From: Minisyncoccota bacterium
Lineage (GTDB): Bacteria; Patescibacteriota; Minisyncoccia; Phycocordibacterales; VMEP01
DNA length: 55,662 nucleotides
NCBI GenBank assembly: GCA_041659085.1
Contig: JBAZYZ010000002.1
Location: forward strand, 1 to 55,662
Direction of reading: 5' to 3'
In this document: piece after piece, positions 1 to 55,662 of the stretch
How the letters are laid out: each line of letters starts with the position of its first letter
Numbering within the stretch: position 1 is the stretch's first letter
The notes under the pieces: model-generated
Told to the model about the DNA's origin: nothing
Databases searched by the model: none
What the model saw: only the letters and a program-made list of their open reading frames with translations
Translations under genes and position numbers: made by a program

Positions 1-1
1 T

Positions 2-382
2 TTCCCGGACGGGCTAAAAACGCAGGTGGGTGAACGCGGGGTCCGTCTTTCCGGCGGAGAAAAGCAGAGGGTCGGTATCGCAAGAGCGTATGTTTCGTTA
101 CTTGCGGGCGCGGAAGTACTCGTCTTGGACGAAGCCACTTCAAGCCTTGATTCGCAGTCGGAAAAGGTGGTGCAGGAGTTTATTGAGCGGTTGCGCGGCG
201 AGAGAGAAATAATTATCGTTGCCATCGCCCACAGACTCTCAACCATCCAGAAGGCGGACGTGATTTGCGTCCTTGATTCCGGACGAATTACGGAAACCGG
301 CGACCACGACCAGCTTCTCAGAAAAAACGGCCTATACAAGCGTCTTGTCGATTTGCAAAAACTTGGCGAGATACGCGAGTAA
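2..382 (+). CDS. ABC exporter ATP-binding domain, C-terminal fragment (gene begins upstream of the window)
   Basis: Frame is open from base 2. ABC signature LSGGEKQR, Walker B LVLDEATSSLD and H-loop AIAHRL are present. MsbA-type C-terminus. Confidence 0.85.
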   Translation, partial: FPDGLKTQVGERGVRLSGGEKQRVGIARAYVSLLAGAEVLVLDEATSSLDSQSEKVVQEFIERLRGEREIIIVAIAHRLSTIQKADVICVLDSGRITETGDHDQLLRKNGLYKRLVDLQKLGEIRE

Positions 383-398
383 GGAAACGTGTGAATTG

Positions 399-426
399 AA
401 ACCCCGCTTTAAGAGCGGGGTTTTTT
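399..426. terminator. Intrinsic terminator hairpin between convergent genes
   Basis: aaaCCCCGCTttaagAGCGGGGtttttt: 7-bp GC stem followed by a T-run, placed between the ABC gene stop and the DoxX stop. Confidence 0.7.
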
Positions 427-864
427 CTATAACGGCAAATCAAATGCCCAAAAACCCGCGCCGGTCAAAATCAAAGAGGCCGATATCGCAACGGCGAACA
501 AATAGAAGCCCAGACTTTGTTTGATGAGTTCTCCGTGCCGGATTTTGACATAAAGTCCGCTCAAAGAGATTACCAAAATAATAGCGGCAGAAATTTGCGT
601 CAGAAAGCCTGCTATAAGACCGAGTCCGCTAATAGTCTGTACTAGGCCTAAGATCCAGGCCGTGACCTTGGGGTTCGGGGAATTGAGGGAAGAAAGGATA
701 TGGGCTGTCTGGCCCTTCCGCGCGATTTTCATATATCCCGCGTACAAAAAGATGGCGCCCAATATGAGACGGAGAAGAAACGGTCCGATGAGTCCGAAAG
801 CAAGAAGCGATGGAAATGTGTTCAACATGGTTGTATCATAGCAAATTATGGCTTGCCTCGCCAA
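427..864 (-). CDS. DoxX family membrane protein
   Basis: 145 aa, about 4 hydrophobic helices, DoxX-like LLRLILGAIFLYAGYMKI segment. Confidence 0.7.
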   Translation of the reverse strand: MARQAIICYDTTMLNTFPSLLAFGLIGPFLLRLILGAIFLYAGYMKIARKGQTAHILSSLNSPNPKVTAWILGLVQTISGLGLIAGFLTQISAAIILVISLSGLYVKIRHGELIKQSLGFYLFAVAISASLILTGAGFWAFDLPL

Positions 865-900
865 AATTTTAATAAAATTTAAGCGGGCAAGCGTGAATTT

Positions 901-1386
901 ATGCGGAAATTAGAAACAAAAACAATTTATCTTATACTGCACAACATTCGGAGCGCCTACAATGTCGGCGCGATTTTTCGCACGGCAGACGCTATCGGCG
1001 TGAAAAAGATTTATCTGACCGGGTACACGCCCGCGCCATTGGACCGTTTTGGAAACCCCAGGAAAGATATTGCCAAGTCAGCCCTTGGCGCGGAAAAGAC
1101 TGTTCCCTGGGAGTGGTCAAAAAATCCGTCAGCGCTCGTCAGAAAACTAAAAAAAGAAAAGATATTTGTCGCGGGACTGGAACAATCCGCGAAATCCGTA
1201 GATTACAAAAAGTTCCGTCCCGGGGCGCGGACCGTTCTTCTTGTGGGAAACGAGGTGCTCGGCATTTCAAAACAGCTTCAGGGCAATTGCGACGCGCTTA
1301 TAGAGATCCCCATGCGCGGCGGCAAAGAGTCTCTCAATGTTTCGGTAGCCGCCGGCGTAGCGCTTTACAGGCTGTTTGATATTTAG
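901..1386 (+). CDS. SpoU/TrmH family RNA 2'-O-methyltransferase
   Basis: 161 aa. YNVGAIFRTADAIG, LVGNEVLGIS and IEIPMRGGKESLNVSVAAGVALY are the SPOUT knot motifs. Confidence 0.85.
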   Translation: MRKLETKTIYLILHNIRSAYNVGAIFRTADAIGVKKIYLTGYTPAPLDRFGNPRKDIAKSALGAEKTVPWEWSKNPSALVRKLKKEKIFVAGLEQSAKSVDYKKFRPGARTVLLVGNEVLGISKQLQGNCDALIEIPMRGGKESLNVSVAAGVALYRLFDI

Positions 1387-1390
1387 GCGG

Positions 1391-2260
1391 TTAGTAAACG
1401 TATGCGCCGATTGGAGTGTTTCCTTTGTCGTAAAACTCTATAGTGTCGTGATCTGCCCATAGTTCAGTGTTTGAGCCGAGATACACGCGCCACTCACCCT
1501 CTTCGTCTTTTTGGAAATCGATATTCTTTTGTTGGTCAATAACACACTGATTGTAAGTGACGCGGGTGAATATAAAGTCGCGGCAGATAGGGGAAATTGT
1601 TTTGGGCAGGGTGGATATCTGCGCCTTACATGAGTCCATGTTGTTTATGTAATTCAGGCAGGCGTTGTTCAGCGGGTATTTTTCCAGTGTGTCCGGAAGT
1701 ATCGGTGAAGGGCAGGAGTCTTTTAGCGCCGGCGTAAAATTTTGGAATTGAGACAGGTATCCGCTGCAGGAATTTACCTTGAAAGAATCTCCGACGGGGG
1801 ACTTGCCGGAAATCAATATTGCCTTTTCTCCGCGCGCTAAATAAATGTCTCCTTTTTCATTGGTCTTGCCGGAAACAAAGACGGAGGCCCCTTGGGGTAT
1901 GACCGCGCTTCTTCCTTTTGCTCCGACGAGTTTCCATCCTGTGATATTAATCGGGGTGTCGCTTTTCCCCATTATTTCCAGATATTCTTTTTGCGGGTTT
2001 CTTTCACTGAGGTTTGGGCGCGTTCCGAGGGCGACCTGTCCCCGGTTTATGGGGGTATTCAGAGTTTCCGGAATATCCAGTTTAACGTCCGGCAGTTTGC
2101 CGTACGCCTCTCCCGTGCTGAGCGGAGACGGCGGTTTCAAGAGATAACCGTTTTTTGATTCGTAGCGCGAAGGTCCGCCGGTTATAACCCAGACAGCCCA
2201 AATTACTATAACGATTATGGCGAGCCACTTTAAATCTGCAATCGGGTCAGATAAGTCCAT
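1391..2260 (-). CDS. Membrane-anchored secreted protein with a lamin-tail-like (LTD) segment
   Basis: 289 aa. N-terminal anchor WLAIIVIVIWAVWVI. INITGWKLVGAKGRSAVIPQGASVFVSG resembles the LTD beta-sandwich. Cys-rich C-terminal half. Confidence 0.45.
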   Translation of the reverse strand: MDLSDPIADLKWLAIIVIVIWAVWVITGGPSRYESKNGYLLKPPSPLSTGEAYGKLPDVKLDIPETLNTPINRGQVALGTRPNLSERNPQKEYLEIMGKSDTPINITGWKLVGAKGRSAVIPQGASVFVSGKTNEKGDIYLARGEKAILISGKSPVGDSFKVNSCSGYLSQFQNFTPALKDSCPSPILPDTLEKYPLNNACLNYINNMDSCKAQISTLPKTISPICRDFIFTRVTYNQCVIDQQKNIDFQKDEEGEWRVYLGSNTELWADHDTIEFYDKGNTPIGAYVY

Positions 2261-2264
2261 TTAT

Positions 2265-3152
2265 TTACCGTTTATTATTTTGATGTTTCGGGCAGAAATG
2301 AGCGCTTCTTCCGCCGACTATTTTCCTTTCGATTATACCACCGCAGCCGCGCTTTTCGCATCGTTCTCCCTTCTTTTGATAAGCATGATGTTTTTCCTGA
2401 AAGTGTCCTTTTTCGCCGAAGATGTTCCGGTAATCGGACATTGAATCGCCTCCGAATTCTATCCCGCCATTCAGCACTTCCTTCATGGCGATGAATAATT
2501 TTCCTAAATCGGGGACCTTGATTAAACCGACCTTAGTTTCGGGATGTATGCCGGCGCGCCAGAGCATCTCGTCGGAATAAATATTGCCGATGCCCGCTAT
2601 TACCGTCTGGTCCATCAAGACTGTTTTTATTTTTCCGCGGGGTTTTTTCAGTAACCTTCCGGCGAAAACTTCATAATCAAAACTTTTTTCCAGAGGTTCC
2701 GGCCCCAGATGGGCGAGGTGGGGGGAATGGGACAGGGTGTTTGTTTTCCCCAGTACAATTTTGCCGAATTTTCTGGTGTCGGAGAAAGCCAGGTGTTTCC
2801 CGTTGGAAAGGGAGAAAACCGCGTGAACAAAACGGTTAAAAGGGTCATTTAATGGCCCACTTTGCGCCGGCACCCATTTTTTATTTTTTATTTGCCATTT
2901 GCCGTATAAAAGATGCCCGGTCATTTTCATGTGGATGATTATGGTGGTGTCGCCGGAGAGGTTTATCAGAATGTGTTTCCCGCGTCTTTTTACCGACACG
3001 ACTTTTCTGCCTGCGGTTTCTTTTTTAAATTTCGCCAACGTGTCCCCGCGGAACATTTTTGGCCAGTCGGTCCAGACGTTTGTGACAATTTTCCCCGGCA
3101 AAACAGATTGCAGGCCGCTCGCGGTTGTTTGGACTTCGGGAAGCTCAGGCAT
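2265..3152 (-). CDS. mutM: Formamidopyrimidine-DNA glycosylase (Fpg/MutM)
   Basis: ATG at 3150-3152 gives MPELPEVQT..., the Fpg N-terminus with catalytic Pro2. C-terminal zinc finger CEKRGCGG...HFCPKHQ. The 428-aa track ORF is an in-frame upstream extension. Confidence 0.9.
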   Translation of the reverse strand: MPELPEVQTTASGLQSVLPGKIVTNVWTDWPKMFRGDTLAKFKKETAGRKVVSVKRRGKHILINLSGDTTIIIHMKMTGHLLYGKWQIKNKKWVPAQSGPLNDPFNRFVHAVFSLSNGKHLAFSDTRKFGKIVLGKTNTLSHSPHLAHLGPEPLEKSFDYEVFAGRLLKKPRGKIKTVLMDQTVIAGIGNIYSDEMLWRAGIHPETKVGLIKVPDLGKLFIAMKEVLNGGIEFGGDSMSDYRNIFGEKGHFQEKHHAYQKKGERCEKRGCGGIIERKIVGGRSAHFCPKHQNNKR

Positions 3153-3208
3153 AAGGACAGTTAAAAGGAAAAATGCGGAAGTTGCAAGCTGCGGAATATT
3201 ATCTTTGC

Positions 3209-3214
3209 TATAAT
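3209..3214 (+). promoter_or_regulatory. -10 box (TATAAT) 7 nt upstream of the amidase ATG; probable leaderless start
   Basis: gcTATAATatatttcATG; no Shine-Dalgarno sequence fits in the gap. Confidence 0.45.
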
Positions 3215-3221
3215 ATATTTC

Positions 3222-4478
3222 ATGCGACATTATTTTGTGATTGCTTTGGCGGTTATTTTTTTTGCGGTCTCGGCGCTTTTGATCAGCTACAGCGACGGAG
3301 TCAAATATATCGGCAGGGCTGTGGAATTTGCCGGAAACCAGCTGGCCGCTTTGGTTACCCACAACCCAAAATCCGTTGATTACCTCAAGGGTAAATATCA
3401 GTCGGCCGGGCAGGAAATGCCGGAAAAGAAAATCCGCATCCTTGTAATGCCGGGGCACGAGCCCATGTATGGCGGGGCGGAATTCAGAGATATCAAGGAG
3501 CGCGACTTGAACGTTGAGTTGGCAAATAATCTGGCCGCATTTTTGGGGCAAAATACCAGGTATGAAGTTCTTGTGGGGAGGTCAGCTGATTCATGGAACC
3601 TTGGTCTTGCAGAGTACTTCAGGTCTCAATGGGATGAAATCATCGATTGGCAAAAGTCATATCGCGAGGAGATGTCGCGCTTGATCGCTATCGGACAGGT
3701 TCCTGAATTAAAGCCGAATTTCTCCAATCCGGATGCCCCGCGGGATGTCGCGCTGCGTCTCTATGGGATCACCAAATGGGCGAAGGAGGAGGATGTCGAT
3801 GTTGCGATTCATATTCACATAAATGATTATCCCGGACACGGTTTATGGGAGCGGGGGCCGTATTCCGGTTTTGCCATATATGTTCCGGCCAGCCAATACC
3901 TAAACAGCGTGACAACCCATGCTATTGCAGACAAGGTTTTTAATCGTTTGAAAAAATACAATCCGGTCAGCAATCTTCCGGGGGAATCCGTCGGTATTCT
4001 TGATGAGCCGGAAATGATTGCAATCGGCGCCAACAATACGGCTGACGCCGCCAGTCTGCTCATAGAGTATGGCTATATATACGAGCCTCAGTTCTTAAGC
4101 CCAGAGATCCGCAGCTCGGCTCTCAAAGACTTGGCGTACCAAACGTACCTTGGTTTGCAGGATTTCTTTGACCCGGCCAGCGCCATGGCTATTGCCCGGA
4201 CCTATGACACATTGGTGTTGCCTCACGCCTGGACTGCGCCGATTAAGGAATCGAATCGCGCCAACCGGGATGTTTTTGCTCTTCAGACAGCTCTTCTGTT
4301 CGATGGTCTTTATCCGCCGGTGGGCAAGGACAAGAATGAATGTCCCCGCACCGGCAGAATAGGTTCTTGCACCAAGGCGGCGGTGGCGGCCTTCCAGGAA
4401 AAATATGGGATTATTGGAGGGGAAGGAAATGTTGGCCCGAAAACTATTGAGGAGTTAAACAAATTATACGGGGCCTAA
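3222..4478 (+). CDS. N-acetylmuramoyl-L-alanine amidase with a C-terminal peptidoglycan-binding domain
   Basis: 418 aa. N-terminal TM helix. Amidase_3-like VMPGHEP...AIHIHINDYPGH...GFAIYVP. C-terminal PG_binding_1-like ALQTALLFDGLYPP...CTKAAVAAFQEKYGI. Confidence 0.7.
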   Translation: MRHYFVIALAVIFFAVSALLISYSDGVKYIGRAVEFAGNQLAALVTHNPKSVDYLKGKYQSAGQEMPEKKIRILVMPGHEPMYGGAEFRDIKERDLNVELANNLAAFLGQNTRYEVLVGRSADSWNLGLAEYFRSQWDEIIDWQKSYREEMSRLIAIGQVPELKPNFSNPDAPRDVALRLYGITKWAKEEDVDVAIHIHINDYPGHGLWERGPYSGFAIYVPASQYLNSVTTHAIADKVFNRLKKYNPVSNLPGESVGILDEPEMIAIGANNTADAASLLIEYGYIYEPQFLSPEIRSSALKDLAYQTYLGLQDFFDPASAMAIARTYDTLVLPHAWTAPIKESNRANRDVFALQTALLFDGLYPPVGKDKNECPRTGRIGSCTKAAVAAFQEKYGIIGGEGNVGPKTIEELNKLYGA

Positions 4479-4487
4479 AAGGAAAAA

Positions 4488-4514
4488 TAAAACCCGGCTG
4501 AAGCGGGGTTTTGC
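4488..4514. terminator. Imperfect hairpin between convergent amidase and Mur ligase genes
   Basis: aaaaCCCGgctgaagCGGGgtttt. Confidence 0.45.
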
Positions 4515-4517
4515 TTC

Positions 4518-5801
4518 TTATTTTTTTAGATTTTTCAGTTCCTCTCTTACTACCGTCGCGTCATCCCACTCTATCTTTGTTCCGTTCGGCCCCATCAAAT
4601 ATGGGTCTGTGCCTTTGCCTGTGATTAAGACGGCGTCACCGGTTTTGGCGCGCCTTAGTCCTTCGCGCACGGCTTCGCGCCTGTCCGTTAAGATTATCGG
4701 TTTTTTGTTTTTTATTCCCTCCGCGATGGATTCCGCGATTTCTTTCGGATTTTCGTCGTAGGAGTCGTCGTCGGTCAAGATTATTTCATCGCAGTAGGCG
4801 TCCGCCACCCGTCCCATCTCCGGGCGTTTCCACTTGTCGCGTCCGCCGCCAGTTGCCCCGAAGACGCAAATTTTCCTGTGGTTCTGGAACACCTGATACA
4901 GTTTTTCCATAGAATCGGCGGTGTGGGCGTAATCCACGATTACTTTGAAGTCCTGTCCTTCATCTATATCCTCAACGCGCCCGCGGATGCCCCGGAATTT
5001 CTCTATGGCGCGCCTGATTGTTTTGTCGTCTATGTTTTGCGATTTGGCGAAAGTGACCGCGGCCAAAATATTGTAAAGATTGAACTCTCCCGACAGGTGA
5101 GAATGTATCTTTTCTCCGCCCAGTGTGAAATCTATGCCGCTTTCGTAAAGATCAAACGGTTTGGCGTCCTCAATGGAAAATTTGCGTTTGTCGCTTACTT
5201 TAAAATTCAGAAATTTGCCGGCTTGTTTGTCGTCGCCGTTTGCCACTATGACTTTTTTGTCTTTGGGGGATTTTTCAACCTCGCGCGCGATGGAGAGCTT
5301 GGCTTCCAGGTAATTTTCAAATGAGCCGTGGGACTCTATGTGCTCCGGTGAAATGTTTGTAAACACAAGCCCGTTTAAACAAATGAACTTGTGCCTGAAA
5401 AATCTCGCGCCCTCTGAGGTTGTTTCGACTATCGCGTAATCGCATTTGGAGTTGGCGGCCCTACGCAGTATTTTCTGAACGAAAAACCGCCCCGGCATGG
5501 TCATCTTAAAGAGATTCCGCTCCTCTTCTTTTCCGACTTTAAAACGCAGAGTGGAGATTATAGCTGTAGTGTATCCGGCTTCCTCCAGAATGGCGTTTAC
5601 TATCTCCACCGTACTGGTTTTTCCCTTGGTCCCGGTCACGCCCAAAACGTAGAGCTTACGTCCCGGGAAGCGATATAGGAGAGCTCCAAAGAGAGCGAGG
5701 GAGTAGTGGTACGCCGGCTGAAAAAACCGGTAGAGTTTTTTTGGTATGAATCTTTCTATCCCCCTGAGTATTTTTTCCATCATTTTATTTTCCATTCCCA
5801 A
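4518..5801 (-). CDS. Mur ligase family protein (MurE-like UDP-MurNAc-tripeptide synthetase)
   Basis: 427 aa. P-loop GVTGTKGKTST and Mur ligase middle and C-terminal domains. TDDDSYDENP stands in place of the MurE DNPR motif. Start is ambiguous (5801, 5795 or 5783) and the ORF overlaps the ruvA stop. Confidence 0.75.
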   Translation of the reverse strand: MGMENKMMEKILRGIERFIPKKLYRFFQPAYHYSLALFGALLYRFPGRKLYVLGVTGTKGKTSTVEIVNAILEEAGYTTAIISTLRFKVGKEEERNLFKMTMPGRFFVQKILRRAANSKCDYAIVETTSEGARFFRHKFICLNGLVFTNISPEHIESHGSFENYLEAKLSIAREVEKSPKDKKVIVANGDDKQAGKFLNFKVSDKRKFSIEDAKPFDLYESGIDFTLGGEKIHSHLSGEFNLYNILAAVTFAKSQNIDDKTIRRAIEKFRGIRGRVEDIDEGQDFKVIVDYAHTADSMEKLYQVFQNHRKICVFGATGGGRDKWKRPEMGRVADAYCDEIILTDDDSYDENPKEIAESIAEGIKNKKPIILTDRREAVREGLRRAKTGDAVLITGKGTDPYLMGPNGTKIEWDDATVVREELKNLKK

Positions 5802-6363
5802 GAAGCTTGAGAGCCTCCTTTACCCGAGACCCGGCGCCCAAGATTTCGCGAGGCACTTTTTTAAGGGCGCTCCGCGCTTCGTGCTGTGAATATCCAAGCG
5901 ACTGGAGAGCTTCTATGGCGTCTGCTTCTTCCTGGAGTTCGGGCGTTCCGGTGTCGGTCCATGCGCCAAGTTTGTCGCGGAGTTCAATTATTATTTTCTC
6001 CGCGGTTTTCCGCCCGATGCCGGAAACTTTCGTGAGATACGAACTGTCGCCGGAGGAAACCGCCTTTTTGATGTTTTCAACAGGGGCTATGTTCAATATG
6101 CCGAGCGCGGAGCGCGGTCCGATTCCCGAGATGCCGATGAGAAGTTCAAAGAACTCAAGTTCCGCTTTTTCAATAAAACCGTACAAATCCATCGCGTCTT
6201 CGCGGACAGCGAGGTGAGTCCATAGCCTGATGGCGTCTTTTTTCTTGCCGGCCAGGCGCAGGTTTTCCATAGACAAGTAGACCTTATATCCGACACCGCC
6301 CACATCCAAAATAACGTAACGCTCGCCCGTAAACACCACATTCCCAGTAAGTTGCGCAATCAT
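5785..6363 (-). CDS. ruvA: Holliday junction branch migration complex subunit RuvA
   Basis: 192 aa. MIAQLTGNV...YVILDVGGVGYKV OB-fold start, two HhH motifs (ISGIGPRSA, VSGIGRKTAEKI), C-terminal domain III. Confidence 0.92.
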   Translation of the reverse strand: MIAQLTGNVVFTGERYVILDVGGVGYKVYLSMENLRLAGKKKDAIRLWTHLAVREDAMDLYGFIEKAELEFFELLIGISGIGPRSALGILNIAPVENIKKAVSSGDSSYLTKVSGIGRKTAEKIIIELRDKLGAWTDTGTPELQEEADAIEALQSLGYSQHEARSALKKVPREILGAGSRVKEALKLLGNGK

Positions 6364-6423
6364 AGGCTTATAATACTAGAAAGTTGTCTTTTTGGCATAT
6401 ATTTGGTACGATGCCGCTTACAT

Positions 6424-6687
6424 ATGGCATTAACTAAAACAGCGCGAAAACAAATAAGAGTTTCAAAAAGGCGTAAGGTTCACAATGACCGCCGGATGAA
6501 AGTGATGAAGAGCACCGTAAAGGATGTCCGCAAGCTTATCGTGGGTGGGAAGAAGAATGAAGCTGAGAAACTCTTATCCTCCGCTTTTAAGGCGCTTGAT
6601 AAAGCGGCCAAGCGCGGAGTTATAAAGAAAAACACCGCTTCCCGGAAGAAGTCGCGTCTCGCTAAGGCCCTCAAAAAAATCTCTTAA
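6424..6687 (+). CDS. rpsT: 30S ribosomal protein S20
   Basis: ATG at 6424 gives MALTKTARKQIRVSKRRKVHN..., a basic 87-aa protein typical of bS20. The track ORF start at 6352 is an upstream extension. Confidence 0.9.
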   Translation: MALTKTARKQIRVSKRRKVHNDRRMKVMKSTVKDVRKLIVGGKKNEAEKLLSSAFKALDKAAKRGVIKKNTASRKKSRLAKALKKIS

Positions 6688-6694
6688 TGAAATA

Positions 6695-6721
6695 AAAACC
6701 GCCCCATCTGGGGCGGTTTTT
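6695..6721 (+). terminator. Intrinsic terminator after rpsT
   Basis: aaaaCCGCCCCatctGGGGCGGttttt. Confidence 0.85.
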
Positions 6722-6729
6722 GGTATAAT
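6721..6729 (+). promoter_or_regulatory. Extended -10 (TGgTATAAT) 6 nt upstream of the rhodanese ATG
   Basis: tGGTATAATtgtgggATG. Confidence 0.5.
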
Positions 6730-6735
6730 TGTGGG

Positions 6736-7053
6736 ATGGATAAAAACCTGACGCCGCTTGAGGCGGAAGAAAAAATAAAAGCGGGGGGCATCTCTGTCCT
6801 CGATGTCCGCACGCCCGAAGAATACGCCGAGGGGCATATAGGGGGGTCGCTTAACATGGACGTGTCCGAGCCGTCTTTCGCTCAGGGTATTTCAGTCCTT
6901 GATAAAAACAAGGAGTATCTCGTGTACTGCCGGAGCGGGGGACGCTCAAGCACCGCGCAGGAAATCATGGCGAAAGCCAGCTTCCGGAATGTTTATAACC
7001 TGTCCGGCGGCATCATCGCCTGGAACAGAAGGGGTTTACCGATTATTAAATAA
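6736..7053 (+). CDS. Rhodanese-domain sulfurtransferase
   Basis: 105 aa. Active-site loop YCRSGGRS. VLDVRTPEEYAEGHI. Confidence 0.85.
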   Translation: MDKNLTPLEAEEKIKAGGISVLDVRTPEEYAEGHIGGSLNMDVSEPSFAQGISVLDKNKEYLVYCRSGGRSSTAQEIMAKASFRNVYNLSGGIIAWNRRGLPIIK

Positions 7054-7123
7054 ACAACAAAAAAAGACGACATTCATTTGTTTCCCATTATATGTTATAT
7101 GTTATGTGTTGCTGATTGAGTAT

Positions 7124-7195
7124 GCCCTTGTCGTTCAATGGATAGGACACTCCCCTGCGAAGGGAGAAATGCAGGTTCGATTCCTGCCAAGGGCA
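7124..7195 (+). tRNA. tRNA-Arg (anticodon GCG)
   Basis: Hand-folded cloverleaf: acceptor GCCCTTG/CAAGGGC, D stem GTTC/GGAC, anticodon stem CTCCC/GGGAG with loop ctGCGaa, T arm GCAGG-TTCGATT-CCTGC, discriminator A. No CCA encoded. Confidence 0.85.
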
Positions 7196-7206
7196 CAAAA
7201 ATAGCG
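7182..7206 (+). repeat. Direct repeat copy 1: tRNA-Arg(GCG) 3' end plus 3' flank
   Basis: tcctgccaagggcacaaaaatagcg; recurs at 7350-7376 with two 1-nt indels. Confidence 0.8.
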
Positions 7207-7218
7207 GAGCGATTTTGC

Positions 7219-7363
7219 GCCCTTGAGCACGAGAACTGCTTCTCGTGCGTGCAGGAATCAAAAAGGTTGAACGTATCGTAACGAGCCTTTGGTGAAGTGA
7301 GATGCGAAACCTGTACCGTTCCCGTAGGGAAAGATAAGTGTAACCACGGTCCTGCCAAGGGCA
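7219..7363 (+). other. tRNA-like or pseudo-tRNA element (145 nt) bounded by tRNA-Arg acceptor and T-stem halves
   Basis: 5' GCCCTTG and 3' CAAGGGCA form the same 7-bp acceptor stem as the neighbouring tRNA. GCAGG (7251-7255) and CCTGC (7351-7355) re-form its T stem around a 95-nt insert. An 8-bp hairpin GCACGAGA/TCTCGTGC replaces the D and anticodon arms. Confidence 0.4.
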
Positions 7364-7376
7364 CAAAAAATAAGCG
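7350..7376 (+). repeat. Direct repeat copy 2 of the tRNA-Arg(GCG) 3' end plus flank
   Basis: tcctgccaagggcacaaaaaataagcg. Confidence 0.8.
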
Positions 7377-7417
7377 TACTCGCGACCATGTCAATTAGTG
7401 TTATTGTGTTGGTATCC

Positions 7418-7489
7418 GCCCTCGTAGTTGAATGGATACAATACCTCCCTCCGAAGGAGGTGGTGACGGTTCGATTCCGTCCGAGGGCA
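7418..7489 (+). tRNA. tRNA-Arg (anticodon CCG)
   Basis: Acceptor GCCCTCG/CGAGGGC, anticodon stem CCTCC/GGAGG with loop ctCCGaa, T arm GACGG-TTCGATT-CCGTC, discriminator A. Confidence 0.85.
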
Positions 7490-7495
7490 CTGTAA

Positions 7496-7981
7496 TTAAA
7501 ATCCCAAAAAATCCATTATTGATTCGGATATCGGCACGGCGTGCTCCTCCTCATGGAGATTGTTGAAAAGGATTTCTTTTATTTTTTCGCTGTTTGCGGT
7601 GCCTATGGGAATGATAATCAGTGGTAGAATCGGGCGTTTTAATTTGAAAAACAGCTGGGGCGGCTGCATTTTGTCGTTAATCCAAAATGACTCGATATTC
7701 TGGTATGTGTAGAGTTTTTTGCCTATTTTTATGCCGCGTTCATCTATCCGGAATTCTTTTTCTTCCGGTGGTTGGTAAGAATGTACCGCAACGGAGAAAG
7801 CGGAGACGATTATAAGAACGGCAAACAGATAATTTTGGAAAATAATAGCGGCGATTGCGACAGCGATGGAAACAATGACAAGCGCCCAATACCAGTCGCG
7901 GGTCTTCTCTCTGTATTCGTATTCATAACCGCGCCAGGAAACCATCGGCTGGTTTTCTTTTTTGGTATCGTGTTTATCCAC
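7496..7981 (-). CDS. Hypothetical membrane protein (two TM helices plus a soluble C-terminal domain)
   Basis: 161 aa. WYWALVIVSIAVAIAAIIFQNYLFAVLIIVSAFSVAV hairpin. No motif recognised. Confidence 0.5.
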   Translation of the reverse strand: MDKHDTKKENQPMVSWRGYEYEYREKTRDWYWALVIVSIAVAIAAIIFQNYLFAVLIIVSAFSVAVHSYQPPEEKEFRIDERGIKIGKKLYTYQNIESFWINDKMQPPQLFFKLKRPILPLIIIPIGTANSEKIKEILFNNLHEEEHAVPISESIMDFLGF

Positions 7982-8035
7982 GCCCTAACTTTAGCATTTT
8001 TGACGGTAAACAAAAATGCCTTTATTGGCGGATGG

Positions 8036-8123
8036 GGTGAGATTCGAACTCACGGTGGGTTGCCCCACTCTTGTTTTCAAGACAAGTGCGTTAGACCACT
8101 CCGCCACCCATCCATCCGGAACA
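8036..8123 (-). tRNA. tRNA-Ser (anticodon UGA), CCA encoded
   Basis: Reverse complement GGATGGGTGGCGGAGTGG...CTTGTcttGAaaACAAG..., long variable arm, T arm GTGAG-TTCGAAT-CTCAC, then CCCATCC-G-CCA. Confidence 0.9.
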
Positions 8124-8171
8124 AATTTAATCTAACATGGACACTGCGTTTTATCCATACGCCCTTTTTGC

Positions 8172-8177
8172 TATAGT
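8172..8177 (+). promoter_or_regulatory. -10 box (TATAGT) 6 nt upstream of the aminotransferase ATG
   Basis: gcTATAGTgtccttATG. Confidence 0.45.
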
Positions 8178-8183
8178 GTCCTT

Positions 8184-9497
8184 ATGCGTAACAACATTGT
8201 CCATCCAGGCGCCGACGAGCTAACGTATGAAATACGCGAGATTGTGGACTTTGGAAACGAACTCGAGAAACAGGGTGTCAAAATGGTTTGGGAAAATATC
8301 GGAGACCCGGTTGCTAAGGGCGAGAAGCTGCCCCCGTGGATGCGCGGAATTATTAAGCGGATTATGGACGAAGATGACAAGGTTTTCGGTTATTCGCCGA
8401 CCAGCGGGCTTCTGGAAACAAGGATATTTTTGGCAAACCAGAGGAAGAAGGAAACAGGCATAGACATAACCCCGGATGACATTTTGTTTTTTAACGGGCT
8501 GGGTGACGCCATATCAAAAGTTTACACATATTTGAACGGGCACACCCGGGTTATCGGGCCGTCGCCCGCCTACCCGACGCACTCTTCGGCGGAAGCGGCA
8601 CACTCCGGTTCACATCATATAACTTACGAACTAAACCCGCGTCGCAATTGGCTGCCCGATTTGGAAGAATTGCGCAATAAGGTTAAATTCAACCCCAATA
8701 TTTCGGGGATTCTTATAATAAACCCGGACAACCCGACGGGCATGATTTATCCGAAACGTGTTTTGGAAGAAATTGTGTCAATTGCGCGCGAATTTGATTT
8801 ATTTATAGTTTGCGACGAGATTTATTCAAACCTTCATTACGGCGGGGAGAAAATGGTTCCGCTTGCCTCGGTCATAGGAGAAGTGCCGGCTATCGTTATG
8901 AGAGGTCTTTCCAAGGAAGTGCCATGGCCCGGGGCGCGTTGCGGGTGGATAGAGATGTACAACAAAGACAGAGACCCGTTTTTTGCCCGCTACACGAAAA
9001 CCTTGCTTGACGCCAAACGCCTTGAAGTGTGTTCAACAACGCTTCCCCAGCGCGCCTTGCCTCTGATTTTTTCACATCCGGAATTTGGCGGCTATGTCGC
9101 CGGAAGGAATAGCAATTACGAAAAGCGCGCCAATATTGCCTATGATATATTCCGGTCAGTTTCAGGCATTATTGCGCCTAAGCCCGCAGGGGCTTTTTAT
9201 ATGACAGTCGTGTTTGAAGACGGCGCGCTAAACGGCAGGCAGACACTTCAAATACCTGAAGATAAGGTCAGAGAAACGGTCTTAGGGAAGACAAATAAGC
9301 TGGATGGGAAAGGTTTTGATAAACGTTTCGCCTATTACCTCATGGGGGCGACCGGCATATGCGTTGTTCCTCTTTCCGGTTTCAATTCCGAGCTTCCGGG
9401 GTTCCGTCTGACACTGCTCGAGCCGGATGAAAAAGTTTTTGAAGATACAATGAAGATTATAGCAAAATCTATTAAGGAATATTTGAATTCGGCGTAA
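8184..9497 (+). CDS. Pyridoxal-phosphate-dependent aminotransferase, class I/II (AlaA-like)
   Basis: 437 aa. INPDNPTG, DEIYSNL, and GLSKEVPWPGARCGW carrying the PLP lysine. Confidence 0.85.
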   Translation: MRNNIVHPGADELTYEIREIVDFGNELEKQGVKMVWENIGDPVAKGEKLPPWMRGIIKRIMDEDDKVFGYSPTSGLLETRIFLANQRKKETGIDITPDDILFFNGLGDAISKVYTYLNGHTRVIGPSPAYPTHSSAEAAHSGSHHITYELNPRRNWLPDLEELRNKVKFNPNISGILIINPDNPTGMIYPKRVLEEIVSIAREFDLFIVCDEIYSNLHYGGEKMVPLASVIGEVPAIVMRGLSKEVPWPGARCGWIEMYNKDRDPFFARYTKTLLDAKRLEVCSTTLPQRALPLIFSHPEFGGYVAGRNSNYEKRANIAYDIFRSVSGIIAPKPAGAFYMTVVFEDGALNGRQTLQIPEDKVRETVLGKTNKLDGKGFDKRFAYYLMGATGICVVPLSGFNSELPGFRLTLLEPDEKVFEDTMKIIAKSIKEYLNSA

Positions 9498-9502
9498 AAC
9501 AT

Positions 9503-9904
9503 ATGGCAAAAATTTTAGGAATTGACTACGGGGCCAAGAGAATAGGGGTGGCGATGTCGGACGAAGGAGGCAGGGTTGCTTTTCCGTTCTCTGTTGTTCC
9601 GAATGACAAAAACGCGTTGTTCACGCTCCGGAGTCTGTGCGGGGAAGAAAAAATCGGGAGGATCGTGGTAGGGGAGTCTTTGAATTCGCGCGGCGAAGAC
9701 AACCAGGTTATGGCGGCGGCCCGTTTGTTTGTTGAAACTCTGGCGGAAGAAACCGCGTTGCCGGTTTCTTTTGAGCAGGAGTTTTTGACTAGCGTGGAGG
9801 CTCACCGTTCGTCGTTTGAGGAGCAGGGGAAGAAGGGTCGCCAGGAGGTTGACTCAAGCGCCGCCGCGCTCATACTTCAAAGATATCTGGATAAACAAAA
9901 ATAA
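9503..9904 (+). CDS. ruvX: YqgF/RuvX putative pre-16S rRNA nuclease (Holliday junction resolvase-like)
   Basis: 133 aa. ILGIDYGAKRIGVAMSD...IVVGESLN...SSAAALILQRYL. Confidence 0.88.
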   Translation: MAKILGIDYGAKRIGVAMSDEGGRVAFPFSVVPNDKNALFTLRSLCGEEKIGRIVVGESLNSRGEDNQVMAAARLFVETLAEETALPVSFEQEFLTSVEAHRSSFEEQGKKGRQEVDSSAAALILQRYLDKQK

Positions 9905-9911
9905 AATTGCA

Positions 9912-10613
9912 ATGAAAAAGCAAAAACTGGAAGACAATCCGTTTGAAGAAGAAAAGATAGCCAGGGAGTGGATTATAAGTGTTGAAAATGAAAAAGGACT
10001 AATTAGAGATAGGGAGATTTACCCGGAACTTTTTGAATGGACAAAGAAAAATAACCCCAAATTGCTCGTAGAAATTGGTTCTGGTCAAGGAATTTGCTCA
10101 ACTAAAGTTAAACTTGGGCGCAGCGCAAAATATGTTGGAATAGAGCCGTCTCGGCCACTTGTTGCCCGCGCCCGGGATATTTATAAAAGTCATAATAAAA
10201 AGTTTTTGATTGGTAGCGCGTATAAACTACCCTTACGTTCTGGCTCTGTGGATGGCGTGTTTTCTGTTAATGTGTGGTTCCATTTGAAAAACCTCGATAC
10301 TGCGGCAAAAGAAATAAAGAGAGTACTGAAGAAAAATAAGCGCTTTTATATTATTACTGGCAACCCAAGTACTTATGAAATATGGGAGCGCTTCTTTTTT
10401 GATTATAAAAAAAAGAAAGGGGTGTTGGATGGTAAGGTTAGGGTCCCGATACAGCACCTTTCAAGAAACATTTTTTTTCTCCATTCTTTGAGTAATATAA
10501 TAAAATCTCTTGAGGTAAATGGGTTAGCGATAGGTAGTGTTAAAGTGATTGGCTTTGCGAAGAGAGATAAGATGAGGGGAATTTTTATAGGAATAGAGGG
10601 TTATAAAACATAA
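9912..10613 (+). CDS. Class I SAM-dependent methyltransferase
   Basis: ATG at 9912 (MKKQKLEDNP...) lies just after the ruvX stop. Motif I LVEIGSGQGIC. DGVFSVNVWFHL. Visibly more AT-rich than its neighbours. Confidence 0.75.
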   Translation: MKKQKLEDNPFEEEKIAREWIISVENEKGLIRDREIYPELFEWTKKNNPKLLVEIGSGQGICSTKVKLGRSAKYVGIEPSRPLVARARDIYKSHNKKFLIGSAYKLPLRSGSVDGVFSVNVWFHLKNLDTAAKEIKRVLKKNKRFYIITGNPSTYEIWERFFFDYKKKKGVLDGKVRVPIQHLSRNIFFLHSLSNIIKSLEVNGLAIGSVKVIGFAKRDKMRGIFIGIEGYKT

Positions 10614-10615
10614 AT

Positions 10616-10942
10616 ATGATAACAATAGATGATTTTAAAAAGTGTGAAATAAAAATAGGGACCATTCTATCGGCGGAAAAAGTGCCCGATGCTGACCGGT
10701 TGGTGAAACTTTCCATTGACTTGGGAGAGGGAGCGCCCAGGCAGATTGTCTCAGGTATCGCTGAATTTTTCCCGGACGTATCTGTGCTGATCGGACGGCA
10801 GGTTCCGGTTTTGACGAATCTCCTCCCCCGCGCGATCCGGGGCCTCGAGTCAAATGGCATGGTGCTTTATTCCGTGGGAGACTCTTTTCTTACGACAGTC
10901 TCTCCGGGCGATACTGTGCCGAACGGAACACCTGTCAGGTAG
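10616..10942 (+). CDS. tRNA-binding domain protein (CsaA/EMAP-II-like OB fold)
   Basis: 108 aa. DDFKKCEIKIGTILSAEKVPDADRLVKLSIDLGEG..RQIVSGIAEFF. Confidence 0.8.
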   Translation: MITIDDFKKCEIKIGTILSAEKVPDADRLVKLSIDLGEGAPRQIVSGIAEFFPDVSVLIGRQVPVLTNLLPRAIRGLESNGMVLYSVGDSFLTTVSPGDTVPNGTPVR

Positions 10943-10995
10943 TGTGAATATTTTCCTACTTTTTGCGGAGTTAATGCCGTATAATTATGGTCTAG

Positions 10996-12081
10996 ATGGA
11001 TAACATTTTAACAAAACTTTTCCCGATAGGCCGTTCCGCTAAAACACCGAAAGTCGGCTTGGATATCTCCGGGCATTCTCTGCGTTTTGTCGAACTTTTA
11101 CCGAGGGGTAAAGGGTATGTGCTGGGACACTTTGGTGAGAAGAAAATACCCGACGGTGTTATGCAGGACGGAAAAATAAAAGATATGGAAGAGTTAAAAA
11201 CGGCTCTTAGTTCGCTGCGCTCCAAGTATCGCATGGCATCAGTCAATGTTTCCGTCCCGGGAGGCAAGACTCATTTTATCCGAATGGGTTTGTCATGCGC
11301 CGATGGATGCGATGTGCGCGCCGCCGTAGAATCGAAAATCGGGGAGCATCTTATTTCCGGCAGTTCAGGAGATTTTGTTTTTGACCATGCTGTTATTTCT
11401 CAAAACGAATCTGAATGCGATGTTGAAGTGTCGCTATTCCCGCGGGAAATCAAAGAAGACTACATGAGACTGTTTGAAGGCACCGGACTTACGCCGTCTG
11501 TTTTTGAATCCGAGGAAAAAGCCATAGGGAGGTCGGTGCTGCCGCGCGGCGACAAAGGAACACGGATGATTATAGATTTTGGACGGATTCAGGCGGGTGT
11601 TTTTATAGTTTCCAAAGGCATACCTATGCTCGCGGCAACGCTCGGTTTGGGGGAGCAAATTATTATTGACGCCATAAAAGAAAAATTTGGGGTATCCGAA
11701 GAAAAAGCCGAGAGAATGAAACGGGAATACGGTCTTGTTAAAAGTTCCAATGACAGAGATTTTTTCCTGACACTCGCGCGGCCGCTTTCAAAGATGAAAG
11801 ATGAAATAGATAAACTTTTTATATATTGGCGCAACTATTCCGCGGAGCAGGGGAAGAAAAGTGAAAAGATAGAAAGTGTTATTTTGTGCGGCGCCGGGGC
11901 AGGCCTTCCCGGGCTTTCGGACTACCTTTCCGCCAATTTAAGGGTCCCGGTAAGTGTGGCCAACGTGTGGGTGAATGTTAACTCCTTTGACGAATATATT
12001 CCGGAGATTCCTTTAAATGACTCGCTCCGCTACGCCGCGGCCATAGGCCTCGCCTTAAGGGGTGTTTACGAAAGAGAGTAA
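10996..12081 (+). CDS. pilM: Type IV pilus assembly protein PilM
   Basis: 361 aa. Actin-like ATPase fold beginning VGLDISGHSLRFVEL, with ...IDFGRIQAGVFIV... and VILCGAGAGLPGLSDYLS. Confidence 0.8.
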   Translation: MDNILTKLFPIGRSAKTPKVGLDISGHSLRFVELLPRGKGYVLGHFGEKKIPDGVMQDGKIKDMEELKTALSSLRSKYRMASVNVSVPGGKTHFIRMGLSCADGCDVRAAVESKIGEHLISGSSGDFVFDHAVISQNESECDVEVSLFPREIKEDYMRLFEGTGLTPSVFESEEKAIGRSVLPRGDKGTRMIIDFGRIQAGVFIVSKGIPMLAATLGLGEQIIIDAIKEKFGVSEEKAERMKREYGLVKSSNDRDFFLTLARPLSKMKDEIDKLFIYWRNYSAEQGKKSEKIESVILCGAGAGLPGLSDYLSANLRVPVSVANVWVNVNSFDEYIPEIPLNDSLRYAAAIGLALRGVYERE

Positions 12082-12131
12082 ACCGTGTAGCGTATATTAG
12101 TGAATAGTAATTATGTTAGCGTTTGTGCATT

Positions 12132-12203
12132 GCCCTCGTAGCTTAATGGATAAAGCAGGACTCTTCTAAGGTCTTGATGGGGGTTCGATTCCCTCCGAGG
12201 GCA
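12132..12203 (+). tRNA. tRNA-Arg (anticodon UCU)
   Basis: Acceptor GCCCTCG/CGAGGGC, anticodon stem GGACT/GGTCT with loop ctTCTaa, T arm GGGGG-TTCGATT-CCCTC, discriminator A. Confidence 0.85.
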
Positions 12204-12204
12204 C

Positions 12205-12615
12205 TTGAACAAAGTGAAAACTATAGAACCCAAAAAATATAAAATAAGAGTTGTCCGTGGCGCATTTGTTGATCCAGATCTCCTAGATGAGCTTGGTGCG
12301 AAGACAATAGAAAAATTAGAGCATGGTGGTTGGGAAAGTATTGACGAGGTTGTTGTTGATTTAGGGCGAATCAAGGAGTTGCAGAAAAATATGACACGGC
12401 ACTACGATGATACTGTTGTTCCGTGGTACATGGATGGGTATGATGCCAAAGACAGAAATAAATTAGTTGTCGCTTTTGGAGCAGATGATGGAGAAGGAGG
12501 AAAAATTTTTAAATTTTTGAGAAATGATAAAAGAGAAATTGGCGAAGTGGTGAAATACGGGATAAGTAAAGGTATTCCAAAGGAGCAAATGGATTTTGCG
12601 GATATAGATTTTTGA
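12205..12615 (+). CDS. Hypothetical protein (orphan, acidic)
   Basis: 136-aa ORF whose TTG start directly abuts the tRNA-Arg(UCU) 3' end (GTG at 12214 is an alternative). AT-rich. No motif recognised. Confidence 0.45.
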   Translation: MNKVKTIEPKKYKIRVVRGAFVDPDLLDELGAKTIEKLEHGGWESIDEVVVDLGRIKELQKNMTRHYDDTVVPWYMDGYDAKDRNKLVVAFGADDGEGGKIFKFLRNDKREIGEVVKYGISKGIPKEQMDFADIDF

Positions 12616-12735
12616 AGTTACTTATAGATAGATGACCAGGCCAAGGACATTTTTTATCGCCGCCGCTAAAAAAATTTCTCGACCCCGACTCGTGGTTTCG
12701 CCTGTTGACGAAACATCACTGCGTCTCCCGCAAAC

Positions 12736-12765
12736 TAAAAAATCACGGGTAGCCGTGATTTTTTC
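12736..12765. terminator. Bidirectional intrinsic terminator
   Basis: aaaaaaTCACGGgtagCCGTGAtttttt, flanked by an A-run and a T-run. Lies downstream of both the orphan ORF (+) and tRNA-Val (-). Confidence 0.8.
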
Positions 12766-12772
12766 GCGTTTG

Positions 12773-12845
12773 TGGGCGGTAGAGGACTCGAACCTCTGAC
12801 CTTCGCTGTGTAAAAGCGTTGCTCTACCAACTGAGCTAACCGCCC
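12773..12845 (-). tRNA. tRNA-Val (anticodon UAC)
   Basis: Reverse complement GGGCGGTTAGCTCAGTTGGTAGAGCA-ACGCT-ttTACac-AGCGA-AGGTC-AGAGGTTCGAGTCCTCT-ACCGCCC-A. Confidence 0.88.
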
Positions 12846-12851
12846 AAGATA

Positions 12852-12873
12852 ACTTACAACCTATAACCTACAA
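12852..12873 (-). repeat. Motif TTGTAGG-N6-GTTGTAAGT upstream of tRNA-Val (read on the minus strand)
   Basis: Plus strand ACTTACAAC-ctataa-CCTACAA. The same 9+7 nt with the same spacing occur at 32474-32495, and TTGTAGGTTAT also lies upstream of tRNA-His. Confidence 0.6.
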
Positions 12874-12956
12874 TGAAAATGTAATCACGGCAAGGTTATT
12901 ATGATCCTGTAACTAATCGCATCTGCTTCGGGTATTTACTGATATAATTATTTCAT

Positions 12957-13247
12957 ATGAATGAACGTCTTGAAGCGAAAATAACCGGACGCGTGCAGTT
13001 TGTCATGTTCCGGGATTTCGTTAACCGGAGGGCCAGAGCCCTTGGTATTTTGGGCACAGTGGAAAACATGGAAGACGGTTCGGTTTTTGTGGTGGCTGAG
13101 GGTGATAGAAAAAAACTTGAAGAGCTTCTCGCTCAATTGAAAAAAGGTTCTATTTTTGCTAGGGTTTTATCTATTGAGGCGAAATGGCTCCCCGGGACGG
13201 GTGTGTTTAAGGATTTCAGGATTCTTTTTTATGGCAGACAAAACTGA
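12957..13247 (+). CDS. acyP: Acylphosphatase
   Basis: 96 aa. ITGRVQFVMFRDFV..RA..LGILGTVENMEDGSVFVVAEG matches the acylphosphatase signature V.G.VQGV.FR. Confidence 0.85.
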   Translation: MNERLEAKITGRVQFVMFRDFVNRRARALGILGTVENMEDGSVFVVAEGDRKKLEELLAQLKKGSIFARVLSIEAKWLPGTGVFKDFRILFYGRQN

Positions 13248-13935
13248 CAATTACCCCAAATCGATAGGCATTATCATGGACGGTAACCGCCGCTGGGCCA
13301 AGGCTCGCGGTTTTTTGCCGATGAAGGGGCACGAGGCCGGATACGAGAAGTTCAAAGAATTTATCCGCTGGGCCAAAGGTTTTGGAATTGAGACTGTTTA
13401 TGTTTACGCCTTTTCAACAGAAAACTGGAAGCGCCAAGAAAACGAGGTCGATTACCTGATGAGCCTGTTTACCAGAGTCATAGGCGCTGACGCCAAGGAG
13501 TTGATCGGGGAAAGAGTGCGTGTAAAATTTGTCGGACAGCTTGATAAGTTTTCTCCAGCCATACGTCTGGGAATAAAAGCTCTTGAAAGGGCCACGAGTA
13601 AATTCGCCGGGACAACTCTTGTTGTCTGTGTTTCTTACGGCGGCCGGGCGGAAATCATATCCGCGGTGAAGGAAATGGCAAAGAAGGAGGGTGCGAAAAA
13701 CATCGCCAAACTTGATGAAAAGACATTTTCAAAATATCTTTGGACGGCCGGAAGCCCGGACCCGGAACTTATCATAAGGACGAGCGGAGAAGTAAGGACG
13801 TCAAATTTTCTGCCATGGCAGGCGGTGTACAGCGAATGGTTTTTTACCAAGACACTATGGCCGGCGTTTACCAGGCGCGAGTTTGAGAGCATACTCCGCG
13901 ATTTTGCCAAGCGTGAAGTGAGGCGCGGAAAATAA
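13231..13935 (+). CDS. uppS: Undecaprenyl (isoprenyl) diphosphate synthase
   Basis: ATG at 13231 gives MADKTDNYPKSIGIIMDGNRRWA... Also FSTENWKR and IRTSGEVRTSNFLPWQ. Overlaps the acyP 3' end by 17 nt. Confidence 0.92.
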   Translation: MADKTDNYPKSIGIIMDGNRRWAKARGFLPMKGHEAGYEKFKEFIRWAKGFGIETVYVYAFSTENWKRQENEVDYLMSLFTRVIGADAKELIGERVRVKFVGQLDKFSPAIRLGIKALERATSKFAGTTLVVCVSYGGRAEIISAVKEMAKKEGAKNIAKLDEKTFSKYLWTAGSPDPELIIRTSGEVRTSNFLPWQAVYSEWFFTKTLWPAFTRREFESILRDFAKREVRRGK

Positions 13936-13939
13936 TTTT

Positions 13940-14680
13940 ATGGATATTCCCGAAATACTCTATGAGGACAAAAATGTCTTCGTTTTCAATAAGCCGTCCG
14001 GGCTCATGGTTCACGCCGACGGACGCACCAAAGAAGTCACGCTGGCCGACATGCTCCTAAAAAAATACCCCAAGATGAAAAATGTTGGCGAGCCGGCGCG
14101 TTTTGTCGGGAGCGGCGGCGAAGAAAAAACAATCTATCGTCCGGGAATCGTGCACCGCCTGGACAAGGATACCTCAGGCGCGCTTGTTGTGGCGAAAAAC
14201 CAGAAATCGTTTGAGTTTCTGAAAAAGCAGTTTCAGGACAGGGTTATCGCGAAAAAATATCTGGCCGTCGTTTACGGCAACGTAAAAAACGACAGGGGTG
14301 TCATCGACCGCCCTATCGGACGGAGTAAAAGCGATTTTAGGAAATGGTCGGCGACGCGCGGGGCAAGGGGCGAGATGAGGGAGGCGGTGACGGAGTATAA
14401 AGTACTGAAGCGTTTCTCCGACAAAAAAGGGGAACGGTTTACTCTGCTTGAAGTTTCCCCCAAGACCGGAAGAACGCACCAAATACGCGTTCACTTGAAG
14501 GCGATAAATTATTCCATCGTGGGGGATAAGTTGTATGGCGGTTCACGCCCCGCGGCTCTTGGTTTCGGGCGCACGGCGCTCCATGCCGCATCCGTTTCTT
14601 TTGAAACAAGCCCCGGCAAAAAGGTTAGCGTGGAGGCGCCGCTGCCGGAAGATTTTCGAAAGGTTGCGGTCGCGTCTTAG
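13940..14680 (+). CDS. RluA family pseudouridine synthase (RluD-like, no S4 domain)
   Basis: 246 aa. HRLDKDTSGALVVAKN with the catalytic Asp. KTGRTHQIRVHL. Confidence 0.88.
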   Translation: MDIPEILYEDKNVFVFNKPSGLMVHADGRTKEVTLADMLLKKYPKMKNVGEPARFVGSGGEEKTIYRPGIVHRLDKDTSGALVVAKNQKSFEFLKKQFQDRVIAKKYLAVVYGNVKNDRGVIDRPIGRSKSDFRKWSATRGARGEMREAVTEYKVLKRFSDKKGERFTLLEVSPKTGRTHQIRVHLKAINYSIVGDKLYGGSRPAALGFGRTALHAASVSFETSPGKKVSVEAPLPEDFRKVAVAS

Positions 14681-14709
14681 GTATGGTACATTTTCCCCAT
14701 TAAATAGAG

Positions 14710-15141
14710 ATGGCGACAAAAACTACAATAAAATTAACACCCGTTGACACTGAGGCTCGCCAAAAGCTCGGTATTCATTCTGGCGATACCGTTCGCGTAT
14801 GGTCCAAGGTCAAGGATGACAAGGGCAAGACTCGACTTCAGGCTTTTGAAGGGCTGGTTCTTTCAGCGAAGCACGGGGTTACAGCAGGAGCCACTTTTAC
14901 CGTCCGCCGCGTGGCTTCAGGCGTGGGTGTGGAGAAGATATTTCCCCTATACTCGCCGATGATTGACAAGATTGAAGTTATCAAGCGTTCCCAGGTGCGT
15001 CGTTCCAAGCTCTACTATGTGCGTGACAAAGCGGCCAAAGAAATCCGCCGCAAGTTGTCAGGCGAAAGAAAGATAATCCACAAGGTCGGAGGTGTCGCGG
15101 TAGTGGCCGAAAAAGAACCAGAATCCGAAGTTGCTGAATAG
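14710..15141 (+). CDS. rplS: 50S ribosomal protein L19
   Basis: 143 aa. [29 protein letters not shown]...[24 protein letters not shown]. Confidence 0.92.
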
Positions 15142-15163
15142 CAAAAATGATACTAGAATAAAA

Positions 15164-15185
15164 ACTCACCAAACGGTGGGTTTTT
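15164..15185 (+). terminator. Intrinsic terminator after rplS
   Basis: ACTCACCaaacGGTGGGTtttt. Confidence 0.65.
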
Positions 15186-15196
15186 AAATAAAATAT

Positions 15197-15280
15197 GCGC
15201 GGGTGGCGAAATTGGTAGACGCACTACCTTGAGGTGGTAGCGCCAGCAATGGCATGGAAGTTCAAATCTTCTCCCGCGCA
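15197..15280 (+). tRNA. tRNA-Leu (anticodon GAG)
   Basis: Acceptor GCGCGGG/CCCGCGC, anticodon stem CTACC/GGTAG with loop ttGAGgt, long variable arm, T arm GGAAG-TTCAAAT-CTTCT, discriminator A. Confidence 0.88.
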
Positions 15281-15290
15281 CAAAGTATAA

Positions 15291-15317
15291 AAAACGTGCT
15301 TTGGGCAGCACGTTTTT
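15291..15317 (+). terminator. Intrinsic terminator after tRNA-Leu
   Basis: aaaaCGTGCTttgggcAGCACGttttt. Confidence 0.75.
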
Positions 15318-15410
15318 AGTTTTATAGGACGGAGCACGCCGGCGCGAGTCGGGGTGCGCATAAAGCTGCGCTTTGAATGGCACGTTTTTTGTTTTACAAT
15401 ACAGTCACGT

Positions 15411-16175
15411 ATGACTTTAGGCACCAAGGTTCTTTCTTTAATTTCCATAGTATTGCTTATAACCCTCGCTTCGGGTGTTTTGACTATGGATTTTGCGCTG
15501 GCAAAGTTTGTGGTGTTTATCTCGTCCTGTTATTTGGCGGTCGTCGCATGGCGCACAAAAGAAAAGATGTGGCTTGTGTTTTTCGTGGCTGTAGCGCTTA
15601 TTTTTCTTCCGGTCATTAAACTTTTTAGTTTTTCGTATGCCGTTTGGCGGACGGCAGACGCAATAGTTGCAGCAGGATTCGCTTTCTTTATATATCGCTA
15701 TTATGACGGTTACAGGAAAGGGAGCGCTTTTGAAAAATTTGTCGCATCACGGCTGTTGCCGGAAGAATGGGCTATAGAAGATTGGACAAAAGACAAGTCT
15801 CGCGGACTTAAGCGCCATGTGGAATCGGATATGAATCCGGATCTGACGGTGCGTAACGTAAGTACCGGTAAAAGATTCGCCGTAGAATGCAAATTCCGTT
15901 CGCGTTTTTGGAAAGACAACGAAGGAATCACCGGTATTTTTTGGAAGGCTTACAATCATGATTTTTACAGAAATTACGGCGACAAGGAAAATATAAAAGT
16001 AAAAATAGTTTTCGGGGTCGGAGGTAACCCCAAAAACCCGTCCAGATTATTTGTCGTGCCGATTGAGAGCCTGGAGGAATACAAAGGCAAAAATATACCG
16101 GCCCAGTATCTTCAAAAATTTGAGAAAGACATCAAAATTCCGCTGACCCTTGATAACCCGCAGACAAAAGTTTAA
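15411..16175 (+). CDS. Membrane-anchored protein with a C-terminal PD-(D/E)xK (restriction-endonuclease-fold) domain
   Basis: ATG at 15411. Three or four N-terminal TM helices. Then GSAFEKFVASRL...NPDLTV...RFAVECKFR, which fits helix-D-ExK topology. Confidence 0.55.
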   Translation: MTLGTKVLSLISIVLLITLASGVLTMDFALAKFVVFISSCYLAVVAWRTKEKMWLVFFVAVALIFLPVIKLFSFSYAVWRTADAIVAAGFAFFIYRYYDGYRKGSAFEKFVASRLLPEEWAIEDWTKDKSRGLKRHVESDMNPDLTVRNVSTGKRFAVECKFRSRFWKDNEGITGIFWKAYNHDFYRNYGDKENIKVKIVFGVGGNPKNPSRLFVVPIESLEEYKGKNIPAQYLQKFEKDIKIPLTLDNPQTKV

Positions 16176-16696
16176 ATAGCAATGTTGTTTTTCTCGGCTT
16201 CTTTCAGCGCCACTTTAAACCAATAGGTGTATTTGTCGGGATTTTGGTCCATGTCTTTTTTCAATTCATCTATGGTTATCCATTTCCAGCCATCCGCCTC
16301 TTCGGGGTTCAAAATAGGAACACCGTTATATTCTCCCAGAAAAACATGAAGAAATTCATGCTCTCTCAGTCCATGGTCTAGATTCGCCTCGTAAGTGAAA
16401 TTAAAAATTTCTTTAAGCGTGCAATCAAACCCCATTTCTTCCCGGAGTCTGCGATGAGCGGCGTATTCCAGGTCCTCCCCGTATCTCGGGTGTCCACAGC
16501 AGGTATTTGTCCACAACCCTCCGCTGTGATATTTAACGACTGCTCTTTTTTGGAGCATTATTTCCCCGTCATTGTTTCTGACGATAATGGAAAACGCTCT
16601 GTGAAGCAGTCCCTTCTCGTGCGTTTCCAATTTGCCCATAACGCCGATTTGGGTGTCGTTTTTGTCCACTAATACAATCCGTTCTTCATTTTGCAT
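16172..16696 (-). CDS. idi: Isopentenyl-diphosphate delta-isomerase, type 1 (Nudix fold)
   Basis: 174 aa. LHRAFSIIV, LWTNTCCGHP, LREEMGF, EHEFLHVF. Confidence 0.88.
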   Translation of the reverse strand: MQNEERIVLVDKNDTQIGVMGKLETHEKGLLHRAFSIIVRNNDGEIMLQKRAVVKYHSGGLWTNTCCGHPRYGEDLEYAAHRRLREEMGFDCTLKEIFNFTYEANLDHGLREHEFLHVFLGEYNGVPILNPEEADGWKWITIDELKKDMDQNPDKYTYWFKVALKEAEKNNIAI

Positions 16697-16716
16697 ATTT
16701 TGCTAATATATCAGAT

Positions 16717-17352
16717 ATGAATAAGCTTGCCGAACTCAAAAAATTGGAAGAGGAAATCATTGCGGACACAAGCCTGCCGCTTAATACAAACCTTGTGTTC
16801 GGCGAAGGGAGCGATAACGCCGAAATACTTTTTATCGGTGAGGCGCCCGGAGCGGAAGAAGACAAACAAAGAAGACCTTTTGTCGGCCGGTCGGGGCAGT
16901 TGCTCAGGAAAAACATCAGGGATATTGGGCTCAAAGAAGAAGATGTTTTTATTACGAACATCGTCAAACGCCGCCCCCCGGACAACCGAGACCCGAGCCC
17001 GGAGGAGATTGAGAGTTATAAGCCGTATTTGGCGAGACAGATTGAAATAATAAATCCGAAAGTTATAGTCACTCTCGGCCGTTTCTCGATGAATTACTTT
17101 TTGCCGATGGCTAAGATTACCCGCGACCAAGGAAGACTGTTTCCGTTTGGAGAAAGATTCGTTTATCCGGTCCTGCATCCCGCAGCCGCGCTTCGGGGGA
17201 ATGAGATGATGAAGATGTTCACTGACAGCTTCAGGCGTTTACCGGCTGCGGTCAAGAAATGCGATGAATTTACCGGGGGAGATAAAAAGGCGCCGCAAGC
17301 AAAGTCTGCGGCGCAAAAAGAAAAAATACCCGAACAAACAGGGCTTTTTTAG
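16717..17352 (+). CDS. Uracil-DNA glycosylase, family 4
   Basis: 211 aa. GEGSDNAEILFIGEAPGAEEDKQRRPFVGRSGQLL and HPAAALR motifs. Lys-rich C-terminal tail. Confidence 0.88.
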   Translation: MNKLAELKKLEEEIIADTSLPLNTNLVFGEGSDNAEILFIGEAPGAEEDKQRRPFVGRSGQLLRKNIRDIGLKEEDVFITNIVKRRPPDNRDPSPEEIESYKPYLARQIEIINPKVIVTLGRFSMNYFLPMAKITRDQGRLFPFGERFVYPVLHPAAALRGNEMMKMFTDSFRRLPAAVKKCDEFTGGDKKAPQAKSAAQKEKIPEQTGLF

Positions 17353-17371
17353 GGCGTGTTACAATAAGGTT

Positions 17372-17923
17372 ATGCTTTACACAAGGAAGGGAGACGCGGG
17401 GACAACCGGGACGTTCGGCTGCGACCAAAGGATATCCAAGAGTTCGGCGATAGCCGAAGCGCTCGGCGCATTAGACGAGATAAACTCGCTCCTTGGGATA
17501 TGTAAAGTGAAAACTAACGGTTTGCAGCTGACAGCTAGTAACAGAAATGCGGGAGAGGTGGTGGGTGAAGTTCAACAGAACCTTTTTATCATCCAAGCGG
17601 AGATGGCGGGAGCCGAGAAGACGATTATGAAAGAAAAAGTTGAAGCGATAGAAAAAATAATTGACGATATGGAAAAAGAGCTGCCGCCCATTACGACATT
17701 TTTTGTTTCCGGAGGGACGGAGCTCGCGTCGACATTTGATTTTGCCCGCACGCTTGCGCGCCGGGCTGAGAGACGGGTTGTTCAAGTGTCTGAAGAGGGG
17801 GATAGGAAAGTCGGCGGGCACACGCTTGCGTACCTGAACCGCCTTTCAAGCCTGCTTTATGCTCTGGCTCGTTACGCTAACCACAAAACGGGGATAGAAG
17901 AAGAAAAGCCGAGTTATAAATAA
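17372..17923 (+). CDS. ATP:cob(I)alamin adenosyltransferase, PduO type
   Basis: ATG at 17372 gives MLYTRKGDAGTTGTFG.... Helical bundle ending RTLARRAERR. Confidence 0.85.
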   Translation: MLYTRKGDAGTTGTFGCDQRISKSSAIAEALGALDEINSLLGICKVKTNGLQLTASNRNAGEVVGEVQQNLFIIQAEMAGAEKTIMKEKVEAIEKIIDDMEKELPPITTFFVSGGTELASTFDFARTLARRAERRVVQVSEEGDRKVGGHTLAYLNRLSSLLYALARYANHKTGIEEEKPSYK

Positions 17924-17950
17924 TCCGCGCAAGACAAATTCGTGTTTTTA

Positions 17951-17957
17951 TTGTAGG
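17951..17957 (+). repeat. TTGTAGG motif upstream of tRNA-His
   Basis: tttttaTTGTAGGTTATtaactgttggcagttaatttatat precedes the tRNA. It shares ATTGTAGGTTAT with the tRNA-Val upstream region. Confidence 0.5.
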
Positions 17958-17985
17958 TTATTAACTGTTGGCAGTTAATTTATAT

Positions 17986-18061
17986 GGTGCCTATAGTGTA
18001 ATGGTTAGCACTAGAGATTGTGGATCTCTCAGTCTGGGTTCAAATCCCAGTAGGCACCCCA
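17986..18061 (+). tRNA. tRNA-His (anticodon GUG) with encoded G-1 and CCA
   Basis: G-1 followed by GTGCCTA/TAGGCAC acceptor, anticodon stem AGAGA/TCTCT with loop ttGTGga, T arm CTGGG-TTCAAAT-CCCAG, discriminator C, then CCA. Confidence 0.88.
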
Positions 18062-18068
18062 AAATAAA
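18041..18068 (+). repeat. Direct repeat copy 1: tRNA-His 3' end plus flank
   Basis: caaatcccagtaggcaccccaaaataaa. An imperfect second copy is at 18208-18235. Confidence 0.7.
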
Positions 18069-18207
18069 GAGACGAATGCGGATGCATTCGGTGATTATAT
18101 TTTTGGAGTAGATACTGGAATTTGAAAGACGGAGGCGGGGCACCCTTTGGGTCGCCGAGTTCGGGGAGGAAGTTCTTAGCGAGTTTACGAGCTTAGAAAC
18201 TTGACCC

Positions 18208-18235
18208 CAAATCTAGAGTAGGCACCCAAAAATAA
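18208..18235 (+). repeat. Direct repeat copy 2 of the tRNA-His 3' end plus flank
   Basis: caaatctagagtaggcacccaaaaataa (about 22 of 28 positions shared, including TAGGCACCC plus A-run plus TAA). Confidence 0.7.
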
Positions 18236-18236
18236 C

Positions 18237-18259
18237 AAAACCCGCCTTGCGCGGGTTTT
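18237..18259. terminator. Bidirectional intrinsic terminator
   Basis: aaaaCCCGCcttgcGCGGGtttt. Confidence 0.75.
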
Positions 18260-18296
18260 GTGTTGGGTAAGTGAATCCGTCGGTTCTAGGCGGTAT

Positions 18297-18437
18297 CTAG
18301 TTTCCCCTAACCAGCCGGATCAACACTACGATAATCGCTAACACAAGAAGGATATGAAGGAACCCGCCAACGGTATAGGCGGTGACATAGCCGAAGAACC
18401 ATAGAACAACCAAGATCACTGCGATTGCTTCTAGCAT
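18297..18437 (-). CDS. Small membrane protein, lmo0937/DUF5670-like (46 aa; below the ORF-track cutoff)
   Basis: Hand translation: MLEAIAVILVVLWFFGYVTAYTVGGFLHILLVLAIIVVLIRLVRGN*. Two TM helices. Followed by the 18237-18259 terminator. Confidence 0.6.
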   Translation of the reverse strand: MLEAIAVILVVLWFFGYVTAYTVGGFLHILLVLAIIVVLIRLVRGN

Positions 18438-18560
18438 AAATTTATTGGTTAAAGTAACACTATTAATCAATTAAGTATAACATTCTTGGGCATGGTCAGA
18501 CTACTGTGTTGTCAGCGCTTGTTCTGTGGCTCCGGATGGGTGTGTGTGGCTCTTCTCTGG

Positions 18561-18569
18561 TGGTATAAT
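18561..18569 (+). promoter_or_regulatory. Extended -10 (TGgTATAAT) 6 nt upstream of the SDR ATG
   Basis: ctggTGGTATAATatttttATG. Confidence 0.5.
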
Positions 18570-18575
18570 ATTTTT

Positions 18576-19370
18576 ATGGAACAAATTTCTGCAGAAAACC
18601 TGTTAAGGCTCTCCGGCAAGTCCGCCATAGTGACCGGAGGCGCCCAAGGCATAGGTCTCGGCATAACAAGCCGTTTGGCCGAAGCCGGCGCAAATGTTCT
18701 TATCGCGGATATGAATGAAGGAGCGGCGCAAAGAGCTGCTGGCGATTTATCATCCCGCGGCTATAAAGTGTCCGCGCGCAAGACGGATGTTTCAAATGAA
18801 GAAGAAGTTGGTGGCATGATTGCAGCAGCGGTTGCGGAATTTGGAGGTCTGGATATTCTCGTCAACAACGCCGGCATCTACCCCAACCGTCCGCTTTCCA
18901 AAATGACCAAGGAAGATTTTGACAGGGTTATCGCCGTAAATTTGCGAAGCGTGTTTTTGACAACGGAAGCCGGAAGCAAACAAATGATAGCCCAGGGACG
19001 CGGCGGCAACATTATAAACATCACTTCCGTTGACGCGCTCCATCCGTCAATGATCGGACTCGCGCATTATGACGCCTCAAAGCACGGAGTGTGGGGTTTC
19101 ACTATGAACTCGGCTCTTGAACTTGCGGAACATAAAATCCGGGTGAACGCGATTGCTCCGGGCGGCATAGCCACTCCCGGCACTTCCGGTCCTAGCCAGG
19201 ACAACCCGGAAATGAAAAAAATTATAGACGCGTTTCTTTTAAAAATCCCAATGCATCGCATGGGTACGCCCGACGATATCGGGAAGGTCGCCCTCTTTCT
19301 CGCTTCCGATATGTCATCCTACATGACCGGCAGCCAAATTGTTGTTGATGGAGGAGTCCTGCTGTCATAG
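18576..19370 (+). CDS. SDR family oxidoreductase (FabG/glucose-dehydrogenase-like)
   Basis: ATG at 18576. TGGAQGIG, NNAG, catalytic YDASKHG, PGGIATP. Confidence 0.88.
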   Translation: MEQISAENLLRLSGKSAIVTGGAQGIGLGITSRLAEAGANVLIADMNEGAAQRAAGDLSSRGYKVSARKTDVSNEEEVGGMIAAAVAEFGGLDILVNNAGIYPNRPLSKMTKEDFDRVIAVNLRSVFLTTEAGSKQMIAQGRGGNIINITSVDALHPSMIGLAHYDASKHGVWGFTMNSALELAEHKIRVNAIAPGGIATPGTSGPSQDNPEMKKIIDAFLLKIPMHRMGTPDDIGKVALFLASDMSSYMTGSQIVVDGGVLLS

Positions 19371-19410
19371 ACAGCAGGGACACTAATCTGAGTTTTGATA
19401 TGATTGCGAC

Positions 19411-19965
19411 ATGACTGAACAGAAAATACAGATTGCGGAGGACGCATTTATTATAGCCATGAGTGTAATTGTGTCGGTTATTGCGGCGAAAAGCGGACTT
19501 GCCCATTTCGTCGTTTCCTCGTTGGATGGGCTGAGATATTTCGGCGTATTTGTAACAGGGATGTTTTTTACTTTCGTGTTTACGACAGCGCCGGCGATTG
19601 TCGTATTGGGCGAGTTCGCGCAGAACAATTATCTGCCGACGGTTGCTTTAATAGGCGGCTTGGGTGCGGTCATTGGGGATTATATTATTTTCCTTTTTGT
19701 GAGAGACAGAGTTTCTCAGGACTTGAGGTACCTTCTCAGTTTTTCAGGGGCGGAGAGGTTCACAGTCATATTCAAAACCAAATTGTTTTACTGGCTCGTG
19801 CCGTTTTTAGGGGCGGTTATCATCGCTTCGCCGTTTCCGGATGAAATAGGCGTTTCGATGCTCGGACTTTCAAAAATCGGTAGCAGATATTTTCTTTTTA
19901 TTTCTTTCGTATTCAACAGTTTGGGTGTTTTTATAGTCGGTCGATTGGCGCAGCTTGCGTTATAG
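19411..19965 (+). CDS. Hypothetical integral membrane protein
   Basis: 184 aa, about 5 TM helices. GLGAVIGDYIIFLFVRDR is faintly DedA/VTT-like. Confidence 0.5.
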   Translation: MTEQKIQIAEDAFIIAMSVIVSVIAAKSGLAHFVVSSLDGLRYFGVFVTGMFFTFVFTTAPAIVVLGEFAQNNYLPTVALIGGLGAVIGDYIIFLFVRDRVSQDLRYLLSFSGAERFTVIFKTKLFYWLVPFLGAVIIASPFPDEIGVSMLGLSKIGSRYFLFISFVFNSLGVFIVGRLAQLAL

Positions 19966-20048
19966 GGCGGCTGGTGTCCGAATCCGATTGGCGCCATTTC
20001 TTCTTTGCGTACGCCCGGAAAAGTTGTATTGTTTAAGTAATAAAAGAA

Positions 20049-20453
20049 ATGCCTAATTTAGAAGAACAACCAAAACAGCTTCGCTCAAAGGAGTTTAGGA
20101 AGATGGAACTGGACAGGACAATTTCTCTGTTGGAAGAAGACTTCAGCACCAATCAATTGCGCGGACCTGACGAAAGAAAATTGATAGAAAGGGTTTTATC
20201 TCCCAAGGCGGGTGGTAAAATTTCCGGCAGGACGGCGCTCACGGCAGAAAAAGCTTTGGCTGGTTATGTCAGCAGACTTAGGCAGGAGAACCGTGAACTG
20301 GCGGAAAGGATTGAAAGACGCGAAAACGTGAACGAAGGGGAAGCGGAAGAACGGATAAGAAAAAATGATAAAGAAATAGCCATGATAGAAGGGAATTGCC
20401 TCACCTCTCTCGGCGAAATAAATGACACTATTCTTTTCCCGGAGGATAAATAA
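20049..20453 (+). CDS. Hypothetical protein (charged, coiled-coil-like)
   Basis: 134-aa ORF with coding-like composition. No motif recognised. Confidence 0.45.
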   Translation: MPNLEEQPKQLRSKEFRKMELDRTISLLEEDFSTNQLRGPDERKLIERVLSPKAGGKISGRTALTAEKALAGYVSRLRQENRELAERIERRENVNEGEAEERIRKNDKEIAMIEGNCLTSLGEINDTILFPEDK

Positions 20454-20486
20454 GGAGGTGTGATTCAAAGCAAAATAATGCAGTCA

Positions 20487-20515
20487 CGAGCCGCCCAGTA
20501 GGGCGGCTCGTTTTT
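20487..20515 (+). terminator. Intrinsic terminator
   Basis: CGAGCCGCCCagtaGGGCGGCTCGttttt. Confidence 0.85.
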
Positions 20516-20538
20516 ATCCGCATCTTTTTCCTGGACGC

Positions 20539-20566
20539 TTGACTTTATACCCCCAGGGGGTATAAT
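20539..20566 (+). promoter_or_regulatory. Copper-operon promoter with an overlapping CsoR-type operator
   Basis: TTGACT (-35), 16 nt spacer, TATAAT (-10). The spacer and -10 contain the perfect palindrome TATACCCCC-a-GGGGGTATA (20546-20564), a G/C-tract inverted repeat of the kind bound by CsoR repressors. csoR is the second gene downstream. Confidence 0.75.
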
Positions 20567-20595
20567 GGTGCATTAGCAGATAATTATAATATTTT

Positions 20596-20826
20596 ATGAT
20601 GTACTACTATGGCAGTTTTTTCCCGTTCAATTTTTTGGGGCCATTGCTCATGATTTTGTTCTGGGGGGCGATTATTTACACGGTCTTTTTGATTGTCAGG
20701 AAAACATCTTCCCAGGGCGACAACACCCGCGCGTATGACCGTTCGATGGAAATATTAAAAGAACGTTACGCCAAGGGCGAGATTACCAAGCATGAGTTTG
20801 AAGCTATGAAGAAAGACCTATCGTAA
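20596..20826 (+). CDS. SHOCT-domain small membrane protein
   Basis: 76 aa. One TM helix plus C-terminal ILKERYAKGEITKHEFEAMKKDL. Confidence 0.75.
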   Translation: MMYYYGSFFPFNFLGPLLMILFWGAIIYTVFLIVRKTSSQGDNTRAYDRSMEILKERYAKGEITKHEFEAMKKDLS

Positions 20827-20827
20827 T

Positions 20828-21097
20828 ATGGGGATGAATACTTCAAAACCTAAATTGGTCCGCAGGCTTAAGATTATAGAGGGCCAGATTCGCGGACTCC
20901 GGGAAATGATAGAAAAAGACAAGTATTGCATTGATGTCATTACCCAAAGTTCCGCGGTGAAACAAGCCCTTTCCGGGGTGGAAGATGCTCTTATGGAAGA
21001 CCATTTGAACACCTGCGTGGTCCATCAGATTAAAAAAGGACAGGAGAAAAAGGCGGTGGGAGAGGTGTTAAAAGTTTATCGTTTGAAAAGGAAGTAG
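20828..21097 (+). CDS. csoR: CsoR family copper-sensing transcriptional repressor
   Basis: 89 aa. RLKIIEGQIRGLREMIEKDKYCIDVITQSSAV..AL..V...LMEDHLNTCV carries the C-H-C ligand pattern. Confidence 0.9.
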   Translation: MGMNTSKPKLVRRLKIIEGQIRGLREMIEKDKYCIDVITQSSAVKQALSGVEDALMEDHLNTCVVHQIKKGQEKKAVGEVLKVYRLKRK

Positions 21098-21101
21098 TTT
21101 T

Positions 21102-23405
21102 ATGCCCATTACTCAAACATTTAAAATCCGCGGCATGCACTGCGCGTCGTGTTCGGTAATTATTGAAAAAACCCTCAAGAAAGAAGAGGGGGTGCATTCT
21201 ATTGAAACGAATTATGGAACCGAGACCGCAAAAATTTCTTTTGATGACGTAAAAACTAACCCGAAGATCTTATCCGGTAAAATTGAGAAACTCGGATACT
21301 CGTTAGTAATCCCCGAAAGCCGGTCCGCGGCGGAAATGGGCATGTCGGAAGACGAGCATGCGGCGCATTTGGGTCTCAGTCAGACAAAAAATGAAAAATT
21401 GGCGGAGCTTTCCCATATGAAATGGAAAGTAGCTTCCATAATGCCGCTAGCCGCCATTGCCATTGTCGTTATGGCTTGGGATATTTTGACCGGCTTGGGG
21501 CGCGTTCCGGAAATGTCGGTTGCTATTAAGAATGTCTTCCGGTATTTGCTCCCAGTCATGGCGACTTACTCTCTCTTTGTGGTTGGCCAGCCGTATTTGC
21601 TCGGGTTTTACCGCTTTATGCGGTATGGCAAGGCTAATATGGATACGCTTATCGGGCTCGGCACTTCCGTCGCTTATCTCTACAGTATTGTTGTAAGCAT
21701 TTTTGGAGAGTCTATAGGGGCTTATGTGAATACCTCGTACACGTATTACGACATAACCGTGGTCGTTATCGCTTTTATAACGCTCGGGAAATATCTTGAA
21801 GCGCGTTCCAAGATTAAGACAGGTGATGCTATTGAAAAGCTTCTAAATATGCAGGCCAAGACCGCGCTTGTAATTCGCGACGGCAAAGAGATTGAAATCC
21901 CGATTACTGAAGTCATTCACGGTGATTTTATTATCGTGAAACCGGCGGGGAAAATTCCGGTTGATGGCGTGATTACCGAAGGAGAATCTTTTGTTGACGA
22001 ATCAATGATTTCCGGCGAGCCGATGCCGGTGGAGAAAAAACCGGGCGACACGATTGTTGCCGGGACCATCAATACGAGCGGAACCTTTACCTTCAGGGCG
22101 ACGAAGGTCGGTTCTGAAACAATGCTTGCGAATATCATAAAGATGGTTGAAGACGCGCAGGGGAGCAAAGCGCCGATACAGGCATTGGCTGACAAGATTT
22201 CAGGCGTGTTCGTGCCGATTGTTTTGGTTATCGCTTTTCTTTCGCTGGGTTCGTGGCTCTTTATCGGTTCACAATATCTTGGGTTTGCAGGCGCGCTTTC
22301 TTTTGGCTTGGCATCATTTGTCGGGGTTTTGGTCATAGCTTGTCCGTGCGCGCTCGGGCTTGCAACTCCCACGGCGATTATCGTTGGCGTAGGCAAGGGT
22401 GCCGGCGAGGGAATTTTGGTTAAAGACGCAGCCACACTCGAGAAGCTCCATAAGGTGAATGTGGTGGTGGTGGACAAGACGGGCACGCTTACCCGCGGCA
22501 AGCCGGAACTTACCGGCATAAAGAACCGTTCTTCAAAAAGCGAAAAAGAAATAATTTCAATATTGGCGTCGCTTGAAAACAAATCTGAGCATCCGATTGC
22601 CCATGCCGTCACGGAATACGCCAAACAAAATAATATTGAACTTGCCGCGGTTTCCGGCTTTGAGATTATAAAGGGCAAAGGGCTCAAGGGAATTGTCTCC
22701 GGTGCCGAGTACTTTGTAGGTAACATAAAAATGATTTCTGATTTGAATATCGTTTTTGACAAGGCGGAATTGGAGAAGGAAACGGCTCAAGGTAAAACGC
22801 CGCTAATTCTTGCCGGGGGAGGAAAAGTTTTAGGCGTGTTTATGGTGGCGGATGCCATAAAACCTGAGGCGATTGAGGCGGTAAAGAATCTTCACAGATT
22901 GGGTATTAGGGTTGTGATGCTGACCGGTGACGATAAAAATACGGCTCTTGCGATAGCAAAACAAGTCGGCATAGATGATGTGGTTGCTGAAGTTATGCCC
23001 GAAGACAAACTAAAAAAGATAAAAGCGTTACAGGCTGAAGGGAAAATTGTGGCTATGGCGGGAGACGGGGTAAACGATGCCCCGGCGCTCGCGGCAGCCG
23101 ACGTTGGCATTGCCATGGCGACAGGGACGGACGTGGCTATTGAAAGCGCCGGCATAACGCTTCTTCACGGAGACGTTTCGAAATTGGTTAAAGCGATAGC
23201 GTTATCCAAAATGACTATGCGCGGGATTAAGCAGAATCTTTTCTGGGCGTTCATTTACAACATTGTCGGCATTCCCGTTGCAGCCGGGCTTCTGTATCCG
23301 ATATGGGGTGTGGTGTTAAACCCGATTTTTGCCGGACTTGCCATGGCGTTCTCAAGTGTGTCGGTGGTCGGGAATTCGCTCAGATTAAAAACCAAGAAAT
23401 TATAA
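21102..23405 (+). CDS. copA: Copper-translocating P1B-type ATPase
   Basis: 767 aa. N-terminal HMA GMHCASCS, TGES-type actuator, CPC (ACPCALGLATP), DKTGTLT, GDGVNDAP. Confidence 0.95.
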   Translation: MPITQTFKIRGMHCASCSVIIEKTLKKEEGVHSIETNYGTETAKISFDDVKTNPKILSGKIEKLGYSLVIPESRSAAEMGMSEDEHAAHLGLSQTKNEKLAELSHMKWKVASIMPLAAIAIVVMAWDILTGLGRVPEMSVAIKNVFRYLLPVMATYSLFVVGQPYLLGFYRFMRYGKANMDTLIGLGTSVAYLYSIVVSIFGESIGAYVNTSYTYYDITVVVIAFITLGKYLEARSKIKTGDAIEKLLNMQAKTALVIRDGKEIEIPITEVIHGDFIIVKPAGKIPVDGVITEGESFVDESMISGEPMPVEKKPGDTIVAGTINTSGTFTFRATKVGSETMLANIIKMVEDAQGSKAPIQALADKISGVFVPIVLVIAFLSLGSWLFIGSQYLGFAGALSFGLASFVGVLVIACPCALGLATPTAIIVGVGKGAGEGILVKDAATLEKLHKVNVVVVDKTGTLTRGKPELTGIKNRSSKSEKEIISILASLENKSEHPIAHAVTEYAKQNNIELAAVSGFEIIKGKGLKGIVSGAEYFVGNIKMISDLNIVFDKAELEKETAQGKTPLILAGGGKVLGVFMVADAIKPEAIEAVKNLHRLGIRVVMLTGDDKNTALAIAKQVGIDDVVAEVMPEDKLKKIKALQAEGKIVAMAGDGVNDAPALAAADVGIAMATGTDVAIESAGITLLHGDVSKLVKAIALSKMTMRGIKQNLFWAFIYNIVGIPVAAGLLYPIWGVVLNPIFAGLAMAFSSVSVVGNSLRLKTKKL

Positions 23406-23432
23406 ACTTAGCAATAGATTAATTAAAATATT

Positions 23433-24035
23433 ATGAATAACAAAATTTTGTTAGTTATTGTAGGAGTGGCGATAGGAATACTGGGCGTCTTGTTGGCAAC
23501 TTCCGCGGCCCAGCCGGGTTCAATGATGTCCGGGTGGGGGTATGGGCAAAGAATAGTCGGTACGGGTCAAATAGACAGGCATTTTATCGAGCAGATGATC
23601 CCGCATCACGACGGAGCTATCGCGATGGCAAGCCTGGCTCTTACAAAGTCTAATCGTTCGGAAATCAAAATTCTCGTGGGGTCCATCATTGAAGCGCAAA
23701 CTGAAGAAATTCAGGATATGCGCGGTTGGTATGAGAATTGGTTTGGAAAAAGTGTTCCGGAAGGGACCACCGCAATGATGGGGGGAGGGATGATGTCAGG
23801 AGGCGGAATGCATATGGGGGGACGGGAAGACATGGCGGCGTTAGAAAATGCGAGTGATTTTGACCGGACATTTATTGAACAAATGATTCCCCACCACCAG
23901 CTCGCCATCATGATGGCGCAAATGTTAAAGTCTGGCACTAATAGGCCGGAAATGTTGTCTCTTGCCGACAATATCATTGAATCGCAATCGCGAGAGATAC
24001 GGGAAATGCAAGGTTGGTATGAAAAGTGGTATTAA
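23433..24035 (+). CDS. DUF305 family protein (copper-resistance associated)
   Basis: 200 aa with signal anchor. Two repeats, FIEQMIPHHDGAIAMA and FIEQMIPHHQLAIMMA, joined by the Met/Gly tract MMGGGMMSGGGMHMGG. Confidence 0.8.
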   Translation: MNNKILLVIVGVAIGILGVLLATSAAQPGSMMSGWGYGQRIVGTGQIDRHFIEQMIPHHDGAIAMASLALTKSNRSEIKILVGSIIEAQTEEIQDMRGWYENWFGKSVPEGTTAMMGGGMMSGGGMHMGGREDMAALENASDFDRTFIEQMIPHHQLAIMMAQMLKSGTNRPEMLSLADNIIESQSREIREMQGWYEKWY

Positions 24036-24072
24036 CAATTCCAAACTCGCTTAAATTGAAAGCGAAGAAATT

Positions 24073-25101
24073 ATGAACAATCAAAAAACATACAGTTTCC
24101 ACGTAAAAGGAATGCATTGCAGGGCATGTACGGTATTGATTGAAAGCGAGCTTAAGGAATTGCCCGGAGTTGCGCGTGTGGAGGCGAGCTTGAGACACCA
24201 CTCCGTGGAAGTTGCCGGAAATTTTGGAAGTAGAGAGCCCGAAGATATAGCAGCCTTTTTAAGCGGGCCTATTAAGAAGCACGGATATACCCTTTCGGTG
24301 GAAAAAGAAGTTCATAGGGCCGGGTGGGGCGATTTCAGGCTTGCTGTTCCGATCGCGCTCGGGTTTGCTGTCCTGTTCGTGTTGTTGCAAAAGCTTGGTG
24401 TCGTGAACTTGGTAAACACCGGTAATGTGGGTTACGGTACGGCTTTTGTGGTCGGGCTTATTGCCTCCGTTTCGACTTGTATGGCCATTGTCGGGGGACT
24501 GGTACTTTCCATTTCCGCAAATTTTGCGAAAGAAGGCGATAAGATTCGTCCGCAAATGTTATTCCATGCGGGCCGCATCGTTTCTTTCTTTGTTTTGGGC
24601 GGGGTGATCGGAGCTCTTGGTTCGGCGTTTCAACTTGGGAGTGTCGGAGTCTTTGTTTTAAGCCTGCTTGTTGGTTTGGTTATGTTGGTATTGGGTATAA
24701 ACCTTTTGGATGTTTTCCCCTGGGCAAAGAAACTTCAACCGACAATGCCCAAGTTTTTCTCGTCTCATCTCATGGAGATTAAAAAAATTAACCACACCCT
24801 TACCCCACTCCTGGTTGGCGTGCTTACATTCTTTTTGCCATGCGGCTTCACTCAGTCAATGCAGCTTTACGCTCTTTCAACCGGCAATTTCTGGTCAGGC
24901 GCTTTGACAATGCTCTCGTTTTCTCTCGGAACGCTTCCGGTACTCGCGCTCCTGTCGTTCACTTCGCTTGGTATCCATAATAAAATGAAATCCGGCATCT
25001 TTTTCAAGACAGCCGGCTTGGTGGTTATATTTTTTGCGTTATTCAATATAATTAACAGTCTGGCGGCAATAGGGCTGATACGCCCGATTTTTAATTTCTG
25101 A
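24073..25101 (+). CDS. HMA-domain fused to a DsbD_2/TauE-like permease
   Basis: 342 aa. N-terminal GMHCRACT heavy-metal-associated domain, then 6-7 TM helices including FFLPCGFTQS. Confidence 0.7.
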   Translation: MNNQKTYSFHVKGMHCRACTVLIESELKELPGVARVEASLRHHSVEVAGNFGSREPEDIAAFLSGPIKKHGYTLSVEKEVHRAGWGDFRLAVPIALGFAVLFVLLQKLGVVNLVNTGNVGYGTAFVVGLIASVSTCMAIVGGLVLSISANFAKEGDKIRPQMLFHAGRIVSFFVLGGVIGALGSAFQLGSVGVFVLSLLVGLVMLVLGINLLDVFPWAKKLQPTMPKFFSSHLMEIKKINHTLTPLLVGVLTFFLPCGFTQSMQLYALSTGNFWSGALTMLSFSLGTLPVLALLSFTSLGIHNKMKSGIFFKTAGLVVIFFALFNIINSLAAIGLIRPIFNF

Positions 25102-25121
25102 GTTCTGATATAGTTATATTT

Positions 25122-25508
25122 ATGAAATGGACCGTCTTAGCAATTATAATTTCTCTCGGCTTGGTTATTGGCGCTGCTTCGCTTACCACCAAAGATGAAG
25201 GAACCGAAGTTCCGGCAAACAACAACGTTGGCGTTTTGGACAACAAGCAAATCGTAGAGATAAGCGCTAAGGGCGGGTATTCGCCGAGAAAGAGTGTGGC
25301 TAAAGCCGGTGTCCCGACAATTTTGCGCGTAAACACCAAGGGCACGTTTGATTGTTCCATCGCGCTACGCATTCCAAGCTTAGGACTATCCAAAAACCTT
25401 CCGCCAACCGCGGAGACCGATATAGATTTGGGTATTCCGTCGGCCGGCATCTTGCGCGGAGTTTGCGCTATGGGCATGTATTACTTTGAGATTGATTTCC
25501 AAGCCTGA
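25122..25508 (+). CDS. Cupredoxin-like (plastocyanin-domain) secreted protein
   Basis: 128 aa. Signal anchor. GGYSPRKSVAKAGVPTILRVNTKGTFDCS...RGVCAMGMYYFEIDF. Confidence 0.65.
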   Translation: MKWTVLAIIISLGLVIGAASLTTKDEGTEVPANNNVGVLDNKQIVEISAKGGYSPRKSVAKAGVPTILRVNTKGTFDCSIALRIPSLGLSKNLPPTAETDIDLGIPSAGILRGVCAMGMYYFEIDFQA

Positions 25509-25566
25509 ACCAGAGACGATAAAATTATTTTTTTAAACCCCCGCCTGCTATAATTAGCCGCTATAC

Positions 25567-26559
25567 ATGAGAAAGCTTTTTATTTTACCCACAGTTATTG
25601 CTGTCGCGGCTCTTGGACTGATCTATTTTACGCTTGGGGCGGAGGCTTTCATGCTTGCCTCTATCTTGTCGGTGCTTGAGGTGACTTTGTCCTTTGATAA
25701 CGCTGTTGTGAATGCAAAGGTGCTTAAGCGAATGAGCGCTGTTTGGCAACAACGTTTTCTTACGTGGGGTATTTTAGTCGCCGTGGTTGGAACGCGATTC
25801 CTTTTGCCCATAATAATTGTGGCGGTTTCCGCCTGGACTTCTCCATTTGCCATAGCGGTGCTTGCCGCGACCGACTCAAGGGCTTACGGCGTTTTGCTTG
25901 AGCATTCTCACTATGCTATCAGCGCGTTTGGCGGAGCCTTTTTGTTTATGGTTTCGCTAAAGTATTTCTTTGACCAGGCTAAGGAGGTTCATTGGCTGGA
26001 AATTCTGGAAAAAAGGTTTTCTCTGTGGGGGAGAGTTGAGGCGATAGAGATAGCTCTGGTGCTTTCCGCCTTGCTCACGGTTTCTTTTCTGGTAAAGGGG
26101 GAACAGGGAACAATTCTCGCTGCCGGCATTTTTGGCATCGTGCTGTTTATTGCCATGGAGAGCGTCACTCAGGTGCTGGACACCTCGCTTTCCGGTTTGA
26201 CCAAGAACGGTTTCGCTTTGTTTATTTATCTGAACATTTTGGACACGGCTTTTTCTTTAGACGGTGTGATCGGCGCCTTTGCCCTATCCACAAATCTGGC
26301 AGTTATCGCTGTGGGTCTTGGCATCGGAGCTTACTTTGTCAGAACGATGACTGTTTATTTGGTGCGCGCCGGCACCCTTGATTCTCTTGTGTATCTTGAG
26401 CACGGCGCTCATTGGGCGATTATGGGCCTTGCCGGGGCGATGCTCCTGTCGCTTGTCGCGCCAATACCGGAAGTCGTGATTGGCGGCATAGGTCTTTGTT
26501 TCATCGGCCTATCATACTGGTCTTCCAAAAAGGAGATACGCAAAAGAGTGTTACGGTAA
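25567..26559 (+). CDS. DUF475 (TerC superfamily) integral membrane protein
   Basis: 330 aa. LEVTLSFDNAVVNA and LDTAFSLDGVIGAFA repeats. Confidence 0.75.
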   Translation: MRKLFILPTVIAVAALGLIYFTLGAEAFMLASILSVLEVTLSFDNAVVNAKVLKRMSAVWQQRFLTWGILVAVVGTRFLLPIIIVAVSAWTSPFAIAVLAATDSRAYGVLLEHSHYAISAFGGAFLFMVSLKYFFDQAKEVHWLEILEKRFSLWGRVEAIEIALVLSALLTVSFLVKGEQGTILAAGIFGIVLFIAMESVTQVLDTSLSGLTKNGFALFIYLNILDTAFSLDGVIGAFALSTNLAVIAVGLGIGAYFVRTMTVYLVRAGTLDSLVYLEHGAHWAIMGLAGAMLLSLVAPIPEVVIGGIGLCFIGLSYWSSKKEIRKRVLR

Positions 26560-26587
26560 TTTATTTTCATTATTCCTCGCTGCCAAG

Positions 26588-26593
26588 TATAAT
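26588..26593 (+). promoter_or_regulatory. -10 box (TATAAT) 6 nt upstream of the helicase ATG
   Basis: ccaagTATAATctccccATG. Confidence 0.45.
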
Positions 26594-26599
26594 CTCCCC

Positions 26600-28336
26600 A
26601 TGACACAAAAGGAGGCGCTAGACATACTGAAGACCGGGGCCAACGTTTTTCTGACGGGTGAGCCCGGAAGCGGTAAGACGCACACGGTAAATGAATATGT
26701 GGAGTATTTGCGCGAGCGTGGAATTGAACCGGCGATTACGGCTTCTACCGGCATTGCCGCGACACACATCGGCGGGGTGACGATTCATTCATGGAGCGGT
26801 ATCGGCATCAAGATAAGCTTGGACGCGTATGAACTGGATAAGCTCGGCTCGAGCGAATATCTGGCCAAGCGCGTCGGGCGCGCCAAAGTTTTAATCATTG
26901 ACGAAGTTTCAATGCTCTCCGCCGGGACTCTTTCCATGGTGGACGCGGTCTGCCGGGAGGTCAGACGGAATTCGGAGCCGTTTGGGGGACTGCAGATGGT
27001 TTTTGTCGGCGATTTTTTCCAGCTCCCGCCGATTGTGAGAATGAATGTGGAGGAGCGGGACGAATACGCCCAAGCTCCGCTTATTGAATCTGAACCTATG
27101 GGCAGGTTTGCCTGCGACGCGCCCGCTTGGGCGAAAACAAAACCGATAGTTTGTTACCTTACCGAACAGCACCGACAGGATGACAGCGATTTCCTGGAGC
27201 TCCTTTCATCCATTCGCCGCAATACTTTCAGCGAAAGTCATATGCGCCACATTGAGAAGAGGAAAATAAAACACGCTGACGCGCCGGATAATACGCCTAA
27301 ACTTTTTTCGCACAACATCGACGTGGATCGCGTGAATGATTCCACTCTCTCTAAAATTTCAGGAGCGGCAAAAACTTTTGATATGGTTTCGCGTGGCCCG
27401 GCCAACCTGACATCCGCTCTTAGGAAGGGCTGTCTCTCGCCAGAGACTCTGACGCTCAAAGCAGGCGCCTCTATAATGTTTACAAAAAACAGTCCGCGCG
27501 AAGGATTCGTGAACGGCACACTTGGGACCGTGAGCGGTTTTTCGGTTGCCGGAAGTCCTCTTGTCCGGACACGTGGAGGGCGGGTTATTGAGGTCTCTCC
27601 ACTCGATTGGACGGTGGAGGAGGGCGGAGTGGTAAGGGCGCGGATTACGCAGATACCGCTACGCCTCGCTTGGGCCATCACTGTTCATAAAAGCCAAGGG
27701 ATGAGTCTGGACGCGGCTGTGATGGATCTAAGCGAAGTCTTTGAATATGGGCAGGGTTATGTCGCGTTATCTCGCGTTAGGAGGCTCTCGGGACTTCATA
27801 TGCTTGGCTGGAACGAGCGGACTTTTCAGGTCCACCCTGACATTTTGGCTAAGGACGAGGCGTTTCGCTTAGCTTCGGAAGAGGCCGGGTCGGGATTTGC
27901 GCAAATTGCGCCGATCGACCTTTTAAAGATGCATGAGAATTTTGTTGTGGTTTGCGGGGGAAGTCTTAAAAAGGGTGTGGAGATGAAAGTTTTCAAAGAA
28001 AAAAAGTTGGTCGCGCGCCGAGCGAAGAAAGCGGGTATTTCAACATACGAAGAAACCCTTTCTTTGTTTAAGCTGGAGTTGAGCGTTTCCGAAATTGCCG
28101 TCAAACGCGCGCTTGCGGAAACAACAATCGTTTCGCATATTGAAAAATTGTTTATGGATGACAAAATCTCAAAAAAAGGAATTGAAAGAATTATTCCCGC
28201 GCATACCCGCAAAGCCCAAACCGAAATAGAAAAAGAATTTAAGAAGAACGGCGACGGCAAGCTCGCTCCCGTCTTTGAAAAATTCAAAGGCAAATATACG
28301 TACGAGGATTTGCGTTTGGTGAGGATGTTGGTGTAG
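26600..28336 (+). CDS. PIF1/RecD-like SF1 helicase with a C-terminal helix-turn-helix extension
   Basis: 578 aa. Walker A GEPGSGKT, Walker B LIIDEVSM, GDFFQLPP, AITVHKSQGMSLD, then a ~150-aa helical tail. Confidence 0.85.
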   Translation: MTQKEALDILKTGANVFLTGEPGSGKTHTVNEYVEYLRERGIEPAITASTGIAATHIGGVTIHSWSGIGIKISLDAYELDKLGSSEYLAKRVGRAKVLIIDEVSMLSAGTLSMVDAVCREVRRNSEPFGGLQMVFVGDFFQLPPIVRMNVEERDEYAQAPLIESEPMGRFACDAPAWAKTKPIVCYLTEQHRQDDSDFLELLSSIRRNTFSESHMRHIEKRKIKHADAPDNTPKLFSHNIDVDRVNDSTLSKISGAAKTFDMVSRGPANLTSALRKGCLSPETLTLKAGASIMFTKNSPREGFVNGTLGTVSGFSVAGSPLVRTRGGRVIEVSPLDWTVEEGGVVRARITQIPLRLAWAITVHKSQGMSLDAAVMDLSEVFEYGQGYVALSRVRRLSGLHMLGWNERTFQVHPDILAKDEAFRLASEEAGSGFAQIAPIDLLKMHENFVVVCGGSLKKGVEMKVFKEKKLVARRAKKAGISTYEETLSLFKLELSVSEIAVKRALAETTIVSHIEKLFMDDKISKKGIERIIPAHTRKAQTEIEKEFKKNGDGKLAPVFEKFKGKYTYEDLRLVRMLV

Positions 28337-28347
28337 AAAACGCCGCC

Positions 28348-28365
28348 TTATCCCCCGGGGAATAA
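28348..28365 (+). promoter_or_regulatory. Imperfect G/C-tract palindrome upstream of the DoxX-DsbA-VKOR promoter (possible CsoR-like box)
   Basis: TTATCCCCC/GGGGAATAA with one mismatch. Resembles the 20546-20564 operator. Lies ~29 nt upstream of the TGgTATAAT at 28391-28399. Confidence 0.25.
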
Positions 28366-28390
28366 CATTGTTATCTTTCTTCTTGTCCCT

Positions 28391-28399
28391 TGGTATAAT
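28391..28399 (+). promoter_or_regulatory. Extended -10 (TGgTATAAT) for the DoxX-DsbA-VKOR genes
   Basis: cccTTGGTATAATataagc. Leaves a 57-nt leader before the ATG at 28457. Confidence 0.5.
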
Positions 28400-28456
28400 A
28401 TAAGCGCGCGATTTAATCAATTTTTAGGTTTTATTTATCAGTTAAAATTAAAAAAT

Positions 28457-28936
28457 ATGATGTTAGGAAAATGCGAAGGTAAATGCGAGGGGAAGTGCGG
28501 CGCACATTGCTGGTGTAAAGTTATAATCCGTGTCTTTATCGCCGCGATCTTTATTTATGCGGGTTACGGGAAATTAACCGGCATAGACGGCACAGCGGCC
28601 TATATAGCAAGCGCAGGCTTGCCTTATCCGGTATTTTTGGCATGGGCAGCAGGATTGCTTGAAGTAATCGCCGGTGTCCTTGTTGTTGCCGGATGCTGGG
28701 GTAAGCATTGCGCGGCCTGGGCTTTGATTGTCTTTACCGTTGTTGCCACTTACTTTTTCCATCTGAAGGGCGCTTTTGCCGGAGACTCTATGCAGTGGGT
28801 TCAGGTTTTGAAGAACCTGGCCGTAATTGGAGGTCTTGCAATGATTGCGGGCTGCGCCAAGTGCGGCTCTGCGGGCGGGTGCGGTTCTTGCGAAGGTGGA
28901 AAGTGCAAGAATAAGGCAAAATCCTCCGATAACTAG
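28457..28936 (+). CDS. DoxX family membrane protein with Cys-rich N- and C-terminal tails
   Basis: 159 aa. DoxX core AAIFIYAGYGKL. N-terminal tail MMLGKCEGKCEGKCGAHCWC. C-terminal tail GCAKCGSAGGCGSCEGGKCKNK. Confidence 0.75.
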   Translation: MMLGKCEGKCEGKCGAHCWCKVIIRVFIAAIFIYAGYGKLTGIDGTAAYIASAGLPYPVFLAWAAGLLEVIAGVLVVAGCWGKHCAAWALIVFTVVATYFFHLKGAFAGDSMQWVQVLKNLAVIGGLAMIAGCAKCGSAGGCGSCEGGKCKNKAKSSDN

Positions 28937-29034
28937 GGACAAAAGGGCATTAATACACAACAAAAAACCGCTGCTTGATTATGGGCGGTTTTTTGTTGCC
29001 AAGACTGCCTTATTTTTGTTATTATAGTGCCCAT

Positions 29035-29676
29035 ATGAAGCCTTCAATCATCTGGTCAATAGTAGTGATTATTCTTTTGGTTGCCGTCTTTAGCGTGGTT
29101 AAAATGGCTAAGGCTCCGGTAACGTCGGGCGTATCCGGGAGTATACCGGAAATTTCTGCTGGCGATCAAACTCGCGGACCTAAAGACTCCAAGGTTGTGG
29201 TTGTGGAGTATAGCGACTTTCAGTGTCCTGCTTGCGCCGCTTTTTTCCCGGCCGTAGACGATCTAAACAAAGAATTGGATGGCAAAATTCTTTTTGTTTA
29301 CCGAAATTTTCCTCTTCCTCAGCACCAAAATGCCGAACTGGCGGCAGAAGCGGCTGGCGCTGCGGGACTGCAGGGGAAATTCTGGGAAATGCATGACGCG
29401 CTTTTTGAAAACCAGGCTGAATGGTCGGAGTCTGGCAACGCAAAAGATTTTTTTATCAGATATGCGGGAACAGCCGGAATAAATATCGAGCAATTTAACA
29501 GGGATATTTCCTCAAGGGAAGTAAAAAATAAAATTGAGGATGATTTGAGTGGGGGATTCAAAGCTAATATTAACTCAACCCCGACATTTTTCTTGAATGG
29601 CAAGAAGATGGAGGGATTTAACTCATATGATGAATTTAAAAATCTTGTCCGAGAAGCGGTACGGAATAATTCCTAA
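29035..29676 (+). CDS. DsbA-family thiol:disulfide oxidoreductase
   Basis: ATG at 29035. Signal anchor. Thioredoxin fold with the active site FQCPAC. Confidence 0.88.
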   Translation: MKPSIIWSIVVIILLVAVFSVVKMAKAPVTSGVSGSIPEISAGDQTRGPKDSKVVVVEYSDFQCPACAAFFPAVDDLNKELDGKILFVYRNFPLPQHQNAELAAEAAGAAGLQGKFWEMHDALFENQAEWSESGNAKDFFIRYAGTAGINIEQFNRDISSREVKNKIEDDLSGGFKANINSTPTFFLNGKKMEGFNSYDEFKNLVREAVRNNS

Positions 29677-30130
29677 TATACTTGCGGGGGCTATTCTTGT
29701 GGTCGGCTTCGCCGGCTTTATAGACGCTTCATATCTGACAGCCAAGCGGATGCTTGGTTCGCCTTTAACCTGTTATTTTTTTGGCGGATGCGACGCCGTT
29801 AACGCGAGCCCTTATTCCCTGATGTTTGGAGTCCCCCTGTCGCTTTACGGCAGCATCTTTTACCTGCTCGTTGTTTTGTCTTCGGTGGCGTATCTGCAGC
29901 ATAAAAAGCCGATTTTCGGCATAGCCTTAATGATACTCACCACGCTGGGGTTTGTTTTTTCCGGCTACTTCTTGTTTCTTCAGGCGGTTATGATTAAAGC
30001 CTACTGTTTCTACTGCGTTATCTCGGTTGGAACGTCTACAACAAACTTTATCCTTATGTCTGTGGCATGGAGGAAGTATTTTTACAAGCCTGAAGTTTCA
30101 GCGTCGGTTTCTTCGGAAATTGTCGGTTAA
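29627..30130 (+). CDS. Vitamin K epoxide reductase (VKOR) family protein
   Basis: ATG at 29627. Loop cysteines LTCYFFGGC plus the membrane CXXC (CFYC). Overlaps the dsbA 3' end by 50 nt in another frame. Confidence 0.85.
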   Translation: MMNLKILSEKRYGIIPNILAGAILVVGFAGFIDASYLTAKRMLGSPLTCYFFGGCDAVNASPYSLMFGVPLSLYGSIFYLLVVLSSVAYLQHKKPIFGIALMILTTLGFVFSGYFLFLQAVMIKAYCFYCVISVGTSTTNFILMSVAWRKYFYKPEVSASVSSEIVG

Positions 30131-30195
30131 TCAAAAACAAAGTGCCGAGTGTGTTGAATTGGTTCGGTATTAATAATTAATAATGAGTAAATAAC

Positions 30196-31026
30196 ATGAA
30201 CGAAATATTCAATTTTAAGGAAAAGTGGGCTGGGGAGGCGGATTACAAGAAGAAGAGATTGGTTTTTTGGATTACTGTTTTGGTGATATTGGCCTCAGCC
30301 TTTCTTGTGCTGCAGTCTGCGAGTGTGGCTACGGGGCTTAGATACATTGGTGGCGGTATCCAGCCGACCAATGTGGTTTCAGTTTCCGGTGACGGCGAAG
30401 TGTTCGCAGTACCCGATATTGCCGAGATAAGTTTTTCGGCTCACGTGGAGAAGAAAACAGTAGCCTTGGCCCAGAAAGAAGTTACCGATACCATGAATGC
30501 GGCGATTGATTTTGTTAAGGGGGCCGGCATAGCCGACAAGGATATAAAAACTACCGGTTATAACGCTTACCCGAAATATGAAACACAGACCAGCGGTCCG
30601 TGCAGCACGCAGTACTGCCCTCCGCGCAAGCAGGTGCTTTCAGGTTATGAAGTTACGCATTCTGTTTTGGTAAAAGTTCGGGATACGGACAAGGTCAGCG
30701 CAATCTTGGATGGTTTGGGCAAGCTGAAGGTTACCGATATCTCAGGTCCGAATTTTTCAATTGATGATGACAATGCTTTAAAGGCCGAAGCGCGGAAGAA
30801 GGCAATTAGCGATGCCAAGACCAAAGCGGATGTTCTGGCAAAAGACCTTGGAGTAAGACTGGTCCGCATTATTAGTTTTTCCGAGTCAGGCAATTACCCG
30901 ATTTATTATGCCAAGACTATGGCGTTCGGAATGGGCGGAGATGCGCAGAGCGCTCCGACCCCCGACATTCCAAAGGGGGAGAACAAGATTACTTCAAACG
31001 TGACAATTACATATGAGATAAAGTAA
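30196..31026 (+). CDS. SIMPL/DUF541 family periplasmic protein
   Basis: 276 aa. TM anchor. ...VPDIAEISFSAHVEKKT...A.KEVTD....I.FVKGAGIADKDIKTTGYN. Confidence 0.75.
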   Translation: MNEIFNFKEKWAGEADYKKKRLVFWITVLVILASAFLVLQSASVATGLRYIGGGIQPTNVVSVSGDGEVFAVPDIAEISFSAHVEKKTVALAQKEVTDTMNAAIDFVKGAGIADKDIKTTGYNAYPKYETQTSGPCSTQYCPPRKQVLSGYEVTHSVLVKVRDTDKVSAILDGLGKLKVTDISGPNFSIDDDNALKAEARKKAISDAKTKADVLAKDLGVRLVRIISFSESGNYPIYYAKTMAFGMGGDAQSAPTPDIPKGENKITSNVTITYEIK

Positions 31027-31047
31027 TCCAGTAAACAATGATAATAC

Positions 31048-31075
31048 AAAAAACCGCTTATTTAGGCGGTTTTTT
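31048..31075 (+). terminator. Intrinsic terminator
   Basis: aaaaaaCCGCttatttagGCGGtttttt. Confidence 0.7.
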
Positions 31076-31165
31076 GTATTATTGACTTTTACCCCACAAA
31101 GAGTAGAGTATTAAAAAGCCCTGAGGGGCGGTTTTTTTAAGGAGAATAATTAATATAAAACAAAC

Positions 31166-31351
31166 ATGAGCTTCATAGATTATTTACGGGAAACAAGAGG
31201 GGAGCTTAAGCACGTGAGCTGGCCGACCAGAAATCAGACAATCGCTTTTACGGCTATTGTCGTTGTTGTGTCGTTTGCGGTTGCTTACTTCTTGGGGCTT
31301 TTTGATTACGGTTTCGCTTTTCTCATTGAGAGGTTTATTCTGGGACGGTAA
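31166..31351 (+). CDS. secE: Preprotein translocase subunit SecE
   Basis: 61 aa. ...ETRGELKHVSWPTRNQTIAFTAIVVVVSFAVAYFLGLFD. Precedes nusG. Confidence 0.88.
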   Translation: MSFIDYLRETRGELKHVSWPTRNQTIAFTAIVVVVSFAVAYFLGLFDYGFAFLIERFILGR

Positions 31352-31381
31352 GCGTTCGCATTTTTCCACAAACATAATTAT

Positions 31382-31927
31382 ATGTCTAAACAAGAAATAC
31401 ACGGAGAAAGAAATTGGTACGCGGTTCATACCTACGCCGGATACGAGAATGCCGTTATGCGCAATTTAAAACAGCGCGTGGAGTCTCTCGGCATGGAGGA
31501 CAAGATATTCAACGTCGTGGTGCCAACTGAAACAATAATCAAAGTGAAAGGAGGCAAGCGTGTGGAGAACGAGGAGAAAATATATCCCGGCTATGTGCTG
31601 GTGGATATGATAGTAACCGACGATTCGTGGTATGTGGTCCGGAATACTCCCAGGGTAACAGGTTTCGTCGGCGCGGGGGTGACCCCGGTGCCGCTTAACA
31701 AGGCTGAAATAGAAGCCTTGTTTGCCCGCATGAAATCTGATACGGTAAAGCACAACGTTGATCTTGGCATTGGCGACGCGGTTATAGTTTCAGACGGTCC
31801 GTTTAAGGAGTTTGAAGGAAAGGTGTCGGAAGTGGACGAGGCCCGCGGCAAGGTTAAAGTTCTGGTTTCAATGTTCGGCCGCGAGACGCCGGTAGAGCTC
31901 GACTTTTTGCAGATTAAGAAAATTTAA
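31382..31927 (+). CDS. nusG: Transcription termination/antitermination factor NusG
   Basis: 181 aa. [18 protein letters not shown] domain. KOW motif [22 protein letters not shown]. Confidence 0.93.
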
Positions 31928-31932
31928 ATATC

Positions 31933-32355
31933 ATGGCTAAAAAAGTAACAAAGAAAATAAAATTGCAGATTTCGGCGGGCAAGGCGACCCCCGCTCCTCC
32001 TCTTGGACCAGCCTTGGGACAGGCAGGGGTAAATATTGGAGATTTCGTGACCAAGTTTAACGCCGCCACTCAGAAAATGATTGGGGATACCGTATCGGTG
32101 GTTGTCCAAGTCTACGAAGACAGAACCTTTGATTTCCTGGTAAAGTCTCCTCCCGCTTCAAGTCTCGTAAAGAAAGCGGCCGGTGTGGAAAAAGGCTCCG
32201 GCAAGAATGCCGTTACAAAAGCCGGCAAAATTACCAAAGCCCAACTGCGTGAAATCGCTGAGAAGAAAATGGCGGACCTAAACGCCCACTCGGTGGAACA
32301 GGCTATGAAAATCATTGAAGGCACCGCAAAGAGCATGGGCATCGACGTGAAATAA
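31933..32355 (+). CDS. rplK: 50S ribosomal protein L11
   Basis: 140 aa. [34 protein letters not shown]. Confidence 0.95.
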
Positions 32356-32473
32356 GAAACATCGATGAGCCGGAGGCTGCGACCTAAATCTCTTGAGTGA
32401 AACGATTAGAGATTGGAAGTACTCTTGTGGTGCGGGAAATTATGCGTGGGTGGAGGTGAAATAATAACCCACG

Positions 32474-32495
32474 ACTTACAACTGACAGCCTACAA
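32474..32495 (-). repeat. Second copy of the TTGTAGG-N6-GTTGTAAGT motif (minus-strand orientation)
   Basis: Plus strand ACTTACAAC-tgacag-CCTACAA. 18 of 22 positions match 12852-12873, which precedes tRNA-Val. Confidence 0.55.
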
Positions 32496-32510
32496 CAACC
32501 AACTATAAAA

Positions 32511-32542
32511 ATAAAACCCGCCAATCTGGCGGGTTTTATTTT
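32511..32542. terminator. Bidirectional intrinsic terminator
   Basis: ataaaaCCCGCCAatcTGGCGGGttttatttt. Confidence 0.85.
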
Positions 32543-32614
32543 CTGACGGATTGTGGTAGGTATATTGACAGGGGAAAATTGTTCGGCCATGAGGTCCATA
32601 TACGGAGGTAGTAC

Positions 32615-33172
32615 ATGCTTAATACCAAAGATCTTGCCGTCGCCGGCCTTTCGGCTTTTCTTGTAAGGCACGGCATCAGCACAGACTCGTGGGGCGTGGG
32701 AAATACAAAGACGCCCCGCCATCTTCTTGGCGAGGTCGTTGCCGGCGAGTGTGTCTTTGCCAGAACCGAAGACGGGAGACTGGTCAGAGAGATTTCCGTT
32801 CTAGGGCTTGATATTTTACGGGACGGCTTGGTGCTTGAAGAAGATTTCCAGCTTTTTTACGAGGATAATCGTCCGAGGAAAAGGAAGCTTGACTCGTCAA
32901 CAGGAGAAAAGCTCCTGCCGGGCGAGACACCGGAGCAGGCCTTGAACAGATTGGTTGAAGAGGAGTTTCCAATTTTGCGGCTTCAACCGAAAGAAAGTTT
33001 TCGCCGCATAGGGGAGAGGTTTAGGGAATCCGACAGCAAAAGCTATCCCGGACTCACTACTCGCTATCGGTTCCACTTTTTTGCCGTGGAGCTCTCAATG
33101 GAACTTCCGCCGATCACTGTTCAGGAGTCCGATAAGCTTGTGGCCTATAAGTGGGTACCTCGTCAGGGCTAA
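32615..33172 (+). CDS. Hypothetical protein with a degenerate Nudix-like box
   Basis: 185 aa. GEKLLPGETPEQALNRLVEEEF approximates GX5EX7REUXEEXGU with one extra residue. Otherwise unrecognised. Confidence 0.4.
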   Translation: MLNTKDLAVAGLSAFLVRHGISTDSWGVGNTKTPRHLLGEVVAGECVFARTEDGRLVREISVLGLDILRDGLVLEEDFQLFYEDNRPRKRKLDSSTGEKLLPGETPEQALNRLVEEEFPILRLQPKESFRRIGERFRESDSKSYPGLTTRYRFHFFAVELSMELPPITVQESDKLVAYKWVPRQG

Positions 33173-33333
33173 GGGGCTTTCTGATGAGCGCGCAGACTGC
33201 TGTCACCGAAAGGGGCCGGCAGTTTTTTATTAGCGGCATAGAACCAGAGGAGTGGAAGAGCTTTCCCTTTCTTTTCTGAGTCGAGGATCTAATATAGGCC
33301 AATACCCCGCGGCCTCTGCTAAAGAGGTCTGTA

Positions 33334-33993
33334 TTACAAAAAATTCTCCAGGTCAAGCAAAAAAGGAAGCTGCGGGCAATCTACGCCTACGTCCTTTTCC
33401 GTTATATTTACCAAAATGCTTTTTATGCCCAGTTTTTTCGGCACTTCATAGTCACTCATAATACGGTCACCAATGTAAAGAAACTGTTCAACGGGGAAAT
33501 TATAATATGAAAGCCATAGGGAGTAGGCTGACCCGTCGGATTTTGAAACATCATCTCCGGTGATGATGTGGTTAAACAATTCTTCCGGTATTTTTAGCGC
33601 GGAAAGTTTTTTCTCGGCGTTTGACCGGTCAGAGCCGGTGATAAGGTCCAGTCCCGCGTAACGCGATTTCAAATTATTCAGAAATACCAGAACCTTTTCA
33701 TCTTCCGGGGTAAGTACTGACGCAATATCCGCCCTTTCCAGCGCTTCCTGGACAATTTCCTTGCCATTTGGAACCTCCAGAGCCAGGAGTGTTTTGCTGC
33801 CGCTTAATCCCTTTCCGCCTAGGTAAATGTCTGTAAAGAGCTTCTTTGCTTCCGGCAGGGAAACGTTTTTGTGGCAGGCGATTTTTTGATAAATATATTG
33901 CTGTATTTTTTCGTCAACCTCAGGCATTTTGGGGTACAGGGTCTGATCAAGGTCAAAGCCTATAACTTTAATTTTTGTTTTGTAGTCAATCAT
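33334..33993 (-). CDS. HAD-superfamily phosphatase
   Basis: 219 aa. Motif I IGFDLDQTLY (DxDxT). Motif IV YIGDRIMSDY. Last gene of the four-gene operon. Confidence 0.8.
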   Translation of the reverse strand: MIDYKTKIKVIGFDLDQTLYPKMPEVDEKIQQYIYQKIACHKNVSLPEAKKLFTDIYLGGKGLSGSKTLLALEVPNGKEIVQEALERADIASVLTPEDEKVLVFLNNLKSRYAGLDLITGSDRSNAEKKLSALKIPEELFNHIITGDDVSKSDGSAYSLWLSYYNFPVEQFLYIGDRIMSDYEVPKKLGIKSILVNITEKDVGVDCPQLPFLLDLENFL

Positions 33994-34005
33994 TTTGTCG
34001 GTCTG

Positions 34006-36417
34006 TTACTTGGTGAAGGCAACATAAAAAAGCGAAAGGTTGCCTAGCGGGTACCCTAATGTTTCGCTGTATTTTGTCGCGATATAATTTAATAGATTTA
34101 TATCTTCCTTTTGCTTGCCTATTGAGTGATTCATAAACACGGCCGTAGCATGGACCTTGTCGCCCATCACGTTTGCCTGAAAGTATGCCAGATAGTCTCC
34201 CTGCGGGTCCATTTTGCCCGCTTTGTACTCGGTTAGAATCGGGTTGTTATGCATTACGCCTTTTTCTTTGAGGTAGGAAACCGCTTTTTCAATCGTGTTT
34301 ACACCTTCCATATTCTCCAGCCGGCCGAGAATTGGGTTATTCGGGCGGGAAGTTATTTTTTGGAGCGGAAGGAAGCAATAGGCAACACCAGTTTCGTTTG
34401 CTTTAGGAACCTTGGCGTTTTCCGCTAACTGATGCGGTCCGCTCTTTGAATCAATTTCATCCGCCGGTTTGGATGGCTCACCCATTAATTTTTTAGTCCG
34501 CTGCTCTTCGGTCAAAAGAAGTATGTTTGCCCGGCTTGAAAGCATATACATGTCCCCCGGTTTCGCGTGAAGCTCGTCCCTCACCGTAGAAACATAAGCG
34601 TCATATAGGCCGAAGACATTTTCCGGATAAGCGTTCACTGTATTGTGGGCGCGGGCGATGTGGAATGAATGCAGGCGCCCGTCCTCTAGGAAAAAGATGT
34701 CGTGAGTTAGGCACGGGTCGTGCGTGTATTTTGTTTTGCCGGTATCGGGGTCAACATAACTTTTCATATCTTCCACCGGGTCAAAACGCTGTATGATTGC
34801 CGCGCGGTTCGGATTTTCGCGGAGGACAAGCGCGGTTTTCGGCAGCTGGTCAAAGCCGAAGAAAACACGCGTCCGTTCGCCGTAGCTATAATCTCCGTCG
34901 TGGTCAAAGCGGAGCAGTTGGGCTTTGTAGGCGCTCCGTATCTCTTCCGTGCTCCGTTCTCCCTGCTTATACAAGGCTGGGAGGGAAGACAGGGACTTCT
35001 CCGTGTTGCGGTAGATTGCGAGCATTACGGCGGAGCGGGCCAATCCTTTTTGCTTGTCTCCATGCTCTTCGGTCAATCCCTGGGTGTATATTTTCATAAG
35101 GACTTGTTTGTGGACGTCTAAGAAATTATCTCCGTCGGCTATAAGCAAGGGCAGATTTTCCGTATTGATTTTGAAAATGTTCGCGAAATCCTGGATGAAC
35201 GCATAATCAAGCGAGGCGGCGATGGCGGCCCGCCCGATTTGCCCGCCGATGTCCAGCCTGTGCAGGATATCCATCTCGTAGTTTTCAAAGCGGTTTTTCT
35301 CAGCTATCCATTCAAAGAGTCCGCCGATTTTCGGGGAGCGGAGTTCAAAGACCTGTTCGCAGACATCAAAGGCCAGGCACATTACCGCCACCTGACCCGC
35401 TTTAACATTTATTTTGTAGTAATATTTCTTGTCGGTGATAAGGGAAATTTTTGATTCAAGCATTATTTCTTTTTCCCCGGCAATATTTCCGGATTTTACG
35501 AAAGAAGGGAATTTAATTTCGTTTTTTATTTCTGAACTTACCCGGGCAAGCTCGGCTCCGAGATATAGCTGGTCCAGTTGGCTGATTTCTTTTTTGCGTT
35601 CGCCCAGGAATTTCATCAGAGAATATTCCAAGAGGAAATCATCCGTGCTTTTTATGAAAAATGTTTCTTCTCCCAACTTGATATCAAGGCGCAATACTCC
35701 TTTTTCATTTTGTACCCGGAAAGTAACTTCGGGGATTATCTCTTTTGCCGGGATGGCTACTTTTGGCGGCTGGAGGTGCTGGAATTCTTTCGGGTCAAGC
35801 TCAACAACGCCGCGTTTTGCGGGTTCAGAGGCTCCAAGCAGCGAGACGAGTTTGTTAAGCGAGTCGTAATATATCTTTCCTTTTTCGTTCACTTCTTTTA
35901 AGAATTCATATACTTCGTCCGGCAGTCTGGGGCGCGCCCATAGAAGATAGTCCATAATGATTTTCTTGCCGTAATCATTTCTGTACATGAACATCGGCAG
36001 AACGGTTATATTTTCTCGGAAAGAATCTACGATTTCGCCGGAAAGGTTCGGATAATGCGACGAGGCGGCTCTGCCGTTTACTATGGGGTGGTCACGGTCT
36101 TCTGTGTTTACTCCATACTGGAGCGCCAGAAGCAGGTTTGTGCTCGGAGAGAATGTCAGCGATTCCTCGGAGAAGAGTATGAGATATGCGAGTGTCGGGT
36201 GAGAGAGCGAATTGAGTATCATTCTCTCGGCCCCGTCCCGGCTCACAATGAGCGAGCCTAAGACTGAGACGAAGCGGCGCTCTTTGCCTTCAAGCTCGTT
36301 TAAGACTTGGCCGGGGGCGGTGGTGTTGGTGCATATGCCTATAAAACCATCCTTGCCTTCGGGGGGGGTGAGAAGTATCGCGTCCACTATGGGGAATTGG
36401 GGGGTTTTTGCGGTCAT
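34006..36417 (-). CDS. Multidomain protein with a thymidylate-synthase/dCMP-hydroxymethylase-fold catalytic core (803 aa)
   Basis: ATG at 36415-36417 (MTAKTPQFPIV...) lies 16 nt after the upstream stop; the track ORF start at 36498 overlaps the upstream gene. ThyA-like motifs are YSYGERTR, NPNRAAIIQRFDP, DPCLTHDIFFLEDGRLHSFHIARAHN, YPEN and GDMYMLSS. Confidence 0.7.
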   Translation of the reverse strand: MTAKTPQFPIVDAILLTPPEGKDGFIGICTNTTAPGQVLNELEGKERRFVSVLGSLIVSRDGAERMILNSLSHPTLAYLILFSEESLTFSPSTNLLLALQYGVNTEDRDHPIVNGRAASSHYPNLSGEIVDSFRENITVLPMFMYRNDYGKKIIMDYLLWARPRLPDEVYEFLKEVNEKGKIYYDSLNKLVSLLGASEPAKRGVVELDPKEFQHLQPPKVAIPAKEIIPEVTFRVQNEKGVLRLDIKLGEETFFIKSTDDFLLEYSLMKFLGERKKEISQLDQLYLGAELARVSSEIKNEIKFPSFVKSGNIAGEKEIMLESKISLITDKKYYYKINVKAGQVAVMCLAFDVCEQVFELRSPKIGGLFEWIAEKNRFENYEMDILHRLDIGGQIGRAAIAASLDYAFIQDFANIFKINTENLPLLIADGDNFLDVHKQVLMKIYTQGLTEEHGDKQKGLARSAVMLAIYRNTEKSLSSLPALYKQGERSTEEIRSAYKAQLLRFDHDGDYSYGERTRVFFGFDQLPKTALVLRENPNRAAIIQRFDPVEDMKSYVDPDTGKTKYTHDPCLTHDIFFLEDGRLHSFHIARAHNTVNAYPENVFGLYDAYVSTVRDELHAKPGDMYMLSSRANILLLTEEQRTKKLMGEPSKPADEIDSKSGPHQLAENAKVPKANETGVAYCFLPLQKITSRPNNPILGRLENMEGVNTIEKAVSYLKEKGVMHNNPILTEYKAGKMDPQGDYLAYFQANVMGDKVHATAVFMNHSIGKQKEDINLLNYIATKYSETLGYPLGNLSLFYVAFTK
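34504..35136 (-). other. ThyA-fold domain within the 803-aa protein (catalytic Cys codon at 34711-34713)
   Basis: Motif-by-motif correspondence to E. coli ThyA, detailed in the findings. The Cys codon was verified on the sequence (gca on plus = TGC on minus, in the context D-P-C-L-T-H). Confidence 0.6.
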
Positions 36418-36433
36418 ATTTTTGACATGAGTT

Positions 36434-37318
36434 CTACCATTTTTTACTGGACCATTGGTTAGGCAGCAGTTCATCCAAAGTATATTGTTTGAATTCATCG
36501 GTATCTTTGGCGAAACAGTACAGATTTATGCTCAAATCGTATTTGGAACTTATTTCAGCCAAAAACTGTCGGCAACATCCGCATATTTCACAGGGTGTGT
36601 CGGTAAATTTAGTGGACACCAAACCGAGCGCGACAATTTTTGTCTTTCCGTCCATAAGGGCGAGAATTGGCGCTGCCATTTCGCTGTGTATGCCGCCACG
36701 TTTTTCAAAACTGGAATATTGTCCAGAATAATATATTACGCTGTCTTCCGTAAGCACTGCCGTACTGTAAGCACTGGCGTTGTTGTAGGTATGGAAGCAT
36801 TTGCCCAGACCCTCCACGGCGTATTTTTTTAGCTGGTCCGGTACCGGAATACTGGTTTGAAATGGCGCCTTAGATTCCGATGGGACGGCCCCCTTCACTT
36901 TCTCCAAGATATTTTGATGTGGCTTATAAAAAGGAATTATTTCGGTTACTTTTGGCACCGAAAATATTTCCTTCCCGTCAATATTTACGACCCGATATTT
37001 TATTTCTCCACCCGTGCGGACGCAAAAATCAATCATGGTTTTTACCGTAAACGGATTTACTATGAATCCTTCATCTTTTTCAACCAATGTTACGACTTCT
37101 TCCACCAGGTAGTCGCTGTGGGCTACCGCCAAAAGAAGGGCGGACTGTTCCGAAGAAATATTTAGTAGGTTAGTGTCGGAGTCAATGTTTGCTCCGCGGT
37201 ATTTTCGGCCGCTTTTTGAATAAGCTACAGTGGATGTCCTGCTGCCTACCCCAACCACTGTCTTTTTAGCAACGGCTAGCGCAAGCCCGTCTTTTAAATA
37301 AGATAGTTCATCAACCAT
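36434..37318 (-). CDS. Tandem cytidine/deoxycytidylate-deaminase-fold protein (degenerate N-terminal domain, catalytic C-terminal domain)
   Basis: 294 aa. The C-terminal domain has HSE (H211, E213) and PCEIC (C243, C246) zinc and catalytic motifs, followed by GCCRQF. The N-terminal domain keeps only SSEQSA and has no PCxxC. Confidence 0.75.
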   Translation of the reverse strand: MVDELSYLKDGLALAVAKKTVVGVGSRTSTVAYSKSGRKYRGANIDSDTNLLNISSEQSALLLAVAHSDYLVEEVVTLVEKDEGFIVNPFTVKTMIDFCVRTGGEIKYRVVNIDGKEIFSVPKVTEIIPFYKPHQNILEKVKGAVPSESKAPFQTSIPVPDQLKKYAVEGLGKCFHTYNNASAYSTAVLTEDSVIYYSGQYSSFEKRGGIHSEMAAPILALMDGKTKIVALGLVSTKFTDTPCEICGCCRQFLAEISSKYDLSINLYCFAKDTDEFKQYTLDELLPNQWSSKKW

Positions 37319-37319
37319 A

Positions 37320-38213
37320 TTATAGATTGCTTCTTAGTTTGCTGACGCTCAGCTGAGCCACTTCCCAATCATAATGAAGGGTTTTTTTGATGAAGTCATT
37401 CAAGAGGTGGATCTTGTCTCTTTCAAGACGGGGATACATCTTCTCCGATTTCTTGCTGGTTAATCTGATAGTGGGAACGAAAGATACGGGGAAAGCGTAA
37501 TACGGCAGAAGCGGATGCCTTTCCGATTCGGGCTCTACCAGTATGGCGGTGATGGGTTTACCTAGTTTTTCTATGGCGTAATCAATGCGGTGCGCTCCGT
37601 CGCAGACGATGTAGAAGTCTTGCTTGCCGGTGTATCTTAGCCCGTAGTTTATAATCGGCGCGTTTGAATTGAAGACATCCAGATAATCAAGTTTGCTGAC
37701 TTCGTCAATGTAGAATGAATTCAGGAATCTTTTTGAAAGATTGTGCAGGTTATTGCGCGCGTCGGCTGTATACGTATCCGCGAATCGCTTGCTTATTTTA
37801 TCAAGGTCAAGATACCCCGCCCTCAGTTCATAGGTATGTTTCTCAATAATAGGCGGCAATATGTGGAAATCACCGCGCCCCTCCCAATTATATTGCAACC
37901 CGTTTTTCAAATCGTTTATCCGCATTTTGTGCGCGCGGAGAAACTTATCCACGGTATCAAAAACTTCCAGCTGATTTTCATATATTGTCGGTTGGGGGGT
38001 AAAGAGGTTGTGTCTTTTGTCGTCAACGGCTATTTTGGGCGATTGCCCTATTTTCTGGGGTGGATGTATTGTGACTAATTTGAATTTCGCTTTTGCGTAT
38101 GGTTTTAGCGCCGTGCCCTTCTTGTCAAAGAGCCCACGGAAGGCTACTTTCCGCATCATGGACGTAAGTTGGTCAAAGGGAATGACTCCTTTCAAGACTA
38201 GCTTTTCTTTCAT
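37320..38213 (-). CDS. ParB/sulfiredoxin-fold domain protein
   Basis: 297 aa. FYIVCDGAHRIDYAIEKLG carries DGxHR, with codons 37587-37601 verified on the sequence. Its stop is 1 nt from the next gene's start. Confidence 0.6.
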   Translation of the reverse strand: MKEKLVLKGVIPFDQLTSMMRKVAFRGLFDKKGTALKPYAKAKFKLVTIHPPQKIGQSPKIAVDDKRHNLFTPQPTIYENQLEVFDTVDKFLRAHKMRINDLKNGLQYNWEGRGDFHILPPIIEKHTYELRAGYLDLDKISKRFADTYTADARNNLHNLSKRFLNSFYIDEVSKLDYLDVFNSNAPIINYGLRYTGKQDFYIVCDGAHRIDYAIEKLGKPITAILVEPESERHPLLPYYAFPVSFVPTIRLTSKKSEKMYPRLERDKIHLLNDFIKKTLHYDWEVAQLSVSKLRSNL

Positions 38214-38292
38214 TGTCTAAATATATAGGGAAGTCGACCGTGTTGCAAACCCGCCAATATGCCATGAAATCCCATTTTCCCGCCCAATCTGC

Positions 38293-38298
38293 TACAAT
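38293..38298 (+). promoter_or_regulatory. -10 box (TACAAT) 7 nt upstream of the dut ATG, in the divergent intergenic region
   Basis: ctgcTACAATgtttttATG. Confidence 0.45.
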
Positions 38299-38305
38299 GT
38301 TTTTT

Positions 38306-38734
38306 ATGAAAATAACCTTAAGAGTTAAGCGTCTTTCGGAGGAGACAAAGTTGCCTGCGTATGCGTATCCGGGGGACGCGGCATTTGACTTATTGGCCGT
38401 GGAAGAGGCGGGACTTGCGCCCGGAGAAAGGAAAGATATTCCCACCGGACTCTCTATTGAGATTCCTGAAGGTTACGCCGGGCTTATCTGGGACAAAAGC
38501 GGAATAGCAATCAAGAATGGCGTTAAAGTGCTGGGCGGCGTTATAGATGCCGGTTACCGCGGCGAGGTCAGAGTAGGGGTTGTAAACTTGAGCGAAGAGC
38601 CTTATGTGTTTGAAAAAGGACATAAAGTCGCGCAGATGATCATTCAGAAGATTGAGCAGGCGGACATTGTTGAGGTGGAAGAATTGAGCGAGACCGACAG
38701 GGGGGGCAGGGGTTTTGGCAGTTCCGGAAAATAA
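38306..38734 (+). CDS. dut: dUTP diphosphatase (trimeric dUTPase)
   Basis: ATG at 38306 gives MKITLRVKRLSEETKLPAYAYPGDAAFDL.... Also GVIDAGYRGEV and RGGRGFGSSG motif V. Confidence 0.92.
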   Translation: MKITLRVKRLSEETKLPAYAYPGDAAFDLLAVEEAGLAPGERKDIPTGLSIEIPEGYAGLIWDKSGIAIKNGVKVLGGVIDAGYRGEVRVGVVNLSEEPYVFEKGHKVAQMIIQKIEQADIVEVEELSETDRGGRGFGSSGK

Positions 38735-38744
38735 TTTGAAACAA

Positions 38745-39932
38745 ATGAAAGACGGGCAAGTCAAAAGGCTTATTAAGGAAGAGGAGGGCAGACAGAAGTC
38801 CGTTGTGAATTTGATTGCCTCGGAAAACTACGTATCCCGGGATGTATTAGAGGCACTGGGTTCGGTTTTAACAAACAAATACTCCGAAGGGTATCCGGGC
38901 AAGAGATATTATGGCGGGAACACTGTCGTTGACAGGGTTGAGAGATTGGCGGGCGAAAGGGCTCTGAAACTTTTTGGCCTGGCTCATGGTAAATGGCATG
39001 TGAATGTTCAGCCGCTTTCCGGTTCGCCGGCTAATCTGGCTGTTTATGTCGCGCTTGTCCCACCAGGCGGGAAAATTATGGGAATGACTTTGTCCGAAGG
39101 GGGACACTTGACTCACGGGCACAAAGTTTCGGTTACCGGAAAATTTTGGAAACAAGTGCCGTTTGGCGTTGACCCAAAAACGGAAACTATAAATTATAGC
39201 GAGATTAAAAAGATTGCGCTCAAGGAAAAGCCGAGTATCATTGTCGCCGGATTTACGGCTTACCCGCGCGTGATTGATTTCAAAAAATTTCGCGATATCG
39301 CCCGGGCCGCAGGCGCGCTTCTGATGGTGGACATGTCGCACTTTGCCGGGCTTGTAGCCGGAGGCGCTTACCCGTCGCCATTTCTTTACGCTGATATTGT
39401 TACGACAACGATGCACAAGACGCTTCGCGGGCCAAGGGGCGCGATGATTTTTGTCCGCCGGCAAAAGACGAAAGAAGGCAAAGAAATGAGCGAGCTCATA
39501 GACAGGGCGGTATTTCCCGGACTCCAGGGTGGCCCCCATGACAATCAGACTGCGGCAATAGCGGTGGCGCTTAAAGAAGCCGGCACCCCATCTTTCAAAA
39601 TATATGCCAAGCAGGTGGTAAAAAACGCGAGAGCGCTCTCGGATGAACTGAAAAATCTCGGCTGGAAAATAATTTCCGGCGGGACGGACAGCCATTTGAT
39701 TTTGATGGACGTCTGGATGGGTGGAAGAGGTTTAAGCGGAAGTGAAGCCAGCAACAGACTGGAGAAGGCGGGCATCATCGTCAATAAAAATACAATCCCC
39801 GGGGAAACCCGCTCGGCTTTTGACCCCTCCGGCATACGGCTCGGCACTCCGGCCGAGACGACACTGGGCAAAAAGGAGAAAGACATGATAAAAATCGCCC
39901 GAAAAATTGATTCGGTTTTGAGGGGGAAATAG
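38745..39932 (+). CDS. glyA: Serine hydroxymethyltransferase
   Basis: ATG at 38745 (a TTG at 38715 would overlap dut). LIASENY, VQPLSGSPAN, TTTMHKTLRGPRG with the PLP lysine. Confidence 0.93.
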   Translation: MKDGQVKRLIKEEEGRQKSVVNLIASENYVSRDVLEALGSVLTNKYSEGYPGKRYYGGNTVVDRVERLAGERALKLFGLAHGKWHVNVQPLSGSPANLAVYVALVPPGGKIMGMTLSEGGHLTHGHKVSVTGKFWKQVPFGVDPKTETINYSEIKKIALKEKPSIIVAGFTAYPRVIDFKKFRDIARAAGALLMVDMSHFAGLVAGGAYPSPFLYADIVTTTMHKTLRGPRGAMIFVRRQKTKEGKEMSELIDRAVFPGLQGGPHDNQTAAIAVALKEAGTPSFKIYAKQVVKNARALSDELKNLGWKIISGGTDSHLILMDVWMGGRGLSGSEASNRLEKAGIIVNKNTIPGETRSAFDPSGIRLGTPAETTLGKKEKDMIKIARKIDSVLRGK

Positions 39933-39957
39933 CACCCATTTATGTTAAAATCTAAAT

Positions 39958-41574
39958 ATGATAAGTGATTTTTTACGTGGAGAAATAGAAACTGTACTCA
40001 AGGGCCTTTCTCCTGCCCCCGAAACAAAGAAGTTGAAAGGCTTGAATATAAAATTGGGTGAAAGTTTTGGGGATTACACTACAAATGCCGCTATAATTCT
40101 TTCTACAGACATGATTGTTTACTCAAGTGTCGTTAAAAATCCAAGAGAGGTAGCGGAGCAAATAATCGCTGAGCTTTCAAAAAACGAAAAAATATGGAAA
40201 TTATTTTCCAAACCAAAAATGGAAATTGCTGGTCCGGGATTTATAAACTTTTATTTGTCGGATGAAGCGCTGGTAGATGAGTTGAAAGTTGTAAGGGAAA
40301 GAGTAGGAAGTGGCTTTGATTTCTTGCGCGCCCAAAAAATAAATCTGGAGTTTATTTCCGCGAATCCGACAGGCGAACTTCACATCGGCCACGGCCGCGG
40401 GGCTTTTTACGGCGACGCTCTTTCCAATATTTTTTCTTTTTCCGGGGCCAAAATTACGCGAGAGTATTATATAAATGATTCAAAAGACAGCAATCAGATA
40501 GTAGAGCTCGGCAAAACGGCGCTTGGCTTGGGTGAGCAGTATAAAACTTTCAAACTGCTTGAAATAATTAAGGAAATGGATTTTAGCGGCATGGAGCCGA
40601 AAGAGGCGGGGGCTTTGCTTGCGAGTAAGGTTCAGGAATATAATCGGAATTTTATTGAAGGCAAGCTCGGCGTCAAGTTTGATGAATGGTTTTCCGAAAA
40701 TTCTCTTTATGAAAGCGGGAGGGTGGAGAAGACCGTTAAGATTTTGACTGACAAAAAACTGCTTCATAAAAAAGAGGGCGAGGGCGAAGCCCTGTGGCTT
40801 CCGACGAGCGAATATGGGGATGACGAAGACAGGGTCGTGGTGCGTTCCGACGGCACTTATACTTATTTCCTCTCCGACATTGCGTACCACGGTGACAAAT
40901 TCAGTCGCGGATACGACAAGGTGATAGACATTTGGGGTGCCGACCATCACGGGCACGTGAAGCGTATACAAGCGGCCAAGGAAATACTCGGCTGGAAGGG
41001 AGAACTTAAGGTATTTATAACCCAGTTGGTGTCGCTCAAAGAGAATGGAGTTTCAGCCAAGATGTCCAAGCGGGCGGGCAATGTGGTTCTGCTTGAAGAT
41101 TTGGTGGATGAATTCGGGATTGACGTGGTGCGTTGGTTTTTCTCGGATAAGTCGCTTAGCACTCATATGGACTTTGATATGGTTCTCGCCAAAGAACATT
41201 CGGCCAAGAACCCGGTCTTTTACGTGCAGTATGCTCACGCGCGTATTTGTTCAATCCTGGAAAAGGCGAAAGGTGTAACACCGGACGGAAGCGGGCTCCC
41301 GGATATTATGAAAGAACCGGCTGCCCGGGCGCTTGCGGTAAAAATATCCGAATTCCCGGAAATTGTTTTCTCCATAGCGAATGATTACCAGGTCCATAAA
41401 CTTACCACTTATGCTTATGAACTGGCTTCGTCATTCGCGCAGTTTTATGAGAAGGTGCGTATTGTGGAAGACGGTGGATATAACCAAGGGGCGCTTCTGC
41501 TCGCGGAAATTGCCAGAAATACGCTTGCGAAATCTCTGGAATTACTGGGAATCTCCGCTCCGGAGAGTATGTAG
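39958..41574 (+). CDS. argS: Arginine--tRNA ligase
   Basis: 538 aa. SANPTGELHIGHGR (HIGH), MSKRAGN (KMSK-like), C-terminal DALR anticodon-binding domain. Confidence 0.93.
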   Translation: MISDFLRGEIETVLKGLSPAPETKKLKGLNIKLGESFGDYTTNAAIILSTDMIVYSSVVKNPREVAEQIIAELSKNEKIWKLFSKPKMEIAGPGFINFYLSDEALVDELKVVRERVGSGFDFLRAQKINLEFISANPTGELHIGHGRGAFYGDALSNIFSFSGAKITREYYINDSKDSNQIVELGKTALGLGEQYKTFKLLEIIKEMDFSGMEPKEAGALLASKVQEYNRNFIEGKLGVKFDEWFSENSLYESGRVEKTVKILTDKKLLHKKEGEGEALWLPTSEYGDDEDRVVVRSDGTYTYFLSDIAYHGDKFSRGYDKVIDIWGADHHGHVKRIQAAKEILGWKGELKVFITQLVSLKENGVSAKMSKRAGNVVLLEDLVDEFGIDVVRWFFSDKSLSTHMDFDMVLAKEHSAKNPVFYVQYAHARICSILEKAKGVTPDGSGLPDIMKEPAARALAVKISEFPEIVFSIANDYQVHKLTTYAYELASSFAQFYEKVRIVEDGGYNQGALLLAEIARNTLAKSLELLGISAPESM

Positions 41575-41592
41575 CTATGTTAGTATAAAAAA

Positions 41593-44500
41593 ATGGAAGA
41601 AAAGCATAAAGAGAAGAATTCACGGGAAGTAAAAAAATCAGAAGTGGCGCTTGCGGAAGAGCGCATTTTGGCCAATTGGCAAAAAAAAGGGATACATCAA
41701 AAAATTATGGATAAAACCCGTGAGGGGAAGCCGTTTGTTTTTTATGATGGACCGCCTTTTGCCACCGGCGAGCCGCATTACGGGCATGTTCTGGCGGGGA
41801 CCATTAAGGATACAATCCCAAGGTATCGGACCATGATGGGGCATTATGTAAGGCGGCAGTGGGGTTGGGATTGTCATGGTTTGCCGCTTGAAAACATAAT
41901 TGAAAAAGAGCTAAAGCTTGAGCACAAGAAAGACATTGAGGAATATGGCATAGAAAATTTCAACGAAGCGGCGCGTAAAGCGGTTCTACGCTTTGATTCA
42001 AACTGGAAAGAAATAATTCCCCGGATGGGGCGGATGGTGGATATGGACTTGTCGTATAAGACGATGGACGCCACTTATAGCGAATCAATCTGGTGGGCTT
42101 TTAAGACGCTTTACGACAAAGGCTTGATATATGAGGGGCATAAAATAATGTACGTTTGCCCGAGGTGCGAAACGCCTCTCGCTCAGATTGAGGTCGCTCA
42201 GGGTTATAAAGACGTGACTGACATATCCGTTACTGTGAAGTTTGAATTGTCCGCCGATCCGGGGGTTTACCTGCTCGCTTGGACCACGACGCCGTGGACA
42301 TTGCCCGGGAATACGGCGCTTGCTGTTAATCCCGACATTGAGTACGTGAAAGTAAGGGTTGACGGGGAATACTATATTTTGGCCAAGGACCGTCTTTTAA
42401 TACTGAATACCGAATACGAGATACTGAGCACCTTCCATGGACGCGAACTCGTTGGCAAATCATATATTCCTCCGTTTGATTATTATGTGAATGATAACGA
42501 AATTGAAAACCACAACAGAGGTTGGAAAATTTACGGCGCGGATTTCGTAACCGCGGACAGCGGCACCGGCATCGCCCACGAAGCTCCGGCTTTCGGCGCT
42601 GAGGATATGGAGCTCTCAAAAAAGGAAAATATTCCGGTCATTCAGCATGTCTCCATGGACGGCAAGTTTAAACCGGAGGTGAAGGATTTCGCGGGACAAT
42701 ACGTGAAGCAGAAAGGGGACACCCAATCAGCAGACATAGAAGTAATAAAATATTTGGCGCATAAAGGCTTACTGTTCAGCAAAGAAAAAATTGTTCACTC
42801 GTATCCCTTGTGCTGGAGATGCGACACTCCGCTTCTAAACTACGCCACTCCGTCTTGGTTTGTGAAGACGACGGCTATAAGCGATAGAGTAGTTTCAGAA
42901 AATAAGAAAGTTGGCTGGATCCCGGAGCATATAGGCGGTGGACGCTTTGGCAAATGGCTTGAGAACCCGCGCGACTGGGCGATTTCCCGTTCCAGGTTCT
43001 GGGGTGCTCCGCTTCCCATATGGAAATGCGCCGAATGCGAAAAAGTCGACGCTTTCGGAAGCGTGGCTGAGCTTTCGGAGAAGGTTCCCCCGTCCGGTAA
43101 TCGCTATATCGTTATCCGGCACGGTCAGTCTGAAAGCAATGCTTTGGGCATGGTCAACTGTGACCCATTCAAGGAGGACCATGTGACGGACAAAGGCAGA
43201 GGGCAGGTAGAAGAGGCGGCAGAACAGTTAAAAAAGGATGGGATAAAAATAGACAGGATCATCTCGTCGGATTTTATGCGTACCCGCGAAACCGCGGAGA
43301 TGGTTGCCGAAATACTTGACGTTCCCGCCGAACACATTGTTTTTGACCCGCGGTTCCGCGAGATAAACACAGGTATCTTCCACGACAAAACTCGCGCCGA
43401 ATATCATGATTTCTTCGTTTCATACGCCGAAAAATTTAAAAAGACGCCGAAGGGAGGAGAAAATTTGCTTGATGTGAAGCGACGCGTTCTCCTGGGTGTC
43501 GGAGACCTTGAAAAAACTTATCGCGGCGAGACAATACTTATTGTCACTCACGAATATGCGGCTTGGATGCTCGCTTCTGCGGCTAAGGGCGCCACAATAG
43601 AGGAGTCTGTCCGGATGAAAAGCGAACGTGGGGAGGATTTTCTGGGGAATGCCGAAACAGAAGAACTAAAATGGAAGCTTATACCGAGGAACAGGGTGGG
43701 CGAGCTTGATTTGCACCGCCCGTATATAGACGAGATTGTTTACGACTGTTCCTGTGGCGGAACGATGAGGCGAATCCCCGACGTGTTTGACTGCTGGTTT
43801 GAGTCCGGTTCCATGCCCTATGCCCAGTTCCACTATCCGTTTGAGAACGAGAAGGAGTTCAGAAGGAATTTCCCGGCTGATTTTATCGCCGAAGGGATGG
43901 ACCAGACTCGCGGCTGGTTTTACAGCCTGCTGATTCTGGGTGTCGGGCTTTTCGGCGAGTCGCCATACAAAAATGTCATCGTAAACGGAATTATTCTCGC
44001 TGAAGACGGGCAGAAGATGTCCAAGCGCCTGAAGAATTATCCCGACCCGATTGAAGTGGTCAACAGATACGGGGCCGACTCCCTGCGCTACTTCCTTTTG
44101 TCGTCTCCTCTTATGCGTGGTGAGGACGTAAGCTTTTCGGAGAAAGGAGTGGATGAGGTCTATAAGAAAAATATCGCTCGTTTGAATAATGTTTATGCTT
44201 TTTATGAACTCTATCGCGGAGCGGAAGAGGGGAATGCGGATTCAAAAAATATTTTGGACAGATGGATTTTGGCAAGACTGAGTCAGATGATTAACGAAAC
44301 AACCTCCGCGCTGGATTCATATGAGCTCGACAGGGCTACAAAGCCAATCGGCGAATTTATAGACGACCTTTCCACGTGGTATATACGGCGTTCACGCGAA
44401 CGGTTCAAGGGGGATGACGAGGCGGATAAAAAATCCGCGCTTGAGACGACAAATTACACGCTTATGGAACTTTCAAAAGTCGTCGCGCCGTTTATGCCGT

Positions 44501-45057
44501 TTATCGCCGACGACTTGTATCTGAAAGTGGCTGGCGGCAAAAAAGAGGAGAGTGTGCATCTAGAGAAGTGGCCGGAAGCGAAGGAATTAAATGATGAAAG
44601 CAGGGAAATAATAGAGGAAATGAGAAAAGCTCGAGAGGTTGTTTCATTGGGACTGGAAGAGCGTGCTAAGCATGGAATTAAAGTACGGCAACCCCTTCGC
44701 ATGTTAAGTACAACAGCTGCTTTTTCTGACGGGTATAATATTATTATTGGGGAGGAGCTCAATGTTAAAGAGGTCAAGTGGGACAAGAATCTGCCTACCA
44801 TTCTCGCACTTGATGTTGAAATTACTCAGGAACTCAAAGAAGAGGGCAACGTGCGCGACATAATCCGCGCCATTCAGGAATTCAGGAAGAATGAGGGACT
44901 TACTCCAAATGATAAAGTGGCCATTGAAATTTCCGCGCCCAAAGAAACAATCGCGCTTGTTGAAAAACACGGAGGGGAACTTAAAAAAGCCGCCATGCTT
45001 ACGGGCATAGAGGTCAAAACAGGAAAAGAGATTTCTTTTGTTGTCTTGAGAAAATGA
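41593..45057 (+). CDS. ileS: Isoleucine--tRNA ligase (type 2) carrying an inserted histidine-phosphatase domain
   Basis: 1154 aa. PPFATGEPHYGHVLAG (HIGH), CP1 editing domain TTPWTLPGN, KMSKRLKN. About 200 extra aa lie between PIWKCAEC and DLHRPYID. Confidence 0.93.
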   Translation: MEEKHKEKNSREVKKSEVALAEERILANWQKKGIHQKIMDKTREGKPFVFYDGPPFATGEPHYGHVLAGTIKDTIPRYRTMMGHYVRRQWGWDCHGLPLENIIEKELKLEHKKDIEEYGIENFNEAARKAVLRFDSNWKEIIPRMGRMVDMDLSYKTMDATYSESIWWAFKTLYDKGLIYEGHKIMYVCPRCETPLAQIEVAQGYKDVTDISVTVKFELSADPGVYLLAWTTTPWTLPGNTALAVNPDIEYVKVRVDGEYYILAKDRLLILNTEYEILSTFHGRELVGKSYIPPFDYYVNDNEIENHNRGWKIYGADFVTADSGTGIAHEAPAFGAEDMELSKKENIPVIQHVSMDGKFKPEVKDFAGQYVKQKGDTQSADIEVIKYLAHKGLLFSKEKIVHSYPLCWRCDTPLLNYATPSWFVKTTAISDRVVSENKKVGWIPEHIGGGRFGKWLENPRDWAISRSRFWGAPLPIWKCAECEKVDAFGSVAELSEKVPPSGNRYIVIRHGQSESNALGMVNCDPFKEDHVTDKGRGQVEEAAEQLKKDGIKIDRIISSDFMRTRETAEMVAEILDVPAEHIVFDPRFREINTGIFHDKTRAEYHDFFVSYAEKFKKTPKGGENLLDVKRRVLLGVGDLEKTYRGETILIVTHEYAAWMLASAAKGATIEESVRMKSERGEDFLGNAETEELKWKLIPRNRVGELDLHRPYIDEIVYDCSCGGTMRRIPDVFDCWFESGSMPYAQFHYPFENEKEFRRNFPADFIAEGMDQTRGWFYSLLILGVGLFGESPYKNVIVNGIILAEDGQKMSKRLKNYPDPIEVVNRYGADSLRYFLLSSPLMRGEDVSFSEKGVDEVYKKNIARLNNVYAFYELYRGAEEGNADSKNILDRWILARLSQMINETTSALDSYELDRATKPIGEFIDDLSTWYIRRSRERFKGDDEADKKSALETTNYTLMELSKVVAPFMPFIADDLYLKVAGGKKEESVHLEKWPEAKELNDESREIIEEMRKAREVVSLGLEERAKHGIKVRQPLRMLSTTAAFSDGYNIIIGEELNVKEVKWDKNLPTILALDVEITQELKEEGNVRDIIRAIQEFRKNEGLTPNDKVAIEISAPKETIALVEKHGGELKKAAMLTGIEVKTGKEISFVVLRK
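43090..43700 (+). other. Histidine phosphatase (PGAM/CobC-like) domain inserted in IleRS
   Basis: RYIVIRHGQSESN (RHG codons 43117-43125, in frame). ...ISSDFMRTRETA... ILIVTHEYAAWML is the second catalytic His motif. Confidence 0.75.
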
Positions 45058-45632
45058 AAAAACGAGTATTTATAATACACGGGTGGGATGGTTATCCGGA
45101 AGAAGGATGTTTCCCTTGGCTGAAGAAAGAGTTGGAGAATAGGGGTTTCTCTGTTTTTAACCCAGCGATGCCGGAACCGTTAAATCCGCGGATAGAAACA
45201 TGGGTTCCGTTTCTGGCGAAGCAAGTGGGTGTTCCGGATCAAAATACTATTTTACTCGGGCATTCCATAGGTGCTCAGACAGTACTGAGATACCTGGAAT
45301 CTTTTGGTGGAAATGCAAAAGTTGGCGGAGTTGTGCTTTTAGCGGGATGGGTCCATCTTACCGACGAAGCGTATGAGGATAAAGAGGACTTAAACATTGC
45401 CTTGCCCTGGCTTGAAAAAGCAATAAACTGGGATAAGGTAAGACCTTGTGCCGGTAAATTTGTCGGTATATTCTCTGACAATGATGAATTAGTACCACTG
45501 ACAGACTCAGAAATTTTTAGGGAAAAACTGGGTGCTCAGATCATAATTGAGCACAACAAAGGCCATTTTAGCGGAGAAGACGGGGTTACTGAATTACCCT
45601 CCGCCCTCCAAGCGATTTTGGATTTTAACTGA
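45054..45632 (+). CDS. Alpha/beta hydrolase, YdeN/RBBP9-like serine hydrolase
   Basis: 192 aa. FIIHGWDGYPEEGCFPWLKKEL. Nucleophile elbow GHSIG. ATGA overlap with the ileS stop. Confidence 0.75.
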   Translation: MKKRVFIIHGWDGYPEEGCFPWLKKELENRGFSVFNPAMPEPLNPRIETWVPFLAKQVGVPDQNTILLGHSIGAQTVLRYLESFGGNAKVGGVVLLAGWVHLTDEAYEDKEDLNIALPWLEKAINWDKVRPCAGKFVGIFSDNDELVPLTDSEIFREKLGAQIIIEHNKGHFSGEDGVTELPSALQAILDFN

Positions 45633-45644
45633 GACTTTAATATA

Positions 45645-46223
45645 ATGTCTCACTTTATCTATCGAACAGAAGCAATAATTTTGGGTGAGATGCCTAGTGG
45701 AGAAGATAATCGGCTGTATTTTTTGTTGACCGACGAACTTGGTTTCGTTATGGCCCAGGCCACCGGGGTGCGGCTTTTGAAATCCAAACTGCGTTTTCAT
45801 CTGTCGCTTTTTGCCAATGTGGACGTGGAGATGGTTCGCGGAAAAAATATCTGGCGAATTGTTAACGTTTACGGCAGGGAATCAAAAGTTTTTTTCAGAA
45901 CTCCCCACGCGGTTGTTTTTGCGCGTCTATCGGGGCTTGTCCGCCGCCTTGTTCATGGCGAGGAAGATAATAAAAAGCTTTTTAACGAAGTAAAGGGTGC
46001 TCGCGCGGTGTTGTCAGAAAATAATTTATCCCCGGAAGAGGAAGCAAATCTTGAGCTTGTGTCGGTGGCAAGGATTTTGGAAACACTCGGTTATTTCAGC
46101 GCCGGTAGATATGAGCCGATTTTGGCGGGTGCAATGAGCCGCGACACAGCTTCCATGGTCATTCCATTCCGCCGCGAGCTTACAAGGGATATAAACGAAG
46201 CGCTTAAGGAGAGCCAACTTTAA
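45645..46223 (+). CDS. recO: DNA repair protein RecO (short form)
   Basis: 192 aa. YRTEAIILGEMPSGEDNRLYFLLTDELGFV.AQA.G.R..KSKLR OB-fold start. Confidence 0.75.
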   Translation: MSHFIYRTEAIILGEMPSGEDNRLYFLLTDELGFVMAQATGVRLLKSKLRFHLSLFANVDVEMVRGKNIWRIVNVYGRESKVFFRTPHAVVFARLSGLVRRLVHGEEDNKKLFNEVKGARAVLSENNLSPEEEANLELVSVARILETLGYFSAGRYEPILAGAMSRDTASMVIPFRRELTRDINEALKESQL

Positions 46224-46279
46224 ACATTTTAGCGCCGGAATGTTTTCCTTCAATCCGCAATTCGGGTTATAATTGACAA

Positions 46280-48244
46280 ATGCTTGACCACAACAGAAAG
46301 AATGGCAGTGATTCCATAGAAGAGCTAAAAAAGCGACTTTATGCGCGCGGTAGTATGGGCAGAAGGTCTCTCAGGAAGGGCGGGCTTGAAGAACACGAAG
46401 AAGATATCGGCAGTGAGTGGAAAAAAGACGCTTTAATCTATTCAAACGAGTCTGATGAACCCACCGAGGAAAAAATAAGAATGGGAACATTTAAAAAATT
46501 TTTTATAGCATCATCCATATTTTTTATGATGGCTTTGGCATACGCGGCCTACCAGTTTCTTGGCGGCGGAAATATCGTTTCGGCCAAAAATATAAATATA
46601 ACGGTATTCGGCCCGTCATTTGCCTCGGGAGGGGATGAGATTTCTCTGCAGGTTTCTGTTGAGAACCGCAACAATGTCCCGCTTGAATTTGCGGAAATTT
46701 TGATAGAGTACCCGAGAGGAGCAGCAAGCGCTAACGCTTCCTCCACTTTGGATTTAGTCAGAAAACAAATCACACTCAAGAAAATTCCCGCGGGTGGGAC
46801 TCATCAGGAGGTGGTTAAGGTTGTGCTATACGGAGAAGAGGGCGGGCAGCAAAACATAAAGTTTACATTGGAATACCGGACACAAGGTTCCAACGCGATT
46901 TTCCAAAAAGAAAGCATTTACCCGGTTAAAATAAGTTCTGCGCCCATTAATCTTTTTTTGGATTCTCCGAAAGAGGTTAACTCTGGGCAAAATCTTTCCC
47001 TTAGGATAAAAGTATCGTCAAATGCCCCCAAAGACGTGGCTGATGTTCTGCTGGGAGTTGATTACCCTCCTGGATTTTTGTTTAAGACATCCGATCCTGC
47101 GCCGACATACGGTAATAATGTCTGGCGTTTGGGAGATTTCCACACAGGAAGTGACAGGGCGATTTCCATAACAGGCGTTCTCTCCGGTGAAAACGGGGAA
47201 GATCGGACCTTTCGCCTGCTCACAGGCTCCGCTTCTGTGGACGATGAGAAGACTATTGGCGTAATTTATAATTCTGTTTTTCAGACAATTTCCATAAAAC
47301 GCGCGTTTTTGGATGCCGTGGTGTATCTGAACGGAGACTCCGCTCAAAAACAAAATATGGCTGTTCCTTCAGGTCGTGAGGTGGTCGGCTCTTTAGTGTG
47401 GCGTAATAATTTGCCGACACGAATAACTAACGCCGAAATAAGTTTGAAATTTTCCGGCAACGCCATTGACCGCAGCACCATCTCATCCCAAAACGGGTTT
47501 TACAATTCTTCGGAGGGCACGCTTGTATGGAACATGAATAACTACGGCAATTTCCAGGTAATTGAACCCGGGGAAACAGGCCAGTTCCCGTTTTATTTCA
47601 GACCGCTACCGCTCTACTCGTCCCAAAATGGCATGTTAAACGAGCCACAGGTGGTTATTGAAACGACGGTAAAGGGCAATGTCAACACAAGCAACGCCGG
47701 CGGAGGAGATGTTTCCGTCACCACAAGCAATGTTGCCAAAGTTTTGTCTGATTTGCAGGTTCTTTCGCGGGCTGCGTATTTTTCCGGCTCATTAAATAAT
47801 ACCGGGCCGATACCGCCGGTCGCGGAAAAGGAAACTACATACACAGTCTCTTGGAGCGTTATGAATTCGGCCAATGATGTTACCGGCGCTTCAATCACTA
47901 CAGTTTTGCCGCTGTATGTCGGCTGGGCTAACCAGGTTTCTTCCGCCAACGAAGATGTTTCTTATGACGTGACAAGCCGCAAGGTAACTTGGCGGTTGGG
48001 TACGGTGTCTTCCGGAACAGGATACGGAAGCGTCGCCCGCGAAGTGAGCTTTCAGGTCAGGCTTACTCCCTCCATCCAGCATGTCGGGAATTGGGTTAAC
48101 CTTACCGGAGACACGGTTCTTTCCGGAGTTGATTCATTTGCCAAAGAATCGATAGAGAGCGTTAAAAATCCGCTTACCACGATTTTAAGCAACGATTCCG
48201 GTTTCAGAACCGGCGATGAAATTGTAATGCCGCCGTCAAAATGA
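46280..48244 (+). CDS. Large membrane-anchored surface protein (repeated beta-sandwich-like modules)
   Basis: 654 aa. Charged N-terminus, one TM helix (FFIASSIFFMMALAYAAYQFL), then a Ser/Thr/Asn/Val-rich ectodomain. Coordinates are taken from the ORF track. Confidence 0.55.
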   Translation: MLDHNRKNGSDSIEELKKRLYARGSMGRRSLRKGGLEEHEEDIGSEWKKDALIYSNESDEPTEEKIRMGTFKKFFIASSIFFMMALAYAAYQFLGGGNIVSAKNINITVFGPSFASGGDEISLQVSVENRNNVPLEFAEILIEYPRGAASANASSTLDLVRKQITLKKIPAGGTHQEVVKVVLYGEEGGQQNIKFTLEYRTQGSNAIFQKESIYPVKISSAPINLFLDSPKEVNSGQNLSLRIKVSSNAPKDVADVLLGVDYPPGFLFKTSDPAPTYGNNVWRLGDFHTGSDRAISITGVLSGENGEDRTFRLLTGSASVDDEKTIGVIYNSVFQTISIKRAFLDAVVYLNGDSAQKQNMAVPSGREVVGSLVWRNNLPTRITNAEISLKFSGNAIDRSTISSQNGFYNSSEGTLVWNMNNYGNFQVIEPGETGQFPFYFRPLPLYSSQNGMLNEPQVVIETTVKGNVNTSNAGGGDVSVTTSNVAKVLSDLQVLSRAAYFSGSLNNTGPIPPVAEKETTYTVSWSVMNSANDVTGASITTVLPLYVGWANQVSSANEDVSYDVTSRKVTWRLGTVSSGTGYGSVAREVSFQVRLTPSIQHVGNWVNLTGDTVLSGVDSFAKESIESVKNPLTTILSNDSGFRTGDEIVMPPSK

Positions 48245-48371
48245 CCCCATTAGAAGTTCGCTTTATAATGTGGTAATGTTTTTGTAACGAAAGTAAAAAA
48301 GCCTGACGGTCGCCCTCGACTGTTTTTGCTTGAAAGAATGAGTTTCTGGCGCGGCAAATAGGACAAAGAAC

Positions 48372-49715
48372 ATGAATAAACAGGCAGAATCAAAGATGGA
48401 AAAAATAGTATCGCTTTGCAAAAGGCGAGGTTTTATATTTCAAGGTTCGGAAATCTACGGAGGGCTTGCGGGCATATATGACTACGGACCGCTAGGGGTT
48501 GAATTGCGCCACAATATCAAACAGCATTTTTGGAAAAAATTTATTACGGAAAGGGATGACGTTTACGGCATGAGTGCCGCCATACTGATGCCTGAACGGG
48601 TGTGGGAAGCTTCCGGCCATACGGAATTGTTTACTGACCCGCTTGTTGAGTGCAAGCTTTGCCATGAGCGCGTCCGGGCGGATCAGCCGGAAGTTATTTC
48701 AGACCATGAGGAGAAGCATAAGAAAGAAAAGAAAATAGCGGAGTGGTCTGAACCGGGAGTATTCAATCTGCTTGTTGAAACCAAACTTGGAGCATCGGAA
48801 AAGTCTGCCACACCGGTTTATCTGCGCGGAGAAATAACGCAGGGTGTTCACGTCAATTTCAAAAATGTTTTGGATTCAATGCACCCCAAGCTGCCGTTTG
48901 GCATAGGGCAGATAGGCAAAGCGTTTCGCAACGAAATCACTCCGCGCGATTTTCTCTTCCGCCAGCGCGAATTTGAGCAGATGGAAATACAGTATTACAT
49001 TAAACCCGACGAGCAGATTGGCGGAGAAGTCTTTGAAGAATGGAAGCATCATGCCTTGGAATGGTATTACAGCTTGGGATTTGCCAAGGATAACTTGAGA
49101 TTACGGCAGCATGAACTAAACGAGCGCGCTCATTATGCCAAGGATGCCTGGGATATTGAATACAATACCCCTTTTGCCGGGTGGAAAGAGGCTTGGGGTA
49201 TACACCATCGCGGTGACTGGGACTTGCGGAGGCATAGCGAATATTCCGGCGTTGATTTGTCATATCGCGACGAGGAAACGGGGGAGAGGTACATGCCGTG
49301 GGATATTGAATGTTCCGGCGGAGTTGACCGCGCAGTTTTGTTTGTGCTGCTTGAAGCCTACACCGAAGACGAGATGAATGGCGAACTCCGGTCATATCTC
49401 AAATTCCATCCGCGCGTTGCTCCAGTCAAGGCGGCGGTATTTCCGCTTCTTAAAAATAAGCCCGAGCTCGTGGAAAAAGCGCGCGGTGTTTACGATATGC
49501 TCAAAAAAGAAATCGGCGGGGTGGTGTTTGACGACAACGGCAATATTGGCAAGCGTTATCGCCGCCAGGATGAAATAGGCACACCTTACTGCGTGACGGT
49601 TGATTTTGACACGCTCGGTAATGACACGGTTACTTTGCGCGACCGCGACACCGGGAAGCAGGAGCGTATGAAAACCTCCGAGCTTGTTTCGTTCGTCCGC
49701 GAAGCGATAAAATAG
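48372..49715 (+). CDS. glyQS: Glycine--tRNA ligase (class II, homodimeric type)
   Basis: 447 aa. RRGFIFQGSEIYGGLAGIYDYGPLG, FRNEITPRDFLFRQREFEQME, C-terminal anticodon-binding domain. Confidence 0.93.
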   Translation: MNKQAESKMEKIVSLCKRRGFIFQGSEIYGGLAGIYDYGPLGVELRHNIKQHFWKKFITERDDVYGMSAAILMPERVWEASGHTELFTDPLVECKLCHERVRADQPEVISDHEEKHKKEKKIAEWSEPGVFNLLVETKLGASEKSATPVYLRGEITQGVHVNFKNVLDSMHPKLPFGIGQIGKAFRNEITPRDFLFRQREFEQMEIQYYIKPDEQIGGEVFEEWKHHALEWYYSLGFAKDNLRLRQHELNERAHYAKDAWDIEYNTPFAGWKEAWGIHHRGDWDLRRHSEYSGVDLSYRDEETGERYMPWDIECSGGVDRAVLFVLLEAYTEDEMNGELRSYLKFHPRVAPVKAAVFPLLKNKPELVEKARGVYDMLKKEIGGVVFDDNGNIGKRYRRQDEIGTPYCVTVDFDTLGNDTVTLRDRDTGKQERMKTSELVSFVREAIK

Positions 49716-49726
49716 CCTGGTATTTC

Positions 49727-49766
49727 CCAACTTGGAGGCTCAGCCTCCAAGTTGGCTTTCTTTTAT
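49727..49766 (+). terminator. Strong intrinsic terminator after glyQS
   Basis: CCAACTTGGAGGC-tca-GCCTCCAAGTTGG: 13-bp perfect stem followed by ctttcttttattt. Confidence 0.9.
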
Positions 49767-49783
49767 TTGTTAATGATTAATTT

Positions 49784-51052
49784 ATGCGTTTCAAAAAGAC
49801 AACGCTCAAAAACGGACTTCGCATAATCACCGTGCCCATGAAGGACAACCCGACCGTCACGGTGCTTGTCTTGGTTGAGGCCGGCTCAAAATACGAAACC
49901 AAAGAAATAAACGGAATCTCCCATTTCCTTGAACACATGTGCTTCAAGGGAACAACCAAGCGTCCAACCAATATGATTATTTCCGGAGAGCTTGATAGTA
50001 TCGGCTCGCATTACAATGCTTTTACCAGCCATGAATACACCGGGTATTACGCCAAAGCCGAGGCTAAACATTTTTCCAAGATTCTTGATGTTGTTTCTGA
50101 CATTTATTTGAACCCTCTTTTTGATGACAGTGAGATTGAAAAGGAAAAAGGGGTTATTTCCGATGAAATAAGCATGTATGAAGATTTGCCCGGGCGTAAG
50201 GTCGGGAATGTTTTCATGGATTTGCTGTATGGAGACCAGCCCGCCGGTTGGCCCATAACCGGAAAGCCGGAAGTGGTGAGAAAATTTAAGAAAAAGGATT
50301 TTATCGGCTACCGCAGGAAGCATTACGTCGCCAAAGGGACGTTGGTGGTTGTGGCGGGTAATATAAACGAGAAAGAGGCAATTTCAGCGATAAAGGATAA
50401 GTTTACGGGCATTTCTTCCGCGCCGAAGGGAAAGAAAGTGAAAGTTAAAGAGCCGCAAACATCCCCACAAATTTCCTTATTTAATAAAAATACGGACCAG
50501 ACGCATCTTTTGTTGGGAGTCCGCTCGTTCGACACATACAACAGGAATAATTTTGCCCTGGCCGTTCTCTCCGGCGTTTTGAGCGCCGGGATGAGTTCGC
50601 GTTTGTTTCAGAAAATCAGGAATGAAATGGGCGTAGGATATCGCATTGGCGCCGAGAATGATTCTTACACGGATCACGGCATCTTTGAGGTTTCAACGGG
50701 TGTGGACAATAAACGTGTGGTTGAAGTTGTCTCCGCCATAATGGCCGAGCTTAAAAAGCTGAAGGAAGAAAAAGTCAGAGAGGAAGAGCTCAGGAAGGTA
50801 AAGGACAACCTGATGGGCAGTATGATTTTGGGGCTGGAGTCCTCTGACTCGTTGGCCGAGTTTTACGGCATACAGGAAATAATGAGGAAGCCGATTCTGG
50901 AACCTTCCGATATGGAAAAGAAAATAAACGCCATAACTGCGGGGGACATTCAAAGGGTTGCCAATTTAATCTTCGTAAATAAATGTCTCAATCTGGCGTT
51001 AGTGGGGCCATTTAAAGAAAAGAACGTTTTTGCCGGGGTACTTAAGTTTTGA
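49784..51052 (+). CDS. M16 family (pitrilysin/insulinase-like) zinc peptidase
   Basis: 422 aa. HFLEHMCFKGT (HxxEH). Confidence 0.88.
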   Translation: MRFKKTTLKNGLRIITVPMKDNPTVTVLVLVEAGSKYETKEINGISHFLEHMCFKGTTKRPTNMIISGELDSIGSHYNAFTSHEYTGYYAKAEAKHFSKILDVVSDIYLNPLFDDSEIEKEKGVISDEISMYEDLPGRKVGNVFMDLLYGDQPAGWPITGKPEVVRKFKKKDFIGYRRKHYVAKGTLVVVAGNINEKEAISAIKDKFTGISSAPKGKKVKVKEPQTSPQISLFNKNTDQTHLLLGVRSFDTYNRNNFALAVLSGVLSAGMSSRLFQKIRNEMGVGYRIGAENDSYTDHGIFEVSTGVDNKRVVEVVSAIMAELKKLKEEKVREEELRKVKDNLMGSMILGLESSDSLAEFYGIQEIMRKPILEPSDMEKKINAITAGDIQRVANLIFVNKCLNLALVGPFKEKNVFAGVLKF

Positions 51053-51199
51053 TATTTCGTATTCGCGGAAACCGTGTTTTTGTATTTTTGCAAACATCCC
51101 CAAAACCCTGCGCCCGCTTATGTTTTACCGGCTGCTTCAAGTCTCCGAGTCGCTTCACCCAAGCTTCACATAAGCGCCCTCTTCGTATAGTATTAGGTC

Positions 51200-52276
51200 A
51201 TGTCGGATGAAAGCCACTCAACAATCAGCATAAGTTCCGGGACGATATTCCGCACGGTTCTCATACTGCTTCTTTTTGTGGCGCTCTATCTAATCCGCGA
51301 TGTCATCCTCATTATATTGACCTCGGTCGTTATCGCTTCCGCGATAGAGCCGGCCACAAGATGGCTGATGGGGTATCGCTTTCCGCGCGTTGTGGCGGTC
51401 ATTTCGATATTCCTGGCTTTTTTCGTATTTTTTTCCGGCTTTTTTTATTTCTTCCTCCCCCCGCTTCTGGACGACCTTTCTGGTTTCGCATCTTCAATAC
51501 CGCAGTATCTTGAATCATTGGGTGGCGGAGGAAATAATTCTTTGTCCGGCATTTTCGGTCCGCAGGGTGTTATAGACAATCTTTCCGGGTCATCGGTTTC
51601 TGTTAAGGATTTGATATCGCAATTGCAGGGCGCCTTTTTCGGATTTTCCAGCGGCATTTTTAGCGGAGTTAATATAATCTTCGGCGGCCTTCTTTCCTTC
51701 ATACTAATCGCCGTCATATCCTTCTATTTGTCGGTCCAAGAGAAGGGAATAGAAAATTTCTTGCGGATAGTGACTTCCGTCAAATATGAGAACTACGCTT
51801 TGGATCTTTGGGCGCGTACCCGCCGCAAGATAGGTCTTTGGATGCAGGGGCAGTTGGTCCTGGGACTTCTTATTGGAGTCTTCACTTATCTCGGTCTTTC
51901 TATCATGAACCTTCCGTACGCTTTTTTGCTTTCGGTCATAGCGGCTTTGTTTGAATTGATACCTCTCTTCGGCCCGACCTTGGCGGCGGTTCCGGCAGTT
52001 GCCATAGCATTTACTAGCGGCGGGGCGGGACTTGGGTTTGCGGTAGTTGGTTTCTATATAGTCATACAGCAGTTTGAAAATCATCTCATTTATCCGCTTA
52101 TAGTGAGGAAGATTATTGGTGTTCCGCCGCTTGTCGCCATTTTAGCTTTGCTTATTTTTGGAAAGCTTTTTGGTTTTCTCGGGCTTATAATTGCCGTGCC
52201 GGCGGTCACAATGATGCTTGAGGTGGCTGACGACCTGGAAAAAAGAAAAGGCCCAAAGAGGGTAAAAACGGCATAA
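51200..52276 (+). CDS. AI-2E family transporter (PerM/YhhT-like)
   Basis: 358 aa, about 8 TM helices. ...LIPLFGPTLAAVPAVAIAF....QQFENHLIYPLIV. Confidence 0.85.
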   Translation: MSDESHSTISISSGTIFRTVLILLLFVALYLIRDVILIILTSVVIASAIEPATRWLMGYRFPRVVAVISIFLAFFVFFSGFFYFFLPPLLDDLSGFASSIPQYLESLGGGGNNSLSGIFGPQGVIDNLSGSSVSVKDLISQLQGAFFGFSSGIFSGVNIIFGGLLSFILIAVISFYLSVQEKGIENFLRIVTSVKYENYALDLWARTRRKIGLWMQGQLVLGLLIGVFTYLGLSIMNLPYAFLLSVIAALFELIPLFGPTLAAVPAVAIAFTSGGAGLGFAVVGFYIVIQQFENHLIYPLIVRKIIGVPPLVAILALLIFGKLFGFLGLIIAVPAVTMMLEVADDLEKRKGPKRVKTA

Positions 52277-52302
52277 GAATAAATACTGACGGTAAAAATC
52301 AA

Positions 52303-53754
52303 ATGAGGAAGACATTTTATATCACAACCACGCTTCCATACGTGAATGCGGACCCGCATTTCGGACATGCTATGGAATTTGTGCGTGCCGACGTTGTCGC
52401 CCGCTACCATCGCCTTATAGGGGACGAAGTATTTTTCAACACCGGCACGGACGAGCACGGGTCTAAGCTTTTAAATGACGCCAAAGCGGCAGGCCGTGAC
52501 GTGAAAGAATACGTGGATGAATACGCCGCCCGTTTCCGTCTGCTTAAAGACAAACTGAATCTTTCAGTGGACAATTTTATACGCACAACTGACCCGCACC
52601 ACGAGATGGCGGCGCAGGAATTCTGGCGGCAGTGCGACAAGAACGGTCACATATACAAAAAAAATTACGAAATAAAATATTGTGTCGGTTGCGAATTGGA
52701 AAAGACTGAATCGGAGCTTGACGAAAACGGCCGTTGCCCGATTCATCCGAATAAAGAGATAGAGATAATCAACGAGGAAAATTATTTTTTCAGATTCTCG
52801 GCGTTTCAGCAAAAGCTTCTTGATTTTTACGAAAAAAATCCGGATTTTGTGATTCCTGATTTTAGGTTTAACGAAATGAAGGCTTTTGTCGGAAGAGGGC
52901 TTCAGGACTTCTCCATTTCACGCCTGAAGTCAAAGATGCCTTGGGGTATTCCTGTGCCGGGAGACGAAAGTCAGGTAATGTACGTTTGGTTTGACGCGCT
53001 GGTTAATTATATTTCCGCTATAGGCTGGCCGGATGATATGGAGACGTTCAATAAATGGCATGTTCAAAGCGGCGGTATGGTTCAATATTGCGGCAAAGAC
53101 AATAACCGACAACAGTCGGCGATGTGGCAGGCGATGCTTATGTCCGTCGGCTTGCCTCCGTCAAAACATATAGTTATTAACGGATTCATAAATACAGGCG
53201 GACAAAAAATGTCCAAATCGCTCGGCAATGTTATCTCGCCTTTTGATGTGGTGGATCTATTTAAAGATGTTACCGATTTTCCGGAAGACGTTCTTCGTTT
53301 TGTCGTCTTACATGACGTCTCCAGTTTTGAGGATGGGGATGTAACGATGGAGTCAATCAAAAACTCGTACCGCGCGAATCTGCAGGACGGCTTGGGGAAC
53401 CTCGTCTCCAGAATTATGAAGATGTCTACCTCAAACAGCGTAAGTTATGTTATTGAGGACAAAAACGAGCCGTTTTGGACTGATGAAAATTCTTTTGATA
53501 TGCACGATGAGATGGTTACTATTTGGAACAGGATCTCATCTCTTGACGCCAGAATCCAGCATGAAGAGCCTTTTAGGGTAATAAAAACAAATAAAGATGA
53601 GGGAGAGAGGGTAATAAAAGAATTGATTCGGGAACTTTTCAGGATAAGCGGACAACTTGAACCATTCCTGCCTAATACTGCCGCTGAAATGCAGAGACTG
53701 ATAAAAGAAAACAAGATGCCGGACAAGCCGCTGTTTGCCCGCCTGGAGAGATAA
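52303..53754 (+). CDS. metG: Methionine--tRNA ligase (short form)
   Basis: 483 aa. TTTLPYVNADPHFGHAME (HIGH), Zn knuckle CVGCE...CPIH, KMSKSLGN. Confidence 0.93.
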   Translation: MRKTFYITTTLPYVNADPHFGHAMEFVRADVVARYHRLIGDEVFFNTGTDEHGSKLLNDAKAAGRDVKEYVDEYAARFRLLKDKLNLSVDNFIRTTDPHHEMAAQEFWRQCDKNGHIYKKNYEIKYCVGCELEKTESELDENGRCPIHPNKEIEIINEENYFFRFSAFQQKLLDFYEKNPDFVIPDFRFNEMKAFVGRGLQDFSISRLKSKMPWGIPVPGDESQVMYVWFDALVNYISAIGWPDDMETFNKWHVQSGGMVQYCGKDNNRQQSAMWQAMLMSVGLPPSKHIVINGFINTGGQKMSKSLGNVISPFDVVDLFKDVTDFPEDVLRFVVLHDVSSFEDGDVTMESIKNSYRANLQDGLGNLVSRIMKMSTSNSVSYVIEDKNEPFWTDENSFDMHDEMVTIWNRISSLDARIQHEEPFRVIKTNKDEGERVIKELIRELFRISGQLEPFLPNTAAEMQRLIKENKMPDKPLFARLER

Positions 53755-53755
53755 T

Positions 53756-54544
53756 ATGCGGTTTTTTGACGCACATTCGCACATACACGGGAAAGAATTT
53801 GACTCCGACCGGAGTGAAGTCTTGGCGCGCATGCGCGCGGCGGAAGTCTCAACTATTACTGTCGGCACATATTTGGAAAGTTCGCGCCAAGCTGTTGCGT
53901 TAGCTGAGAGTGAGCCTGATGTCTGGGCGACAATAGGGTTGCATCCCACAGACACCGACGAACCTTTTGACGAAAAAGAATTCCGCAAACTGGCGGAACA
54001 CAAAAAGGTTGTCGGCATAGGGGAGTGCGGGCTGGATTATTTTTGGGAAAAGGACGAACAAAAAAGAAAAATTCAGCGTGAAAATTTTTCGAAGCAGATT
54101 GAACTTTCCATTTCGTTAAACAAACCGCTTATGGTTCACGGCCGCCCGTCAAAGGGGAGTATGGACGCGTATGAAGATGCGCTAGGCATACTAAATGCAA
54201 GATATCCTATGCCGGGCGCCATACCTTCCGGGAATATACATTTTTTTGTCGGCGGCAGGGATATAGCCAAAAAATTTCTGGACCTCGGTTTTACCATGTC
54301 TTTTACCGGTGTTGTCACTTTTGCCAGAGATTATGATGAAGTCATAAGATATATTCCCCTTGAATCGATTCTTTCCGAAACCGACTGTCCGTATGTGGCG
54401 CCCGCGCCTTACCGCGGCAAGCGTAACGAGCCGGCCTATGTAACAGAGGTGGTAAAAGCCATTTCAAGCATTAAAAAACTGCCCGTAGAAACTGTTTCAG
54501 AGAGACTTTTGGCCAATGCCTGCAGGGTTTTTGGCCTAAATTAA
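53756..54544 (+). CDS. TatD family metal-dependent hydrolase/DNase
   Basis: ATG at 53756 gives MRFFDAHSHIHG.... Also GECGLDY and SETDCPYVAP. Confidence 0.9.
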   Translation: MRFFDAHSHIHGKEFDSDRSEVLARMRAAEVSTITVGTYLESSRQAVALAESEPDVWATIGLHPTDTDEPFDEKEFRKLAEHKKVVGIGECGLDYFWEKDEQKRKIQRENFSKQIELSISLNKPLMVHGRPSKGSMDAYEDALGILNARYPMPGAIPSGNIHFFVGGRDIAKKFLDLGFTMSFTGVVTFARDYDEVIRYIPLESILSETDCPYVAPAPYRGKRNEPAYVTEVVKAISSIKKLPVETVSERLLANACRVFGLN

Positions 54545-54603
54545 GGCATCTTTACTTTATCGCCTCCCTTTGTTAGTATGGAGCCCATACGCAAAATCAA
54601 AAA

Positions 54604-55086
54604 ATGACTGAAACAAACGCAGAATTGAATAATGAGGGAACAAAAATCTACGAATTGAGCTATCTTCTGGTGCCCGAGCTTGCCGAAGAAGCCGCAGCTC
54701 ATGAAGTCGGCGCTCTGAAGTCGCTTATCATGGATACGTTCGGGGGTGTTGAGATTTCCGGCGAAGCTCCTAGAGAAATCGACCTTGCTTATCAAATGGA
54801 AAGGCAAATAGGCGCCAAAAAGGATAAATACACAAAGGCGCTCTTTGGCTGGGTTAAATTTGAACTTTCTCAGGATAAAATTGCTGAAGTTAAGAAGGTT
54901 CTTGATAAGAACAATAAGATAATCCGTTTCCTTATAATTAAAACTGTTCGCGAGAACACAATGGCGGCAAAGAAGGTTTTTGCCGGTACTGGATATAAGA
55001 AACCGGTTGGCGGCGCGAAGGGCGATGCGTCACCAATGTCCGAAGAGGAACTTGATAAAACCATCGCCGAGTTGGTTGTTGAATAA
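54604..55086 (+). CDS. rpsF: 30S ribosomal protein S6 (with a C-terminal extension)
   Basis: 160 aa. YELSYLLVPEL... start. Position upstream of ssb and rpsR matches the conserved rpsF-ssb-rpsR order. Confidence 0.8.
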   Translation: MTETNAELNNEGTKIYELSYLLVPELAEEAAAHEVGALKSLIMDTFGGVEISGEAPREIDLAYQMERQIGAKKDKYTKALFGWVKFELSQDKIAEVKKVLDKNNKIIRFLIIKTVRENTMAAKKVFAGTGYKKPVGGAKGDASPMSEEELDKTIAELVVE

Positions 55087-55100
55087 ATTTTTTAATATCT

Positions 55101-55535
55101 ATGTATATCAATAAAGCTCTAGTTTATGGGAATCTGACCCGCGACCCGGAGTTGAAATCTCTGCCGTCGGGCAACAAAGTCTGCACTTTTTCAGTCGCAA
55201 CCAACCGGGTATGGAAGTCTCAGGACGGTTCAAAACAGGAGTCAACCGACTACCATAATATTGTGGTATTCGGCAGGCAGGCGGAGACAAGCGCCCAATA
55301 CCTGAAGAAAGGAGCCGGCGCTTTCATAGAAGGGCGTCTCCAGACCAGAAGCTGGGAGCAGGAAGGGCAGAAAAAGTACCGCACCGAGATTGTTGCCGAC
55401 CGGGTGCAGTTTGGTCCGCGTTTGGGAGGAGCATCATCGGTTTCCGCCAGCCAGGCGGCGCCTCAGGCGGTAGATGAAACCCCGGCGATTGATTATCCGG
55501 AAGAAGACATAAATCCTGAAGATATTCCGTTTTAA
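55101..55535 (+). CDS. ssb: Single-stranded DNA-binding protein
   Basis: 144 aa. NKALVYGNLTRDPELK OB fold. Acidic tail ending EDIPF. Confidence 0.93.
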   Translation: MYINKALVYGNLTRDPELKSLPSGNKVCTFSVATNRVWKSQDGSKQESTDYHNIVVFGRQAETSAQYLKKGAGAFIEGRLQTRSWEQEGQKKYRTEIVADRVQFGPRLGGASSVSASQAAPQAVDETPAIDYPEEDINPEDIPF

Positions 55536-55561
55536 TAATTATTGTGATAGAGTGAAAACTT

Positions 55562-55662
55562 ATGAAAAAACAGTGCTACTTCAATTCAAATAATATAAAA
55601 CACATAGACTACAAGGACGTTGAAACCTTGAAGAAGTTTATTACCCCGCACGCGAGAATGAC
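55562..55662 (+). CDS. rpsR: 30S ribosomal protein S18, N-terminal fragment (runs off the window end)
   Basis: MKKQCYFNSNNIKHIDYKDVETLKKFITPHARM... matches the bS18 N-terminus, and the synteny with rpsF-ssb fits. Confidence 0.85.
   Translation, partial: MKKQCYFNSNNIKHIDYKDVETLKKFITPHARM

What the first reader, a model, noticed from the sequence alone, without database searches (positions are those of the whole stretch)
33334..39932. ParB/Srx-fold, tandem deaminase-fold, giant ThyA-fold and HAD genes in one tight operon, divergent from dut-glyA: candidate non-canonical pyrimidine C5-modification or thymidylate pathway
Four minus-strand genes (38213 down to 33334) are separated by only 1, 16 and 12 nt, so they form one transcription unit. 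They share a 92-nt divergent promoter region with dut and glyA. dut (dUTPase) makes dUMP. glyA (SHMT) makes 5,10-methylene-THF, the one-carbon donor of ThyA-family enzymes.

By fold, every member touches pyrimidine nucleotides:
- a CTP/ATP-using ParB/sulfiredoxin fold;
- a zinc cytidine/dCMP-deaminase fold;
- a ThyA/dCMP-hydroxymethylase fold;
- a HAD phosphatase.

None of them has a canonical architecture, and the ThyA-like core is buried inside an 803-aa protein.

A coherent reading is C-to-U deamination, dUTP to dUMP, C5 one-carbon transfer, then dephosphorylation. That would be either a lineage-specific replacement for thymidylate synthesis or salvage, or synthesis of a modified pyrimidine nucleoside or nucleotide. 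Comparable cases are phage hm-dC/hm-dU modules and CMP-hydroxymethylase pathways of nucleoside antibiotics. I know of no described system with this gene set.
Basis: partly seen in the sequence, partly recalled or inferred. Interest (0 to 1): 0.9.

Follow-up and report, generated by a model that had tools for sequence, protein, structure and literature searches.

The report
Conserved deaminase–ThyA-like–HAD–ParB-CE pyrimidine operon
Four tightly packed genes in this ultra-small (CPR) bacterium form a real, strongly conserved operon built around an unusual thymidylate-synthase-like enzyme; the same uncharacterised module also occurs in DPANN archaea, many free-living bacteria and some phages, and it probably makes thymidylate or a related C5-modified pyrimidine by a non-standard route.

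Summary
Four minus-strand genes (gaps of 1, 16 and 12 nt) encode a ParB-CE family protein, a tandem cytidine deaminase with one live site, and an 803-aa ThyA-superfamily protein. The fourth encodes a HAD phosphatase.

The same block, in the same order, occurs in 55 species-level genomes: 43 CPR bacteria and 12 DPANN archaea. Natural ThyA-like+HAD and deaminase+ThyA-like fusions exist.

The block is a derived form of a wider module: C-to-U deaminase (dCMP deaminase or Dcd), HAD, ParB-CE and a ~490-aa ThyA-like protein. That module occurs in Magnetococcales, Armatimonadota, Desulfobaccales, cultured Desulfofundulus and metagenomic phages.

All ParB-CE-linked ThyA-likes keep the equivalents of Cys146, Arg166, Asn177 and Tyr94. 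They have Asn for Asp169 and lack His207/Tyr209, so they form a distinct clade.

dut/glyA adjacency is CPR-lineage synteny, not part of the core.

Best reading (confidence about 0.5): a self-contained line from cytosine nucleotides to dUMP to a C5 one-carbon product, probably dTMP, with HAD and ParB-CE handling the phosphates.

A modified pyrimidine product is not excluded. I found no experimental description of the module.

The parts
37320..38213 (-). ParB-CE family protein (297 aa), first gene of the operon. It carries the LPPIIE, CDGAHRxD and PYYAFP motifs. It has a ~75-residue insertion relative to ~200-aa ParB-CE proteins.
   Evidence: Pfam PF24392 hits in 30/30 family members. hhalign against bona fide ParB-CE gives E 1e-19 over the full length. 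Motifs are conserved at >=95% in 47 orthologues. The AF2 model has pLDDT 85 but no significant whole-fold match in PDB or BFVD.
36434..37318 (-). Tandem cytidine-deaminase-fold protein (294 aa). The N-terminal half is a pseudo-domain: it keeps Glu57 but has no zinc ligands. The C-terminal half is catalytic (His211, Glu213, Cys246, Cys249).
   Evidence: NCBIfam cytidine deaminase models at 4.5e-12. PDB B. subtilis CDA at 2e-6, with alignments to both halves. H211/E213/C246/C249 are >=95% conserved in 49 orthologues.
34006..36417 (-). 803-aa multidomain ThyA-superfamily protein. The ORF runs upstream to 36498, but homologues start at the ATG at 36417.
   Evidence: 169 homologues at E<=0.001 (best 120 listed), 53-86% identical over the full length. 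Mean column identity is 62%. AF2 pLDDT is 84.
35803..36417 (-). Residues 1-205: MtrA-like Rossmann-type domain. It lacks the cobamide-ligating histidine.
   Evidence: Pfam and NCBIfam MtrA hits. The family profile hits MtrA structures at 6e-4. The MtrA 'EVQGH' stretch is 'ESLTF' here.
35458..35802 (-). Residues 206-320: beta3-alpha2 domain with no detectable relatives.
   Evidence: AF2 secondary structure. No Pfam hit. hhalign controls against the other domains are negative.
35176..35457 (-). Residues 321-414: PterinBD-DUF4346-like domain.
   Evidence: Pfam PF14251 hit on the equivalent stretch of fusion homologue P0245, with clear hits in distant long forms P0272 and P0275.
34453..35175 (-). 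Residues 415-655: catalytic ThyA-like domain. Tyr512, Cys569 (nt 34711-34713), Arg589 and Asn600 correspond to E. coli Y94, C146, R166 and N177. Asn592 replaces D169. 'SRANIL' replaces the H207/Y209 motif.
   Evidence: TIGR03283 at 1e-13. Foldseek finds ThyA-fold structures at 1e-7. hhalign and MAFFT residue mapping. These residues are invariant in 30 homologues.
34009..34452 (-). Residues 656-803: degenerate second ThyA-like half-domain. It has Gln739 at the Cys position, His-Asn-Asn at the Arg126/127 position and no Arg166 equivalent. It probably acts as an intramolecular stand-in for the second subunit of a ThyA dimer.
   Evidence: hhalign against a profile of 88 ThyA-core sequences gives probability 95.7%, E 8.6e-9, over 94 collinear columns. 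The same test with the MtrA-like and 206-320 domains is negative. Secondary-structure order matches.
33334..33993 (-). HAD-IA phosphatase (219 aa), last gene of the operon. All four HAD motifs are intact (DLDQT and the rest).
   Evidence: Pfam HAD_2 at 2e-11. Best NCBIfam hits are TIGR02253 (CTE7), pyrimidine 5'-nucleotidase and YjjG, all below cutoff. Motifs are >=95% conserved in 49 orthologues. It is fused to the ThyA-like protein in P0247.
38214..38305 (.). 92-nt divergent intergenic region. A promoter-like site for the operon lies at 38249-38220 on the minus strand.
   Evidence: This is a consensus match only.
38306..38734 (+). dut (dUTPase). A lineage-specific neighbour, not part of the conserved core.
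   Evidence: NCBIfam dUTP diphosphatase at 8e-44. Adjacent in 19/43 CPR loci and 1/12 DPANN loci.
38745..39932 (+). glyA (serine hydroxymethyltransferase). A lineage-specific neighbour.
   Evidence: Pfam SHMT at 3e-160. Adjacent in 15/43 CPR loci and 0/12 DPANN loci.
32615..33172 (+). NUDIX hydrolase, convergent with the HAD gene. A semi-conserved neighbour.
   Evidence: Pfam NUDIX at 6e-7. The same gene lies directly beyond HAD in 14 CPR loci.

Best explanation
The four genes are one operon that encodes a self-contained pyrimidine conversion line, probably working as a complex.

1. The tandem deaminase has one live zinc site and one dead half. It converts a cytosine (deoxy)nucleoside or nucleotide to the uracil form.
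2. The 803-aa protein attacks C6 of the uracil ring with Cys569 and adds a one-carbon unit at C5. Asn600 is the uracil-type specificity residue. The MtrA-like and DUF4346 domains are elsewhere tied to pterin enzymes. They most likely hold the folate-type donor. The dead C-terminal ThyA half-domain replaces the second subunit of the usual homodimer.
3. The HAD phosphatase and the NTP-binding ParB-CE protein set the phosphorylation state of the substrate. Most likely they strip dCTP or dUTP down to the monophosphate that the deaminase and ThyA-like enzyme need.

The net result is cytosine nucleotides to dUMP to dTMP, a thymidylate supply line for organisms that live on scavenged nucleotides.

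Shown here: the operon, its conservation, the folds, the intact catalytic residues and the gene fusions. Inferred: the substrates, the order of steps, the role of ParB-CE and the identity of the product.

The CPR/DPANN version is a derived form of a module widespread in bacteria and phages. It has tandem CDA in place of dCMP deaminase or Dcd, and an enlarged ThyA-like protein.
For: **Operon and conservation**
- Gaps are 1, 16 and 12 nt.
- The order ParB-CE > CDA > ThyA-like > HAD is kept in 43 CPR and 12 DPANN genomes. DPANN proteins are 43-47% identical over the full length.
- Among CPR loci, CDA is present in 39/43, ParB-CE in 39/43 and HAD in 37/43. Among DPANN loci the counts are 9/12, 9/12 and 12/12. 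Most loci missing a partner lie on contigs that end close to the block.
- DPANN loci lie in different genomic surroundings.

**Physical and functional coupling**
- P0247 is a ThyA-like+HAD fusion, seen on 4 contigs. P0245 is a CDA+ThyA-like fusion.

**Catalytic competence**
- ThyA fold confirmed.
- Equivalents of Y94, C146, R166 and N177 are invariant.
- The deaminase H/E/C/C set and all HAD motifs are >=95% conserved.

**Wider module**
- Magnetococcales carry ThyA-like, HAD, ParB-CE and Dcd in one operon.
- Armatimonadota and others carry dCMP deaminase, HAD, ParB-CE and ThyA-like.
- Cultured Desulfofundulus thermobenzoicus (L110) has glyA, dCMP deaminase, HAD, ParB-CE and ThyA-like.
- A 286-kb viral contig has HAD, ParB-CE, dCMP deaminase and ThyA-like.
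- Three different C-to-U deaminase families fill the same slot. This argues that a uracil deoxynucleotide is the substrate.

**Thymidylate context of relatives**
- The 'classic' relative P0286 sits in the operon dut, dCMP deaminase, MtrA-ThyA-DUF4346, glyA, folD.
- In the module, HAD+ParB-CE occupy the slot that dut holds there.

**Precedents**
- A HAD plus '-CE' phosphoesterase pair has been shown to run dNTP to dNDP to dNMP (PMC12871103).
- The ParB fold is a general NTP-binding module (PMC12704722).

**Housekeeping setting**
- The block lies between secE-nusG-rplK and argS/ileS, with uniform GC.
- There are no PADLOC hits.
Against: - **Non-canonical active site.** Every ParB-CE-linked ThyA-like has Asn at the Asp169 position and lacks His207/Tyr209. 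From my own knowledge, Asp169 contacts the pterin ring and engineered D169N is badly impaired. Such mutant chains (1bjg/1dna) are the second-best PDB sequence match of the bacterial profile. Canonical CH2-THF chemistry, and hence dTMP as product, is not assured.
- **Below family cutoffs.** The protein scores below the cutoffs of all ThyA models: TIGR03283 gives 51 bits against a cutoff of 174, and there is no Pfam PF00303 hit.
- **Deaminase type.** It is of the nucleoside (CDA) type, whereas ThyA enzymes use monophosphates. That fits a nucleotidase-deaminase-kinase route at least as well.
- **A separate dut exists.** It lies next to the block in many CPR loci, so a dUTP-stripping role for HAD/ParB-CE is not needed there.
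- **No activity known for ParB-CE.** It is often found with the ThyA-like gene alone, without HAD. This could mean it is an activator rather than an enzyme.
- **Weak link to C1 supply.** Outside CPR, glyA is nearby in only 1/82 loci.
- **Untested.** I could not check whether genomes with the module lack thyA or thyX.
Confidence: 0.5

Rival explanations
1. Same enzymes, but the line runs at the nucleoside level. HAD acts as a 5'-nucleotidase (dCMP to deoxycytidine). The tandem CDA deaminates the nucleoside to deoxyuridine. ParB-CE acts as a small-molecule kinase that re-phosphorylates it (or thymidine), replacing thymidine kinase. The ThyA-like enzyme then methylates it.
For: - The deaminase is clearly of the cytidine (nucleoside) deaminase type.
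- The best HAD matches are pyrimidine 5'-nucleotidase and YjjG models.
- ParB-fold small-molecule kinases exist: SerK and SbnI (PMC12704722).
- This route uses all four CPR genes in one linear path.
- The canonical 5'-phosphate contacts are weakened in the CPR form. S167 becomes Ala, R127 becomes Ala, and the partner domain offers His-Asn-Asn instead of Arg-Arg.
Against: - Bacterial and viral versions pair the same HAD and ParB-CE with dCMP deaminase or dCTP deaminase. Neither needs a nucleoside detour.
- Arg166 and Arg126 equivalents are kept.
- The route costs ATP for no net gain.
Confidence: 0.2
2. The module makes a non-canonical pyrimidine nucleotide before replication, for example 5-hydroxymethyl-dUMP or another C5-substituted dUMP. 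This would resemble the phage SPO1 and T4 modules. The deaminase raises dUMP, the ThyA-like enzyme modifies it, ParB-CE phosphorylates the product or removes the competing canonical dNTP, and HAD removes dTMP or dUMP.
For: - The gene set parallels phage hm-dU/hm-dC modules: deaminase, ThyA-fold enzyme, nucleotidase and NTP-handling enzyme (established knowledge of T4 and SPO1).
- The module occurs in metagenomic phages, including a 286-kb contig.
- D169N and loss of H207/Y209 define a separate ThyA clade.
- The top Foldseek hits are a phage flavin-dependent dCMP hydroxylase of ThyA fold (9iqu/9iqc). This shows the fold supports other C5 chemistry.
- ParB-like partners are required by phage thymine dioxygenases (PMC13229309).
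Against: - The block sits in conserved housekeeping synteny in CPR. It is conserved across all sampled Magnetococcales species.
- No glycosyltransferase, dedicated polymerase or other hypermodification gene lies nearby.
- No cellular organism is known to make hm-dU before replication.
- There is no match in 50,697 GenBank phages.
- Sequence alone cannot separate a methylase from a hydroxymethylase.
Confidence: 0.2
3. It is a nucleotide-targeting immune ('conflict') system. ParB-CE and HAD would be effectors that degrade nucleotides. The ThyA-like and deaminase parts would sense or neutralise phage-modified nucleotides.
For: - The ParB-like protein belongs to the Pfam family named ParB 'conflict effector'. 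The meaning of 'CE' is stated in PMC12871103.
- From memory, the family comes from Nicastro et al. 2023 (NAR), which I could not read.
- HAD plus '-CE' effector pairs deplete dNTPs in a proven defence system.
- ParB-CE also occurs alone in phage-like contigs.
Against: - None of the four proteins hits PADLOC.
- The block is fixed at one housekeeping position across CPR lineages. It is kept in genomes as small as ~0.6-1 Mb.
- It is inherited vertically across Magnetococcales species rather than scattered in islands.
- All four enzymes keep biosynthetic-type active sites.
Confidence: 0.07
4. It is a secondary-metabolite pathway of the nucleoside-antibiotic type, like MilA/MilB for mildiomycin or BcmA-D for bacimethrin. 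It would make a free 5-hydroxymethyl pyrimidine base or nucleoside.
For: - A ThyA-fold enzyme together with a phosphatase could release a modified nucleoside.
- CMP 5-hydroxymethylase (MilA) structures appear among the weak PDB sequence hits of the bacterial profile.
Against: - The specificity residue is Asn (uracil type), not the Asp of cytosine-specific enzymes.
- There is no N-glycosidase of the MilB/BcmB type in any locus.
- The module occurs in minimal symbiont genomes within a housekeeping context.
Confidence: 0.03

Closest known systems
Classical thymidylate operons (dut, dCMP deaminase, thyA, glyA, folD), here represented by locus L067 with a 519-aa MtrA-ThyA-DUF4346 protein
   Same: - It has a C-to-U deaminase next to a ThyA-superfamily enzyme with MtrA-like and DUF4346 domains.
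- glyA and dut are nearby in CPR loci.
- The nucleophile Cys, Arg166, Asn177 and Tyr94 are kept.
   Different: - The window's enzyme is 803 aa, with an extra domain and a dead second ThyA half-domain.
- It has D169N and lacks H207/Y209.
- The deaminase is a tandem CDA rather than a dCMP deaminase.
- HAD and ParB-CE are added, and folD is absent.
Phage pre-replicative pyrimidine modification modules: T4 gp42 dCMP hydroxymethylase with gp56 dCTPase, Cd deaminase and gp1 kinase; SPO1 dUMP hydroxymethylase set
   Same: - It combines a ThyA-fold C5 enzyme, a cytosine deaminase and phosphate-handling enzymes.
- The module also occurs in phage contigs.
   Different: - The partner families differ: ParB-CE and HAD rather than MazG-type or trimeric dUTPase-type enzymes and a P-loop kinase.
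- The module is chromosomal, in housekeeping synteny, in cells.
- The specificity residue is uracil-type.
- The product is unknown.
PUA-Calcineurin-CE-HAD anti-phage system (PMC12871103)
   Same: A HAD phosphatase is paired with a protein of a '-CE' (conflict effector) family. That pair was shown to run dNTP to dNDP to dNMP, which is the model adopted here for HAD+ParB-CE.
   Different: - The effector fold differs (calcineurin-like rather than ParB).
- The HAD found here did not hit PADLOC.
- There is no sensor domain.
- This module is coupled to biosynthetic enzymes and has housekeeping conservation.
E. coli-type dimeric cytidine deaminase (Cdd, 294 aa; PDB 1af2/1ctt)
   Same: The length is the same. 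It has two CDA-fold halves, only one of which carries the zinc site, giving a pseudo-tetramer logic.
   Different: - The order is reversed: dead half first, live half second.
- Similarity is closer to the small tetrameric CDAs, at 2e-6, than to Cdd at 0.18.
- It is sometimes fused to the ThyA-like protein.
ParB-fold enzymes and activators: SerK and SbnI serine kinases, sulfiredoxin, and the ParB-like activator of phage thymine dioxygenases (PMC12704722, PMC13229309)
   Same: - It has the DGxHR-type ParB/Srx core.
- It is a stand-alone protein with no HTH or dimerisation domain.
- It is partnered with an enzyme that modifies pyrimidine C5.
   Different: - ParB-CE is a separate family.
- It gives no significant Foldseek match to any solved ParB/Srx structure.
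- The CPR form has a ~75-residue insertion.
- No activity has been tested.
Phage HY126 AfhB dCMP hydroxylase (PDB 9iqu/9iqc)
   Same: It is the best structural match of the ThyA-like domain (E 1e-7, target TM 0.64-0.71). It is a minimal ThyA fold that carries out non-folate C5 chemistry.
   Different: - It shows no sequence-level similarity; it is absent from the PDB sequence hits.
- AfhB acts on dCMP with a flavin.
- No flavin-binding evidence was found here.

Membership tests
Thymidylate synthase ThyA superfamily (PF00303 / TIGR03283) | ThyA alpha/beta fold | tested here: met
   Foldseek of the AF2 model against PDB gives ThyA and ThyA-fold enzymes at E 1e-7 to 2e-6, probability 1.0, target TM 0.5-0.7.
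Thymidylate synthase ThyA superfamily (PF00303 / TIGR03283) | Catalytic nucleophile Cys146, with Arg166, Asn177 and Tyr94 | tested here: met
   Cys569, Arg589, Asn600 and Tyr512 are invariant in 30 homologues and present in the DPANN and bacterial forms.
Thymidylate synthase ThyA superfamily (PF00303 / TIGR03283) | Score above the curated family cutoff | tested here: not met
   TIGR03283 gives 51 bits against a cutoff of 174.6. There is no PF00303 hit for the window protein. Bacterial relatives also fall below cutoff.
Canonical dTMP-forming ThyA (functional class) | Asp169, the pterin contact needed for cofactor activation | tested here: not met
   Asn592 is invariant. All ParB-CE-linked relatives have Asn (two viral-contig loci, L074 and L075, have Arg), whereas classic relatives keep Asp. 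The role of Asp169 is from my own knowledge.
Canonical dTMP-forming ThyA (functional class) | His207/Tyr209 contacts to the 3'-OH of dUMP | tested here: not met
   CPR/DPANN forms have 'SRANIL' and bacterial/viral forms have 'SHSISID' in place of 'GDTHLY'/'SAHIY'.
Canonical dTMP-forming ThyA (functional class) | Homodimer with Arg126'/Arg127' donated by the partner subunit | tested here: inconclusive
   The catalytic domain has Arg-Ala at this position. A dead ThyA half-domain in the same chain offers His-Asn-Asn. Oligomeric state cannot be tested here.
Canonical dTMP-forming ThyA (functional class) | Formation of dTMP from dUMP and CH2-THF | not testable with these tools
   This needs an enzyme assay or complementation.
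ParB-CE (Pfam PF24392) | Full-length profile match and family motifs (LPPIVE, DGxHR, PYYAYP) | tested here: met
   hhalign of the CPR family against 19 bona fide ParB-CE proteins gives probability 99.2%, E 1e-19, over 193 columns. Pfam hits 30/30 members. The window protein alone scores 17.8 bits against a cutoff of 23.
ParB/Srx (ParB-CTPase) fold | Structural match to solved ParB or sulfiredoxin domains | tested here: inconclusive
   Only insignificant local matches were found: sulfiredoxin 2rii, Atu1540 2hwj and pNOB8 ParB-N, all with E>2. BFVD behaved the same way.
ParB/Srx (ParB-CTPase) fold | NTP binding or hydrolysis | not testable with these tools
The motif is conserved.
Cytidine deaminase (CDA) family | Zinc site (H/C)AE...PCxxC with the catalytic Glu | tested here: met
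   The C-terminal half has His211-x-Glu213 and Cys246-x-x-Cys249-Arg-Gln, >=95% conserved. The N-terminal half lacks the zinc ligands.
Cytidine deaminase (CDA) family | Score above the curated equivalog cutoffs | tested here: not met
   TIGR01354 gives 46 bits against a cutoff of 114. Pfam dCMP_cyt_deam_1 gives 14 bits against a cutoff of 25.
HAD superfamily, subfamily IA phosphatases | Motifs I-IV (DxDxT, S/T, K, GDxxxD) and a Pfam match above cutoff | tested here: met
   HAD_2 scores 44.6 bits against a cutoff of 23.8. Motifs are >=95% conserved.
MtrA (tetrahydromethanopterin S-methyltransferase subunit A) | Cobamide-ligating histidine and a score above cutoff | tested here: not met
   Scores are below cutoff (16.9 bits against 25). 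The 'EVQGH' histidine is absent ('ESLTF'). The resemblance is of fold only.
Known anti-phage defence systems (PADLOC-DB) | Any component matching a defence-system model | tested here: not met
   No hits for any of the four proteins at E<=0.1.

The most novel reading that the evidence does not exclude
The ParB-CE-linked ThyA clade (natural D169N, no H207/Y209) is not an ordinary thymidylate synthase. Together with ParB-CE and HAD it would be one of two things. It could be a third, mechanistically distinct route to thymidylate. Or it could be a cellular pre-replicative pathway to a non-canonical pyrimidine such as 5-hydroxymethyl-dU. Either would operate in CPR bacteria, DPANN archaea, several free-living bacterial orders and their phages.
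Probability: 0.25. Interest if true: 0.9.

Novelty: new variant of a known kind. Interest (0 to 1): 0.66.

Why it matters
- **Central metabolism.** Thymidylate synthesis is a textbook two-solution problem (ThyA or ThyX) and a drug target.
- **What is new here.** A distinct, widely distributed ThyA clade always travels with a ParB-fold protein, a HAD phosphatase and a C-to-U deaminase. It carries a substitution (D169N) that cripples canonical enzymes.
- **If it makes dTMP.** The system would reveal a new way of running or feeding the reaction. It would also give the ParB-CE 'conflict effector' family a housekeeping role.
- **If it makes something else.** Cellular organisms, including the ultra-small CPR and DPANN symbionts, would make a modified pyrimidine before replication.
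- **Annotation.** JGI labels some of these 800-aa proteins 'thymidylate synthase' and others 'hypothetical protein', and NCBI labels them 'hypothetical protein', so metabolic reconstructions may treat this protein inconsistently.
- **Testability.** Cultured carriers exist (Desulfofundulus thermobenzoicus DSM 14055 and Desulfacinum infernum DSM 9756), so the question can be tested directly.

Tried and rejected
- **Chance adjacency:** rejected by 55 syntenic loci across two domains of life.
- **dut/glyA as core members:** rejected. Both are essentially absent from DPANN loci, and glyA from bacterial loci too.
- **Cobamide-binding MtrA function:** the ligand histidine is absent.
- **Whole-fold match for the ParB-like protein:** none found in PDB or BFVD.
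- **Defence system:** no PADLOC hits.
- **PHROGs:** only a thymidylate synthase hit and a weak HAD hit.
- **Cultured phages:** tblastn of the viral ThyA-like and ParB-CE proteins against 50,697 GenBank phages found nothing.
- **Domain 206-320:** profile comparisons against the other domains were negative.
- **First test of the C-terminal domain:** against the CPR-only ThyA profile it was weak (E 0.02). It became significant only with a diverse ThyA profile.
- **Literature:** ten searches found no description of this gene set.
  - The paper that defined the '-CE' families (Nicastro et al. 2023, PMC10681802) is not held. I could not check whether it already discusses ParB-CE next to ThyA-like genes.
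- **thyA/thyX absence:** I could not test whether carriers lack them, because only +-10 kb around each hit is readable.

Full report
**1.

The window carries four minus-strand ORFs:
- 37320-38213 (297 aa)
- 36434-37318 (294 aa)
- 34006-36498
- 33334-33993 (219 aa)

Homologues of the third protein all begin at the position of the internal ATG at 36417.

The first gene starts 92 nt from the dut ATG (38306). A -35/-10-like site for the minus strand lies at 38249-38220. Such sites are not enriched in the region, so this is only compatible with a divergent promoter.

GC content is even across the window. The flanks are housekeeping genes: secE-nusG-rplK and a NUDIX gene on one side, and dut, glyA, argS and ileS on the other.

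**2. What the four proteins are**

*HAD.* This is an ordinary subfamily-IA phosphatase.
- Pfam HAD_2 scores 2e-11.
- The best NCBIfam neighbours are TIGR02253, pyrimidine 5'-nucleotidase and YjjG, all below cutoff.
- All catalytic motifs are conserved.

*The 294-aa protein.* It has two cytidine-deaminase-fold halves.
- Only the C-terminal half has the zinc site and catalytic Glu (His211, Glu213, Cys246, Cys249). These are >=95% conserved in 49 orthologues.
- The N-terminal half keeps a Glu but has no ligands.
- The logic resembles the tandem E. coli Cdd, with the order of live and dead halves reversed.

*The 297-aa protein.* It is a full-length member of Pfam ParB-CE.
- Alone it scores below cutoff (0.0034).
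- All 30 homologues hit the family.
- A profile-profile comparison with 19 bona fide ParB-CE proteins gives E 1e-19 over 193 columns. It also reveals a ~75-residue insertion in the CPR/DPANN form.
- Its AlphaFold model is confident (pLDDT 85). It has no significant match in PDB or BFVD, only scattered local matches around the DGxHR motif to sulfiredoxin and ParB domains.

*The 803-aa protein.* It is highly conserved (53-86% identity over the full length among the 120 listed homologues; mean column identity 62%). Its model is good (pLDDT 84). It has five parts.
1. Residues 1-205: an MtrA-like domain that lacks the cobamide-ligating histidine.
2. Residues 206-320: a domain with no relatives.
3. 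Residues 321-414: a PterinBD-DUF4346-like domain.
4. Residues 415-655: a ThyA-fold catalytic domain.
   - TIGR03283 scores 1e-13.
   - Foldseek matches ThyA-fold structures at 1e-7. The top hits are the phage dCMP hydroxylase AfhB, followed by many thymidylate synthases.
5. Residues 656-803: a degenerate second ThyA-like half-domain.
   - hhalign against a diverse ThyA profile gives probability 95.7% and E 8.6e-9.
   - Controls with the other domains are negative.
   - It has Gln at the nucleophile position and His-Asn-Asn where ThyA has Arg126/Arg127.

I infer that this dead copy stands in for the second subunit of the normal ThyA homodimer. That would mirror the live/dead arrangement of the deaminase.

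**3. Active-site reading**

Residues were mapped onto E. coli ThyA.
- Kept and invariant: Tyr94, Cys146, Arg166 and Asn177, which correspond to Tyr512, Cys569, Arg589 and Asn600. Asn at position 177 is the uracil-type residue; cytosine-specific enzymes have Asp.
- Changed: Asp169 is Asn592. The 'GDTHLY' motif with His207/Tyr209, which holds the sugar 3'-OH, is 'SRANIL'.

From my own knowledge, Asp169 contacts the pterin ring and engineered D169N enzymes are badly impaired. Consistent with this, the second-best PDB sequence match of the related bacterial profile is the engineered E. coli chain with Asn at that position (1bjg/1dna).

**4. Conservation**

*Other genomes.* A scan of one genome per species found 55 loci. 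Of these, 43 are CPR and 12 are DPANN archaea (Woesearchaeota, Nanoarchaeota, Iainarchaeum). The DPANN proteins are 43-47% identical over the full length.

*Gene order.* Local searches of the flanks show ParB-CE > CDA > ThyA-like > HAD in nearly every locus with enough sequence.

| Partner | CPR loci | DPANN loci |
|---|---|---|
| CDA | 39/43 | 9/12 |
| ParB-CE | 39/43 | 9/12 |
| HAD | 37/43 | 12/12 |

One locus is permuted.

*Flanking genes.* dut (19/43), glyA (15/43), the NUDIX gene (14/43), argS and nusG-rplK recur in CPR loci. They are essentially absent from DPANN loci (dut 1/12, glyA 0/12). They therefore mark CPR synteny rather than the functional core.

*Fusions.* Two natural fusions tie the enzymes together.
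- P0247 is ThyA-like+HAD. It is seen on four contigs in a DPANN-like context.
- P0245 is tandem CDA+ThyA-like. It is seen on one contig, so it is tentative.

**5. The block is a derived form of a wider module**

*Distant long forms.* P0272 and P0266 sit next to strong ParB-CE genes (Pfam 4e-42). In one case a HAD orthologue is also present.

*Magnetococcales.* Starting from ParB-CE itself led to a Magnetococcales operon: ThyA-like(492 aa)-HAD-ParB-CE-dCTP deaminase.

*Viral contigs.* One 286-kb contig carries HAD-ParB-CE-dCMP deaminase-ThyA-like(500 aa).

*Bacterial scan.* A scan with these ~490-aa proteins found 170 relatives. The 79 best genomic loci, plus three viral-contig loci scored alongside them (82 in all), show several arrangements.
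- Magnetococcales: ThyA-like-HAD-ParB-CE-Dcd.
- Armatimonadota and others: dCMP deaminase-HAD-ParB-CE-ThyA-like.
- Cultured Desulfofundulus thermobenzoicus: glyA-dCMP deaminase-HAD-ParB-CE-ThyA-like.
- Desulfacinum: deaminase fusion-ThyA-like-HAD.
- Desulfobacca: ThyA-like-ParB-CE.
- Many Desulfobaccales: the ThyA-like gene alone.

Across the 82 loci, ParB-CE is present in 39, HAD in 31, dCMP deaminase in 17 and Dcd in 12.

*Shared signature.* All of these proteins share one pattern. Tyr94, Arg126, Cys146, Arg166 and Asn177 are kept. Asp169 is replaced by Asn. 'SHSISID' stands in place of the His207/Tyr209 motif.

*Classic relatives.* These keep Asp, His and Tyr. One of them (P0286) lies in a textbook operon: dut-dCMP deaminase-ThyA-glyA-folD, with no HAD or ParB-CE.

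*Conclusion.* The ParB-CE-linked enzymes form a separate clade of the ThyA superfamily. The changed active-site positions go together with the two extra partners.

**6. How it most likely works**

Three unrelated C-to-U deaminase families (tandem CDA, dCMP deaminase, Dcd) fill the same slot next to a uracil-type ThyA-like enzyme. The common intermediate is therefore almost certainly a uracil deoxynucleotide that receives a one-carbon unit at C5.

HAD and ParB-CE are the constant extras.
- 'CE' stands for conflict effector.
- A HAD plus Calcineurin-CE pair has been shown to run dNTP to dNDP to dNMP (PMC12871103).
- The ParB fold is a versatile NTP-binding module that also serves as the ATP site of small-molecule kinases (PMC12704722).
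- In module operons, HAD+ParB-CE occupy the place that dut holds in the classic operon.

I therefore favour a feeder role, in which they strip dCTP or dUTP to the monophosphate. The net flow would be cytosine nucleotides to dUMP to dTMP.

This reading fits organisms that live on scavenged nucleotides. It also fits the housekeeping position of the block. Confidence is about 0.5.

The steps actually shown are the operon, its conservation, the folds, the intact catalytic residues and the fusions. The substrates, their order and the product are inferred.

**7. Rivals**

- **(a) Nucleoside-level route (0.2).** HAD nucleotidase, then CDA, then ParB-CE kinase, then ThyA-like. It fits the CDA type and the weakened phosphate contacts of the CPR form. 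It is unnecessary in the bacterial versions.
- **(b) Pre-replicative synthesis of a modified pyrimidine such as 5-hm-dUMP (0.2).** It is favoured by the phage parallels, the D169N clade signature and the presence of the module in phage contigs. Against it are the housekeeping conservation and the lack of any further modification genes.
- **(c) Nucleotide-targeting immune system (0.07).** It is suggested by the family name. It is disfavoured by the absence of PADLOC hits and by vertical, fixed-position inheritance.
- **(d) Nucleoside-antibiotic-type pathway (0.03).**
- **Chance adjacency** is excluded.

**8. Novelty and limits**

I found no experimental or descriptive account of this gene set in ten literature searches. 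The paper that defined the '-CE' families is not in the library. Prior computational mention therefore cannot be ruled out.

I could not test whether carriers lack thyA or thyX. That is the single most informative missing computation.

The finding is a new variant of a known kind: thymidylate or dNMP-modifying modules. About one chance in four remains that the chemistry or product is new.

Noticed in passing
window 41593-45057 (+): The isoleucyl-tRNA synthetase (1154 aa) carries a histidine-phosphatase (His_Phos_1, RHG motif) domain. It is inserted at residues 506-675, between the two halves of the catalytic domain. The same architecture is seen in loci L003 and L004, so it is conserved in related CPR.
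   Followed up: partly
window 32615-33172 (+): A NUDIX hydrolase gene is convergent with the HAD gene. The same gene lies directly beyond HAD in 14 of the CPR loci. It may be a loose fifth partner that handles nucleoside di- or triphosphates.
   Followed up: partly
L046 7176-7883 (-): In one DPANN genome a SMODS-associated NUDIX (Sa_NUDIX) gene is inserted on the opposite strand, between the deaminase and the ThyA-like gene. Loci L054 and L059 have gaps of similar size that I did not examine.
   Followed up: partly
window 36418-36498 (-): The ORF of the 803-aa protein extends 27 codons upstream and overlaps the end of the deaminase gene. Homologue N-termini show that the real start is the ATG at 36417.
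   Followed up: yes
L070 6001-6594; L071 6986-7591: ParB-CE genes also occur without a ThyA-like neighbour in phage-like contigs. In L070 the gene sits next to terminase and portal genes. In L071 it sits near a dCMP deaminase and a phosphoribosyltransferase with a weak PRTase-CE hit.
   Followed up: partly
L134 6113-7762; L143 6128-7777: In Desulfacinum the dCMP deaminase next to the ThyA-like gene lies in a 550-codon stop-to-stop frame (start codon not determined), with a ~350-residue upstream stretch of unknown nature. No separate ParB-CE was detected there.
   Followed up: no
L069 5312-6004; L073 6318-7001: The HAD partners in the Magnetococcales locus (L069) and the viral locus (L073) read D-I-G-x-T in motif I, with Gly in place of the second Asp. 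The CPR/DPANN HAD has the canonical DLDQT. This hints at different phosphatase chemistry or substrate.
   Followed up: no
window 26600-28336 (+); 21102-23405 (+); 7124-18061: Other contents of the window include a PIF1-like helicase fused to an HTH_40 domain and a heavy-metal P-type ATPase. There are also seven tRNA genes: three Arg, and one each of Ser, Val, Leu and His.
   Followed up: no

Follow-up and report, generated by a model that had tools for sequence, protein, structure and literature searches.

The window analysed here, a stretch of 55,662 nucleotides, encodes a protein, g3, that fuses an MtrA-like domain, two DUF4346-like repeats, a ThyA catalytic domain and a degenerate second ThyA half. 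From its homologies, conservation and gene context, we propose that g3 is the thymidylate synthase of its host and of many CPR and DPANN organisms, built as a pseudo-dimer with one active site and an accessory N-terminal module, and we give this sequence-based reading a probability of about 0.6. The features of the locus are collected in Table 1.

Table 1. Features of g3 and its neighbours, in window coordinates (aa ranges refer to the 803-aa g3 protein).
Feature	Coordinates	Strand	Basis
NUDIX hydrolase, convergent with g4	32615..33172	+	Pfam NUDIX E 6.2e-7
g4, HAD-family phosphatase, pyrimidine-5'-nucleotidase-like, 219 aa	33334..33993	-	Pfam HAD_2 E 2.2e-11
g3, MtrA-like / 2x DUF4346 / ThyA / pseudo-ThyA, 803 aa	34006..36417	-	ORF; stop codon 34006-34008
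MtrA-like Rossmann domain, aa 1-147	35977..36417	-	Pfam MtrA, NF002126, PDB profile matches
Helical linker region, aa 148-214	35776..35976	-	AF2 secondary structure
DUF4346-like repeat 1, aa 215-302	35512..35775	-	hhalign, motif YLGAELARV
DUF4346-like repeat 2, aa 318-405	35203..35466	-	hhalign, motif LDIGGQIGRA
ThyA catalytic domain, short archaeal-type, aa 415-650	34468..35175	-	TIGR03283, hhalign, Foldseek
Degenerate second ThyA half (pseudo-subunit), aa 690-803 (start approximate)	34009..34350	-	hhalign, profile
g2, cytidine-deaminase-like, 294 aa	36434..37318	-	PDB profile, TIGR01354
g1, ParB/Srx-like, 297 aa, motif DGAHR, first cassette gene	37320..38213	-	Pfam Parb-CE
dUTPase (dut), divergent from cassette, start codon approximate	38306..38734	+	tblastn
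Serine hydroxymethyltransferase (glyA)	38715..39932	+	Pfam SHMT E 3e-160

The minus-strand open reading frame of g3 spans 34006..36498 and could encode 830 aa. Because the upstream gene terminates at 36434 and g3 homologues begin at the equivalent of the ATG at 36417, we take the product to be the 803-aa protein starting at 36417; residue numbers refer to this form and are 27 lower than those of the original prediction, which numbered the longer frame. The AlphaFold (AF2) model of g3 has a pLDDT of 83.9 and a pTM of 0.71. By itself, g3 scores under the curated cut-offs of the ThyA, MtrA and DUF4346 families alike.

The best sequence-family match of g3 is to the methanogen-type thymidylate synthase TIGR03283 (NCBIfam), which covers aa 432-606 with an E of 1.1e-13 and a score of 51.1 bits, below the cut-off of 174.55. 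In a Pfam search, PF00303 gave no match to g3 at E<=1, it matches 6 of 36 g3-family members (best E 3.6e-5), and a g3-family profile run against PDB sequences found zero ThyA. The g3 ThyA domain aligns with the ThyA domains of its relatives at 99.9% probability (hhalign, E 1.4e-33). When the model was compared with the PDB (Foldseek), 402 matches were obtained at E<=1e-3, and among the best 50 of these every one is ThyA-fold (best E 8e-10, target TM 0.5-0.72), with a TM to E. coli ThyA of ~0.6. The closest structural neighbour, 9iqu/9iqc, has the ThyA fold but a different chemistry: it is the flavin-dependent dCMP hydroxylase of a phage. The bifunctional DHFR-TS structures 6pf6 and 7fgx are among the top matches through their TS part. 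The ThyA-like core proposed in the original prediction is thus upheld by family match and predicted structure, and hhalign against E. coli ThyA returns the motif register it had read.

Conservation was assessed across 39 bacterial and 11 archaeal g3-family sequences, in the E. coli ThyA register given by hhalign. The nucleophile Cys569 (Cys146; codon 34711-34713) lies in a D-P-C-L motif and is invariant (50/50), as are, in all bacterial and archaeal sequences, Arg589 (Arg166, phosphate), Asn600 (Asn177, uracil selection) and Tyr512 (Tyr94). In ThyA, His207 and Tyr209 hold the deoxyribose 3'-OH; these are N631 and L633 in g3. The folate contact Asp169 is Asn592 and Ser167 is Ala590, and all four replacements are themselves invariant. 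The Cys, Arg and Asn said to be kept, and the His and Tyr said to be lost, were therefore all called correctly from the single sequence. The Glu58/Trp80/Trp83 region of E. coli ThyA is without an alignable counterpart, and the catalytic domain's own "Arg-Arg" positions, 538 and 539, are variable (R/K/Q/L and others, then A/P/T). A further ~90 positions are invariant between the bacterial and archaeal proteins, at an overall identity of 43-47%.

ThyA is normally an obligate homodimer, in which the partner subunit donates Arg126' and Arg127' to the phosphate site. In g3, residues 695-800 align over 104 columns with the ThyA domains of related fusions (hhalign, 96.9% probability, E 1.3e-10), control comparisons of this C-terminal half with other domains stay below 1% probability, and its profile matches the ThyA domain of one relative, P0172. 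The suspected Cys-less second ThyA half is therefore real, and the AF2 model keeps a ThyA-like strand-strand-helix-strand order there. Where this half would carry the Cys (aa 742), the residue varies, and its Arg166 position is Met762, while the Ser-Arg-Arg loop is replaced by an invariant His723-Asn724-Asn725 (34243-34251), leaving Asn724 and Asn725 in place of the Arg126'/Arg127' pair. This asymmetry, in which the loop of the live half (538/539) varies and that of the dead half (H723-N725) does not, supports a one-site pseudo-dimer. On the best reading of these sequences, g3 would form a pseudo-dimer within a single chain. We infer its packing geometry as follows: the fused dead half (aa ~690-803) would replace the homodimer partner, giving one active site per chain, and the His723-Asn724-Asn725 loop would stand in for the Arg-Arg loop normally inserted into the active site by the partner.

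The N-terminal region resembles MtrA, the methanogen methyl-H4MPT:coenzyme M methyltransferase subunit (5laa, 5l8x, 8q3v), with which it appears to share a Rossmann-like domain. Pfam MtrA (PF04208) reaches E 0.005 against g3 (16.9 bits, cut-off 25) and matches 30 of 36 family members at E<=1 (best E 5.9e-7), NCBIfam NF002126 matches g3 at E 6.5e-6, and the g3-family profile matches MtrA structures 8q3v and 5laa at E 7e-4, with similarity over ~95 residues. The original prediction had likened this region to MtrA-type methyl-pterin transferases; the MtrA likeness stands, but the transferase label does not, as MtrA is a corrinoid-binding subunit. His84 of MtrA is the lower axial cobalt ligand and part of a corrinoid signature whose residue roles have been described (PMC4915002). 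In the g3 family this position is Phe89 (codon 36151-36153; 50/50), the Glu54 position is Ser or Asn, and Thr53 and the GAIPF(Y/F)xEN meander are lost, as is the membrane anchor, while the Gly57 and Asn64 equivalents are invariant. With no His84, Glu54 or meander, corrinoid binding by g3 in the classical mode is unlikely.

The linker that follows forms helices at 148-164, 167-179 and 184-195 in the model, and family searches with aa 148-214 gave zero matches. Behind it lie the two DUF4346-like repeats, which the original prediction had likened to the DUF4346 module and which hold up in profile comparison: against the DUF4346 tails of MtrA-ThyA-DUF4346 proteins, hhalign gives 87.2% (E 3.8e-6) for repeat 1, modelled as three strands followed by two helices, and 93.6% (E 2.2e-7) for repeat 2. 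PF14251 (PterinBD-DUF4346) has no Pfam match in g3 and matches 3 of 36 family members at E<=1; it covers the repeat 2 region in the relatives P0150 (E 0.0023) and P0165 (E 3.3e-6), and reaches E 1.7e-4 in the archaeal L049 member (22.8 bits, cut-off 29.6).

Genomes of other CPR suggest where such a module may come from. At the NusG/L11-adjacent position that g3 occupies here, these encode dcd, tmk and deoC together with an MtrA-DUF4346 protein (286-294 aa) and a ThyA that stands alone (257-258 aa), the MtrA-DUF4346 gene lying directly upstream of thyA. These split MtrA-DUF4346 proteins retain Thr53, Glu54, Gly57 and Asn64, along with the "KGH" His84 and a GxxPF meander. In Wolfebacteria, dcd is followed by a 519-aa MtrA-ThyA fusion, named "thymidylate synthase" by NCBI. 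The same-position gene clusters mark the MtrA/DUF4346 module as a recurrent ThyA partner, whether fused or split, and the best explanation for the MtrA-like domain and two DUF4346 repeats of g3 is descent from the separate MtrA-DUF4346 protein encoded beside thyA elsewhere. The split system (~290 aa plus ~257 aa) shares its components, its NusG/L11 neighbourhood and its inferred pathway with g3, but consists of separate polypeptides, with an MtrA part that has His84 and a ThyA that is presumably a normal homodimer. DPANN, CPR and Thermoprotei also encode MtrA-ThyA-DUF4346 fusions of ~420-540 aa, which Pfam recognizes clearly (MtrA 1e-27 to 1e-35, ThyA 1e-10 to 1e-21, DUF4346 1e-15 to 1e-20). 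These draw on the same three domain families as g3, and their ThyA parts align with it at 99.9% probability. In contrast to g3, they carry one DUF4346, placed after ThyA, lack a second ThyA half, keep the Arg-Arg, Arg-Ser-x-Asp and His-x-Tyr motifs, and adjoin dcd rather than the g1-g2-g4 cassette; as in g3, however, the His84 position is Phe in many of them.

Homologues of g3 of ~800 aa span Patescibacteria/CPR and DPANN archaea, with full-length identities of 43-86%. The original prediction had not met a folate- or pterin-handling module joined to a ThyA core; given this spread and the shorter fusions, the fusion is not unique, and split pairs exist as well. The order ParB/Srx-like protein, cytidine-deaminase-like protein, g3 and HAD nucleotidase is nearly always kept: among 55 non-redundant g3 loci, the neighbours are HAD (49), g1 (48), g2 (48), dut (19), SHMT (15) and NUDIX (14), and in this window dUTPase, SHMT and NUDIX genes all flank the cassette, with dut and glyA as its divergent neighbours. 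At the archaeal locus L040 a NUDIX gene is inserted between g2 and g3. Pfam Parb-CE matches all 32 of 32 g1 proteins (best E 2.4e-8), and structure searches of PDB and BFVD gave g1 no significant neighbour. The g2 protein joins a degenerate N-terminal half to a catalytic C-terminal half (H211, E213, C246, C249), whose Zn and catalytic residues are invariant; its profile matches B. subtilis CDA (1ux1) in the PDB at E 2.3e-14, and TIGR01354 gives E 4.5e-12. For g4, TIGR01993 (pyrimidine 5'-nucleotidase) gives E 1.1e-10, under its cut-off, and E. coli Dut matches the dUTPase at 38330-38713 (tblastn, E 3e-18). The g3 flanks hold a canonical thyA or thyX in no case, a FolA homologue is absent from the window and 58 loci (tblastn, E. 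coli FolA query), and g3 lacks a DHFR (PF00186) family match in Pfam. Across CPR genomes, folA, glyA and folD are common (PMC11974145). Another gene of the window specifies a cob(I)alamin adenosyltransferase of the PduO type, which indicates that the organism handles corrinoids.

In the proposed mechanism, for which we infer both substrate and one-carbon donor, Cys569 would attack C6 of a uracil nucleotide, likely dUMP, which the neighbouring dUTPase and the g1/g2 deaminase branch would provide. A one-carbon unit would then be moved to C5, its likely donor being methylene-tetrahydrofolate, of which SHMT, encoded next to the cassette, is the source. The reaction predicted for g3 is conversion of dUMP and methylene-tetrahydrofolate to dTMP and dihydrofolate, as suggested by dut, by glyA and by the positional equivalence to dcd-thyA-tmk. 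The N-terminal module would serve the synthase as an accessory, in cofactor or one-carbon-donor handling or in a structural role, and would function without classical His-on corrinoid ligation. Set against g3 as a thymidylate synthase are its scores below family cut-offs and the replaced canonical dUMP and folate contacts. The nucleotidase (g4) and the nucleoside-type deaminase (g2) are a poorly explained fit in a dTMP pathway.

An unlikely alternative is that g3 is a ThyA-fold enzyme with another substrate or product, acting on UMP or a deoxyuridine nucleoside, or carrying out hydroxymethylation in place of reductive methylation, with the HAD phosphatase freeing the modified nucleoside. The original prediction had hinted at a different sugar or substrate from the lost 3'-OH contacts, and the invariant exchange of these for N631/L633, of the folate contact for N592 and of the partner's Arg-Arg phosphate clamp for His-Asn-Asn keeps the hint alive, as do a g2 that is nearer to nucleoside-type cytidine deaminases than to dCMP deaminases, a nucleotidase-like HAD as last cassette gene at 49 of 55 loci, and the different chemistry of 9iqu/9iqc. 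The dUTPase and SHMT beside the operon disfavour it, however, and both recur as neighbours; moreover, the cassette position matches the dcd/thyA/tmk clusters of other CPR, organisms with reduced genomes that have to make dTMP carry the cassette almost without exception, and the uracil-selecting Asn is invariant. That g3 is instead a non-catalytic or regulatory ThyA relic, such as a nucleotide sensor or a scaffold for the cassette enzymes, we regard as very improbable: the numerous exchanged ThyA contacts and the scores under family thresholds speak for it, but the equivalents of Cys, Arg166, Asn177 and Tyr94 and ~90 other positions are invariant from bacteria to archaea, and relaxed catalytic constraint is seen in the dead half and not in the live one.

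The N-terminal module could also alter the chemistry itself, with a corrinoid or other cofactor supplying methyl or reducing equivalents, so that thymidylate would form without oxidation of tetrahydrofolate to dihydrofolate, as a third type beside ThyA and ThyX. The full corrinoid signature (roles: PMC4915002) in the split MtrA-DUF4346 upstream of thyA is in line with this, and one protein (P0354) fuses DUF4346 to a pterin-binding (MeTr/DHPS-like) domain, which fits three-component corrinoid methyltransferase logic; the PduO-type adenosyltransferase in the window and the loss of the Asp169 contact in g3 point the same way. This chemistry is nevertheless improbable for g3, whose His ligand is an invariant Phe, with Thr53, Glu54 and the meander gone; many fusions have a deletion at the His84 site, the cassette contains no pterin-binding TIM-barrel or MetF gene, SHMT adjacency favours methylene- over methyl-folate, and folA is frequent in CPR (PMC11974145). 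More broadly, though still unlikely, the MtrA/DUF4346 module may mark an unrecognised thymidylate route in CPR and DPANN/other archaea, in which a ThyA-fold domain would act together with a cofactor carrier dedicated to it. This partner could donate methyl groups as a methyl-corrinoid, or be a reductant other than folate that spares dihydrofolate reductase, with a single-chain, one-site pseudo-dimer as synthase. The module could be corrinoid-competent when split, its fused 800-aa form being His-less.

As a thymidylate synthase, g3 would share with ThyA (EC 2.1.1.45; PF00303; TIGR03283) the fold, the motif order, the Pro-Cys and the Arg166, Asn177 and Tyr94 equivalents, but at 803 aa instead of 200-320 aa, with three extra N-terminal domains, a fused dead half instead of a homodimer partner, and the Ser167, Asp169, His207, Tyr209 and partner Arg126'/127' equivalents all replaced. 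Bifunctional DHFR-TS of protozoa and plants likewise places an accessory folate-cycle domain N-terminal to TS; the g3 module, however, is not DHFR, and DHFR-TS remains a homodimer of complete TS domains, unlike the arrangement proposed here.

Thymidylate synthase is a drug target and among the best-studied enzymes, and is held to be a homodimer with interdependent sites. A natural, widely conserved single chain that joins a live half to a dead one would, if true, be a ready system for studying its asymmetry. That ThyA recurrently goes with an MtrA-like/DUF4346 module, in one chain or as adjacent genes, is apparently undescribed, and gives DUF4346 and the MtrA homologues outside methanogens a first functional lead. 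The ~800-aa single-chain design, although widespread in CPR and DPANN, has apparently never been studied: the family is common, as the original prediction had allowed, but our literature search found no paper on it that would assign the function it had also considered might be known. As the four-gene cassette is common to ultra-small bacteria and ultra-small archaea at 43-47% identity, it informs both the synthesis of DNA precursors in symbionts and gene exchange between CPR and DPANN. Some relatives are automatically named "thymidylate synthase" or "DUF4346 domain-containing protein", and automated "thyA" pathway calls in such genomes depend on a protein whose activity is a prediction.

The original prediction for g3, an MtrA-like N-terminal region followed by two DUF4346 repeats, a ThyA-like catalytic core and a Cys-less second ThyA half, was confirmed in every part, since there is domain evidence for all four regions of the protein (Table). 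The minus-strand ORF (34006-36498) spans 830 aa, but the same-strand gene upstream stops at 36434 and the N-termini of homologues match the ATG at 36417, which gives a product of 803 aa, the length first proposed. Residues are numbered here on this protein, 27 lower than in the original prediction, whose Cys596 is thus Cys569 (codon 34711-34713). The window also encodes NusG, L11, ArgRS, IleRS, MetRS, SSB, S6 and seven tRNA genes, and the nearest homologues of g3 come from Patescibacteria/CPR metagenome-assembled genomes. A phage base-modification locus is ruled out, as NusG, L11, the tRNA synthetases and the tRNAs mark a cellular CPR genome.

Features of g3, its cassette, the rest of the window and compared loci (neighbour counts over 55 non-redundant loci)
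Feature	Position	Evidence, state or occurrence
g1, ParB/Srx-like protein, 297 aa	37320-38213 (-)	neighbour in 48/55 loci
g2, cytidine-deaminase-like protein	36434-37318 (-)	neighbour in 48/55 loci
g3, protein under study, 803 aa	34006-36417 (-)	
g3, MtrA-like domain	aa 1-147	Pfam MtrA, NF002126, PDB profile matches
g3, two DUF4346 repeats	aa 215-302 and 318-405	hhalign, Pfam PF14251 in relatives
g3, short, archaeal-kind ThyA-type catalytic domain	aa 415-650	TIGR03283, hhalign, AlphaFold model + Foldseek
g3, second, degenerate ThyA half	aa ~690-803	hhalign vs ThyA domains of relatives
E. coli ThyA Tyr94	g3 Tyr512	kept, invariant
E. coli ThyA Cys146	g3 Cys569	kept, invariant
E. coli ThyA Arg166	g3 Arg589	kept, invariant
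E. coli ThyA Ser167	g3 Ala590	replaced, 49/50 sequences
E. coli ThyA Asp169	g3 Asn592	replaced, invariant
E. coli ThyA Asn177	g3 Asn600	kept, invariant
E. coli ThyA His207	g3 Asn631	replaced, invariant
E. coli ThyA Tyr209	g3 Leu633	replaced, invariant
g4, HAD phosphatase	33334-33993 (-)	neighbour in 49/55 loci
dut	~38306-38734	divergent from cassette; dUTPase neighbour in 19/55 loci
glyA	38715-39932	divergent from cassette; SHMT neighbour in 15/55 loci
NUDIX gene	32615-33172	convergent on cassette; NUDIX neighbour in 14/55 loci
PduO-type ATP:cob(I)alamin adenosyltransferase	17264-17923 (+)	PF01923, E 6.6e-44
Copper/heavy-metal P-type ATPase	21102-23405	
HMA-DsbD_2 protein	24073-25101	
DoxX, DsbA-like thioredoxin, VKOR cluster	28457-30130 (+)	
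IleRS, 1154 aa	41593-45057 (+)	
654-aa ORF	46280-48244 (+)	no Pfam family at E<=1e-4
L040 (Nanoarchaeia, DPANN), SMODS-associated-type NUDIX gene	5176-5883 (-)	opposite strand, between g2 and g3
L059, dcd/MtrA-DUF4346/thyA/tmk-deoC type cluster	5001-6737	
L061, same type of cluster	4436-8315	
L063, same type of cluster	4406-7161	

The catalytic domain is matched by TIGR03283 (NCBIfam) at E 1.1e-13, yet its score of 51 bits lies below the cut-off of 175. Using a 36-member g3 family alignment (A1), hhalign placed E. coli ThyA 93-243 on g3 515-662 at E 0.0023, reproducing the motif register originally drawn against that enzyme. PDB sequence searches with the single protein and with the family profile returned weak MtrA matches and no ThyA, so that structure comparison was required to relate g3 to ThyA in the PDB. 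The AlphaFold model built on A1 (pLDDT 83.9, pTM 0.71) matches 402 PDB chains at E<=1e-3, and all of the top 50 have the ThyA fold; the best match is AfhB, a phage flavin-dependent dCMP hydroxylase (9iqu, E 8e-10, TM 0.72), and ThyA of viruses, human and E. coli comes next. An alignment of 39 bacterial and 11 archaeal full-length g3 sequences contains 94 invariant positions, including the Cys, Arg and Asn that had been described as kept, as well as the Asn and Leu that stand in place of the His and Tyr binding the 3′-OH, whose loss had also been foreseen.

The second, degenerate half was aligned by hhalign with ThyA domains from 30 relatives of 390-600 aa over 104 columns (96.9% probability, E 1.3e-10), spanning the YG-R-R loop, the DQ helix, the usual Cys hairpin, the long helix and the last strand, and control comparisons with other domains of g3 stayed below 1%. 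The strand-strand-helix-strand order is present twice in the model. In the second half, residue 742, at the place of the Cys, varies, and Met762 stands in for Arg166. Significance for homologies within g3 is reached solely via the intermediate 390-600-aa fusion proteins; direct profile-profile comparison of the C-terminal half with g3's own catalytic domain gave nothing beyond short collinear fragments of weak score (E 0.018 and 0.0097), and that of the two DUF4346 repeats did not reach significance (E 0.11). In the usual ThyA dimer, the Arg126-Arg127 loop of each subunit enters the active site of its partner. In g3, the loop positions of the catalytic half (538/539) vary freely, with R, K, Q, L and others followed by A, P or T, and the equivalent loop in the dead half, His723-Asn724-Asn725, is invariant. 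Such asymmetry would be expected of a protein with one live site, served by the dead half, and one dead site, towards which the loop of the live half is turned. The dead half is probably packed sheet-to-sheet on the catalytic half, and its His-Asn-Asn loop may act at the live site.

In the N-terminal module, Pfam MtrA matches 30 of the 36 family members (best E 5.9e-7), NF002126 matches at E 6.5e-6, and the family profile matches two MtrA structures, 8q3v and 5laa (E 7e-4). The lower axial ligand of cobalt in MtrA is His84, which is hydrogen-bonded to Glu54, and the protein has a GAIPF(Y/F)xEN meander (PMC4915002). The g3 family shares invariant equivalents of Gly57 and Asn64; in contrast, His84 is replaced by Phe89 in 50/50 sequences, Ser or Asn stands in for Glu54, and the meander has not been retained. 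Canonical cobalamin binding is unlikely because of the Phe at the His84 position, and the domain, judged by its residues, does not appear to be a classical corrinoid binder. The DUF4346 repeats match the DUF4346 tails of relatives by hhalign (87%, E 3.8e-6 and 94%, E 2.2e-7), and Pfam PF14251 directly matches the second-repeat region of relatives and of one archaeal family member.

Among remote relatives are about 45 clusters of 390-600-aa proteins with strong Pfam MtrA, Thymidylat_synt and DUF4346 matches. Such fusions occur in Woesearchaeota, Wolfebacteria and Thermoprotei, and in Wolfebacteria dcd is followed by a 519-aa MtrA-ThyA fusion. In the split form (e.g. Nealsonbacteria), a gene for a 286-294-aa MtrA-DUF4346 protein lies directly upstream of one for a 257-258-aa ThyA; the pair is flanked by dcd and tmk/deoC, and the cluster adjoins NusG and L11, the neighbourhood of the g1-g4 cassette in the window. 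Unlike g3, the stand-alone MtrA-DUF4346 proteins carry the full corrinoid signature, including the 'KGH' His84; most fusion proteins have Phe or a deletion there. Because fused and split forms both occur with or beside ThyA, the MtrA/DUF4346 module is a recurrent ThyA partner in dTMP-synthesis clusters; the most derived form is g3, with the His lost and both DUF4346 and the ThyA half duplicated.

Among 1.84 billion representative proteins, g3 has 84 matches at E<=1e-3 and about nine full-length clusters at 50% identity, and the family is therefore compact and highly conserved. Its bacterial carriers among GTDB species genomes are Saccharibacteria, many Parcubacteria lineages (Kaiser-, Nomura-, Zambryski-, Vogel- and Sungiibacteria, Paceibacterota), Peribacteria and Gracilibacteria; DPANN carriers, at 43-47% identity, are Woesearchaeota, Nanoarchaeia and Iainarchaeum. 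Locus L040 is genuinely archaeal, as it also encodes an archaeal PolD. Most database entries are named 'hypothetical protein', some JGI entries 'thymidylate synthase' or 'thymidylate synthase/tetrahydromethanopterin S-methyltransferase subunit A'. Since annotation pipelines had already caught its domains, g3 counts as a new, unusual ThyA variant rather than a system of a new kind; it has an undescribed partner module and a proposed pseudo-dimer design, likewise undescribed, and lies in a cassette conserved across bacteria and archaea. In the open-access literature, we found no paper on DUF4346, on a pairing of MtrA or another corrinoid protein with ThyA, or on an unusual CPR/DPANN thymidylate synthase, nor a description of the g3 architecture when ParB-CE and dCMP hydroxylase topics were included.

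The order and strand of g1-g2-g3-g4 are constant across both domains of life. Pfam 'ParB CE' matches 32/32 members of g1, which has a ParB/sulfiredoxin-like DGxHR motif (DGAHR in the window protein) and is extremely well conserved from CPR to DPANN (E about 1e-100). Its AF2 model is confident (pLDDT 83, pTM 0.85); g1 had no PDB match by sequence, and Foldseek of the model in PDB and BFVD gave nothing significant, only short sulfiredoxin/ParB-N motifs. The g2 protein is a fused pseudo-dimer. Catalysis belongs to its C-terminal half, a cytidine deaminase of the tetrameric type (1ux1, E 2.3e-14) that has the catalytic Glu and whose His/Cys/Cys zinc site is invariant (H211, E213, C246, C249); the degenerate N-terminal copy has SSEQ instead of the H/C-A-E motif. 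Neither the window nor the flanks of 58 loci gave a homologue in a tblastn search with E. coli ThyA, E. coli FolA and T. maritima ThyX; dut and one tmk were the sole genes recovered. The NUDIX insertion at L040 echoes the NUDIX neighbour of many CPR loci.

Fold, catalytic residues, pseudo-subunit homology and asymmetric conservation all place g3 with ThyA, and it lies among dUMP-forming and methylene-folate-forming enzymes; we consider it probable, at roughly 0.6, that g3 is the thymidylate synthase of its carrier organisms. Its substrate would be dUMP and its one-carbon donor methylene-tetrahydrofolate, and g1 and g2, with dut or NUDIX, may stand in upstream for Dcd, which holds the equivalent position in split clusters. 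The invariant loss of the 3′-OH binders, Asp169 and the Arg-Arg clamp, together with a nucleoside-type deaminase (g2) and a nucleotidase (g4) in the cassette, would also fit an enzyme acting on an altered substrate or yielding an altered product, which we regard as unlikely.

Cofactor-carrier chemistry through the MtrA/DUF4346 module is more doubtful still. The split partners are corrinoid-competent, DUF4346 is also fused to pterin-binding domains (as in protein P0354), and the PduO-type adenosyltransferase indicates that this genome-reduced bacterium handles corrinoids, which bears on a corrinoid role for the MtrA-like domain; however, g3 itself has lost the His ligand, SHMT adjoins the cassette, and folA is frequent in CPR (PMC11974145). 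That g3 is a non-catalytic relic is highly improbable, being contradicted by catalytic residues that are invariant across bacteria and archaea.

Elsewhere in the window, the P-type ATPase and HMA-DsbD_2 genes lie upstream of the disulfide-bond formation cluster (DoxX, DsbA-like thioredoxin, VKOR). The IleRS carries a His_Phos_1 (histidine-phosphatase) domain at aa 506-675 (Pfam E 1.8e-28), placed between the two halves of its catalytic core.

What the first reader, a model, noticed from the sequence alone, without database searches (positions are those of the whole stretch)
43090..43700. Histidine-phosphatase (RHG) domain inserted into the catalytic body of isoleucyl-tRNA synthetase
A ~200-aa segment sits between the IleRS elements ...RFWGAPLPIWKCAECEKV... 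and ...GELDLHRPYIDEIVYDCSCGG...RRIPDVFDCWFESGSMPY. It reads NRYIVIRHGQSESN...ISSDFMRTRETAEMVA...ETILIVTHEYAAWML. This is the RHG motif (codons 43117-43125, in frame), the RxRET-like segment and the second catalytic His of the phosphoglycerate-mutase/CobC histidine-phosphatase superfamily.

In the type-2 IleRS sequences I know, these two elements are joined by a few dozen residues. At 1154 aa the protein is correspondingly oversized. The ORF is continuous, so this is a true in-frame insertion and not two genes.

A phosphatase embedded in an aaRS could act on aminoacyl-adenylate or AppppA by-products, on a nucleotide alarmone, or on a tRNA end. All of these are speculation.
Basis: partly seen in the sequence, partly recalled or inferred. 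Interest (0 to 1): 0.8.

Follow-up and report, generated by a model that had tools for sequence, protein, structure and literature searches.

The report
Phosphatase domain nested inside isoleucyl-tRNA synthetase
The enzyme that loads isoleucine onto tRNA in this tiny-genome (Patescibacteria) bacterium carries a complete, apparently active phosphatase domain spliced into a zinc hairpin beside its active site, and related lineages show the same pairing in other forms, which points to an undescribed link between tRNA charging and a dephosphorylation step.

Summary
ORF 41593-45057 (1154 aa) is a complete type-2 IleRS (TIGR00392, 901 bits). A ~207-aa His_Phos_1 domain (PF00300, E 1.8e-28; residues 497-703, nt 43081-43701) replaces an 8-residue loop of solved IleRS2 structures. 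It sits at the tip of the zinc-knuckle hairpin of the CP3 subdomain.

It is not an assembly artefact. 78 related Patescibacteria genome loci have the same motif spacing. 79 of 79 inserts (window plus 78 loci) match PF00300, and all 120 best full-length homologues carry it. The catalytic residues R509, H510, R563, E590 and H653 are invariant or nearly so.

Other lineages pair the same two functions differently:
- In sister lineages a free-standing ~190-aa orthologue lies immediately upstream of an insert-free ileS, in the same synteny as the window.
- Abawacabacteria, Peribacteria and Gracilibacteria IleRS carry the domain at a second site.
- Gracilibacteria/Peregrinibacteria-type ValRS carry one to about four copies, placed at the CP3-equivalent site in the one genome locus examined.

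Most likely this is a bifunctional enzyme with an autonomous small-molecule-type phosphomonoesterase functionally tied to Ile (and Val) charging. The substrate is unknown. I found no description in the literature. Rated a new variant of a known kind, interest about 0.7.

The parts
41593..45057 (+). ileS: type-2 isoleucyl-tRNA synthetase with nested phosphatase domain, 1154 aa
   Evidence: Continuous ORF. TIGR00392 ileS scores 901 bits against a cut-off of 621. The AF2 model (pLDDT 88.6, pTM 0.80) matches IleRS2 8c8u with TMt 0.82.
41776..41787 (+). HIGH signature (HYGH, residues 62-65) of the synthetic site
   Evidence: H62, Y63, G64 and H65 are invariant in the 66-sequence alignment A2.
42280..42606 (+). 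CP1 editing-domain motifs WTTTPWTLPGN (230-240) and GTGIAHEAPAFGAED (324-338), intact
   Evidence: The residues are invariant or nearly invariant in A2. That these are the editing-site motifs rests on my own knowledge of class Ia enzymes.
42967..43005 (+). CP2-CP3 linker PRDWAISRSRFWG (459-471). In yeast IleRS this stretch lines the tRNA A76 / reveromycin pocket.
   Evidence: Homologous to ScIleRS 453-ARDWNVSRNRYWG-465 as described in PMC7955072.
43027..43038 (+). First half of the CP3 zinc knuckle, C479-x-x-C482
   Evidence: Cys in 65 of 66 homologues at each position. Zn-binding CP3 is described for Thermus IleRS in PMC7191050.
43081..43701 (+). Nested histidine-phosphatase (His_Phos_1) domain, residues 497-703
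   Evidence: PF00300 at residues 506-675, E 1.8e-28. The segment is absent from 8c8u and from the insert-free relatives L166 and L169. The insert-only AF2 model has pLDDT 95.7. Its best fold matches are the small phosphatases 6s2q, 4ij5, 1h2e and 4pz9.
43117..43125 (+). RHG motif: R509, nucleophile H510, G511
   Evidence: R and H are invariant in 79 inserts and in 66 full-length homologues.
43279..43281 (+). R563, second phosphate-pocket arginine
   Evidence: Invariant. Aligns to the corresponding Arg of PhoE 1h2e.
43360..43362 (+). E590, general acid/base
   Evidence: Invariant in A1 and A2.
43549..43551 (+). H653, second catalytic histidine
   Evidence: Invariant in 79 inserts and present in 65 of 66 sequences in A2.
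43747..43755 (+). Second half of the CP3 zinc knuckle, C719-x-C721
   Evidence: Cys in 65 of 66 and 64 of 66 homologues.
44014..44028 (+). KMSKR loop (808-812) of the synthetic site
   Evidence: K808, S810 and K811 are invariant.
39958..41574 (+). argS (arginyl-tRNA synthetase) directly upstream. It is the conserved synteny partner.
   Evidence: Pfam Arg_tRNA_synt_N, tRNA-synt_1d and DALR_1. The same order argS-(phosphatase)-ileS is seen in L166 and L169.
45054..46223 (+). Downstream genes: a 192-aa Ser_hydrolase (its start overlaps the ileS stop) and a RecO_N protein. This synteny is shared with the split-gene loci.
   Evidence: Pfam PF06821 and PF11967. L166 and L169 have a small ORF and then RecO after ileS.

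Best explanation
This is the housekeeping type-2 IleRS of a Parcubacteria/Paceibacteria-type Patescibacterium. A complete small histidine phosphatase of the PhoE/PspA/CobC kind is nested at the tip of the Zn-knuckle hairpin of its CP3 subdomain.

Shown:
- The IleRS parts are all intact (HIGH, KMSKR, editing motifs, Zn knuckle, anticodon-binding and type-2 C-terminal domains).
- The insert folds as an autonomous alpha/beta domain.
- Its five catalytic residues are conserved across more than 140 homologues that are only 30-70% identical.
- The same phosphatase family is also paired with class Ia synthetases in three other ways: as a separate gene abutting ileS, at a second site in IleRS, and within ValRS.

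Inferred:
- The domain is an active phosphomonoesterase. In the chemistry established for this superfamily, H510 attacks the phosphate held by R509, R563 and H653, E590 protonates the leaving group, and the phospho-histidine intermediate is then hydrolysed.
- Its function is tied to isoleucine (and valine) charging. CP3 is anchored at one end in the linker that lines the tRNA A76 pocket and at the other in the DxWFESG segment at the start of the second half of the Rossmann fold, so the phosphatase is tethered next to the synthetic site.
- My leading guess for the substrate is a small anionic phosphorylated molecule, such as a nucleotide or nucleotide-like by-product or signal, and not tRNA or protein. 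The domain keeps a conserved lid with basic residues, its closest folds are small-molecule phosphatases, and most inserts are acidic. The actual substrate is not established.
For: Architecture.

Not an artefact and clade-wide:
- 78 of 80 related genome loci could be measured. They have 212-259 aa between the two flanking motifs, against 255 in the query.
- 79 of 79 inserts (window plus 78 loci) match PF00300.
- 120 of 120 best full-length hits carry PF00300.
- The exhaustive search finds 60 clusters at E<=1e-30, and 40 of the best 150 hits are >=1000 aa with the domain internal.

Active-site conservation and selection:
- R509, H510, R563, E590 and H653 are invariant in alignment A1. In A2 they are present in 66, 66, 66, 66 and 65 of 66 sequences.
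- The insert's mean pairwise identity is 47.8%. That is close to the 51.3% of the C-terminal tRNA-binding domains, against 67-70% for the catalytic core.

Fold: full-length model pLDDT 88.6 and pTM 0.80, with the insert region at 86-96. The insert-only model has pLDDT 95.7 and best matches small phosphatases.

Functional linkage (Rosetta-stone type evidence):
- Free-standing relatives P0110, P0105, P0132 and P0149 lie immediately upstream of an insert-free ileS in L166/L167, L169, L165, L168, L172 and L173. The synteny is argS-...-ileS-small ORF-recO, as in the window.
- A second insertion site occurs in Abawacabacteria, Peribacteria and Gracilibacteria IleRS.
- In ValRS locus L161 two tandem copies sit at the CP3-equivalent site. 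72 of its 120 best ValRS relatives carry PF00300.

Location in CP3 and next to the A76-pocket linker: PMC7191050 and PMC7955072.
Against: - No activity or substrate is known. The insert falls below the curated cut-off of every functional subfamily model: CobC 66 bits against 163, PspA 50 against 350, archaeal dPGM 67 against 225, SixA 40 against 74.5.
- In four of seven site-2 IleRS sequences (L082-L085) the first Arg and the second His are replaced, yet the domain is kept. Catalysis is therefore not always required for retention.
- Gene adjacency and fusion can also arise from co-expression or neutral ratchets without any mechanistic coupling.
- CP loops of class Ia synthetases may simply tolerate insertions.
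- The acidic pI (median 5.8, range 4.8-9.9) is only weak evidence against an RNA substrate.
Confidence: 0.5

Rival explanations
1. Safe-harbour or neutral fusion. An unrelated housekeeping small-molecule phosphatase happened to lie next to ileS. It became nested in a structurally permissive connective-peptide loop and is kept because the host gene is essential. The two activities do not interact.
For: - The insert is an autonomous, confidently folded domain, and the IleRS parts are unchanged.
- Connective-peptide regions are known insertion sites in class Ia enzymes (domain descriptions).
- The domain is retained even where catalytic residues have decayed, as a constructive-neutral ratchet would predict.
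- Two free-standing relatives are not next to ileS (L170, L171).
Against: - Pairing with class Ia synthetases recurs in at least four arrangements: an adjacent gene, IleRS CP3, the IleRS anticodon-domain loop, and ValRS, where copies sit at the CP3 site in L161. The embedded domains fall into separate clades.
- No other host protein appeared among the best 150 relatives of the insert: every fusion whose domains I checked there was an IleRS or ValRS.
- The adjacency to ileS is conserved between phosphatases that are only about 40% identical.
Confidence: 0.25
2. Macromolecular substrate. The domain could be a third catalytic site acting on the tRNA 3' end, removing a 3'-phosphate or 2',3'-cyclic phosphate before charging. 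Or it could be a protein phosphatase that reverses inhibitory phosphorylation of the synthetase, for example on the KMSKS loop by HipA-like kinases.
For: - CP3 is anchored in the linker that forms the A76 pocket.
- The known insertion sites flank the KMSKS-bearing segment in sequence.
- The top NCBIfam hit for the insert is the phosphatase half of the bifunctional RNase H/acid phosphatase family (NF005567), so there is a precedent for fusion to a nucleic-acid enzyme.
- From my own knowledge, the superfamily includes protein phosphatases (SixA, PGAM5, Sts-1).
Against: - Most inserts are acidic (median pI 5.8).
- The domain keeps a lid region (short helices 601-606 and 611-616 before the long helix 625-642). 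From my own knowledge such a lid is typical of small-molecule members and is missing in SixA.
- The best fold matches are metabolite phosphatases.
- A generic tRNA-end repair function would not be expected only on IleRS and ValRS.
Confidence: 0.13
3. Non-catalytic module. The domain serves as a ligand sensor or as a structural or oligomerisation element, and the conserved pocket residues bind a phospho-ligand without turning it over.
For: - Site-2 domains in L082-L085 have lost two of the four phosphate-pocket residues but are retained at full length.
- One ValRS copy has lost the Glu (L161 d2).
Against: - For the site-1 family, to which the window belongs, every catalytic residue is invariant across 79 and 66 sequences. 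This includes the general acid E590, which is not needed for binding alone.
- The free-standing relatives are also intact, with three showing E->D.
Confidence: 0.1
4. Assembly chimera or mis-join of two genes.
For: None beyond the prior possibility in metagenome assemblies. The exact protein is not on record elsewhere.
Against: - The same in-frame architecture occurs in 78 independent genome assemblies and in 120 of 120 best homologues, at 54-70% identity.
- Both junctions are conserved.
- There is no marked compositional break.
Confidence: 0.01

Closest known systems
Type-2 isoleucyl-tRNA synthetase (IleRS2; e.g. Priestia megaterium 8c8u, Thermus thermophilus 1ILE, yeast and Candida cytoplasmic IleRS)
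   Same: Full domain set and motifs: HIGH, KMSKR, CP1 editing site, Zn-binding CP3 as in Thermus, helical anticodon-binding domain and type-2 C-terminus (PF19302). Sequence E-value 1.7e-234 and fold TMt 0.78-0.85.
   Different: About 207 extra residues forming a histidine-phosphatase domain at the tip of the CP3 hairpin, where 8c8u has 8 residues. A 2026 survey of about 96,000 IleRS domain architectures never mentions a phosphatase.
Small branch-1 histidine phosphatases (PhoE/YhfR 1h2e, phosphoserine phosphatase PspA 4ij5, GpgP Rv2419c 4pz9, alpha-ribazole phosphatase CobC 6nru)
   Same: Size of about 200 aa, alpha/beta fold, the RHG...R...E...H catalytic set, and a lid region.
   Different: Nested inside another enzyme. 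It scores below the curated cut-off of every functional subfamily, so its substrate cannot be transferred by homology.
Bifunctional RNase H / acid phosphatase (NCBIfam NF005567; Rv2228c/RnhC type)
   Same: A histidine-phosphatase domain fused to an enzyme that acts on nucleic acid. It is the best NCBIfam hit for the insert (E 1.3e-19). From my own knowledge, the natural phosphatase substrate is unknown there too.
   Different: That is an end-to-end fusion, not a nested insertion, and the partner enzyme differs. The score is far below the family cut-off (71 bits against 326).
CP1 editing domain of class Ia synthetases
   Same: A catalytic hydrolase domain inserted into a connective peptide of the Rossmann fold, giving a second active site on the same polypeptide (domain layout).
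   Different: CP1 is universal in IleRS, ValRS and LeuRS and hydrolyses mis-acylated tRNA. The present domain is lineage-specific, belongs to an unrelated fold and has phosphoryl-transfer chemistry.
IleRS with an N-acetyltransferase domain (NCBIfam NF040702, ileS_w_GNAT)
   Same: A curated precedent for an IleRS that carries an extra, unrelated catalytic domain (family listed).
   Different: A different added domain. I did not examine where it is placed. The query scores 319 bits against a cut-off of 1999, so it is not a member.

Membership tests
Isoleucyl-tRNA synthetase (TIGR00392 ileS) | Scores above the curated equivalog cut-off over the whole protein | tested here: met
   901 bits against a cut-off of 621.4, matched in two stretches around the insert.
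Isoleucyl-tRNA synthetase (TIGR00392 ileS) | Class I signature motifs HIGH and KMSKS | tested here: met
   HYGH at 62-65 and KMSKR at 808-812, conserved in 66 homologues.
Isoleucyl-tRNA synthetase (TIGR00392 ileS) | Aminoacylates tRNA-Ile and edits Val-tRNA-Ile | not testable with these tools
   The editing motifs are intact, but the activity needs biochemistry.
Type-2 IleRS (IleRS2) | Type-2 C-terminal organisation, and closest relatives among IleRS2, archaeal or eukaryotic enzymes rather than IleRS1 | tested here: met
   PF19302 at residues 1071-1143. IleRS2 8c8u gives E 1.7e-234, against 6.7e-96 for IleRS1 8c9e. Fold TMt is 0.82 against 0.73.
Histidine phosphatase superfamily, branch 1 (PF00300) | Scores above the Pfam gathering threshold | tested here: met
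   100 bits against 21.7, E 1.8e-28. 79 of 79 inserts (window plus 78 related loci) also match.
Histidine phosphatase superfamily, branch 1 (PF00300) | Catalytic set: RHG Arg and His, second Arg, Glu, second His | tested here: met
   R509, H510, R563, E590 and H653 are present and invariant or nearly invariant.
Histidine phosphatase superfamily, branch 1 (PF00300) | Alpha/beta fold of the superfamily | tested here: met
   The insert-only AF2 model has pLDDT 95.7. Foldseek gives probability 1.00 to 6s2q, 4ij5, 1h2e and 4pz9, with TM about 0.7-0.78.
Histidine phosphatase superfamily, branch 1 (PF00300) | Phosphatase or mutase activity through a phospho-histidine intermediate | not testable with these tools
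   Needs an enzyme assay.
Cofactor-dependent phosphoglycerate mutase (TIGR01258 / NF038349) | Scores above the curated cut-off | tested here: not met
   pgm_1 scores 25.4 bits against 81.7, and dPGM_arch 66.9 against 225. Mutase structures rank below the small phosphatases in the fold search.
Alpha-ribazole phosphatase CobC (TIGR03162) | Scores above the curated cut-off | tested here: not met
   66.2 bits against 162.9.
Phosphoserine phosphatase PspA (NF045917) and phosphohistidine phosphatase SixA (TIGR00249) | Scores above the curated cut-off | tested here: not met
   PspA scores 50.3 bits against 350. SixA scores 39.6 against 74.5 and matches only the N-terminal third.

The most novel reading that the evidence does not exclude
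The nested phosphatase is a third catalytic site that takes part in the charging cycle itself. For example it might act on the tRNA 3' end, on an adenylate-derived by-product, or on a nucleotide alarmone in response to the Ile/Val charging state. That would give Patescibacteria a quality-control or regulatory step in translation that no other organisms are known to have. The step would have been recruited independently by IleRS (at two sites) and by ValRS.
Probability: 0.15. Interest if true: 0.9.

Novelty: new variant of a known kind. Interest (0 to 1): 0.7.

Why it matters
Aminoacyl-tRNA synthetases are among the most conserved and best-studied enzymes. New catalytic domains inside their cores are rare, and when found (CP1 editing, for example) they have revealed new steps in translation.

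Here a whole branch of the ultra-small, host-dependent Patescibacteria carries an apparently active phosphatase inside IleRS. Sister lineages reach the same pairing by gene adjacency, by a second insertion site, and by multi-copy insertion into ValRS. That recurrence argues for a real and so far unknown biochemical link between branched-chain amino-acid charging and a dephosphorylation reaction.

The question is directly testable with recombinant protein. It also affects annotation: NCBI names many of these proteins only 'class I tRNA ligase family protein' or 'hypothetical protein'. And it is relevant wherever IleRS is used as a phylogenetic marker or drug target.

Tried and rejected
- **Word-indexed search with the insert alone.** It returned only one distant free-standing protein and wrongly suggested the insert was unique. 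The exhaustive HMMER search and the genome scan corrected this.
- **Exact-sequence look-up of the window protein.** Not on record.
- **Model coordinates.** They are not exposed to scripts, so I could not measure the distance or orientation between H510 and the synthetic or editing sites.
- **Structure prediction with alignment A1.** I rebuilt the alignment from search-derived sub-sequences.
- **Genome scan with the alignment of free-standing phosphatases.** I used the single protein P0110 instead.
- **Other His_Phos genes near ileS.** A search of the window and the flanks of L001-L080 found none.
- **ValRS genes in the same flanks.** None found, so co-occurrence of IleRS and ValRS inserts in one genome is untested.
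- **Recent mobile-element spread.** Rejected. The embedded copies are only 25-36% identical to each other and the tree is deep.
- **dPGM (glycolytic mutase) identity.** Rejected on curated cut-offs and fold ranking.
- **Literature.** Six searches found no prior description. One apparent lead (PMC6429109) was irrelevant.
Full report
**Observation.** The window holds one continuous ORF at 41593-45057 on the + strand (1154 aa, ATG to TGA). Pfam finds the class I synthetase catalytic domain split into two stretches, the anticodon-binding domain, the type-2 IleRS C-terminal domain PF19302, and His_Phos_1 (PF00300) at residues 506-675 with E 1.8e-28. NCBIfam calls the protein ileS (TIGR00392, 901 bits against a cut-off of 621). 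Against the solved type-2 IleRS of Priestia megaterium (8c8u), query residues 20-496 align to chain 12-476 and query 704-1101 to chain 485-890. About 207 residues therefore replace an 8-residue loop. The excised segment finds the phosphatases PhoE (1h2e/1ebb) and PspA (4ij5) in the PDB, with the catalytic residues aligned.

**Where exactly the insert sits.** The insert is bracketed by C479-x-x-C482 and C719-x-C721, which are Cys in 64-65 of 66 homologues. The Candida IleRS structure paper defines CP3 as residues 473-534 and notes that the Thermus CP3 carries a zinc-binding motif (PMC7191050). Query residue 496 aligns to about Candida residue 497. In yeast IleRS, CP3 is residues 459-526. The CP2-CP3 linker 453-ARDWNVSRNRYWG-465 forms part of the pocket where reveromycin A mimics the tRNA 3' end (PMC7955072), and the query equivalent is 459-PRDWAISRSRFWG-471. 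So the phosphatase hangs from the tip of the CP3 zinc hairpin. The base of that hairpin is anchored on one side in the A76-pocket linker and on the other in the DxWFESG segment at the start of the second half of the Rossmann fold. 'CP3 subdomain' is more accurate than 'catalytic body'.

**Not an artefact, and clade-wide.**
- A scan of one genome per species returned 80 loci, all Patescibacteria-type MAGs at 43-57% identity. The names include Yonath-, Lloyd-, Kaiser-, Nomura-, Adler-, Wolfe-, Vogel-, Taylor- and Berkelbacteria.
- In 78 loci the distance between the two flanking IleRS motifs could be measured and is 212-259 aa, against 255 in the query.
- The window's insert and all 78 from those loci match PF00300 (79 of 79).
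- All 120 best full-length database homologues (54-70% identical) carry PF00300 together with the IleRS domains. Their sources name them 'isoleucyl-tRNA synthetase', 'class I tRNA ligase family protein' or 'hypothetical protein'.
- An exhaustive HMMER search of 1.84 billion representatives with the insert gave 60 clusters at E<=1e-30. 40 of the best 150 hits are proteins of >=1000 aa with the domain internal.
- There is no marked compositional break.

**Is the domain alive?**
- In 79 inserts that are 30-48% identical to the query, R509, H510, R563, E590 and H653 are invariant. In 66 full-length homologues they are present in 66, 66, 66, 66 and 65 sequences.
- The insert's mean pairwise identity (47.8%) is about that of the C-terminal tRNA-binding domains (51.3%), against 67-70% for the catalytic core. 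It is under purifying selection comparable to other functional parts.
- AlphaFold2 models the full protein with mean pLDDT 88.6 and pTM 0.80, with the insert region at 86-96. The model superposes on IleRS2 structures with TMt 0.78-0.85.
- The insert alone gives pLDDT 95.7. It best matches the small (~200 aa) phosphatase members: mycobacterial hydrolase 6s2q, PspA, PhoE, GpgP and CobC. These rank ahead of the phosphoglycerate mutases.
- It is below the curated cut-off of every functional subfamily. It is therefore a member of the superfamily but of no characterised subfamily.

**Evidence that the pairing is functional.**
- *Adjacent gene.* Among the best relatives of the insert are free-standing proteins of 187-201 aa (P0110, P0105, P0132, P0149). 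They are as close to site-1 inserts (32.5% identity) as the inserts are to each other (33.2%), and they intermix with them in a tree. Of the six free-standing relatives looked up, four (P0110, P0105, P0132, P0149) lie immediately upstream of ileS. In L166/L167 the order is argS, phosphatase (6001-6570), ileS (6572-9367, 931 aa), a small ORF, then recO. In L169 it is argS, NUDIX, a 205-aa ORF, phosphatase, ileS (968 aa), a small ORF, then recO. In the short contigs L165 and L168 the next gene begins like IleRS. L172, labelled chromosome 1 of a 626-kb assembly and carrying a phosphatase identical to P0110, and L173 show the same arrangement. These IleRS align to query residues 22-494 and 706-1135, so they lack exactly the insert. 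The window has the same synteny: SHMT, argS, ileS, a 192-aa hydrolase, recO.
- *Second site in IleRS.* Abawacabacteria, Peribacteria and Gracilibacteria IleRS (P0151, L081-L085, L087) have an empty site 1. They carry the domain between the catalytic core and the anticodon-binding domain. Their nearest insert-free relatives are Firmicutes IleRS. P0108 and P0124 carry the domain at both sites.
- *ValRS.* L161 is a valine-tRNA ligase (NF004349, 882 bits against 704). It has two tandem His_Phos domains between WGHQIPVWY and DTLDTWFSS, the CP3-equivalent site. P0049 has four copies. 72 of the 120 best ValRS relatives carry PF00300, and their lengths imply one to about four copies.
- *Age of the copies.* The site-2 and ValRS domains form separate deep clades, and the tandem copies are only 30-36% identical. 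These are old, probably independent captures and not a recently spreading element.

**Complication.** In L082-L085 (site 2) the first Arg is Q or N and the second His is N or Q, yet the domain is kept at full length. One ValRS copy has lost the Glu. Retention therefore does not always need catalysis. This leaves room for a binding or structural role, or for a neutral ratchet. The site-1 family, to which the window belongs, shows no such decay.

**Mechanism.** What is shown: a complete IleRS plus an autonomous, conserved phosphatase domain tethered to CP3, and recurrent genomic pairing of this phosphatase family with IleRS and ValRS. What is inferred: the domain is an active phosphomonoesterase using the chemistry established for the superfamily (H510 nucleophile, an R509/R563/H653 pocket, E590 as acid/base), and it is functionally tied to Ile/Val charging. 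I favour a small anionic substrate for three reasons:
- The domain keeps a conserved lid (helices 601-606 and 611-616, consensus EKFTKRPxGGE).
- Its nearest folds are metabolite phosphatases.
- Most inserts are acidic (median pI 5.8).

None of these is decisive.

**Comparison with what is known, and novelty.** The parts are known: IleRS2 and a PhoE/PspA/CobC-like phosphatase. The combination resembles CP1 in concept (a hydrolase nested in a connective peptide). It resembles the RNase H/acid-phosphatase fusion in partner type, and that family is also the best NCBIfam hit for the insert. I found no paper describing it in six searches. A February 2026 preprint that annotated domain architectures of 96,219 IleRS sequences contains no mention of a phosphatase, CPR or Patescibacteria. 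The sequences are in public databases with automatic Pfam hits, so the architecture is 'visible' but apparently uncharacterised. I rate it a new variant of a known kind.

**Verdict.** Confidence is very high for the architecture and its phylogenetic spread, good for an active phosphatase, moderate for functional coupling to charging, and low for any particular substrate. Interest 0.7.

Noticed in passing
L081-L085 and L087 (e.g. L081 ORF 2962-6843, domain at about aa 738-919); P0151 aa 733-899: Abawacabacteria, Peribacteria and Gracilibacteria IleRS carry the His_Phos domain at a different site, between the catalytic core and the anticodon-binding domain. The CP3 site is empty in them. P0108 and P0124 (1419 aa) carry the domain at both sites.
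   Followed up: yes
L082, L083, L084, L085 (site-2 domains): In these site-2 domains the first Arg of RHG is Q or N, and the second catalytic His is N or Q ('VQHTESEN...IVANGM', 'VNHPEAEN...IITQGP'). The domain is nevertheless retained at full length, so it is probably a pseudo-phosphatase. The Abawacabacteria versions (L081, L087, P0151) are intact.
   Followed up: partly
L161 ORF 3001-6873 (ValRS; domains at aa 533-725 and 718-896 of the stop-to-stop frame 2851-6873); P0049; hits P0272-P0372: Gracilibacteria/Peregrinibacteria-type valyl-tRNA synthetases carry His_Phos domains. 72 of the 120 best hits carry the domain, and their lengths imply one to about four copies. In L161 two tandem copies sit at the CP3-equivalent site. 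P0049 also has a copy at an additional upstream site.
   Followed up: partly
L166 6001-6570, L169 5001-5564, L172 and L173 4501-5067, L165 67-672, L168 81-668: Free-standing ~190-aa orthologues of the insert lie immediately upstream of an insert-free ileS, with gaps of 1 to about 50 nt or a short overlap, in the same argS...ileS...recO synteny as the window. In L169 a NUDIX hydrolase gene also lies between argS and ileS.
   Followed up: yes
L050, L060, L061 (IleRS inserts): These three inserts are about 35-40 aa shorter (motif spacing 212-218 against about 250). My HMM splits into two halves near the lid region, which suggests a deletion in the lid. They still match PF00300.
   Followed up: no
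window 45054-45632: The start codon of a 192-aa Ser_hydrolase (PF06821) gene overlaps the ileS stop codon (ATGA). A small ORF occupies the same position after ileS in L166 and L169, but has no Pfam hit there.
   Followed up: no
window 34006-38213 (- strand) and 46280-48244 (+): Four sizeable ORFs (829, 293, 296 and 654 aa) next to the synthetase cluster have no Pfam match at E<=0.001.
   Followed up: no
window 7124-18058: Seven tRNA genes are scattered over about 11 kb (Rfam RF00005). No rRNA or other Rfam family was detected in the window.
   Followed up: no
one search hit list (e.g. P0154, P0178, P0164): NCBI names many of these insert-bearing IleRS only 'class I tRNA ligase family protein' or 'hypothetical protein'. 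The insert may be what keeps them from receiving the specific isoleucine--tRNA ligase name.
   Followed up: no
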